Assembly (NCBI GenBank): GCA_964401325.1
Contig: CAYNYM010000001.1
Coordinates: 1 to 26,971 of the forward strand
DNA: 26,971 nucleotides
Reading direction: 5' to 3'
Source of the DNA: an uncultured Desulfobacteraceae bacterium
GTDB taxonomy: Bacteria > Desulfobacterota > DSM-4660 > Desulfatiglandales > HGW-15
The first letter of the stretch is position 1; each line of letters opens with the position of its first letter. The position numbers and the translations under genes were made by a program. Under the pieces are notes generated by a model, which did no database searches, was not told the DNA's origin, and saw nothing but the letters and a program-made list of their open reading frames with translations. Shown piece by piece: positions 1 to 26,971 of the stretch.

Positions 1-56
1 AAAGGACTCGAGTAATAGCCGCCATAAGGTATATATGCTTTTGTAAAAGTGTTCAT
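1..56 (-). CDS. Thiolase-family protein, N-terminal 18 codons only (runs off the left edge of the window)
   Basis: Not in the ORF track. Reverse complement reads AGGAG-N8-ATG AAC ACT TTT ACA AAA GCA TAT ATA CCT TAT GGC GGC TAT TAC TCG AGT CCT = MNTFTKAYIPYGGYYSSP. This resembles the FTKAYIPYxGYYSxPF start I recall from thiolase-family proteins of deltaproteobacteria. Strong RBS at 66-70. Confidence 0.65.
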   Translation of the reverse strand, partial: MNTFTKAYIPYGGYYSSP

Positions 57-273
57 AAAAAATGTCTCCTGTTAGTGATAAAAATTTCAGTAATTTCCGC
101 TTAGATTCTTGCACATAATCGCTGTTGTTCCTGTTCTTTGGAAACTTGAGGATCTGGAGCTGCCTCCGAGATGCGGAGCTCGTTTTGAGTTTTAATCCGC
201 AGTTCCCGCGAAAAATTTCCATTTATTTTGAAGAGAAAAATTCGTCTTTCTTCATTTTCTTGTCGTTTTTTAA

Positions 274-290
274 TGCATGCAAAGCATGCA
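274..290. promoter_or_regulatory. Perfect 7-3-7 inverted repeat TGCATGC-AAA-GCATGCA, candidate operator upstream of the thiolase gene
   Basis: Perfect palindrome flanked by T/A tracts in an AT-rich intergenic region about 220 bp upstream of the thiolase ATG. The regulator is unknown. Confidence 0.3.
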
Positions 291-375
291 AAAAATTAAT
301 CGGCCACTGCTGTAAAAATTTATGTTAATTCCAATGGGTGACTTATTAGAGCCAGCTATTGTACAGAATGAACAT

Positions 376-627
376 AAGGAAAGGTTTAGGTCTCAATTAA
401 AAAACAGCCTACAATTGCTATTTATGTTTTGGAGTGAAATTCATTTCGCACATTTAGTTGTCGGAGCAATAATGCGACGAAATTTACATCGCCACCCTTC
501 GTGCAATCCCGCGATTTTTTCCAAAAGCTACCCGTTAACAAACCCGAGAATACCGCATCCTCTTGGTTGCCACGCTTAGGTATTGGCACATTGCACCTTC
601 ACTCTTAAGCCAATATCGCAGCTAAGC
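376..627 (-). other. Structured non-coding element, copy A (possible miniature repeat element or ncRNA)
   Basis: About 90% identical to 2076-2327. Substitutions show no codon-position bias (10/7/8 by position mod 3). Stems: GCTTAG 574-579 with CTAAGC 622-627, TATTGGC 581-587 with GCCAATA 609-615, and a hairpin at 541-568. The right boundary is uncertain. Confidence 0.4.
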
Positions 628-723
628 AGGGATTCCTTTGTCCAGAGGATTTGCGGCATCCTCGACTGAATTTATGATGCTCTGGAGGAAAGATATTTTC
701 TATCTTCCCTTTTGAAAATGCAC

Positions 724-1791
724 TTATTTGGCCAGAACAAACGGTTCCACTCCATAATCATTTTTCAAAGTATTCCAATATGTTTCTGCTGCTTTTCTAG
801 CCTGAAAACCTAACCCCTCATACTTCTTGACATATTCGTCAAGCTTCGGAGCGGAACACTGTTTCATTAAATTCTTTTCTTCATTCGTCAAATTATATAC
901 TTTGATATGATAATTTTCTAAGCTCCTCTTGTCGATTGTATCCATGTTTTTCCCGGCCATGAGGGCGTATTTTCTACCATTTTTTTCCAAAATGTCCTTC
1001 GCTTCATCAGGGAGTTTTTTCCACGATGATTTATTCATCATTACACACATCGCCATACCGGGACCGTTAGCTAGTGTAATTTCATTACAAATGTGGTGTA
1101 GTGAAAAGACCTCCATAACGTTAATGCAAGTAAAGGTTGCATCAATCACACCCCTCTCCAATGCGGTGTAAACCTCAGGCATGGGGATGGCGACGGGTAT
1201 TGCACCTAGGGCCTTCATTAAATTCGCGGCTCCTGTTGTAGCGACTCTTATTTTTTTCCCTTTCAACTCTTTAAGGCTTTTTGCAGCTTTTGCAGCTTTA
1301 CTCCAGATAAAATGACTTGGCGATGTGCTCCACATATAAAGTAGTTTAACCTTGTCAAATTCTTTATCCAAACACCCGGCTTTCATCACAGACATGAGCC
1401 CCTGGCTTAATGCTTCCCCTGAGGGACCATGAGCAAAACTGGTCAAATCCGAAAGCGGGAACCGACCCGGGGTAAAACCGATATTTAAATATGAAAAATC
1501 GGCTGTCCCTGTAAGCGCAAGTTCATAGTGCTCCTTTGCTTTCCCAAGGGCTTGGGCATGGTACATCTGAACGGTTACTTTGCCTTCCGTTGCTTCTTCT
1601 ATATCCTTGATCATCTCCTTCCAGGTGGGTACGGCCGAACCCTTTTCACTGTCCCAGCTTGAGAGGGTGAATGTTTTTACTTTATCTGCACACAAAGCAA
1701 CGGAACAAACGGAAAAAAAACCAATAAGACACATTACAATCATTATTGCGACGAACTTGTTGTTTCCTTTTAGGATATTCCTTGTTGTCAT
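724..1791 (-). CDS. dctP: TRAP transporter periplasmic solute-binding protein (DctP family), copy 1
   Basis: 355 aa with an N-terminal signal peptide. DctP motifs: IEEATEGKVTVQMYHAQALG, LKGKKIRV (conserved Arg), LGAIPVAIPMPEVYTALERGVIDA. Confidence 0.92.
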   Translation of the reverse strand: MTTRNILKGNNKFVAIMIVMCLIGFFSVCSVALCADKVKTFTLSSWDSEKGSAVPTWKEMIKDIEEATEGKVTVQMYHAQALGKAKEHYELALTGTADFSYLNIGFTPGRFPLSDLTSFAHGPSGEALSQGLMSVMKAGCLDKEFDKVKLLYMWSTSPSHFIWSKAAKAAKSLKELKGKKIRVATTGAANLMKALGAIPVAIPMPEVYTALERGVIDATFTCINVMEVFSLHHICNEITLANGPGMAMCVMMNKSSWKKLPDEAKDILEKNGRKYALMAGKNMDTIDKRSLENYHIKVYNLTNEEKNLMKQCSAPKLDEYVKKYEGLGFQARKAAETYWNTLKNDYGVEPFVLAK

Positions 1792-1980
1792 TATTCTCTC
1801 TCCGTTTTTTTATCGCTCAGCCAATACAGGAGCGAAAGGTAAAATTTGAAGAAATATTACAAATTCACTGTCGCTGTTGATCCCCCATATGCCATACCTA
1901 AACGATCGTCATCACCCCCTTCCGCTGGTTGCAGACCAGAAGCGTCGCGTGTTTCAGTTCGGTACCATACACATCGTTTG

Positions 1981-2075
1981 TCAGTTTGAAAGCTCTTTCA
2001 TTAGCAAGCTGACATCTTCCAGATTTTGAAGGTTTTCTATCATTTCCTTGACTTTTTCTGTAGCCCCCTTTCTTA
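1981..2075 (-). pseudogene. Duplicated 3'-terminal fragment (about 31 codons) of the MmgE/PrpD gene
   Basis: Matches 3681-3775 with one substitution, including the TGA stop. It has no 5' part and is joined directly to element copy B. Confidence 0.9.
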
Positions 2076-2327
2076 AAGGAAAGGTTTAGTTCGCGACTAA
2101 AAAACCGTCTACAATTGCTATTTTTGTTTTGAAGTGAAATTCATTTCGCACATTTAGTTGCAGAAGCAATAATGCAGCGAAATTTACATCGCCACTCTTC
2201 GTGCAATCCCGCGATTTTTCCCAAAAACTACCCGTTAACAAACCCGAGGATACCTCGCCCTCTTGGTTCCTACGCTTAGGTATTGGCACATTGCACCGTC
2301 ACTCTTATGCCAATATCACAGCTAAGC
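2076..2327 (-). other. Structured non-coding element, copy B (diverged from copy A)
   Basis: 25 substitutions versus copy A, no indels. The arms of the 574-627 stem are unchanged. Its left end is exactly the duplication junction. Confidence 0.4.
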
Positions 2328-2423
2328 AGGGATTCCTTTGTCCAGAGGATTTGCGGCATCCTCGACTGAATTTATGATGCTCTGGAGGAAAGATATTTTC
2401 TATCTTCCCTTTTGAAAATGCAC

Positions 2424-3491
2424 TTATTTGGCCAGAACAAACGGTTCCACTCCATAATCATTTTTCAAAGTATTCCAATATGTTTCTGCTGCTTTTCTAG
2501 CCTGAAAACCTAACCCCTCATACTTCTTGACATATTCGTCAAGCTTCGGAGCGGAACACTGTTTCATTAAATTCTTTTCTTCATTCGTCAAATTATATAC
2601 TTTGATATGATAATTTTCTAAGCTCCTCTTGTCGATTGTATCCATGTTTTTCCCGGCCATGAGGGCGTATTTTCTACCATTTTTTTCCAAAATGTCCTTC
2701 GCTTCATCAGGGAGTTTTTTCCACGATGATTTATTCATCATTACACACATCGCCATACCGGGACCGTTAGCTAGTGTAATTTCATTACAAATGTGGTGTA
2801 GTGAAAAGACCTCCATAACGTTAATGCAAGTAAAGGTTGCATCAATCACACCCCTCTCCAATGCGGTGTAAACCTCAGGCATGGGGATGGCGACGGGTAT
2901 TGCACCTAGGGCCTTCATTAAATTCGCGGCTCCTGTTGTAGCGACTCTTATTTTTTTCCCTTTCAACTCTTTAAGGCTTTTTGCAGCTTTTGCAGCTTTA
3001 CTCCAGATAAAATGACTTGGCGATGTGCTCCACATATAAAGTAGTTTAACCTTGTCAAATTCTTTATCCAAACACCCGGCTTTCATCACAGACATGAGCC
3101 CCTGGCTTAATGCTTCCCCTGAGGGACCATGAGCAAAACTGGTCAAATCCGAAAGCGGGAACCGACCCGGGGTAAAACCGATATTTAAATATGAAAAATC
3201 GGCTGTCCCTGTAAGCGCAAGTTCATAGTGCTCCTTTGCTTTCCCAAGGGCTTGGGCATGGTACATCTGAACGGTTACTTTGCCTTCCGTTGCTTCTTCT
3301 ATATCCTTGATCATCTCCTTCCAGGTGGGTACGGCCGAACCCTTTTCACTGTCCCAGCTTGAGAGGGTGAATGTTTTTACTTTATCTGCACACAAAGCAA
3401 CGGAACAAACGGAAAAAAAACCAATAAGACACATTACAATCATTATTGCGACGAACTTGTTGTTTCCTTTTAGGATATTCCTTGTTGTCAT
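2424..3491 (-). CDS. dctP: TRAP transporter periplasmic solute-binding protein (DctP family), copy 2
   Basis: Translation identical to 724-1791. Confidence 0.92.
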   Translation of the reverse strand: MTTRNILKGNNKFVAIMIVMCLIGFFSVCSVALCADKVKTFTLSSWDSEKGSAVPTWKEMIKDIEEATEGKVTVQMYHAQALGKAKEHYELALTGTADFSYLNIGFTPGRFPLSDLTSFAHGPSGEALSQGLMSVMKAGCLDKEFDKVKLLYMWSTSPSHFIWSKAAKAAKSLKELKGKKIRVATTGAANLMKALGAIPVAIPMPEVYTALERGVIDATFTCINVMEVFSLHHICNEITLANGPGMAMCVMMNKSSWKKLPDEAKDILEKNGRKYALMAGKNMDTIDKRSLENYHIKVYNLTNEEKNLMKQCSAPKLDEYVKKYEGLGFQARKAAETYWNTLKNDYGVEPFVLAK

Positions 3492-3680
3492 TATTCTCTC
3501 TCCGTTTTTTTATCGCTCAGCCAATACAGGAGCGAAAGGTAAAATTTGAAGAAATATTACAAATTCACTGTCGCTGTTGATCCCCCATATGCCATACCTA
3601 AACGATCGTCATCACCCCCTTCCGCTGGTTGCAGACCAGAAGCGTCGCGTGTTTCAGTTCGGTACCATACACATCGTTTG

Positions 3681-5071
3681 TCAGTTTGAAAGCTCTTTCA
3701 TTAGCAAGCTGACATCTTCCAGATTTTGAAGGTTTTCTATCATTTCCTTGACTTTTTCTGTAGCCTCCTTTCTTAGTGGTTTTGCGGAAAATTCAATACA
3801 TTCATCAAATTTCTTCGCATAATCTGCCGCCACACCCGGATTTTTTGGGTGTCCTTTTACATATTCCACCGTCGTCATGTATCTCTGCTTGTTTTTCATT
3901 AGGATTTCCACATCCACCGGTGGAACGAGCTCTTCTAAGGTGTCTTTGCTGATATCTGCCTCAACACGAATTTTCTTCGCACATTTTAATACAGCATCTT
4001 CATTGATTCTTCTTTCTGAAAAGTCATCAATTTTCAGCTCTTTGCTTACAAGCGCTCGGGCCACCGTGTAGTAAAGACTGAATTGTGCATCATATGAACT
4101 CTTGGGATAAATTTTTTCAGGTGTAGCCAGGATGTTGGTGAAAAAGCTATTTGTTCGTATTACAATGTGATCAATGTCATCGGTATTTAGATGATGCCGA
4201 GCTACCAGTTGCATGGCCCCTTCAATTGCCGCATGATTACCCTGGCAGCACGAAAAAAACTTGGTGCTAATGTTCATTCCTTCAAAACTTTCTCCCAGAC
4301 CATTCAAAAGAACATTCGAGCTAAGATTTCCTCTCAGATAAAGCTCGTAAAACCCATATTTTCCCTCAAGGGGTTCTTTCGCCCCTGTAAGCCCTTCTTT
4401 GGCAAGGATAAGTGCCAAGGTGCCGGCCTGCGCTCCTAGCCCCTGCTGGAGAGTGACCGTGAAGGCCCCGTCGACGTTCGCCTGAGCGTTGCCCACGCAT
4501 TGAGCATAGCCGATCCCCATGGCATTCAGGGCTTTTGCTTTCGGAAAATTAAGCATCTTTGAGCCCATTAGCGCCACGGCGAGCGGAGTGAAGGCTTCTC
4601 CTACCCAGCCTATTTCAGGTCCGTCTTCTCTGCCCGCTTTTCGTAGTCTGATGGCCAGATCCGTACCCAATACAACGGATTTGATAAAATTTTTCCCGTC
4701 GATCGGGCGGTTATGGCGAGACTTGGCGTATTCAGCAATACAAAGTGCAGAAGGCACAATCTGCGCACTCGAATGCGTTCCCGCCTTTTCGTGAACATCG
4801 TCCATTTCTCGAGCCCTGGCCATCGTACAATTGGCAAGGGCAGCCAGGGGCGCTGGAACTTTGTCACCGTATACAGCAATCGTGCTTTCATTGCTCCCCC
4901 CCCAGGATTGAAGAATTCTCACGAGTTTTTGCATCCCAGGGTCGAGCTCCCGGCCACCATGATCCCCAAAGTATCCAGAATTCTATACTTCGTAATTTCA
5001 ATCAAATCATTGGTAAGGTCCTGGTAAGAAAGCTTTTCTGCATAGTCGATAATTTGGTCGGCAATCTTCAT
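3681..5071 (-). CDS. MmgE/PrpD-family protein, interrupted by an apparent 1-nt deletion at the T5 run 4926-4930
   Basis: The ORF track shows only 3681-4934. Upstream, GGAG-N8-ATG at 5071 gives MKIADQIIDYAEKLSYQDLTNDLIEITKYRILDTLGIMVAGSSTLGC, the typical PrpD-family N-terminus (ILDTLG..AG), which then stops. Adding one A (A5 to A6 on the minus strand) joins both parts into about 463 aa. Family motifs: CTMARAREMDDVH, KFFSCCQGNH, KGHPKNP. Confidence 0.85.
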
Positions 5072-5397
5072 ATCGTTTATCTCCGCCTATTGTCGCGAAA
5101 TTGCGAATTTCCCTTCTTGATCTCCGAATACCCACAACTCGTTTCAGGATATTTTTATCCTCGCCGACCGAAAGCCACAACCCATTAAAATTCCGACACT
5201 TCCAGAAATCCAAAAAAAAGTATCATTTCTGAATCTAAAACAACTTGGTGCAAAAAAACATGCCGGGGGTGCACTGGTTGTTCGGTCTGAGGCCCCTGAT
5301 CGTTTCGTGCTTTTGGGGTGGCGTTCCGGCCCGCGGAGGCCTGCATTCGCAGATTGAAGCCTCCATCAACGTAGAACTGGCGTATCTCCGGCAATGG

Positions 5398-7827
5398 CTA
5401 TGACCCTTCGGACAGAATGGATCGTTTGACCAGCGTTTTCACGATGTGTATTTTGTACTTGTTGCCGTCGAGCGGAATGGCGTTTTCAACGGCAATTTCA
5501 GCCGCCCTAGAGGCTGTCTCCTCCCCGGGCGCCTTGCCTTTTAAAAATTCCTCAACCTTTCTCAAAGTGACGGGAATGGGAGCCACGGCGCCCAGCACCA
5601 TTCTTGCATCCTTGAACTTTCCGGCATCCATTCTAAAAACCGTTGCCAGACTCGCTACGGCAAAATCGACAGAATGCCTGATTCTGAATTTCTCATAGGC
5701 CCCTTTAGTCCCATTTTCAGGAGCAGGCACCAGGATCTCTGTGAACACCTCATCGTAATCCAACCCAGTCGGATTGCCGTCTGTTGCCGAGAACAACTCC
5801 TCGGCCCGTATCGTCCGTTTGCTTGTCTTGATTCTTGCCCCCAAGGCAACCAGCACGGTGGCAATATCGGAAGCATTGACAGCCACGCAGCCGCAATTAA
5901 AGCAACGGATGGCTTCCGCCTCCACATTCCGCAATTCCAGGGTGGAGGTATCCTCCGTGTCTACGCCTCGCCCCTCAGGGGGGCGTTCAGGGATGGAGAT
6001 CGGGTCTATCTTTTTGAGGCACTCGCTGTTGAACCTCAAAAGCTCCCCCACACCCCCTTTCTCTTCGACTTCCATCGGTCCGTTTTCACTCCCGAAAAAT
6101 CGATCTATGGCCTCAGCGGCTCTTCTCCCTTCCGCCACGGCCTGAACCACGGTCGCGGACCCGCTTGTAAAATCGCCGCCTGCAAATACCCCCGGCAAAG
6201 CGGTCTGTTGCGAACCTTCTTCAACCAAGAGCGCATCGCCACCGATCATCTTCTCGGTTTCCGGGACGATATAGGAAAAGTCCGGCTTTTGTCCGATTGC
6301 AATGATGATTTGATCCGCCTCTACTGTCTGAGTTACGTTGTTCCCGAAAACAGGGGAAAAGGCCCCCTTTTTATCAAAAACAGAAGTACAGCGGATTAAC
6401 TCCATACCCTCCACCTTGCCATCGGTCACCAAAACCCTCGATGGTCCCCAGGAAGGCATCAGCTTGACACCCTCTTCGGTCGCCTTCTCAATCGCATAGG
6501 CAAGGACTGGCATCTCCTCCAGGGTTTCGAGGCAAGCGAGTGTCACTGTCTCCGCCCCGAGTCTTAACGCCGTGATACCCACGTCAATCGCAACATTGCC
6601 TCCCCCGATGACCAGGACTTTTTTAGCAGAACTTTTCTTAATGCCCCGTTTGACATTGATCAGGAAATCCAAGCCGGGCTCTGTAAAATCCTCGTTCTCA
6701 AGCCCAAGGGAGGGCAACACCCAGCTCCCCGTAGCAAGGAATACAGCATCAAATTCTTCTCTTAGCCTCTTCAAGGTAACATCAACGCCCACCTCGGTAT
6801 TGAGTCTGAACTCAATGCCCGCATCTTGAAACGCTTTTACAATACGATTAACATACTCGGCGGGAAGCCGAAAGGCGGGTATGGCGTGAGCGGGGATACC
6901 ACCCGGCGCATCCATTCGGTCCAAAACCACCACTTGGTGGCCCGATCTTCTAAGATAGAATGCGGCTGAAAGGCCACCGGGGCCGGAACCGATAACAGCT
7001 ACGCGCTTACCTGATTGGATATTAGGAGGAGTGATGAGTTCCTTGGCATTTTCAAGGATGTAGTCCCCCATAAAACGTTCTATCTCTCGAATGGATACCG
7101 CTGCATCCCAATCACCGCGATTACATTCCTCCTGGCAGAAATGAGGGCACACTCGGCCCGTAATCCCCGGGATCGGGTTCATCTGAAGAAGTATCTCAGC
7201 GGCCCCCTTCAGGTCCCCTTCCCTGATCTTGCTCATATAGGCAGGGATATCCACGGCCGCGGGACACTCTGATGTGCATGGGGTTTCGCACATCTTGACA
7301 GCCCCAAAAATAGAATGATACCGGTTATCGCCGAGCAGGGCACTACAACCCTTGCCTTCTCCCTTTGTGGAGTCATCATGTGTGACGTCGAAATCCCGGG
7401 TGTCTCTCTTTTTCATACAAAGAATGCGCCCGCCAATCTGGTGGGGGTATCGGTAATACCAGCATCGGACTTCCTGGCACAGGTTTCCCCCAATGGTGGC
7501 GAGGTTACGTATCTGAGGGCTTGCCACGGATTTGGCAGCATCGGCCAGAATTTCATACTTTTCCCGGACGATGGGAGATTCCGCTATTTGCGTCAGTCTG
7601 GCTAAGGCCCCGATTTTCAATCCATCCGAATCCTCCCGCACATAATCCAGGTCTGCAATGGTCTTCAGGTTAACAATGACTTCAGGGTAAACCGGGAGGA
7701 TCCTGTCCTTAAGGACACCGAGCAAATCCGTGCCACCGGCGTTCAGCCTCGCCTTACCTTGGTTATGCCTCAGAGATTCAACGGCTTTTTCGACTGTTTT
7801 CGCATTGACATGATTGAAAGATTTCAT
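5398..7827 (-). CDS. Xanthine-dehydrogenase-family FAD subunit (PaoB/HcrB-like) with an internal GltD-like Fe-S/FAD/NAD(P)H module
   Basis: 809 aa. N-terminal AGGTDL, ASPQIRNLATIGGNLCQEVRCWYYR; GltD-like PCTSECP and GRVCPHFCQEECNR; Rossmann motifs VIGSGPGG and VIGGGNVAID; GVFAGGD; then RCFNCGCVAVNASDIA and a C-terminal CO-dehydrogenase-flavoprotein-type domain (YEKFRIRHSVDFA, LGAVAPIP, NKYKI). Confidence 0.9.
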   Translation of the reverse strand: MKSFNHVNAKTVEKAVESLRHNQGKARLNAGGTDLLGVLKDRILPVYPEVIVNLKTIADLDYVREDSDGLKIGALARLTQIAESPIVREKYEILADAAKSVASPQIRNLATIGGNLCQEVRCWYYRYPHQIGGRILCMKKRDTRDFDVTHDDSTKGEGKGCSALLGDNRYHSIFGAVKMCETPCTSECPAAVDIPAYMSKIREGDLKGAAEILLQMNPIPGITGRVCPHFCQEECNRGDWDAAVSIREIERFMGDYILENAKELITPPNIQSGKRVAVIGSGPGGLSAAFYLRRSGHQVVVLDRMDAPGGIPAHAIPAFRLPAEYVNRIVKAFQDAGIEFRLNTEVGVDVTLKRLREEFDAVFLATGSWVLPSLGLENEDFTEPGLDFLINVKRGIKKSSAKKVLVIGGGNVAIDVGITALRLGAETVTLACLETLEEMPVLAYAIEKATEEGVKLMPSWGPSRVLVTDGKVEGMELIRCTSVFDKKGAFSPVFGNNVTQTVEADQIIIAIGQKPDFSYIVPETEKMIGGDALLVEEGSQQTALPGVFAGGDFTSGSATVVQAVAEGRRAAEAIDRFFGSENGPMEVEEKGGVGELLRFNSECLKKIDPISIPERPPEGRGVDTEDTSTLELRNVEAEAIRCFNCGCVAVNASDIATVLVALGARIKTSKRTIRAEELFSATDGNPTGLDYDEVFTEILVPAPENGTKGAYEKFRIRHSVDFAVASLATVFRMDAGKFKDARMVLGAVAPIPVTLRKVEEFLKGKAPGEETASRAAEIAVENAIPLDGNKYKIHIVKTLVKRSILSEGS

Positions 7828-7842
7828 TTTGTATACCTTTCT

Positions 7843-10113
7843 TTACACCTTACCCAATGTCTTAAGGATCTTGTCGGGCATAGCCGGATAGTCTTTGATT
7901 CTTTTGCCGATCGCATTGGAAATGGCCATGAGAACGGCGCTCGGACCGGGCGCAGTCGCTATCTCCCCGGCACCCAAGGCCTTGAAACGATGCGTTTCGA
8001 TCGGTGTTTCCAGAATGACATTCTTCATCTGCGGAAGATCCGGAAATGCCCGCCACTTGTAATCAATCATATTGGCATTCAAGATCCTTCCTGTGGCTTT
8101 ATCCAGGATGGTCTCCTCGAAAAACGCCGTGTCTATTCCCGCTGAGCCCAGACCTCCATAAAGCTGTCCGTCGAGGACGAGCGGATCAATGATTTGACCG
8201 ACATCTGTGGCTTGAACGACCCGAACCAATTCGGACGCCCCGGTATCCACGTCCACCTTCACCTCTACGAATGTCATCATGAAATTTGGCTTGGAAAAGT
8301 CCTCCTTAAATTGGCCGTGCCCTGTAATGGTACGCGTAGGACCCAGGACATCCATCCAGGAAAGGCCGACTTCATGCGCCCCTTCGATATAAATCATGCA
8401 GTCTTCTGTCTCCAGGGTCTCAGCGGGGGTATTAACCTTGGCGGCGGCAATTTCTAAGAGCTGTCGCCTTGCATTCTCCGCCGCTTCTATGACCGCGGAT
8501 CCTATCGCATAGGTCCCCCGGGAACCCACGAGTCCAAATTCAAAGGGGTTGATCATGGTGTCCGGTTCCGTAAGAGAAACGCTCCTAAGAGGCACGTTCA
8601 ATACCTCGGCAACCATCTTACATACACTGCTTCTCTCCCCCATGCCGGATTCACCTATACAACAATGCACGACGGCCCTGCCGTCCCCGCTCAACCTCAC
8701 AGCAGCCTCAGACTCATCTTCCCCCACATCGGCATTCCCGTGTAATCCAACACCCACACCGACCCTCTTTGATCCGTCTACTTCTGTTGACTTGAGCCAC
8801 CCTTTCCATTTATCTTTCCATCCAAAGGCCTCGGCACCTTTTTCCATGGCCTTTCTGTAGTCAAGGCCGTTACAGACGGTCCACACCCCGTTGCGCCAGT
8901 AATAGCCGTCACCGGGCTTGACATAGTTCATCTTAAAGACCTCAAGGGGATCAAGACCGGCTTTTTCAATGGCCAATGTCCAGAGGGGAAGCAGTGCACT
9001 TTTCAGTTCCTGACCGCCGAATCCCCTGACGACGATTGAGGGAACTCGATTAATCGCAACGGCTTTCGTTGTGACATTCCAATTTCGACAGGTGCCCATC
9101 ATCATCTGTGCTTCTCCACAGCCAACGGCCATTTGCCCCTGTGCCATATCTGAAAAGGCGCCCACGCCAACCAACCATTCCCCTTCCACTGCGGTCACCG
9201 TTCCATCATTTTTCATACCGATTTTGGCATGGATACGGCTCCCAAGCCGAACGCCATAGGAGGATAAATGCTGTTCTTTTGAGTAGCACAGTTTGACTGT
9301 CTTCCCTGTCGCTTTCGCCAGCGCGGCGGCGTAAAAAACGACCACCCATGGATTGTTTTTTGAACCGTAGCTCCCGCCGCACTGGACGCCGATCGAACGG
9401 AAATCCGGATATCCCATATACCGCCCGATTTTCATCTTTAACATGCTGGGGCACTGGCTTGATGACCAGACAGTGATCCTGTCCGGCTCTTCCCACTTGA
9501 CAATGACTCCCGGGGCCTCAGGGGGCCGGGGATTCGGGATATTTTCATATCCATACGTCCCTTGCGTGATCACATCGGCCTCCGCAAACCCTTTCTCCGC
9601 ATCGCCCCTCATGATATCTTTCAAGTGCGTAGGTCCGAAAAAGGGGCATCCCGGAGGAAAAAGATTGTTGGGGTACTCATCGTATAGCTGCGCAGCCCCG
9701 GGCTTCATGGCCTCATCCACATCATAAACAGCCGGCAGAATATCATACTCGACATCGATGTGTTCCATCGCCTCCTCGGCGATTGCTTCGGAGGTCGCCG
9801 CCACCAGGGCTACCCCGTCCCCAACAAATCGGACTCTGCGATCCAGCACAAGTTTGTGTGGAAGCGGGATCCCCCCCTTCCAATCTGGCACATTTTTGTG
9901 CGTTAGCACGGCCATGACGCCGGGCAACCTTTCAGCCTCACGTGTATCGATGTGCTTGATATTGGCGTGGGCATGTGGGCTCATCAAGACTTTTGCATAA
10001 ATGATACCCGGCATCTTTAAATCATCAATGTACTTCGCCGCCCCTGTGACGACGTCCATGGCATCTTTCCGAGGTGCGGGTTTGCCGATGTGCCGGTAAT
10101 GCTCCTTAGACAT
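7843..10113 (-). CDS. Xanthine oxidase/aldehyde oxidoreductase-family molybdopterin-binding large subunit
   Basis: Motifs: DVVTGAAKYIDD, GGSYGSK, RGFGG, GSRG, DVGQIIDP, GAGE (catalytic Glu position). Start placed at ATG 10113 from RBS spacing (GGAGG at 10122-10126); 10119 and 10122 are alternatives. Confidence 0.93.
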   Translation of the reverse strand: MSKEHYRHIGKPAPRKDAMDVVTGAAKYIDDLKMPGIIYAKVLMSPHAHANIKHIDTREAERLPGVMAVLTHKNVPDWKGGIPLPHKLVLDRRVRFVGDGVALVAATSEAIAEEAMEHIDVEYDILPAVYDVDEAMKPGAAQLYDEYPNNLFPPGCPFFGPTHLKDIMRGDAEKGFAEADVITQGTYGYENIPNPRPPEAPGVIVKWEEPDRITVWSSSQCPSMLKMKIGRYMGYPDFRSIGVQCGGSYGSKNNPWVVVFYAAALAKATGKTVKLCYSKEQHLSSYGVRLGSRIHAKIGMKNDGTVTAVEGEWLVGVGAFSDMAQGQMAVGCGEAQMMMGTCRNWNVTTKAVAINRVPSIVVRGFGGQELKSALLPLWTLAIEKAGLDPLEVFKMNYVKPGDGYYWRNGVWTVCNGLDYRKAMEKGAEAFGWKDKWKGWLKSTEVDGSKRVGVGVGLHGNADVGEDESEAAVRLSGDGRAVVHCCIGESGMGERSSVCKMVAEVLNVPLRSVSLTEPDTMINPFEFGLVGSRGTYAIGSAVIEAAENARRQLLEIAAAKVNTPAETLETEDCMIYIEGAHEVGLSWMDVLGPTRTITGHGQFKEDFSKPNFMMTFVEVKVDVDTGASELVRVVQATDVGQIIDPLVLDGQLYGGLGSAGIDTAFFEETILDKATGRILNANMIDYKWRAFPDLPQMKNVILETPIETHRFKALGAGEIATAPGPSAVLMAISNAIGKRIKDYPAMPDKILKTLGKV

Positions 10114-10118
10114 ATGCA

Positions 10119-10610
10119 TCACCTCCCTTTCTCCGCGGCCTTAGAAACTGCATCCAGGACATGGTAATGACTTATGCACCTGCAATAGTGTCCGGCAAGA
10201 GCATCCTTTACTTCCTTGTCTGTCGGCAAAGGATTTTCGTTTAGCAAGGCCTTTGAGGTCATAAGGATTCCCGGCGTGCAGAAACCACATTGAAAGGCCG
10301 AATTTTCGATAAAGGCCTTTTGTAACGGGTCGAGTTCCCCGGTCTCAGGACTCCGCAAGCCCTCTATCGTCGTAATACTTTTCCCATCGCACTCAACCGT
10401 CAGCATCATGCAGGAGGGAACCGGTTTCCCATCCAAGAGGACCGTGCAGGCACCGCACGCGCCCCTGTCGCACCCCACCTTCGTCCCTGTAAGATCAAGC
10501 GTCTCTCTCAGGGTGTGAGACAGTGTGTGATTTGGTGCCACTTCGTCGCGATTGTTACCGATCCTCATTTCGTATGATTCCCCATTGACCGTTAGGGTTA
10601 TTTGTTCCAT
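10119..10610 (-). CDS. 2x[2Fe-2S] small subunit of the xanthine-dehydrogenase-family enzyme (CoxS/PaoA-like)
   Basis: Motifs: GTKVGCDRGACGACTVLLDG..C, QCGFCTPG, GHYCRC. Likely start MEQITLTVNG at 10610 (the ORF track extends to 10649). Confidence 0.95.
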   Translation of the reverse strand: MEQITLTVNGESYEMRIGNNRDEVAPNHTLSHTLRETLDLTGTKVGCDRGACGACTVLLDGKPVPSCMMLTVECDGKSITTIEGLRSPETGELDPLQKAFIENSAFQCGFCTPGILMTSKALLNENPLPTDKEVKDALAGHYCRCISHYHVLDAVSKAAEKGR

Positions 10611-10802
10611 TTTTTTCTTCCCCCCCCTCTTTTGTTTCGCTCTTTTCATGTATTCTATCGGGTTGCCCTAAAGTTTTAAAATTCAGGATGACGTTGATCG
10701 AAGGTGCCAAGGGTTACGCTGTGGTGAACTGACGCGAATCCTTGATCCGCCCAGCCCAAGGCTTCATGAGAGAGGGGAACCCGCCCGAAGCGGCCTGAAT
10801 CA

Positions 10803-10827
10803 GAAGATGGAGCATCTTCGGCTTTTT
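10803..10827. terminator. Hairpin GAAGATG-GAG-CATCTTC just downstream of the marR-type gene, with the T-tract on the plus strand
   Basis: Perfect 7-bp stem (10803-10809 / 10813-10819) followed by GGC-TTTTT on the plus strand. It lies 6 nt beyond the stop of the minus-strand regulator. Confidence 0.35.
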
Positions 10828-10832
10828 CAATG

Positions 10833-11306
10833 TCAGGGTTTATTAAGCATGTTCACAAGATTTTTCGTCAAATGCCGCTTTTCTTCTTGGGTCATGTCAC
10901 AAAAAAATTTTTCGTGGTTCTTCGATTTCTCCTCCTCGACCTTGACCAGGGTTTCTGTTCCTTTTAAAGTAATTTCTACAAGAATCACGCGTTCGTCATT
11001 CGGATCCCTCTCTCTAATCACGAATCCTCGTTTCTCCAATCTCTTGAGGAGAGCCGATATATTGGGTCCGGAAACAAGCATTTTTCTGCTCACATTGGTC
11101 GTCGTGGTCTTCCCTCCCTCATAGGTACACAATACCCGAAGAACATTATACTGGGGGAAAGTAATTCCGCTTTTCTTGAAAATCGCACCTTGTTCTCTTT
11201 TTAATCGCTCTGCCACACGCACTAGGTTGAGCATAACTTTTTCATGGAGTGTCAGAGCTTTATCATTCCATCTTTCTAAATTCCGAATATCTTCCGAAAA
11301 ATGCAT
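10833..11306 (-). CDS. MarR-family transcriptional regulator
   Basis: 157 aa. GITFPQYNVLRVL, ISALLKRLEKRGFVIR and DERVILVEITLKG match the winged-helix MarR signature. Confidence 0.93.
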   Translation of the reverse strand: MHFSEDIRNLERWNDKALTLHEKVMLNLVRVAERLKREQGAIFKKSGITFPQYNVLRVLCTYEGGKTTTTNVSRKMLVSGPNISALLKRLEKRGFVIRERDPNDERVILVEITLKGTETLVKVEEEKSKNHEKFFCDMTQEEKRHLTKNLVNMLNKP

Positions 11307-11473
11307 GAAACGAATCTCCTTTTATTCATTAAAAATCATCGTTTTTCTATTGTCTTAAAATTCGTAAAAAATAAGGACTTAAATCTTCATTTTGAAATCC
11401 CGTTGAAACGAAATTATCTGCTGCGACCCCTTGATCCTCAACCGGAGGCACAAACATAAACGAGGAATCCAGC

Positions 11474-12316
11474 CTATTTGAAAAGAATCACGCCCGCATA
11501 ATGGCTCTCTATCAAATCGAGCTCCAGGGTTTTGCGCTCAAACTCCCCCAACAGTATCTCAATGCGATAGGTTCCGCTTTTTTCTTCAAGGTTATCGAAT
11601 TTGAAGTCTCCGAAGCTGTCAGTCACGGTCTCGTCAACCTTGTCGGAACCCTTTTTCAATAGCACTACGGAACCTGCGGCACAGTCCGTTTTCCCGTCGT
11701 GCTCGTAGGCGACGCTTCCGGCGATGAAACACCGCGAATAGCGATATAAATTCTTGTAATAGACATGCGGCTTTGTGCCGTATTCAGAATGCAAACAGGT
11801 AAGATTCTCCGATTCGACGACCTCCTGCATTTTGGCATGCTTACCATAGATCACCCGCATCGCGCCTGTCGGGCAGGCCTGAACGCACCGGGGCTCTTTC
11901 CATCCGTTCTCAAGCAGATGGACGCAAAAGGTGCATTTTTGGGGCAGATCGAGATCCTCATTCCACCAAATGGCGCCATAGGGGCATGCATCGACAAGAC
12001 TCTTTTCGCCTTTGGCCTTTTTCGGATCTATGATAACAATGCCGTCATCCCTCCTATAGACTGCGCCTTCCGGGGCTTTTTTGATGCAAGGAGCATTGTC
12101 GCAGTGCATACAGGGAGTGGGCCGGTAAGCCACATCCACCATTGGAAACCGGCCTCTTTCCTTGCGCATGAGATTGATCCATCGGTGGCCATGCCTGGGT
12201 TGAGACATGGAATAAGGGGGAAAATCGTTCCCGACGAACTCATCCTTGCATGCCAGGAAGCAATTATTACAGTCCTCACATTTTTTTACGTCGATAATCA
12301 GGTTCCATTCTTTCAT
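11474..12316 (-). CDS. Pyrogallol-phloroglucinol transhydroxylase beta-subunit-like 4Fe-4S protein
   Basis: 280 aa. [74 protein letters not shown], plus a C-terminal beta-sandwich ([12 protein letters not shown]), as in the Pelobacter acidigallici beta subunit. ATGA overlap with the alpha gene. Confidence 0.9.
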
Positions 12317-15300
12317 TTACTTTCCCTCCCCATATCCCACTTCTCGATCTGAACCAGGCATGAATTATAGGCTGCGGAGTGGGAATTCTTAATCATCGAT
12401 CGACTGGGGGTCAGGAGGTTTATGCAACCGCCACGGTCCGCCGAATTTCCAGGCTCACCCAAGGGGTCATAGATTGCACTGGAAGAAAAAGAGTTGACGG
12501 TTCCCGGCGGAAGTCGCTCGGTCACTTTGGCAGCACAAACGACCGCTCCACGGTCATTAAACACCTTGACCAGTTCATTCTTTTTGATACCGCGATTTTG
12601 GGCATCCTTCGCGGGGATCCTCACAATCCAGTAATAATATCCATCGATCAGGACCCTGTGGTCCTTCACATCGTTAATATAACTGTCCTTCCCATCCGAA
12701 TGGGTATGGAAGCTGAACCTCGGATGGGGTGATAATAACTGCAAAGGATATTTCTCATAGAGCTCCTTGGTATGATGGCCCTCCCAGGATGGAATGTATT
12801 TGCTTATGATTGGCCTCTCTGGGTCGTCCGAATCAAAACGTTTAAGGCTGGAGCATTCAAATTCAATCTTCCCGGATTGGGTTTGAAGGCCTTCCTTGTA
12901 ATTTCCCGAATAGTCTGATGGAAAGGGAGATGGATCCGGGATATCCTTGGGTCGTCCCTCGGCAAACCATCTATATGCACAGGGCGAACGCATTTCCTCC
13001 TTCGGTGGTGGGACAACATAATACCCTTTCTTCAGAAATTTCTTCCAGGAAATGACCTTCGGCAGGTCCGTGCCGTCGAAGTGTCTCTTACACCAATCCA
13101 ACTCTGTCATGCCTTCGGAATAGTAAGCGCTGAGCCCAAGGCGCTCCAACAACCGTGTGAAAATCGCGTAGTCCGGCTTGCTCTCTCCCAGGGGCTCTAT
13201 ACATTTGTGTTGAATATGGATGACACGATGGTTTAATTTGGTATAGTTTCCAAGTGAATAGCCGCCCGCATTGCATGCCTCTCCGATGTCCCATCTCTCA
13301 AAATTGGTGCATGCCGGTAGGATAATGTCGGCAAATTTGACTTCACCCTCCATCCAGATGGACTGGTTCACGACAAATTCCAGCTTGGGGGTCCTATAGG
13401 ATTTAACATAGCGATTGGTATCGTTCATGGTGCCGAAAAAGGATCCCCCATACTTATAATACATTTTTATTTCCGCATGGCCCGGCGCAGGGTATCCGAA
13501 GCGGAAGAACTGGCCCTCAATATTGTTGGGAACTGTTGGAAAGCCTTCACAGCGGCCCTCCAGTATAGCCTCCGGAATCCTCAAACGGGGGACCTTCTGC
13601 ATGACCGTGTTCAGGGTGAGGAGATGGGGCATCCGCTGATAGACATTAGCGGCCGCCCCCGTTGTGGCAAGATCCCCGGAGATACCTCCCTCGGCGTAGC
13701 CCGAGAAGTAGAAGTTAGCGTCAACGGGGGTCCCCATGGTCAGGTTTCCCATGTTGATACCGGGTTTGCCAAGACCCTGCATGGCCATGAGGCAGACCAT
13801 GGACCGGGCCCATTCCGTACCCGTGGCGCAACGACAGGCGCCCCCTTGGGTCTGCCCTGCGCCCCCAGGCGAAAGATAGGTCTTTTTCGTTCCCCACTCC
13901 CTTGCCAGCGCCCGCACATCTTTGGCCGGAACCGTTGTCTCATTTTCCTGCCACTCCGGTGTTTTTGGAACACCATCCTCCTCGCCCAGGATGTAATCCT
14001 TCCATTTTTCAAAGCCCGTGGTTCGCAGGGCGACATACTCCTTGTCATACAAGTCCTCGGTGATCCAAACATAGGCGATCGCCAGGGCCAGGGCATTGCC
14101 GGTGTCAGGTCTGGGAGCAAGCCACTTGCCTCCAAACAGGGCCGCCGTATTGTTGTAATAGGGATCGATGTGCACCATTTTGACCCCCAACTCGCTCATC
14201 CATTGTCGGCGAACAGTGCCCTCGAAGGCACCGTAGGCACCGGGGGCGGATTCAGGGTCACTGGACCAGAACACGATCATGTCGCATTCTTTGAGGGCAT
14301 CCTCCACGGTACCGTAAGGCTCCGCCGTTCCCAGACGCATGCTGTGCCCCCAATGATGCATGGCCCCCCAGTACCATCCCTCCCAACTATCCGGATTTTG
14401 CACAACGGGTGTACCGCCCACGAGCTGCATAAACCGTCGATGGGCGCTCAAATAATAGCCGATATTTCCCCACATATGGTGCGATCCCGGAGTCGTCAAA
14501 ATGGCACCCGGCCCAGAGGTCCTTTTGACCCGTTTAATCTCGTCGGCCACGATATCCAGGGCCTCGTCCCAACCAATGCGTTCATATCCGGAGATCCCCC
14601 TGTTCTCGCAATGGCGAGCACCCTTTGGATCGAAATCAACTCTTTTCATGGGATACATGAGCCTATCAGGTGAATAGATCATGGATTTTGAGGCAAATCC
14701 GTATGGCGCAAGCGTTGTCTTACGAGGGGGACTGAACGTCTTACCCCTTGCCTTAATGGTCCAGGATGCTGGATCGCTCTCGTCGAATTCCACAGGTGTC
14801 ATTCGAATGATCTTGCCCTCTTTCACATAAACAAAGACCGGCATGCCACTAGCATTATTGACATACCGTTTCGTGCCATTCCCCACATCCGTTCCGTAAT
14901 CCGTGCCGATTGTCAGCAGAAGCCCCAATGTCTCCAAGAGCCAGTGCGACAACTCATCGGGACCTTCCAACTCCAATTGGAAATTCTTCATAGCATTAAT
15001 CCGGGTGAGGTGGTCCCAGGGGGGTGACATGCACTCCACCGCCAGGGCCGCACTGTTAAAGGTCATCAAGACATCGGGATTGGGATGGATGCCATTTCTT
15101 GACAGAACGTCCCCGTCTTTGAAGGTAAAATACCGGCCCGCGGAATTATCCTTAACTTTCAATTGCGCAGTAAAACTCTTTTCCTTTAAGCGAGACCTCA
15201 GGGCAGGATATTTTCTGGCGGTCCTATTCAAAAGTTGTTTGATACTAAAGAGCACTATGAGCAGGAAAACCTTATCCACCACTGCTGATTTCCCCAGAAC

Positions 15301-15345
15301 CAGCTTGAATGCAATAGCCTTCAAATTAAAAAAAATTGCTTCCAA
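12313..15345 (-). CDS. Pyrogallol transhydroxylase alpha-subunit-like Mo-bisPGD enzyme (DMSO reductase family) with a ~150-aa N-terminal extension
   Basis: 1010 aa. [34 protein letters not shown] (Ser Mo-ligand motif), [47 protein letters not shown], all closely following the transhydroxylase alpha subunit. TTG start after GGGGAG; exact start uncertain. Confidence 0.9.
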
Positions 15346-15426
15346 ACGATCTCCCCCAGCGTCATGATTAGCAGAGTGCTTTCATTCAAATAGGGGTTCA
15401 GGCAGAAAAGTACGCGCGTTTTTTTC

Positions 15427-16119
15427 TTAATCCCCATCGCTCTTTGTGAGCATCTCTGACAACATTGAAAGTCCTGTCACCGCATCATCAGCCCAGGCAT
15501 CCGCACCGATCTCTTTTGCAAATTCCTGGGAGGTAGCGAGTCCCCCGATAATTGTCTTGACCTTCAATTTTTTGTCATGAATCATGGATACAAGCCGCTT
15601 CATATTAAGCAGCGCGGGGGTCATCAACGCCGACACGGCTATGATATCCGCCTGTTCCTTTTCTGCTGTCGCGATGAATTTTTCCAAGCGAACGTCACGC
15701 CCCAGATCAATGACACGATAACCCCCGGATTCAAAAAGGGCGGAAACCAAATTTTTCCCGAAATCATGAATGTCACCTTCAACCGTTCCAATCACTACCG
15801 TCCCTTTTGTCCGGTCTTGAGTGGCCGAGGTCTTAATCTCAGGAATAAGGAGGTCGAAAGCGCCTTGAATTGTATCGGCCATTAAAAGGAGTTCAGAAAA
15901 TGAGAGATCAAAAGAATGTTGGGCTTTACATGCCGACACCAACTGGGGGAACAGGATATCGTTGACTATCTCAATGGCAGAAAATCCGGAATCCTTGGCC
16001 TCAGAAACCAGGCTTACAAGCCTTTCCTTGTCCCAGTCATGAATGGCAGCACTAATGTTTCGGCAAATGTCTTCCCTATTCACATCCATCTCCACTCGCA
16101 CTGATTTCCGAGTCTCCAT
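15427..16119 (-). CDS. Corrinoid (B12-binding) protein, MtaC/MtbC-like
   Basis: N-terminal helical cap domain plus GTVEGDIHDFGKNLV (DxHxxG), VIDLGRDV, SALMT, IGG, IGADAWADDA. Start at ATG 16119 (GTG 16122 or ATG 16089 possible). Confidence 0.92.
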   Translation of the reverse strand: METRKSVRVEMDVNREDICRNISAAIHDWDKERLVSLVSEAKDSGFSAIEIVNDILFPQLVSACKAQHSFDLSFSELLLMADTIQGAFDLLIPEIKTSATQDRTKGTVVIGTVEGDIHDFGKNLVSALFESGGYRVIDLGRDVRLEKFIATAEKEQADIIAVSALMTPALLNMKRLVSMIHDKKLKVKTIIGGLATSQEFAKEIGADAWADDAVTGLSMLSEMLTKSDGD

Positions 16120-17264
16120 CACGAACCCCCTCGGCCTTCGTGAAGCATGATTTTGAGTCTGGCCTGATTTTCGCGGCGCGCTTTTCCCGTATTGGGCGGT
16201 TTTGCTTTTGTTCCCTCCCAGCCAGGGTTGAATATCAGATCAAGGAGATGCACGGCCGGCTTGTTGACGGCCAAGGCTTCACGGCAGCTTGCGCAGTAAG
16301 TCAATAGGTCATGGACAGCTTCCTCTGCCCTGGCTTTACTTATAATCGGTGCGAGTTTAGGATCGACAAAAGCCATCTGGCCGCCCAGACCGCAGCAACG
16401 GGTTTTTTCCCGCGAATACTTCATCTCTTCAATCTCGTACCCCATTTCCCTGATCAAGTCCCTGACGCTTTCTTGCAGTGCTCCTTCAGATCTGGTCGTG
16501 CAGGGGTCATGAAGAGAAAAAACCTGTCCCCTTGCCTTTATCCGCTCCGGCAAACCGACTTTTAGCAAAACATCACTGATAAAGGTCAGCGTCAACTCCG
16601 GCGCATGCTCCCTGAGGGTTGCATAACATTCCGGACAGGCAACAATGATTTCCTTAGTTCCCAAGTTTTTAAACCTATCGACGGTCTCCCCCAGAACCTC
16701 CTCAAAACGGTCCCTGTCCCCTAAATGAAGGGTCTGGACTCCGCAGCAACTCAACACAATGCCGGTTCCCGGCAGTCTTTCCCGAAGATGCTCATAGGTC
16801 TTGACAGTGAGGGAAGGAGAGTATCCGGGAAGGCTGCAACCGGGGAAAAAGATTCTTTCGCATGTATCGGTATTCAGGTCCGGCAAAGCCAATGAAAAGG
16901 AATCGGAAAGGACATAATCCTGGTTTTTCCTGACAAAGGTGTGTCCCCGCAGGGGACCAAGTCCTTCTTTCACCAGTTGCTCACGCAATTGCAGGCAAAG
17001 GGCACCTATATCCAGTTCATTGGGGCAAATCTGTCGACATAACCCGCAGAGGTTGCACGAGTAAACAATTTCTGGATGCTCGCGAAAAAAGCCCTCCTTG
17101 AATTTTTCGGCCAATTCTCGAGGTGAGGTGCAATACTTCTCCAGAAATTTGCAGTTCTTGACACAAAGACCACACTCCTTGCATTCCTCAATTATGGAAT
17201 CCCATTGAGGCAGCACCTCCCTTTCCCGGCAAGACGCTTCCATTTCTTGGCGTGACGCTTCCAT
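16119..17264 (-). CDS. Fe-S protein: two 4Fe-4S motifs plus two CCG (HdrB/GlpC-like) domains
   Basis: CKECGLCVKNC and CNLCGLCRQICP; FFPGC, CCG, ACPEC, HDPC, RCCGLGG, YCASC. Start at ATG 17264 after AGGAG (the ORF track extends to 17339). Confidence 0.88.
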   Translation of the reverse strand: MEASRQEMEASCREREVLPQWDSIIEECKECGLCVKNCKFLEKYCTSPRELAEKFKEGFFREHPEIVYSCNLCGLCRQICPNELDIGALCLQLREQLVKEGLGPLRGHTFVRKNQDYVLSDSFSLALPDLNTDTCERIFFPGCSLPGYSPSLTVKTYEHLRERLPGTGIVLSCCGVQTLHLGDRDRFEEVLGETVDRFKNLGTKEIIVACPECYATLREHAPELTLTFISDVLLKVGLPERIKARGQVFSLHDPCTTRSEGALQESVRDLIREMGYEIEEMKYSREKTRCCGLGGQMAFVDPKLAPIISKARAEEAVHDLLTYCASCREALAVNKPAVHLLDLIFNPGWEGTKAKPPNTGKARRENQARLKIMLHEGRGGS

Positions 17265-17277
17265 TGCTATTCTCCTG

Positions 17278-18654
17278 TTAGCGATTATCCGTAATTTTTT
17301 TCTTGGCCCGCCCGCCGGGGCTGAAGGCTCCCAGACCAACCAAGTTCAGCCGGGGTTCGTCTATGGCTCCGTCGGCAAGATTCTGGCGGATCAGGGGTGA
17401 CTCCAGGATCGCCCTCCTTAAGGACTGCTGAACGTCGGCGCCTATGCGCGTAACCTCTGCCGTAAAATCCAGGCGGTCCTTTCCTTCGGCCCTGGCAATT
17501 TCAATCTGATAATCAACCAATTCGGGTATCCGGTAGAGGGGCTCGTCAAACAGGCCGAAGTAGACCTCGTCTCCATGCCCCACTTTGATCCCTGATTCCA
17601 GACGCCTGCTTATCTTCCCAATCCTGCGCAGGCTGCCGGCTCCGCAGGGGCAGGGTTCGGTAATCCAATGGGATATATCGTGGGTCCTGTACCGTATGAG
17701 AGGCATCCCCTCCCGTGTCAGGGTGGTAAAAACCAGTTCTCCTTCTCCCTCCTCCAGGACCTCGCCTGTTTCAGGCTCCACGACCTCGAGGAGAAGATCC
17801 GCTTCGTTAAAGTGATAGCCATTGTGGGCGTGACATTCCACCGCGACACCCAGCCCCATTTCAGTGATCCCATAATGGTTGTGGACGTCGGCCCGCCATG
17901 TGTCTCTTAGGTGATCCCGCATGGACTCAGAGAGGTATCCGGAAGTAACGAATACGGTTTTCACTCCAAGTTTATCCAACTCCACATGTTGTTTTAACTC
18001 CTGTGTCATCCGGTATATTCGCGGCGTTACACCAAACAAAACGGTCGGCCTGTGTTGGTGTATATGCTTAAGCTGGTCCTCGGCGCTCAGGTTCAAGCCC
18101 GTTTTTACGGGCGTGATACCCTGTTTTTGCAGGCCTTTGGCCAAGAGATCCCCTTGATTGTTAGACGTTCCCGAAGGCAGGATGATCTGAACGATATCTT
18201 CGGTGTCGGCCACCGTCCTCAACGCTGCACCCATAAAATCTGTGATCCGCTCAACATCACCCTGCGTGCAGAACACCCTTTTTTGAGGGCCGGTGGTCCC
18301 CGAGGTCGTGAAGGTCGTCACTTTGGCGATGTCTCCATGGGAACCGCAGAGGAATCGGTTGGGATACGCGGCCAAATCTGACGGATCGGTTAGGGGGATC
18401 CTCGCCAGATCAGACAAGGATCGAATGTCCCTGGGAGTGATATTGTGGTCCTTGAAGACCTGCCTGTAAAACGTGCTTTTTTCATAGACATGGACCAATG
18501 TTTTTCTTAATTCTAACAACTGATATGTTTCGACATCTGCTCTGGTTAGCTTGCCGGGGGTTGATCGACTGATGTACTTTCGATATTCTTCGTTATCTTC
18601 TCGTTTTTTTGCTATTTTTTCATGGAGCCAGCGCTCCAAATAGATGGCGTTCAT
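17278..18654 (-). CDS. PaaK-like AMP-dependent ligase (resembles DVU_1553-family CoA ligase)
   Basis: 458 aa. TTSGTTGP, YGITEMG, GELVFTTLTREGMPLIRYRTHD; N-terminal YQLLELRKTL..S.FY as in the PaaK group. Confidence 0.85.
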   Translation of the reverse strand: MNAIYLERWLHEKIAKKREDNEEYRKYISRSTPGKLTRADVETYQLLELRKTLVHVYEKSTFYRQVFKDHNITPRDIRSLSDLARIPLTDPSDLAAYPNRFLCGSHGDIAKVTTFTTSGTTGPQKRVFCTQGDVERITDFMGAALRTVADTEDIVQIILPSGTSNNQGDLLAKGLQKQGITPVKTGLNLSAEDQLKHIHQHRPTVLFGVTPRIYRMTQELKQHVELDKLGVKTVFVTSGYLSESMRDHLRDTWRADVHNHYGITEMGLGVAVECHAHNGYHFNEADLLLEVVEPETGEVLEEGEGELVFTTLTREGMPLIRYRTHDISHWITEPCPCGAGSLRRIGKISRRLESGIKVGHGDEVYFGLFDEPLYRIPELVDYQIEIARAEGKDRLDFTAEVTRIGADVQQSLRRAILESPLIRQNLADGAIDEPRLNLVGLGAFSPGGRAKKKITDNR

Positions 18655-18684
18655 GATCTCTGTTTCCTTCTTATAAATTGATCG

Positions 18685-20040
18685 CTAGCCGATTACTTCA
18701 GGATAGAGTCTCTGCCCGGTGGAGCTGGTTAAATAATAGGCGCAAAAGGGATAAATTTTGCAATCCGGGGCGACTACATGCCCGCAACACCGCTTCAGTC
18801 GATCCAAATCAATGCTCCAGACGTCCTGAAAGGGCATGCAGCTGATGGTGAGGCCCTGGGCTGCGACCTCTCGGTATAGATTTCCCCAGCAATTACAATT
18901 TGTTGCAGGAGGAAAAAGTTTTTCTTCCTTGGGTTGCCAGTGGGCGTTCATAAACGAACGTGCTGTCTCCCAGGGCGGCCTGCGATCGTCTCCCCGTCGA
19001 CCCGCCCCATCCTTGGCCCGCCTCCTGCCGATGGCCTCTAAGCGTCCGTCCCGAAGGACGAATATGGCGGAGAAGGAACAGTGGGAGTCTTGAGAGCGAC
19101 GGGGCATTAAATTCTCTCCCTTAATCTCTCCCTTTGTTTGCCTCTCGAGTCCCCGGATCAGGTCCGGTATGGTGATCCGATCCTCATCCGTGGGGGGAGC
19201 CGGGAACCTTCCGATATAGCTGATCGGCTGGAAATGAACGCCTCTTACTGTCGGTATTCGGCCTTTGGCAAAACGGATAATGTCGCCCAGTTGGTGGTCA
19301 TTGACTCCCGGGACCAGTGTGGGGACGAGAACAACGCCCAGATGAAAATCCGTGCAGTTGCTGATGGCCCTCTCCTTTAAATCGAACAGGTCCGCCCCGC
19401 GCGTATAGCGATACACCTCATCGGTCACGCCATCAAACTGGAGATAAATAGTGCCGGCCCCGGCATCCGCAAGCCTCCGGAGATAGTCCCTGTCCTTGGC
19501 GATCCGCACACCATTACTGTTAACCATGATGTGCTGAAAACCTATGTGCTTTCCCAGTGCCACAATTTCCGGCAGGTCATCCCGGACTGTCGGCTCTCCC
19601 CCGCTGAGTTGAATGGTGGGAAGTCCTGTAACCTCCAACACACTCTCATACATCCTTCTTATTGTTTCAAGGTCAGGCTCATAGGCCGTTGCAGCGTTGG
19701 TACTCGCAAAACAGACCGGGCATTTCAAATTACATCTCTGGGTAACATTCATGACCATCGTGCAGGCATTTGCCTTGTGCTCGGGGCAAAGGCCACAGTC
19801 ATAAGGGCAGCCATCTCTGACAGGTGTAATGCTTTTCAGTGGACCTACCGCTTCTTCACCACACTCACCCCAATCGATATAATCCTGCAGGGTCCCTCGC
19901 CAAATAAGGGTTTTAAAAGGACCGTGTTCAGGACATTCTTTCTCCAGATAGACATTTCCGTTTTCAGAGACTCTCCTGGCTGAAATCCTTTTCAGACACG
20001 CCGGGCATAGACTCTCCGTTTCTTGCGATAATTTGCTCAT
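18685..20040 (-). CDS. Radical SAM protein, MJ0619/TrsS-like
   Basis: 451 aa. CNLKCPVC (CX3CX2C), QLSGGEPT, YLQFDG, N-terminal CPAC / ECPEHG and GCPYDCGLCPEH Cys clusters, C-terminal MPFQDVWSIDLDRLKRCC and PFCAY. Confidence 0.88.
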   Translation of the reverse strand: MSKLSQETESLCPACLKRISARRVSENGNVYLEKECPEHGPFKTLIWRGTLQDYIDWGECGEEAVGPLKSITPVRDGCPYDCGLCPEHKANACTMVMNVTQRCNLKCPVCFASTNAATAYEPDLETIRRMYESVLEVTGLPTIQLSGGEPTVRDDLPEIVALGKHIGFQHIMVNSNGVRIAKDRDYLRRLADAGAGTIYLQFDGVTDEVYRYTRGADLFDLKERAISNCTDFHLGVVLVPTLVPGVNDHQLGDIIRFAKGRIPTVRGVHFQPISYIGRFPAPPTDEDRITIPDLIRGLERQTKGEIKGENLMPRRSQDSHCSFSAIFVLRDGRLEAIGRRRAKDGAGRRGDDRRPPWETARSFMNAHWQPKEEKLFPPATNCNCWGNLYREVAAQGLTISCMPFQDVWSIDLDRLKRCCGHVVAPDCKIYPFCAYYLTSSTGQRLYPEVIG

Positions 20041-20102
20041 TGTTAAAAAAATCCTCTGTAATCTATCTTATTGTTATCACCTGTTGTCGTTTCCCTCTCC
20101 CA

Positions 20103-20981
20103 TTATTCATTACACCCCAACGGACAGCCCGCCGCCCCGGGTTTGTCCATCATGACAAGGGCGTATCCCAATTTTATCTTTTTGAAAATATCTCGGTAGG
20201 CCTCAAGAGAACACCCGATAGGAGCCTGTTGGTCCTGTCCTTTGGAACTGGAGGTGAGATCTGAAGACAGCCTCTCTAGAAAACCTTCCCACCCTCCGAA
20301 GGTCATGACCATTTTGTACCCCAACTTTTTCATTTCCACGGAATGGTCCTCGACATGGGTTATCTTAAAACCGGCCTGATTGAAAATTCGGAGGTATTCC
20401 TCCAAGGGGCGGGAACCCGCAATGCACGGCACGAGGGGGAACGTGCCGCCGGTATGCAGGCCGCCCTCTTTTGCCTCGGGCACGTCCCCCGTCCGGACCA
20501 CATCCGTCATGACAAACCGTCCGCCGGGTTTCAAGACACGCCAGATCCCCCGAACGGCTTTTCCCTTGTCAGGGAGGATGGAAAAGGAGCTTTCTGAAAT
20601 GACAATATCGAAAAAACCATCCGGGAAAGGCAAGGCCTCGGCATCGGAAACCGCAAATCCGGCCTGACTGCTCAGTCCCTGGACCTTTCCACTTTCCCGG
20701 GCGGCCGCGATCTTCTTCTCAGACAAATCGATTCCGACAACCCGGCAACCGTAGTTCGCCGCCAAGAGCAAGCACCCCAAACCCTTTCCGCAGCCAATAT
20801 CCAAAACAATGGAATGTATATCCGGCGCGGCAAGTCCTGTCACCCTTTGTGTAAGCGGTAGCCCTCCAGGGTGAATGAAATCTTTCAGAAAGGCATTAAA
20901 GGTGTCCGTATCATAAACGGTGGCAGTAGCTTTTTTGAACAAGCCAATGTCGGGATCCTTTGATGAATCATTTTTCCTCAA
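20103..20981 (-). CDS. Class I SAM-dependent methyltransferase (ArsM-like fold, resembles DVU_1556 family)
   Basis: 292 aa. HPGGL..T, VLDIGCGKG (motif I), DAEALPFPDGFFD, VLKPGG, PCIAGS. TTG start overlaps the upstream gene. Confidence 0.88.
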   Translation of the reverse strand: MRKNDSSKDPDIGLFKKATATVYDTDTFNAFLKDFIHPGGLPLTQRVTGLAAPDIHSIVLDIGCGKGLGCLLLAANYGCRVVGIDLSEKKIAAARESGKVQGLSSQAGFAVSDAEALPFPDGFFDIVISESSFSILPDKGKAVRGIWRVLKPGGRFVMTDVVRTGDVPEAKEGGLHTGGTFPLVPCIAGSRPLEEYLRIFNQAGFKITHVEDHSVEMKKLGYKMVMTFGGWEGFLERLSSDLTSSSKGQDQQAPIGCSLEAYRDIFKKIKLGYALVMMDKPGAAGCPLGCNE

Positions 20982-21153
20982 TCATCTTCTCCCCTTTAAG
21001 CATTTTTTCCATGACGTAGTTTTCCGGGATATATTGGCCCCCGCACTGTGGGCACTTCAGGCCCTCCGCCTCTCCATCGACGTCCAGGTAAATTACAGGG
21101 ATTCCTTCTTCAACCATCTTTTGCTTGCATTTAAAGCAATACCATTCTGACAT
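20968..21153 (-). CDS. Small twin-CxxC protein (resembles DVU_1557-family redox/zinc-ribbon protein)
   Basis: 61 aa. WYCFKC ... YL ... CPQCG..YIPE ... KM..GEKMIEEK. Coupled to both neighbours by overlapping start/stop codons. Confidence 0.75.
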   Translation of the reverse strand: MSEWYCFKCKQKMVEEGIPVIYLDVDGEAEGLKCPQCGGQYIPENYVMEKMLKGEKMIEEK

Positions 21154-21154
21154 C

Positions 21155-21415
21155 TTATTCACCTTCTATGATTTCAGAGCGATGAAAGTAACCACTATGA
21201 ACCATGTATTTCTGATCGTTAATAGAGTATTCAACGTAAAAAGTCGCCTCTGATATTCTCAGCTTAGCCAGATACCGGTCTCCGTCAGGCTGATAAAGTT
21301 TCTCTCCAGTCTCTTCGGCAGTTTGGATGACTTGGATAATGTCCTCGTCCAGTATATGCCTTTCTTCTAGAAGCGACGCAACCGGATCACTCTTGATCAG
21401 GTTTATTGCAGCCAT
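21155..21415 (-). CDS. Small hypothetical protein resembling the C-terminal domain of DVU1558-type oxidoreductases
   Basis: 86 aa with an AAGGAG RBS. Pattern E.R.IL..DI..VI..AE.TG..L ... FYVEY ... Y.V..GY.HR recalled from the C-terminus of pyridine-nucleotide-oxidoreductase/dicluster proteins. Confidence 0.65.
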   Translation of the reverse strand: MAAINLIKSDPVASLLEERHILDEDIIQVIQTAEETGEKLYQPDGDRYLAKLRISEATFYVEYSINDQKYMVHSGYFHRSEIIEGE

Positions 21416-21434
21416 AATGACAATCTCCTTGACA

Positions 21435-21483
21435 GTCCGGAGGAACCTTGAAGCATCGATTCACTTCTAGATTCTCTCCGGAC
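21435..21483. other. Intergenic stem-loop (GTCCGGAG ... CTCCGGAC with inner GAAG/CTTC stem)
   Basis: Perfect 8-bp inverted repeat at 21435-21442 / 21476-21483 between the Mo-oxidoreductase stop and the RBS of the next gene. No U-tract. Confidence 0.4.
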
Positions 21484-21494
21484 GGGTAATCGAT

Positions 21495-23589
21495 CTACTC
21501 CACAACATTATAGGTGGGAGCCTGAGAGACGAACGCCTTTCTTACTCTGCAAGCCAAAGCCCTCACGGAAAGACCGCCCCAGGCCGGATCATGAAGGTCA
21601 TCGTTGGTCAAAAGGTTCCCGTTGGCCAATCCGCCCCATTCGTGGGGTAGGGAGACCACCTTAGGATGGATATCCTTGGTCACCGCCGCCTTCATCTGGA
21701 CTTGCCCCTTCGTTGACTCGATGACGATCATATCGCCGGATTCAATCGAGAGGGCTCGGGCGGTATCCGCGTTTATCTCGGCCATAGGTTCCGGGTCATG
21801 GGACCTTAAGCTGGGAGTCCCTCTATGCATGCCGTGAAGATAGTAGAGTGAGCGGTTCCCGGTAATCAAGATCAGAGGAAATTTTTTCACCAGTTCCGGA
21901 TCACGCACTGGGCTCTGGGTGACTTCATAATGCCGCGGCAATGGATCGAGCCCGTATTTTTTCAGCCGTTCGCAGTAAAGTTCCACTTTCCCTGACGGTG
22001 TGTCAAATTTCCAATCCGGGTCTTCCCATTTCTTGAATTTTCGTTTGGCATAAAAAATACCTTCAGGGTGTTTCTTTGCTTCTTCCAGAGATGCATTTCC
22101 CTGGAAGAAGGGATGACTCAAAATTTCGGCCTGTGCTTCATCAATGTTCTTCCATGGCATATATTGGTTACAATTCAGCTTTTTGGCCAGCTCAAACCAA
22201 AATTTCCAGTCAGGCCAACATTCATCAGGCGGTTCAAGGACCTTCTTAACCAATGCCGTCATGGGCCGACCGACGTACTGATACAAGAGTTGCTGTTCAA
22301 GAAAGGTGCATGCCGGCAAGACCAGATCAGCCATTTCAGCCGTCTCGGTCATAAAGAGGTCGTGAACCACCATAAAATCAAGTTTATCTATTGCTTTCTT
22401 TAACTTGTTTGTATCTGCCCACGAAAGGATCGGATTAGCTCTCTGAACCGTCAGCATCTTGATGGGGTAAGGTTTCTCGGTCAGAATAATATCCGTCATG
22501 GCCGCCCCGGCGGGGATACCGCTGAGTTCATCAAGGAGCGGATAGGGATCATCTGTGGGCCTTGGAATTTTCTCCTCAGGAAATCCCGTCTCGGCTAGCT
22601 TGGCAAGGGCTTCCAGAGGCATCAATGAGGAAGCGCCACGGACATCGAGATTGCCGGTGATGGCAATCAATGCCTGGATCGCGCGGCACGTGTAAAAGCC
22701 ATTCTCCAAGCCGTCAAGGGTATTGCCCTGAAAGATGGCTGATGGTTTTGTTGTGGCGTACATCCTGGCCGCCGCTATCAGGTCTTCGGCAGGCACCCAT
22801 GTGATCTCTTCCGTTCGCTCCGGCGTATATTCTTCGATCATCTCAGTGAATTCTTCAAAACCAAGCACATAGTTCTTTACAAATTCTTCATCATAGAGTT
22901 TCTCTTTAATAATGACATGGCACATCCCCAGGGCAAGGGCCCCATCAGTACCGGGCCTGGGGGCCAGATGGATGTCCGATGCCTTGGCGTGAAGGGTTTT
23001 CCTCGGATCAATGGTGATCAACTTGGCACCCTTTAGTTTGTTGAATGTAATGGCAGTCCCTGCCATGGGAACGGATGCCTCAGGATTTGCCCCCCAAACC
23101 ACGTAGCACTTGGTCCCGAGGAGAGTGGGGACAGTATAGTATCCATGAGTCATCTTATGAGCTGACACTTTTGCCCAATAGCATGTTTGGTTAACGGCGT
23201 AAAAAGAAGGGGAACCAAAGCCCATGTTAAACCGCTTTACATAATAGGAAAGGTCGTAGAGGTCACCAACCTGTCCCATATAGGTACACACCGACGCAGG
23301 ACCGAACTTTTCTTTATATTCGTTCATCTTAGTGGAAATAATATCTAACGCTTCATCCCAGGAGATTTTTTTCCATCCCCCCTCTACCTTACGCATGGGG
23401 TGGGTGATCCGGTTCTTTGCCTCGGTCTGGTACCATTCAGGTATGACCTCGGCTTTGATGCAAAGCGGACCTACCACACTGTCCATTACTCTCCACCTTG
23501 ATAGGCACGTTGTCCTTAATGTGAACGTCAATGCCACATCCCGGCGGGCAAAAGAGACAAAGAGTTTTTTCTATTCTTACTTCTCCCAT
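21495..23589 (-). CDS. Mo/W-bisPGD oxidoreductase with N-terminal 4Fe-4S (acetylene-hydratase-like clade), interrupted by an apparent 1-nt insertion at 23486-23487
   Basis: GGAGG-N7-ATG at 23589 gives MGEVRIEKTLCLFCPPGCGIDVHIKDNVPIKVES, then the frame changes to MDSVVGPLCIK..RITHPMRKVEGGWKKISWDEALD. Removing one A from GAGAGTAATGGAC restores about 697 aa. Motifs: LAPRPGTDGALALG, DLFMTETAEMADLVLPA, TPSGKVELY, FPLILITG. Confidence 0.85.
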
Positions 23590-23661
23590 TTTGAATCCTC
23601 CTTTTTTCAGATAACCCTTCAAAACCTTACGTTTTTTTCAATGCGGGGTCATGATTATTGT

Positions 23662-25215
23662 TTAGATCTTTCTTTCTAGTTTTTCCCAGTAGGTATCTCT
23701 GATCTGCTTCTTATTGATCTTTCCCAGGCTCGTCTGTGGAAACTCGTCACGAAATTCCAAAAATTTTGGACATTTGAAACCTGCCAGCTTTTTGCGGCAA
23801 TGATCTATAAACTCCTTTTCATCTCCTTTTTCACCCTGTTTCAATACGACCAGCGCTTGAACGGCCTCCCCCCATTTTTCATCAGGGATGCCTACAACCG
23901 CCGCCTGTGAGACTGCAGGGTGAGTATAGAGAACGTCTTCCACCTCCTTTGAGTACACATTCTCACCTCCGCTCTTGATCATGTCCTTTAGACGGTCCAC
24001 GTAATAAAGAAAACCGTCTTTATCTACTTTGCAGATATCTCCGGTATGTTGCCAGCTCCCCCGGAGGGACTGCGCGGTCTCCTCGGGTTTGTTCCAATAC
24101 CCTTGCATGACGCCATCACCCCGAACACAAAGTTCACCTTCTTCCCCTGGAGGCAGCTCATGATCCTCCTTGTTAACGATTTTTATCTGCATATTGAAAC
24201 CTGCAGTACCTGCTGAAGCCAGCTTTTCCGGTGATGTATCGATATGTTCTTCAAGCCGAATCGCACTGAACAGTCCGCACTCGGTCTGTCCGCCCATATT
24301 GCCGACACGGATACCGGGCAACAATTCCAGCAATCTCCTCAAATGGGGTTCGGGTAGAACCGCAGCCCCAACCAGGATGATTCTCAAAGAACTCAAATCA
24401 TACTTTTGGGTCACCACATCCGGGTGATTGATAATGCTTGGAATCAGTTGAGACATCCAGAGGGAACCCGTTACTTTGTTTTCATCCACTGCTTTGATCA
24501 GTTCCAGAACGTCAAATCTTTCCAAAATTACAAAGGTATTTCCCAGCACAAATGTCCAGAACAGGGGCCACGAAGCCCCGGTATGGAAGATTGGAGAAAT
24601 GATCATGAAGACATCGCCATAGGTAAATCCCATCTCAACAATGAAGACGGTGGCACAGGAAAGAAGGTTTCGGTGGCTCAACATGGTGAGCTTTGGAGTC
24701 CCTGTCGTTCCCCCGGTATGCATCAGACAGAAGATATCATTCATCCCAATCTCTAATCCGGGATTCGTGGTCTTGGATGAGGAGATAAGATTCTCATAAT
24801 TGAGCATCCCCTCATGCCTGTCCCCGATGCATATAACCCTCTGGACACTTTCCATCTCCGGGAGAATAGATCTAACGGAATCAGCATATTTGCTTTGAAC
24901 AATAAAGATCGAAGCACCGGATTCTCGCGTGATTTCCATGACCTCGGATGGGGCAAAGCGATAGTTTAAGGGGGTGATGATGCCGCCTGCCTTCGCTACC
25001 CCCATATAAAGCTCAGGATATTCAAAACAGTTCTCGGCCAGTACTGCCACACGGTCACCCTTGGTTATGCCCAGCTGAAGAAGGGCGTTAGCCAGTCGAT
25101 AGACTCTTTCACTAAATTCCAGGAAGGTGCAACTCCTTCCTCCTGCAACTTTTATTGCAGTTTTTTCAGGATACAACCTAGCATTCTTTTCAACAAAGTC
25201 CGGTATAATCATCAC
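23662..25215 (-). CDS. Acyl-CoA synthetase / AMP-dependent CoA ligase (FadD-like)
   Basis: 517 aa. HTGGTTGTPK, GGQTECG, HTGD..KVDKDGFLYYVDRLKDMIKSGGENVYSKEVE, GKINK. Confidence 0.95.
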   Translation of the reverse strand: MMIIPDFVEKNARLYPEKTAIKVAGGRSCTFLEFSERVYRLANALLQLGITKGDRVAVLAENCFEYPELYMGVAKAGGIITPLNYRFAPSEVMEITRESGASIFIVQSKYADSVRSILPEMESVQRVICIGDRHEGMLNYENLISSSKTTNPGLEIGMNDIFCLMHTGGTTGTPKLTMLSHRNLLSCATVFIVEMGFTYGDVFMIISPIFHTGASWPLFWTFVLGNTFVILERFDVLELIKAVDENKVTGSLWMSQLIPSIINHPDVVTQKYDLSSLRIILVGAAVLPEPHLRRLLELLPGIRVGNMGGQTECGLFSAIRLEEHIDTSPEKLASAGTAGFNMQIKIVNKEDHELPPGEEGELCVRGDGVMQGYWNKPEETAQSLRGSWQHTGDICKVDKDGFLYYVDRLKDMIKSGGENVYSKEVEDVLYTHPAVSQAAVVGIPDEKWGEAVQALVVLKQGEKGDEKEFIDHCRKKLAGFKCPKFLEFRDEFPQTSLGKINKKQIRDTYWEKLERKI

Positions 25216-25249
25216 GCACCTCTTTTCTGTTGGTTATTCGTTCCCTATC

Positions 25250-26971
25250 CTATGCCTTTGACTTATTCGGAGGCACCATATAGGAAAATTTTACAGGTTC
25301 CGTTGTAAACTGCATTTCATCGCCAACCTTTTGGACAATATTATTTTTGAGCCAGTCTGAGTCTTCAGCCGGATAATCCGCCCTCTCATGAAGTCCTCGG
25401 GTCTCTTTTCTTCGAATCGCACACCCCATCGACATCTCGGATACATCCAACATATTCCTGAGTTCTATAGCGTGAAGCCACTCGAGATTGAATCTCCCGG
25501 TCTTTGTCGATATGCACAGGTTTAGCAACTTCTCCTTTCTGATAGCATCCAAAACTTTTAAAGCGTCCTCGAGTTCCTTTTCTTCTCTCTTGTACATATT
25601 ATAGGTAGACATCAATCTCTTGATTTCTTTCCGCTGCTCCAGAGGGCTGAAACCCTCTTTTCGATTTAGGGGTGCCAGGGCCTCCTTGCATATTTCTTCT
25701 AACTGGCCTTCATCGATCGCCTGAAGTTCCACGGATTTTGCGCGATTCGCAGCTTCTTTGCCCGCCACATAGCCCATGGCCATGCAGAAAGGAAGGGCAT
25801 TTCCGGCCAACCGGTCGGCCCCATCCCTGCCGCCGGCGCATTCACCGGCCGCGTAAAGCCCCGGGAGACTAGTTTCACACTTGACGCTGATTCGACTGCC
25901 GCCCTGGACGTAGTGAGCCCCTGGACCAATTTCTATAGCGTCGTAGCGCAGATCCACCCCCGCATCCCTGAGGGATTTATAAAAAGGCACATTATAGGTC
26001 TTCTCGAGAAAACGATCTAAAAAGTTTCGCGGCAGGTGCCTGAGGGAGAGGTAGGCCCCGCCGTGTGGAGACCCCTTTCCTTCACGCACCTCTTTGCAGA
26101 TCGCCCTGGATTGGGCTTCGCGGGGTACAAATTCTTTATCCACCGGATAATAACGCTCCATGAATCTCTCACCCAGATTATTATACAAATGTCCGTAAAC
26201 ATTGTAAAAAAGCTCATAAGCGTATGCGTCGCGGTAAAGATTGGGAGGCCAGAGGGCCGCGGCCGGGAAAAATTGTATGAATTCCATATCACACATCTTG
26301 GCACCGGCCCGGTAGGCCATGCCGTGTCCGTCTCCGGTCAGTGTATTATTGGCCGTGCTGAATTCATAGCAGGCCATGAAGCCGCCGGTGGCCAGTATGG
26401 TGGATTTGGCTCGAACAACCTGAAAATCACCCTTCTTCATGTCTAGACCGACGGCCCCGACCACCTCGTCCCCATTCTTGAGCAGGTCGATCATGGGCAT
26501 GTCTTCCAAGCGAACCACATTTTTTTTTAGCCTAAGCTGCCGGGGCAGGGCTTTTCGATATTCCGCTCCCAAATGTTCACCGGTTTTGGCGTGCATCATG
26601 GATCTTGGGTATGTCTCGCCCATGATTCTAGTTTGGAGGTATTTCCCATCCTTTTTACACCACCTTACCCTCCATTTGGCCAGATCTTCAACGCTTTCAG
26701 GTGCCAGGCTCAGGAACGTTTTTACAAGATCCTGGCGATTGAGGTAATAGCCCGCCTTGAGCGTGTCTTTAATATGCTGATCTATGCTATCGGGAGCGCT
26801 GAGGGCAGCCTGATAACCTCCGCCCGCCATCCACACAGCAGCTCCGTCTTGTCCAATGCATCCCTTGTTTGCCATAATGACATTGACGCCCTGCTGATCG
26901 GCTTCTATGGCCGCCCTGATCCCTGCGATCCCCCCGCCTATCACCAAAACATCCGTTTCAAGATACTCTTT
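25250..26971 (-). CDS. FAD-dependent oxidoreductase of the SdhA/FrdA/NadB fold, 5'-truncated by the window edge
   Basis: The frame is open to the window end (KEYLETDVLVIGGGIAG). Motifs: ILATGG, TGDG..MAYRAGA...DMEF.QF.P, GERFM..Y, HYVQGG, PGLYAAGE, RLAGNAL, RKETRGLH.R.DYP. Confidence 0.9.
   Translation of the reverse strand, partial: KEYLETDVLVIGGGIAGIRAAIEADQQGVNVIMANKGCIGQDGAAVWMAGGGYQAALSAPDSIDQHIKDTLKAGYYLNRQDLVKTFLSLAPESVEDLAKWRVRWCKKDGKYLQTRIMGETYPRSMMHAKTGEHLGAEYRKALPRQLRLKKNVVRLEDMPMIDLLKNGDEVVGAVGLDMKKGDFQVVRAKSTILATGGFMACYEFSTANNTLTGDGHGMAYRAGAKMCDMEFIQFFPAAALWPPNLYRDAYAYELFYNVYGHLYNNLGERFMERYYPVDKEFVPREAQSRAICKEVREGKGSPHGGAYLSLRHLPRNFLDRFLEKTYNVPFYKSLRDAGVDLRYDAIEIGPGAHYVQGGSRISVKCETSLPGLYAAGECAGGRDGADRLAGNALPFCMAMGYVAGKEAANRAKSVELQAIDEGQLEEICKEALAPLNRKEGFSPLEQRKEIKRLMSTYNMYKREEKELEDALKVLDAIRKEKLLNLCISTKTGRFNLEWLHAIELRNMLDVSEMSMGCAIRRKETRGLHERADYPAEDSDWLKNNIVQKVGDEMQFTTEPVKFSYMVPPNKSKA

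Follow-up and report, generated by a model that had tools for sequence, protein, structure and literature searches.

The FAD subunit encoded at positions 5398–7827 of the 26,971-nucleotide stretch of DNA analysed here (the window, from an uncultured Desulfobacteraceae bacterium) is a domain-insertion chimera, in which a module resembling NfnL and GltD is lodged in an iron-sulfur cluster-binding loop, after its third cysteine (C161) and before its fourth (C647). The host protein is an FAD (medium) subunit of the xanthine dehydrogenase (XDH)/CODH family, encoded beside a subunit for two [2Fe-2S] clusters and a molybdopterin subunit, and it is a further member of a two-flavin design already known from hundreds of anaerobe genomes. 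In the account that we favour with some reserve, electrons would pass from NAD(P)H to FAD, through three [4Fe-4S] clusters to a second FAD, and through two [2Fe-2S] clusters to molybdenum, where they would power a reduction, aryl dehydroxylation for example.

The gene is the last of a three-gene operon (10649–5398, minus strand) in the order 2Fe-2S, molybdenum and FAD subunit (F-O-C). The features of the operon and of its last product are as follows:

10833..11306, minus strand: MarR-family gene directly upstream on the same strand, a candidate regulator of the operon (Pfam MarR_2 and MarR)
10119..10649, minus strand: 2Fe-2S small subunit, F (Pfam Fer2_2 and Fer2)
7843..10122, minus strand: molybdopterin (MCD-type) catalytic subunit, O, 759 aa (Pfam Ald_Xan_dh_C, MoCoBD_1 and MoCoBD_2)
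5398..7827, minus strand: fused two-flavin medium subunit, C, 809 aa (open reading frame, Pfam, cysteine alignment and conservation)
7471..7827, minus strand: aa 1–119, N-terminal part of the host FAD_binding_5 domain, with AGGTDL and TIGGN (Pfam; invariant residues)
7300..7470, minus strand: aa 120–176, first part of the HcrB/PaoB-type [4Fe-4S] loop, with C122, C137 and C161 (alignment to 5y6q_B and 1rm6_B; cysteines in 186 of 186 relatives)
5905..7299, minus strand: aa 177–641, inserted GltD/NfnL-like module (Pfam; phmmer against the PDB; Foldseek)
7048–7290, minus strand: aa 180–260, Fer4_20 part of the module (Pfam)
6127–7005, minus strand: aa 275–567, FAD/NAD(P)H Rossmann pair of the module (Pfam)
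aa 568–641, minus strand: linker of the module
5887..5904, minus strand: aa 642–647, return motif C-F-N-C-G-C (its three cysteines in 186 of 186 relatives)
5401..5886, minus strand: aa 648–809, rest of FAD_binding_5 (with NASD) and CO_deh_flav_C at aa 710–805 (Pfam; alignment to 5y6q_B 152–327)

The probable start of the small subunit is Met14 (nt 10610); the stop of its gene and the start of the molybdenum subunit gene overlap at 10119–10122. Its product matches the gamma subunits of the XDH family in NCBIfam, with every score under the equivalog cut-off. A periplasmic location was weighed and rejected, since no Tat signal was found on the translated 2Fe-2S subunit; in what is on balance the best explanation, the operon would encode a cytoplasmic molybdenum enzyme of the XDH family. 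The catalytic subunit likewise falls below all NCBIfam equivalog cut-offs. [quoted passage not shown] The MarR-family gene is equally placed in the relative L081 (82% identical). Synteny of the 18 closest loci revealed nothing recurring beyond the three subunits, and because no neighbour outside this trio is conserved, the context gives no pointer to the substrate. Elsewhere in the window lies a perfect 1.7-kb tandem repeat.

The insertion is evident from the domain content of the 809-aa protein. FAD_binding_5 (E=1.7e-32, 113 bits) is split in two stretches, the first of which (aa 3–119) covers profile positions 2–114 of 170; Fer4_20 (E=3e-21) and a full-length match to Pyr_redox_2 (E=6e-31) follow, and CO_deh_flav_C (E=4.5e-15, 56 bits) closes the chain. 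The scores of both host domains exceed the Pfam gathering cut-offs, and the order is the one that the earlier note, made from the sequence by eye, had predicted. When the insert is deleted in silico, the remaining protein aligns end to end with the medium subunit of an aldehyde oxidase (5y6q_B, E=2e-36), and the four loop cysteines of that protein fall on C122, C137, C161 and C647, the last within GCVAVNASD; in the alignment to HcrB, C122, C138 and C155 of that subunit correspond to C122, C137 and C647. These alignments bear out the positions of the four cysteines and the placing of the module inside the loop as first read from the sequence, with aa 177–646 at nt 7299–5890. The module itself matches 9n5u_A (6e-85), 9bov_A (2e-84), 8oh5_C (1e-72) and 4ylf_B (7e-68) in a phmmer search of the PDB, with alignments that end at aa 648, and Foldseek superimposes it on NfnL, NfnB and GltD with TM-scores of 0.75–0.79, normalised to target length. 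Against the PDB, Foldseek matched the GltD-like part alone, with no solved structure containing the fusion. Pfam placed no domain of the NuoG, Fdh or molybdopterin-oxidoreductase kind on the 809-aa protein. In the AF2 model, pLDDT is below 50 at aa 119–169, 179–181, 233–241 and 646–652, which are the cluster-binding segments.

Residue conservation was scored over 186 relatives of the FAD subunit. Eleven cysteines (C122, C137, C161, C184, C188, C227, C231, C235, C642, C645 and C647) are present in every one of them, as are E250 and R320. The cysteines and Glu250 make twelve invariant ligands, which are enough for three [4Fe-4S] clusters, the number thought probable from the outset. Of the two Fe-S motifs originally assigned to the module, C184, C188, C227, C231 and C235 are upheld as invariant; C180 varies among the relatives, and the invariant pair C642 and C645 had been missed. 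E250 aligns with the non-cysteine ligand of the proximal [4Fe-4S] cluster, a position held by Lys170 in StnC and by Glu in NfnB/NfnL (PMC10482914; PMC12018979), and R320 is the equivalent of NfnB R201. By homology, the host loop cluster would have C647 as its fourth ligand. The first cysteine pair of the NfnL/GltD cluster motif appears to be missing in the window protein, and ligand counting suggests that C642 and C645 probably supply it and so complete the distal cluster of the module. The CxxCxC return strand probably links the clusters of the guest with that of the host. RCxxCGC is likewise found after the module in 9bov_A, 8oh5_C and 9n5u_A.

Both flavin sites and the single NAD(P)H site can be traced in the relatives, in agreement with the original reading. 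The invariant motifs comprise AGGTDL and TIGGN in the host, GSGPGG and FAGGD for the guest FAD, and GGGNVA for the nucleotide; invariant residues of the module include G280, G282, P283, G285, G408–410 and G550–551. The FAD and Fe-S occupancy of the subunit is predicted from sequence. At the position of YRR in NfnB, StnC and NfnA, the dinucleotide loop reads VTLACLE (A-C432-L-E434). The replacement of this NADPH-type YRR by CLE hints at a preference for NADH, a suggestion of the earlier note that seems reasonable: CLE occurs in 178–182 of the 186 relatives (about 96%), and the hint is strengthened because four relatives keep (Y/F)RR.

The earlier note knew of no characterised example of this architecture and had held that finding one would count against its proposal; the first of these statements is now outdated. 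[quoted passage not shown] UxdC is described as having FAD-binding, 4Fe-4S and FAD/NAD(P) domains, with two FADs placed at opposite ends by AlphaFold3, and the authors propose that 4Fe-4S clusters shuttle electrons between both FADs (PMC12658268). As judged by this published description, the window has the same trio order (2Fe-2S, Mo, FAD) and domain content. The Enterocloster paralogues of the C subunit are 44–47% identical to the window protein over the full length, with identical junctions, and those of the O subunit are 35–49% identical to the window molybdenum subunit. The hosts differ, gut Lachnospiraceae in the case of Uxd and an environmental anaerobe in that of the window, and the Uxd paper is silent on the insertion point in the cysteine loop, the ligand count and the CLE/YRR switch (PMC12658268). 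Two E. asparagiformis loci were considered as the uxd locus and rejected, since a 99% identical locus in E. lavalensis (for L076) and an 89% orthologue in Hungatella (for L020) do not accord with the species in which uxd has been reported; L069, from E. citroniae, is an orthologue of neither. A literature search on ergothioneine C-S reductase and on later Uxd papers added nothing.

We infer the reductive direction of electron flow, for which the following sequence of steps is proposed. NAD(P)H, probably NADH, would donate a hydride to the distal FAD of the module, from which single electrons would move to the proximal [4Fe-4S] cluster (ligated by Glu250, C188, C227 and C231) and then to the distal one (C184 and C235, with C642 and C645 as the presumed remaining ligands). 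The host loop cluster (C122, C137, C161 and C647) would be next, followed by the host FAD, the two [2Fe-2S] clusters and the molybdenum cofactor, which would reduce the substrate, most likely by dehydroxylating an aromatic or heteroaromatic compound. The inserted module would in effect be a built-in pyridine-nucleotide port, standing in for the external ferredoxin of 4-HBCR.

A close parallel is HcrABC of Thauera aromatica (1RM6), which has molybdenum, two [2Fe-2S] clusters, FAD and an extra [4Fe-4S] cluster in the loop of its FAD subunit, and which performs a reductive dehydroxylation with inverted electron flow; HcrB, however, has the short loop only and receives electrons from an external ferredoxin. 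A check of 4-HBCR papers on Geobacter, Desulfatiglans and Syntrophorhabdus found no description of such a fusion. The urolithin C 9-dehydroxylase UcdCFO/UcdhABC is likewise a reductive dehydroxylase of the XDH family, and uses NADH and free phenols rather than CoA esters (PMC11760930; PMC12771579), but its genes are ordered C-F-O and its FAD subunit is plain, with neither the [4Fe-4S] loop nor an inserted module. UcdCFO was ruled out as a characterised homologue because UcdC lacks the loop. In E. coli, the XDH-family reductase XdhD-YgfM (urate to 2,8-dioxopurine) is encoded beside the GltD/DPD-like YgfK (PMC12507026), but YgfK, neither wired nor fused to XdhD, is an enzyme in its own right and acts as the reductase of the intermediate that follows (PMC12507026), and for this reason the pair was set aside as an unfused precedent. 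The earlier suggestion of an HcrABC-like dehydroxylation agrees with UxdFOC, the sole family member with a known function (PMC12658268), and with HcrA as the closest solved relative of the molybdenum subunit.

The same wiring could also run in reverse, in an enzyme that hydroxylates or oxidises an N-heterocycle, an aldehyde or an aromatic acid and whose module, like the FAD domain of XDH, passes electrons out to NAD(P)+. We consider this a real but distinctly less probable alternative. The majority of characterised XDH-family enzymes are oxidative, hydroxylases make up most of the family, and modules of the NfnL/GltD type are reversible (PMC10482914). The host halves best match 5y6q_B, an aldehyde-oxidase medium subunit with the same loop; PaoABC and the Methylobacillus aldehyde oxidase (5G5G, 5Y6Q) are oxidative aldehyde oxidoreductases that share the four-cysteine [4Fe-4S] loop but have neither the inserted module nor an NAD(P)H site. 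Because oxidative enzymes (PaoB, 5y6q_B) carry the loop too, it cannot fix the direction of flow. The molybdenum subunit scores about equally on the XdhA and 4-HBCR alpha models (359 versus 356 bits), but among solved structures it is closest by a wide margin to the reductive 4-HBCR alpha subunit HcrA (1rm6_A, E=7e-74, 252 bits, versus 6e-54 and 186 bits for the next best). Uxd, the only functionally tested enzyme with a subunit of this design, is a reductive dehydroxylase, and the relatives are almost confined to strict anaerobes and fermenters, where reductive sinks are useful.

A role in flavin-based electron bifurcation, for which the earlier note had named the enzyme a candidate, fares worse and appears improbable. 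Here the NfnL-like FAD would split the electron pair of NAD(P)H, sending one electron to an exergonic reduction at the molybdenum site and the other to ferredoxin. The invariant E250 is the Glu ligand typical of bifurcating NfnL, as opposed to the Lys of non-bifurcating StnC and NfnA; R320, the counterpart of NfnB R201, is an invariant Arg; and NADH-driven aryl dehydroxylation should release enough free energy to cover the cost of the split. The same Arg is found, however, in non-bifurcating StnC (PMC10482914), and the module is closest in sequence to non-bifurcating modules of the Bfu type. StnC and the Bfu-type NfnA, the closest solved modules, are non-bifurcating electron-input modules (PMC10482914; PMC12018979). 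Moreover, a single electron exit is visible: no NfnS-like domain (FAD and [2Fe-2S]) was found among the 17 window ORFs scanned, nor does the conserved gene trio hold such a partner or another second exit, and the two [4Fe-4S] clusters that form the low-potential branch in NfnSL here lead to the molybdenum enzyme. If bifurcation were nevertheless true, this very widespread family would represent an unrecognised form of energy conservation in the anaerobic degradation of aromatics and polyphenols.

NfnB/NfnL, GltD and the N-terminal half of dihydropyrimidine dehydrogenase share Fer4_20 and Pyr_redox_2, FAD, a nucleotide site and two [4Fe-4S] clusters with the window module, and NfnB/NfnL also share Glu as a ligand of the proximal cluster; those modules, however, are free-standing or N-terminal rather than inserted, and the window has no NfnS, GltB or DHODH-like partner. 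The Bfu-type NfnA and StnC (9N5U, 9BOV, 8OH5) are the best matches in both sequence and fold to aa 180–648, through the linker to RCxxCGC, and they likewise carry the module as a cassette for electron input from NAD(P)H, set there into a different Fe-S protein, a NuoG-like domain. They differ in their NuoG/Fdh-like scaffold, a Lys as the proximal ligand, YRR (for NADPH) and membership of the bifurcating BfuABC complex.

The fusion is found at no fewer than 566 loci (at least) in species-representative genomes, complete isolate genomes included, and its carriers range over sulfate reducers, Syntrophorhabdus, Dehalococcoidia and the human-gut genera Enterocloster and Hungatella. The F-O-C order is shared by 71–73 of the 80 genome loci retained, and is found as well in the independent assembly L081. 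An artefact, whether a chimera created in assembly or a pseudogene fusion, is so improbable as to be negligible: although the perfect tandem repeat leaves the assembly of the window not beyond question, a chimera is refuted because the fusion recurs with the same junctions across these loci, including the complete chromosomes of E. asparagiformis DSM 15981 and Hungatella hathewayi DSM 13479, in more than 120 full-length protein clusters at 52–82% identity, and with the same synteny in L081; a chimeric assembly had been one of the refuting conditions named in the earlier note.

The molybdenum subunits across the fusion family are only 25–63% identical, and such strong divergence behind one common NAD(P)H port suggests many different substrates. 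The family constitutes a large group of anaerobic molybdoenzymes, almost wholly uncharacterised biochemically, in which an NfnL-like cassette, with the boundaries that it has in StnC and NfnA, has been reused as a plug-in at the cluster-binding loop of an unrelated scaffold. For dehydroxylases of the Uxd type, the insertion between ligands 3 and 4, the twelve ligands, the CxxCxC strand and the CLE/YRR switch offer targets for mutagenesis and cofactor analysis. The trio in the window may be annotated as a predicted NAD(P)H-linked reductase of the XDH family.

The fused medium subunit, its Pfam domains and its partner subunits are located in the window as follows.

10119-10649, minus strand: 2x[2Fe-2S] subunit, directly upstream of the Mo gene
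7843-10122, minus strand: molybdopterin (Mo) subunit, its start overlapping the stop of the 2Fe-2S gene
5398-7827, minus strand: fused medium subunit, a single ORF of 809 aa
aa 3-119 of the fused subunit: first of two stretches of FAD_binding_5, profile positions 2-114 of 170 (Pfam E=1.7e-32)
aa 180-260: Fer4_20 (Pfam E=3e-21)
aa 275-567: Pyr_redox_2, whole profile (Pfam E=6e-31)
aa 710-805: CO_deh_flav_C (Pfam E=4.5e-15)

The Pfam and cysteine matches of the fused subunit are far above chance level. Translation of ORF 5398-7827, in which nt 7299-5890 encode aa 177-646, confirmed the cysteine positions given in the earlier note; the full set comprises Cys 117, 122, 137, 161, 180, 184, 188, 227, 231, 235, 432, 480, 603, 642, 645, and 647. 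When aa 177-636 were removed and the remainder was searched against PDB sequences, the medium subunit of Methylobacillus aldehyde oxidase (5y6q_B) aligned in one piece (E=2e-36), with C122, C137, C161, and C647 opposite its four loop cysteines. The sole extra residues relative to 5y6q_B, AEAIRCFNCG, lie immediately ahead of C647. [quoted passage not shown] These alignments place the inserted module between ligands 3 and 4 of the HcrB/PaoB-type [4Fe-4S] loop and bear out the insertion proposed from the first reading.

The top PDB sequence matches to aa 160-660 are NfnL-like domains of Bfu-type NfnA, from Thermococcus sibiricus (9n5u_A, 6e-85) and Caldicellulosiruptor (9bov_A, 2e-84). StnC of Sporomusa ovata (8oh5_C) matches at 1e-72, and NfnB/NfnL (4ylf_B, 5jca_L), GltD, and DPD rank below NfnA and StnC. 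A Foldseek search with an AF2 model of the fused subunit (mean pLDDT 73, pTM 0.66; unreliable precisely at the cluster-binding segments) ranked the relatives in agreement with the sequence search, and no structure among its matches spans the whole fusion. Similarity to 9bov_A and 8oh5_C extends across the linker up to a common (E/S)xxRCxxCGC motif (C642, C645, and C647 here), and thus the inserted cassette has the same boundaries as in NfnA and StnC. StnC carries its GltD-like part (aa 102-565) nested within a NuoG-like domain, where it is a non-bifurcating NADPH electron-input module (PMC10482914); several enzyme families have acquired the NfnL-like domain by shuffling (PMC12018979).

Conservation was assessed in an alignment of 186 sequences (120 database proteins and 66 locus ORFs). 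Residues C122, C137, C161, C184, C188, C227, C231, C235, C642, C645, C647, E250, and R320 are conserved in all 186, while C180 is variable (A, T, or G in most) and C432 and C480 lack strict conservation. E250 is situated opposite K170 of StnC and the Glu of NfnB, both of which are the non-Cys fourth ligand to the FAD-proximal cluster. The invariant ligands number eleven Cys and one Glu, an exact fit of twelve to three [4Fe-4S] clusters. By homology, C647 is assigned as a ligand of the host loop cluster. Because the Fer4_20 region offers only five invariant Cys and E250 for two clusters, the missing two ligands of the guest clusters would most simply be C642 and C645. On this reading, the C-x-x-C-x-C return strand would link the distal cluster of the guest to the loop cluster of the host, much as the fourth Cys of the ferredoxin CxxCxxCxxxCP motif ligates the neighboring cluster.

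Dinucleotide-binding motifs were compared across 30 sequences. The FAD motifs of the host (A30-G-G-T-D-L35 and T111-I-G-G-N115) and guest (G280-x-G-P-x-G285 and G550-G551), as well as the second Rossmann motif (G408-G-G-N-V-A), are invariant or almost so. At the position of the YRR of NADPH-binding homologues, the fused subunit carries A-C432-L-E434. Rossmann folds that prefer NADH classically lack both arginines and end the second strand with an acidic residue instead, and the replacement of YRR by CLE suggests that the guest site prefers NADH. CLE occurs in 178-182 of the 186 members and (Y/F)RR in four (loci L015, L053, L058, and L068, from Syntrophorhabdales, Dehalococcoidales, Deltaproteobacteria, and Syntrophorhabdus genomes); the presence of both loops within one family supports a specificity switch. 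At L058 and L068, an AMP-dependent ligase adjoins the operon, as would suit an enzyme acting on a CoA ester.

The earlier note knew of no characterised example, but one now exists. The uxdFOC operon of Enterocloster asparagiformis, found by proteomics, confers dehydroxylation of urolithins M6 and M7 at the 10-position on Clostridium sporogenes; UxdC is described as combining an FAD-binding, a 4Fe-4S, and an FAD/NAD(P) domain, AlphaFold3 predicts two FADs at its opposite ends, and the authors propose that 4Fe-4S clusters carry electrons from one FAD to the other (Pidgeon et al., NPJ Biofilms Microbiomes 2025; PMC12658268). Its gene order and architecture, taken for UxdC from the published description, are like those in the window. 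The gene in the window can be classed as a new member of these Uxd-type two-flavin XDH-family enzymes. UcdC, the FAD subunit of the partner enzyme, is by contrast plain and without the [4Fe-4S] loop, and YgfK of E. coli is a separate DPD-like enzyme that is not wired to XdhD. The E. asparagiformis loci L020 and L076 were considered as the uxd locus and rejected as paralogues, their species distribution not matching that of uxd; the protein at L020 has the same junctions as the window protein and 47% identity to it along the full length.

In the proposed path, NAD(P)H, probably NADH, would reduce the distal FAD, from which electrons would pass to the proximal [4Fe-4S] cluster (C188/C227/C231/E250), the distal cluster (C184/C235/C642/C645), and the loop cluster (C122/C137/C161/C647), and onward through the host FAD and two [2Fe-2S] clusters to the Mo cofactor and substrate. 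The inserted module would thereby take the role of the external ferredoxin of 4-HBCR. The core wiring of NAD(P)H, two flavins, Fe-S, and Mo read in the earlier note is well supported by sequence evidence. No Tat signal was found on the 2Fe-2S subunit (start probably Met14), and the enzyme is therefore cytoplasmic, as a user of pyridine nucleotides needs to be. The reductive direction is favored, above all by Uxd, and also by the increasing number of XDH-family enzymes known to be reductive (4-HBCR, Ucdh with NADH, and XdhD-YgfM) and by the clear preference of the Mo subunit for HcrA among solved structures (7e-74; runner-up 6e-54). All three window subunits score far under the 4-HBCR equivalog cut-offs. 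Electrons could possibly flow outward from the substrate instead, given that the [4Fe-4S] loop is also found in aldehyde oxidoreductases and that the inserted module is reversible in principle. Flavin-based bifurcation at the module, for which it had been put forward as a candidate, is very improbable: the NfnL-type Glu ligand (E250) and invariant R320 would suit it, but the equivalent Arg also occurs in non-bifurcating StnC, the modules nearest in sequence are non-bifurcating Bfu-type ones, no NfnS-like second exit was found in the window or as a conserved neighbor of the operon in relatives, and the two clusters of the low-potential branch of NfnSL lead here to the Mo enzyme.

A MarR-family gene (Pfam) lies upstream of the operon. 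Just beyond it (11474-15345, minus) is a pyrogallol-hydroxytransferase-like molybdoenzyme with a 1010-aa large subunit (AhtL-like_1st and Molybdopterin) and a Fer4_11/CarboxypepD_reg small subunit, kept at L081, the 82%-identical relative, and in none of the 80 genome loci; this neighbor hints at polyphenol metabolism. A five-gene cassette (15427-20981, minus) encodes a B12-binding protein, a CCG/Fer4 protein, a DVU_1553-family AMP ligase (348 bits, cut-off 300), the radical SAM (seleno)protein TrsS (562 bits, cut-off 490; full-length, without in-frame stop), and a class I methyltransferase. Further redox genes upstream (21495-26947, minus) include a 680-aa Fdh-alpha-like molybdopterin oxidoreductase whose match begins at profile position 35, an acyl-CoA ligase, and a fumarate-reductase/succinate-dehydrogenase-type flavoprotein reaching the window edge. 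On the other side, about 460 non-coding nt separate the fused gene from an MmgE/PrpD-family gene (3681-4934, minus), which matches from profile position 44 and may be truncated N-terminally; it is missing from syntenic L081, where DctP directly follows. A 1.7-kb tandem direct repeat (~400-2080 and ~2100-3780; 100% identity over about 1.4 kb, about 90% at the 5' edge) yields two identical DctP/TRAP solute-binding genes (724-1791 and 2424-3491, minus) and duplicates the end of the PrpD-like gene (~100 nt); it could be a recent duplication or an assembly artefact.

The fusion is common and does not arise from an artefact. More than 120 full-length clusters at 52-82% identity came up in a protein search, every one with PF00941, PF14691, PF07992, and PF03450, and a scan with one genome per species confirmed at least 566 loci, with hosts that include Syntrophobacterales, Desulfatiglandales, Syntrophorhabdales, Dehalococcoidia, Anaerolineae, Acidobacteriota, and Synergistaceae. 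Cultured carriers listed as Lachnospiraceae, some with complete genomes, are E. asparagiformis (two loci), E. citroniae, E. lavalensis, Hungatella hathewayi, Schaedlerella arabinosiphila, and Acetobacterium tundrae. At L081, in an independent assembly whose fused protein is 82% identical, the neighborhood is as in the window. The 2Fe-2S gene was found in 71 and the Mo gene in 73 of 80 kept loci; in the great majority they immediately precede the fusion gene, 2Fe-2S first and Mo second, and in a few they are downstream or on the opposite strand; in several loci without these genes, the fusion gene is near a contig end. Several paralogous F-O-C (2Fe-2S, Mo, FAD subunit) operons occur in gut Enterocloster and Hungatella (L020, L076, L061, L075, L069, L023, and L034), their Mo subunits sharing only 34-45% identity, and at L020 the F-O-C operon is directly followed by a C-F-O operon whose FAD subunit is plain.

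Relative to the literature found, the precise insertion point between loop ligands 3 and 4, the twelve-ligand count, the putative bridging CxxCxC strand, the CLE/YRR dichotomy, the cassette boundaries common to StnC and NfnA, and the size and spread of the family are new. Across the kept loci, identity is 42-57% for the fused subunit and 25-63% for the Mo subunit, and among the 18 closest loci no neighbor recurs beyond the three subunits. This conservation pattern is that of a single, conserved device for electron input put to use with many substrate specificities.

Follow-up and report, generated by a model that had tools for sequence, protein, structure and literature searches.

The window, by which we mean the whole 26,971-nucleotide stretch of DNA that was analysed, holds seven closely packed, co-directional genes on the minus strand (15427-21415), with a bisPGD enzyme gene flanking both ends. 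Their spacings in operon order (overlaps of 8 and 14 nt, then gaps of 62, 30 and 13 nt, and a last overlap of 4 nt) agree with the tight coupling, given as overlaps or gaps of 1-62 bp, in a preliminary description made from the sequence. The two flanking enzymes that it placed there are likewise found, as an AthL homologue (12313-15345) and an acetylene-hydratase/FdhF-like enzyme (21495-23589, here bisPGD2). The features of the locus are as follows:

25250..26947, minus strand: TfrA/FrdA-like flavoprotein (Pfam FAD_binding_2 and Succ_DH_flav_C)
23662..25215, minus strand: FadD-type acyl-CoA synthetase, 517 aa (NCBIfam PRK06187; Pfam AMP-binding and AMP-binding_C)
21495..23589, minus strand: cytoplasmic Mo/W-bisPGD enzyme (bisPGD2), frameshifted (closest PDB match 2E7Z)
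21155..21415, minus strand: 86-aa alpha+beta protein (C-terminal part of NF045663)
20968..21162, minus strand: DUF7479 / DVU_1557-type four-Cys zinc-ribbon ('redox') protein (PF24292, NF045645)
20103..20981, minus strand: class I SAM methyltransferase, DVU_1556-like / ArsM-like (NF045667)
18685..20040, minus strand: TrsS radical SAM protein, Tes/GDGT-MAS paralogue (NF045646; PDB 7TOL)
17278..18654, minus strand: DVU_1553-family PaaK-type adenylating enzyme / CoA ligase (NF045666; 4R1L)
16119..17264, minus strand: HdrD/TfrB-like CCG Fe-S protein (middle part of NF045663; Pfam CCG, Fer4_17)
15427..16122, minus strand: methyltransferase-type corrinoid protein (B12-binding_2 cap and B12-binding domain)
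11474..15345, minus strand: AthL-like bisPGD enzyme (12313-15345) and its Fe-S beta subunit (11474-12316) (PDB 4V4C; Pfam AhtL-like_1st, Fer4_11)
5398..11306, minus strand: MarR regulator (10833-11306) and three-subunit XO-family enzyme (NCBIfam, Pfam)

We place the start of the CCG protein at ATG 17264, matching its 381-aa orthologue in locus L090; the listed TTG at 17339 makes it too long. As first described, the window lacks C_GCAxxG_C_C, XdhC and NTP-transferase genes: tblastn returned no matches in the window, and the intergenic space leaves no room for them.

The radical SAM protein scores 561.7 bits on the NCBIfam TrsS model NF045646 (cutoff 490) and carries an N-terminal zinc ribbon, a CX3CX2C motif and auxiliary-cluster cysteines. 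Its closest solved structure is the MJ0619-type GDGT/macrocyclic archaeol synthase 7TOL (E = 3.7e-101, residues 3-314), all of whose cluster cysteines are kept. MJ0619 had been offered as a precedent for pterin methylation, a view now superseded by its role as a tetraether lipid synthase. One could therefore picture TrsS acting like Tes, joining two alkyl tails of a membrane-spanning lipid to which the methyltransferase adds methyl branches; a brGDGT-type lipid role has been hypothesised for 456 bacterial Tes homologues (Zeng et al. 2022, PMC8941075), and some homologous methyltransferases match the CMAS lipid-methylase Pfam family. However, the window protein reaches only 380.2 bits on the Tes model (cutoff 450) while exceeding the TrsS cutoff, its counterpart of Tes residues ~332-451 fails to align, and the loci examined contain no lipid-biosynthesis genes, their neighbours being redox proteins, Mo/W enzymes and CoA ligases. 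Among known producers of diabolic or iso-diabolic acid, moreover, Tes homologues were detected in just 3 of the 14 that are acidobacterial and in none of those outside Acidobacteria (PMC13159169). We consider a lipid role highly improbable. Position 316 is Ser in the window and Cys in 41 of 95 homologues, and in four Acidobacteriota loci a TGA stands in frame there; some TrsS proteins are selenoproteins.

The remaining enzymes fall into the same set of families. The ligase exceeds the cutoff of the DVU_1553 family (NF045666, 348.4 bits against 300), aligns full-length with phenylacetate-CoA ligase 4R1L and accompanies TrsS more constantly than any other gene, adjoining it in 74 of the best 80 tblastn loci, in line with the expected co-occurrence across genomes. 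The methyltransferase lies just under its cutoff (NF045667, 151.4 bits against 155), with arsenite methyltransferase families as its next NCBIfam matches; its family keeps C131 (83%) and C186 (89%), but residue 131 is Ser in the window versus Cys in L090, L081, L082, L084 and L066. The zinc ribbon, whose C9, C12, C37 and C40 are kept in 88-100% of 60 homologues, passes PF24292 (61.7 bits against 27) and falls below the cutoff of NF045645 (49.8 against 60). With TrsS and the ligase above cutoff and these two just below, the NCBIfam search upholds the proposed resemblance to the DVU1551-1559 cluster; the canonical locus, our positive control, matches every DVU_155x model above cutoff. The label of an undescribed system does not survive, as every component has a curated NCBIfam model and PMC13188914 names TrsS, listing it from Haft & Tolstoy 2025. 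The cassette is thus a conserved variant of the catalogued TrsS / DVU_1553-1558-type module, and we regard the family assignment and operon anatomy of the TrsS locus as very probably correct.

The CCG protein, which has a dicluster domain and whose translation shows its two CCG motifs, covers positions 310-663 of NF045663 (336.9 bits, cutoff 530) and has TfrB as its second NCBIfam match. The cysteine-free 86-aa protein covers positions 678-758 of the same 759-position model. The two are fragments of a normally fused 759-aa DVU_1558-type reductase, the 86-aa protein being its detached C-terminal domain, and the NADPH/FAD domain of that reductase is absent from the window's split version. The 86-aa protein was modelled by AlphaFold2 with a pLDDT of 85.6, and Foldseek gave only weak RelE/HigB/MqsR-like matches (E of at least 0.008).

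Both flanking Mo/W enzymes are real, but only bisPGD2 is a conserved partner. The AthL-like enzyme is closely related to pyrogallol hydroxytransferase AthL (PDB 4V4C, 1047.7 bits, residues 160-1005) and has an N-terminal extension of ~155 aa. Among the loci examined it is confined to the window and to L090 and L081, the two nearest to the window; it is a variable neighbour outside the conserved unit. All bisPGD2 homologues examined, at 53% identity or more, adjoin a TrsS cassette. The closest PDB match of bisPGD2 is acetylene hydratase 2E7Z, and a Cys aligns with the metal-ligand Cys/Sec; its second Fe-S cysteine is followed by Pro, against Asp in acetylene hydratase, and its ligand Cys by Tyr, against His in formate dehydrogenase. 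Aligned at the DNA level with L090 and L081, the gene shows a 2-bp deletion at ~23485/23486 that shifts the frame, and the N-terminal 4Fe-4S motif is encoded in another frame of the window. Together with the C131S methyltransferase, this frameshift suggests that the window copy may be impaired. Further downstream, the XO-family enzyme comprises a 2Fe-2S subunit (10119-10649), a Mo subunit (7843-10122) and a FAD subunit (5398-7827) fused to a GltD-like NADPH/Fe-S domain; the MarR and XDH arrangement downstream of the corrinoid gene recurs in L084. Assignment of the Mo subunit to the Mop type was rejected (NF045668, 254.7 against a cutoff of 1100).

The cassette is part of a conserved operon of at least 11 genes (15427-26947) that comprises the TfrA-like flavoprotein, a CoA ligase, the Cys-ligated bisPGD enzyme, the cassette and the corrinoid protein. 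Ten or more contigs besides that of the window have this unit, which is 11 to 12 genes long; it is found in L081, L082, L083, L084, L090 and L174. L081 to L084 are independent contigs whose TrsS proteins are ~59-84% identical to that of the window, and in L090 the 86-aa protein and methyltransferase are 92-93% identical to the window copies; because gene order is repeated in these five loci and L174, the arrangement is not due to chance. The flavoprotein has TfrA (thiol:fumarate reductase) as its best NCBIfam match (398 bits against a cutoff of 718), the CoA synthetase just passes PRK06187 (477.4 against 476), and both are equally placed in L082, L083, L084, L090, L172 and L174. The flavoprotein gene is the first of the conserved unit still within the window; the gene for its Fe-S partner and those for the transporter membrane proteins would fall past the window end. 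Relatives also carry an importer, of TRAP or ABC type, and the unit is followed by a MarR regulator (L084, L174); that transporter genes persist even as their type switches, with a MarR regulator following, is a pattern typical of a substrate-conversion operon.

The corrinoid protein scores 157 bits on TIGR02370, under its cutoff of 215, followed by MtgC, MtbC and MtaC, and carries DxHxxG, SxL and GG motifs, with D117, H119, G122, S164, L166, G193 and G194 invariant across nine orthologues. It had been taken as an addition to the cassette, but its gene belongs to the neighbouring bisPGD module: in L015, L172 and the P0191 contig it immediately follows the bisPGD gene, as part of a second module (bisPGD, corrinoid, CoA ligase, transporter and usually TfrAB-like genes) beside the cassette. 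The corrinoid gene, present in 3 of the best 80 TrsS tblastn loci, travels with the bisPGD enzyme rather than with the cassette. RACo, a reductive activator, is encoded nearby in the P0191 contig. The window contains nothing recognised as a corrinoid MT1 or MT2 methyltransferase, which counts against a small-molecule reading.

To gauge the association with Mo/W enzymes, we surveyed the 80 genome loci that were the best tblastn matches by TrsS similarity alone, and found a Mo/W enzyme in 43, compared with 1 of 80 control loci. In a later count of 89 loci, 51 have a Mo/W gene, which in 48 of them is no more than 1.5 kb from the cassette edge. The choice of loci is biased, the 80 genome loci being top tblastn matches and several metagenome loci having been picked by similarity to the window or the bisPGD enzyme. 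The predicted molybdoenzyme association is strong; family matches, co-occurrence and a Mo link, whose absence had been named as grounds for abandoning the original idea, are all present. The partners come from three unrelated families (XO-type Mop, tungsten AOR and bisPGD), and such swapping of partners points to their sole common factor, the pterin cofactor. The cassette could accordingly build, modify, repair or insert a pterin, metal-sulfur or selenium feature of the neighbouring enzyme, the ligase adenylating an intermediate for TrsS radical chemistry and the CCG and CxxC proteins handling sulfur or selenium redox. Radical SAM protein, methyltransferase and adenylating enzyme form a typical cofactor-assembly set, as in the FeGP and Moco pathways, and the gene set here resembles it. 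In the clade I order, a MoCF_biosynth protein, Mop, the cassette, an XdhC-type maturation factor, a MocA-like NTP transferase, a CobC-like phosphatase and ModA/regulator follow one another (XdhC-type factor in 35 loci, DVU_1551 MocA-like transferase in 31, MoCF_biosynth protein in 14, ModA in 4), and for this canonical clade a cofactor-related role fits at least as well. FmdE-MoCF_biosynth genes near the cassette in L002, L078 and L083, the link of bisPGD2 homologues to the cassette and the selenoproteins among TrsS point the same way. Against maturation, the cassette stands alone in ~10 Dehalococcoidia loci, where the surrounding 6-10 kb lack any Mo/W gene, Methanomassiliicoccales retain only TrsS and the ligase, the pterin-methylase precedent has been lost, and the window operon also holds importer-linked catabolic genes (CoA ligase, TfrA-like enzyme). 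The cassette-linked Mop is also orthologous to crystallised Desulfovibrio MOP (1DGJ, 1VLB), whose native structures show an ordinary MCD cofactor. On balance, we judge maturation unlikely, though with a real chance of being correct.

The stand-alone Dehalococcoidia cassettes adjoin MFS transporters, a CoA-disulfide-reductase-rhodanese protein, TauE and DsbA. Such sulfur-redox neighbours (CoADR-rhodanese, TauE and DsbA in L088) would suit a module that makes or recycles a small CoM/CoB-like thiol, or methylates a S, Se or As nucleophile, with the ArsM-like methyltransferase and corrinoid protein as methyl donors and the CCG protein as a (hetero)disulfide reductase. The nearest named relatives of the CCG protein are HdrD-type proteins and TfrB, which in CoM/CoB-dependent fumarate reductase is the Fe-S subunit; TfrA-like and TfrB-N-terminal-like proteins lie in the operon, in L004 between the CCG and corrinoid genes. 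Arsenite methyltransferases are the next-best families of the methyltransferase, whose two family-conserved cysteines may correspond to the As-binding cysteines of ArsM. C_GCAxxG_C_C and four-Cys proteins are conserved cassette members in the surveyed loci, many TrsS proteins have Cys/Sec316, and the corrinoid protein fits too, one related locus encoding RACo. However, CCG proteins also act as plain electron-transfer subunits (GlcF, GlpC, LutA), the window lacks both C131 and Cys316, and the corrinoid gene is confined to a small bisPGD2-linked lineage. A thiol or metalloid role thus seems quite unlikely.

We favour, with a probability of about 40%, a module that acts autonomously to modify a small molecule and is coupled to a partner Mo/W enzyme, and our preference for a small-molecule pathway over cofactor maturation is correspondingly tentative. 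Autonomy is suggested by the Dehalococcoidia cassettes and Methanomassiliicoccales pairs, and coupling by the excess over control loci and the proximity to Mo/W genes. The chemistry of individual steps is what we infer: the target would be a small molecule rather than a protein or an enzyme-bound cofactor; the PaaK-type ligase would activate a carboxylic acid; TrsS, whose paralogue tetraether synthase attacks unactivated sp3 C-H bonds, would make a substrate radical; and the SAM methyltransferase would supply a methyl group, transferred in the window's lineage possibly via a Co(I)/methyl-Co(III) corrinoid protein. The CCG protein, 86-aa domain and four-Cys zinc ribbon may deliver electrons or form a thiol-disulfide relay. 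The module's product or substrate would be shared with the partner oxidoreductase, here the acetylene-hydratase/FDH-like enzyme and elsewhere a Mop aldehyde oxidoreductase or tungsten AOR.

Compared with the DVU type, the window cassette falls in a separate clade: the DVU type has Cys/Sec316 in TrsS, a fused NADPH domain and a Mop partner, whereas the window cassette has none of the three.

Every sizeable ORF of the window lies on the minus strand, and the cassette comprises the seven genes named in the preliminary description, all of which we recovered between 15427 and 21415:

15427-16122, minus strand, corrinoid protein
16119-17264, minus strand, CCG Fe-S protein (ATG at 17264, 381 aa, as in its closest relative, locus L090)
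17278-18654, minus strand, PaaK-like ligase
18685-20040, minus strand, radical SAM protein (TrsS)
20103-20981, minus strand, methyltransferase
20968-21162, minus strand, CxxC zinc-ribbon protein of 64 aa
21155-21415, minus strand, 86-aa protein

Adjacent genes overlap by 4-14 nt or are separated by 13-62 nt, with 30 nt between the ligase and TrsS genes. A TTG start at 17339 for the CCG protein was rejected as over-long, given that the 381 aa of the closest relative fit the ATG at 17264. Family matches confirmed that bisPGD enzymes stand on both flanks of the cassette, and the reported lack of NTP transferase, XdhC and C_GCAxxG_C_C genes held up: tblastn searches of the window with canonical C_GCAxxG_C_C, XdhC-type, DVU_1551, CobC-like, MoCF_biosynth and ModA proteins gave zero matches, and the window has no space left for additional genes. 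Rfam searches for Moco or cobalamin riboswitches had no match in the window and five related loci.

The window proteins were scored against the NCBIfam models of the DVU_1551-DVU_1559 neighbourhood, namely NF045645 (DVU_1557), NF045646 (TrsS), NF045663 (DVU_1558-type reductase), NF045664 (XdhC-type), NF045665 (DVU_1551), NF045666 (DVU_1553), NF045667 (DVU_1556), NF045668 (Mop) and NF045669 (DVU_1555). TrsS (561.7 bits over its full length, cutoff 490) and the ligase (348.4 bits, cutoff 300) pass their models, the methyltransferase falls just under its cutoff (151.4 bits, cutoff 155), and the zinc ribbon is under that of NF045645 (49.8 bits, cutoff 60) and passes Pfam DUF7479 (61.7, cutoff 27) with all four cysteines in place. 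The CCG protein corresponds to positions 310-663 of the 759 positions of NF045663, named 'pyridine nucleotide-disulfide oxidoreductase/dicluster-binding protein' (336.9 bits, cutoff 530), and the 86-aa protein is a partial match to positions 678-758. Since this model is matched only by two separate genes, the window reductase is split and its NADPH/FAD part is missing.

Three loci used as positive control, L066 from Oscillibacter together with L064 and L022, exceed the cutoff for all DVU_155x models, with scores of 1592.6 for Mop (L066) and 1011.7 for the fused reductase, and with DVU_1555, the XdhC-type factor and the DVU_1551 NTP transferase also above cutoff. By tblastn, genes for DVU_1555, the XdhC-type factor and DVU_1551 are present in 49, 35 and 31 other loci, respectively, and absent from the window. 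Nor does a Mop-type partner (NF045668) stand beside the window cassette, the XO-family Mo subunit scoring 254.7 against a cutoff of 1100 and lying ~5 kb off. Two cassette proteins thus pass curated cutoffs and the control loci match every model, so the likeness to the DVU1551-1559 cluster noted earlier was correct, and the label of an undescribed system has to be withdrawn because the system is already catalogued as NCBIfam models. TrsS is also listed in the literature: a 2026 review (PMC13188914) names it as a radical SAM selenoprotein, credited to Haft & Tolstoy 2025, mSystems. A literature search with DVU155x locus tags returned nothing relevant. On these family matches, the window cassette is a variant of the catalogued TrsS/DVU_155x module.

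The closest solved structure to the window TrsS is PDB 7TOL (E = 3.7e-101; residues 3-314 and 395-436 align), the MJ0619-type glycerol dibiphytanyl glycerol tetraether / macrocyclic archaeol synthase, for which 7TOM is a second structure of the same system. The window protein fails the Tes model NF045702 (380.2 bits, cutoff 450), retains all cluster cysteines of Tes and matches the zinc ribbon PF23545 at its N-terminus. Across 29 TrsS homologues, C12, C15, C36, H39, C78, C82, C85, C93, C103, C107, C110, C321, C418, C419 and C433 are invariant. MJ0619 had been put forward as a precedent for pterin methylation, a view now superseded: given the nearest structure and the retained cluster cysteines, the established chemistry of the family is therefore radical attack on an unactivated sp3 carbon, not pterin methylation.

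The TrsS family is the bacterial sister group to archaeal tetraether synthase, and bacterial Tes homologues have been hypothesized to make brGDGT-type lipids (PMC8941075). Among producers of diabolic or iso-diabolic acid, a later study detected no Tes homologues in those outside Acidobacteria, and one in only 3 of 14 acidobacterial producers (PMC13159169). The conserved context of TrsS, made up of redox proteins, a ligase, a methyltransferase as well as Mo/W enzymes from three families, argues against this published tentative assignment, and we find a lipid role for the module hardly credible.

Position 316 of TrsS, within the motif G-[C/U]-E-x3-C-S-F-S and five residues ahead of the invariant Cys321, is occupied by Cys in 41 of 95 homologues and by Ser throughout the subclade of the window. 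In four Acidobacteriota loci (L016, L017, L051 and L059) an in-frame TGA aligns to this residue and marks a predicted selenocysteine site of TrsS. Several Dehalococcoidia and Clostridia loci (L006-L008, L019, L021, L033, L035, L052, L054, L060, L071 and L073) carry two or three tandem TrsS paralogues that fall on deep, separate branches of the tree.

The methyltransferase family has two conserved cysteines, 131 (83%) and 186, and its next-best families after DVU_1556 are arsenite methyltransferases. The conserved cysteines may be counterparts of those of ArsM; tblastn against plasmids returned no ArsM-annotated match for a cysteine alignment. In the window C186 is kept and residue 131 is Ser, a change confined to the window, as Cys is found in L090 (92% identical), L081, L082 and L084. 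No covariation was found between TrsS residue 316 and methyltransferase Cys131, and the idea that the corrinoid protein replaces a thiol relay was dropped on this ground and because only the window has C131S. A read-through by selenocysteine at the C-terminus of the methyltransferase was also rejected, as the stops align at 281-288 yet the tails lack a conserved extension. A role in methyl transfer to a thiol, selenol or metalloid, or with a thiol cofactor, seems to us quite improbable.

The window ligase matches phenylacetate-CoA ligase along its entire length. The 86-aa domain is confidently predicted to fold into two helices and four strands (pLDDT 85.6); Foldseek found no significant structural relative of this model, with weak similarity to RelE/HigB/MqsR-like proteins. 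The zinc-ribbon gene (20968-21162) weakly matches the YgiT (MqsA N-terminal) zinc finger (E = 0.008), and its order with the 86-aa gene is that of mqsR-mqsA. A toxin-antitoxin reading of the two genes was rejected, since the 86-aa domain forms the C-terminus of the reductase in the canonical form; for the same reason the mqsR-mqsA resemblance is probably a structural analogy for a docking pair of domain and zinc ribbon.

To place the cassette in its wider context, we used a pattern scan with one genome per species, which gave 80 loci with TrsS relatives at 41-66% identity and is not an unbiased sample; genes in these loci were called by tblastn and a simple ORF finder. With window proteins as tblastn queries against the flanks, the ligase was found next to TrsS in 74 of the 80 loci, followed by the 86-aa domain (66), the methyltransferase (60), the CCG part (56), the zinc ribbon (46) and the XO-family large subunit (36), while a bisPGD2-like enzyme (relatives of the window gene at 21495-23589) appeared in 4 and the corrinoid protein in 3. 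When tungsten AOR, Mop and intact bisPGD were added as queries, a Mo/W-pterin enzyme was found in 43 of the 80 loci (39 with an XO-type, 5 with an AOR-type and 4 with a bisPGD-type enzyme, some overlapping). Eighty unrelated corrinoid loci (660 kb), which serve as a crude control, held one bisPGD gene and zero XO or AOR genes. In a later count of 89 loci, the Mo/W gene lay within 1.5 kb of the cassette edge in 48 of the 51 loci having one. Two AOR genes flank the cassette of the Chloroflexota locus L085, and in Thermincola (L078) the cassette follows an AOR gene and a bisPGD2-like gene.

A distance tree separates TrsS into two clades. Clade I, the Desulfovibrio type, goes with Mop, a fused reductase and C_GCAxxG_C_C proteins, and its downstream genes are of XdhC type (35 loci), NTP transferase (31) and CobC-like histidine phosphatase (31), sometimes with ModA. 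The phosphatase, of the alpha-ribazole phosphatase family and absent from the preliminary description, follows the XdhC-type and NTP-transferase genes in L064 (14785-15426), L022 (14829-15443) and 29 further clade I loci. Clade II is mostly from Chloroflexota and Desulfobacterota, has the 86-aa gene as a free gene, and contains the window in a monophyletic subclade. Three observations speak for a functional tie between the module and a Mo/W enzyme: the contrast between 43/80 and 1/80 loci, the direct adjacency, and the partner family that each TrsS clade retains as its own.

In the lineage of the window, the cassette belongs to a larger conserved unit. The contigs L081, L082, L083 and L084, with TrsS proteins 59-84% identical to that of the window, have a common gene order with L090, whose 86-aa and methyltransferase proteins are 92-93% identical to those of the window; the same order recurs in L174, found through independently retrieved bisPGD2 homologues at 53-55% identity. 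It runs from an importer (TRAP, or ABC in L174) through a TfrB-N-like Fe-S protein, a TfrA-like flavoprotein, a FadD-type CoA ligase and bisPGD2 to the 86-aa protein, zinc ribbon, methyltransferase, TrsS, ligase, CCG protein (with or without an FAD domain), corrinoid protein and, usually, MarR. In L015, L172 and the P0191 contig (ENA ERZ1426835), a second module beside the cassette consists of the CoA ligase, bisPGD2, corrinoid protein and DctP(QM), with a TfrAB-like pair added in L172 and P0191, and the corrinoid gene directly follows bisPGD2 in all three. On the P0191 contig, a RACo-type reductive activator of 621 aa (Fer2 + Raco_middle + RACo_C_ter) comes after bisPGD2, the corrinoid gene and DctPQM, and the TrsS cassette is convergent. 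Because the second module stays together in these three loci, the window holds, on gene order, a pair of coupled modules in which the corrinoid protein is part of the bisPGD2 module and not, as had been proposed, an addition to the cassette.

The corrinoid motifs DxHxxG, SxL and GG are invariant in nine orthologues, and Pfam identifies a B12-binding_2 cap. A metagenome scan with the corrinoid alignment found only generic corrinoid proteins at 31-41% identity, none near a cassette, and was used solely as the crude background for Mo/W gene frequency; a literature search for the combination of bisPGD, corrinoid, TRAP and radical SAM genes found no paper. A bisPGD2 homologue of 42% identity in Candidatus Hadarchaeum (L173, 9001-16423) has genes for a corrinoid protein and an MttB/MtmB-type methyltransferase ~2 kb away and lacks a TrsS cassette nearby; the arrangement may be either coincidental or a further link between bisPGD and corrinoid proteins. 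The window copy of bisPGD2 has a 2-bp deletion at 23485-23486 relative to L090 and L081, so that the frame shifts after ~34 codons and the N-terminal CxxCxxxC Fe-S motif (ATG 23589) is out of frame with the catalytic domains. Either the gene is a pseudogene or the assembly is wrong at this point; taken together with C131S in the methyltransferase, the deletion would reflect faulty sequencing or an operon at an early stage of decay.

One explanation of the tie to Mo/W enzymes is that the module matures the cofactor of its partner, as the first of the two earlier models held. The pterin cofactor is the only thing common to the partner enzymes, and in clade I the cassette has Mop on one side and Moco assembly genes on the other. 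However, about ten Dehalococcoidia cassettes have no Mo/W gene within 6-10 kb and have MFS transporters and sulfur-redox genes as neighbours instead, Methanomassiliicoccales retain TrsS and the ligase alone, and the cassette of the window lineage is set in an operon resembling substrate conversion. In addition, the cassette-linked Mop is orthologous to crystallised Desulfovibrio enzymes, which contain ordinary MCD. We therefore regard cofactor maturation as rather unlikely.

These stand-alone cassettes, the TrsS-ligase pairs, the conversion-like operon and the MCD of Mop lead us to favour, with a probability of roughly 0.4, a module that transforms a small molecule autonomously and has its substrate or product in common with the partner enzyme, every chemical step being inferred. 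In the window lineage the cassette would act inside an apparent substrate-conversion operon with an importer, a CoA ligase, an enoate/fumarate-reductase-like enzyme and MarR, and the importer and CoA ligase hint at an organic acid as the substrate. A further proposal, which we consider decidedly improbable, is that the TrsS module makes or recycles either a modified pterin or a novel small co-substrate of thiol or selenol type, equivalent in bacteria to CoM/CoB, on which members of all three Mo/W-pterin families depend; the CCG protein would serve to reduce its disulfide, and the corrinoid protein would link methyl transfer to it in the window lineage.

If that proposal is true, thousands of 'bacterial Tes homologues' would gain a function. 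The TrsS family numbers 7977 proteins at E <= 1e-30 among the scored candidates, Tes included, and ranges over Bacillota, Desulfobacterota, Chloroflexota, Acidobacteriota and Methanomassiliicoccales. The long-studied aldehyde oxidoreductase of Desulfovibrio, which the module accompanies, is an enzyme of unclear physiological role, and solving the function of the module would probably clarify the enzyme too. The window variant offers a second, independent handle, with another partner enzyme, a corrinoid protein, an importer and a CoA ligase.

Several further window genes lie outside the conserved unit. The gene at 12313-15345, with an AhtL-like_1st domain and a Fer4_11 Fe-S beta subunit alongside, scores 1047.7 bits against pyrogallol hydroxytransferase (PDB 4V4C) over residues 160-1005, and by this alignment its product is a pyrogallol-phloroglucinol transhydroxylase homologue over the full length of AthL. 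Among the loci examined, this enzyme is present only in the window, L090 and L081. Residues 1-155 form an N-terminal extension of ~155 aa that is missing from the crystallised Pelobacter enzyme; gene length suggests the same extension in the proteins of L090 (1010 aa) and L081 (1020 aa). The XO-family FAD subunit (5398-7827, 809 aa) has a GltD-like NADPH/Fe-S domain (Fer4_20 + Pyr_redox_2) between FAD_binding_5 and CO_deh_flav_C, a domain set shared by an 814-aa protein of L084, and the insertion points to either direct coupling to NAD(P)H or bifurcation. Two DctP genes (724-1791 and 2424-3491) encode TRAP solute-binding proteins of 355 aa each and lie in a 100% identical tandem duplication (~640-1900 and ~2340-3600, period 1700 nt), the 300 nt upstream being 90-98% identical; the duplication is either a very recent event or an assembly artefact.

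Bearing most similarity to acetylene hydratase (2E7Z) and FdhF, bisPGD2 resembles both in being cytoplasmic, of ~700 aa, with an N-terminal 4Fe-4S motif and a Cys aligned with the W/Mo ligand. In the alignments, however, the residue following the second Fe-S cysteine is Pro in place of the hydratase Asp, and the one following the ligand Cys is Tyr in place of the His of formate dehydrogenase, the Asp and the His being catalytic signatures of the respective enzymes; bisPGD2 probably represents a distinct, uncharacterised subfamily.

The corrinoid protein shares its two-domain architecture and DxHxxG/SxL/GG motifs with corrinoid methyltransferase systems (MtaABC, MtbC/MtgC types and anaerobic O-demethylases, with RamA/RACo activators). 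Its best family matches are MtgC, MtbC and MtaC, and one related locus has the RACo gene. In contrast to these systems, it scores under every equivalog cutoff, none of the window proteins is an MT1/MT2 methyltransferase (MtaB, MttB, MtgB or MtaA/URO-D type), the sole methyltransferase being a class I SAM enzyme, and the window encodes no RamA or RACo activator. Likeness to TfrAB/HdrD is seen in the flavoprotein, whose best family is TfrA, in the 188-aa Fe-S protein of relatives, which corresponds to TfrB residues 5-147 (the N-terminal third), and in the CCG protein, which matches TfrB residues 163-459. All these scores are far under cutoffs, however, the parts are dispersed over three genes, and the CCG protein belongs to the cassette even in loci without the flavoprotein.

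As one operon encodes a B12 domain and a radical SAM enzyme, methyl-Co(III) could quench a substrate radical in a scheme like that of the class B cobalamin-dependent radical SAM methylases. Unlike in class B, the B12 domain of the window is a separate protein (15427-16122), three genes off, that travels with the bisPGD gene and not with TrsS; TrsS itself is not of class B lineage, having a zinc ribbon at its N-terminus and no fused cobalamin domain, and with a corrinoid gene in so few of the 80 loci, most cassettes do without one. With Tes/GDGT-MAS, TrsS shares the radical SAM subfamily, the N-terminal zinc ribbon PF23545, CX3CX2C and the auxiliary-cluster cysteines, but it is ~75 residues shorter, its middle and C-terminal substrate region does not align, and its genomic context holds no lipid genes. 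Of the TrsS/DVU_155x module, the window keeps the gene order of 86-aa protein, zinc ribbon, methyltransferase, TrsS and ligase. It differs from that module in that its TrsS falls in another clade and has Ser in place of Cys/Sec316, its reductase comes in two pieces with no NADPH/FAD domain, none of the Mop, XdhC, NTP transferase, CobC-like phosphatase and C_GCAxxG_C_C genes is present, and the partner is a bisPGD enzyme accompanied by a corrinoid protein, a TfrA-like flavoprotein and a CoA ligase.
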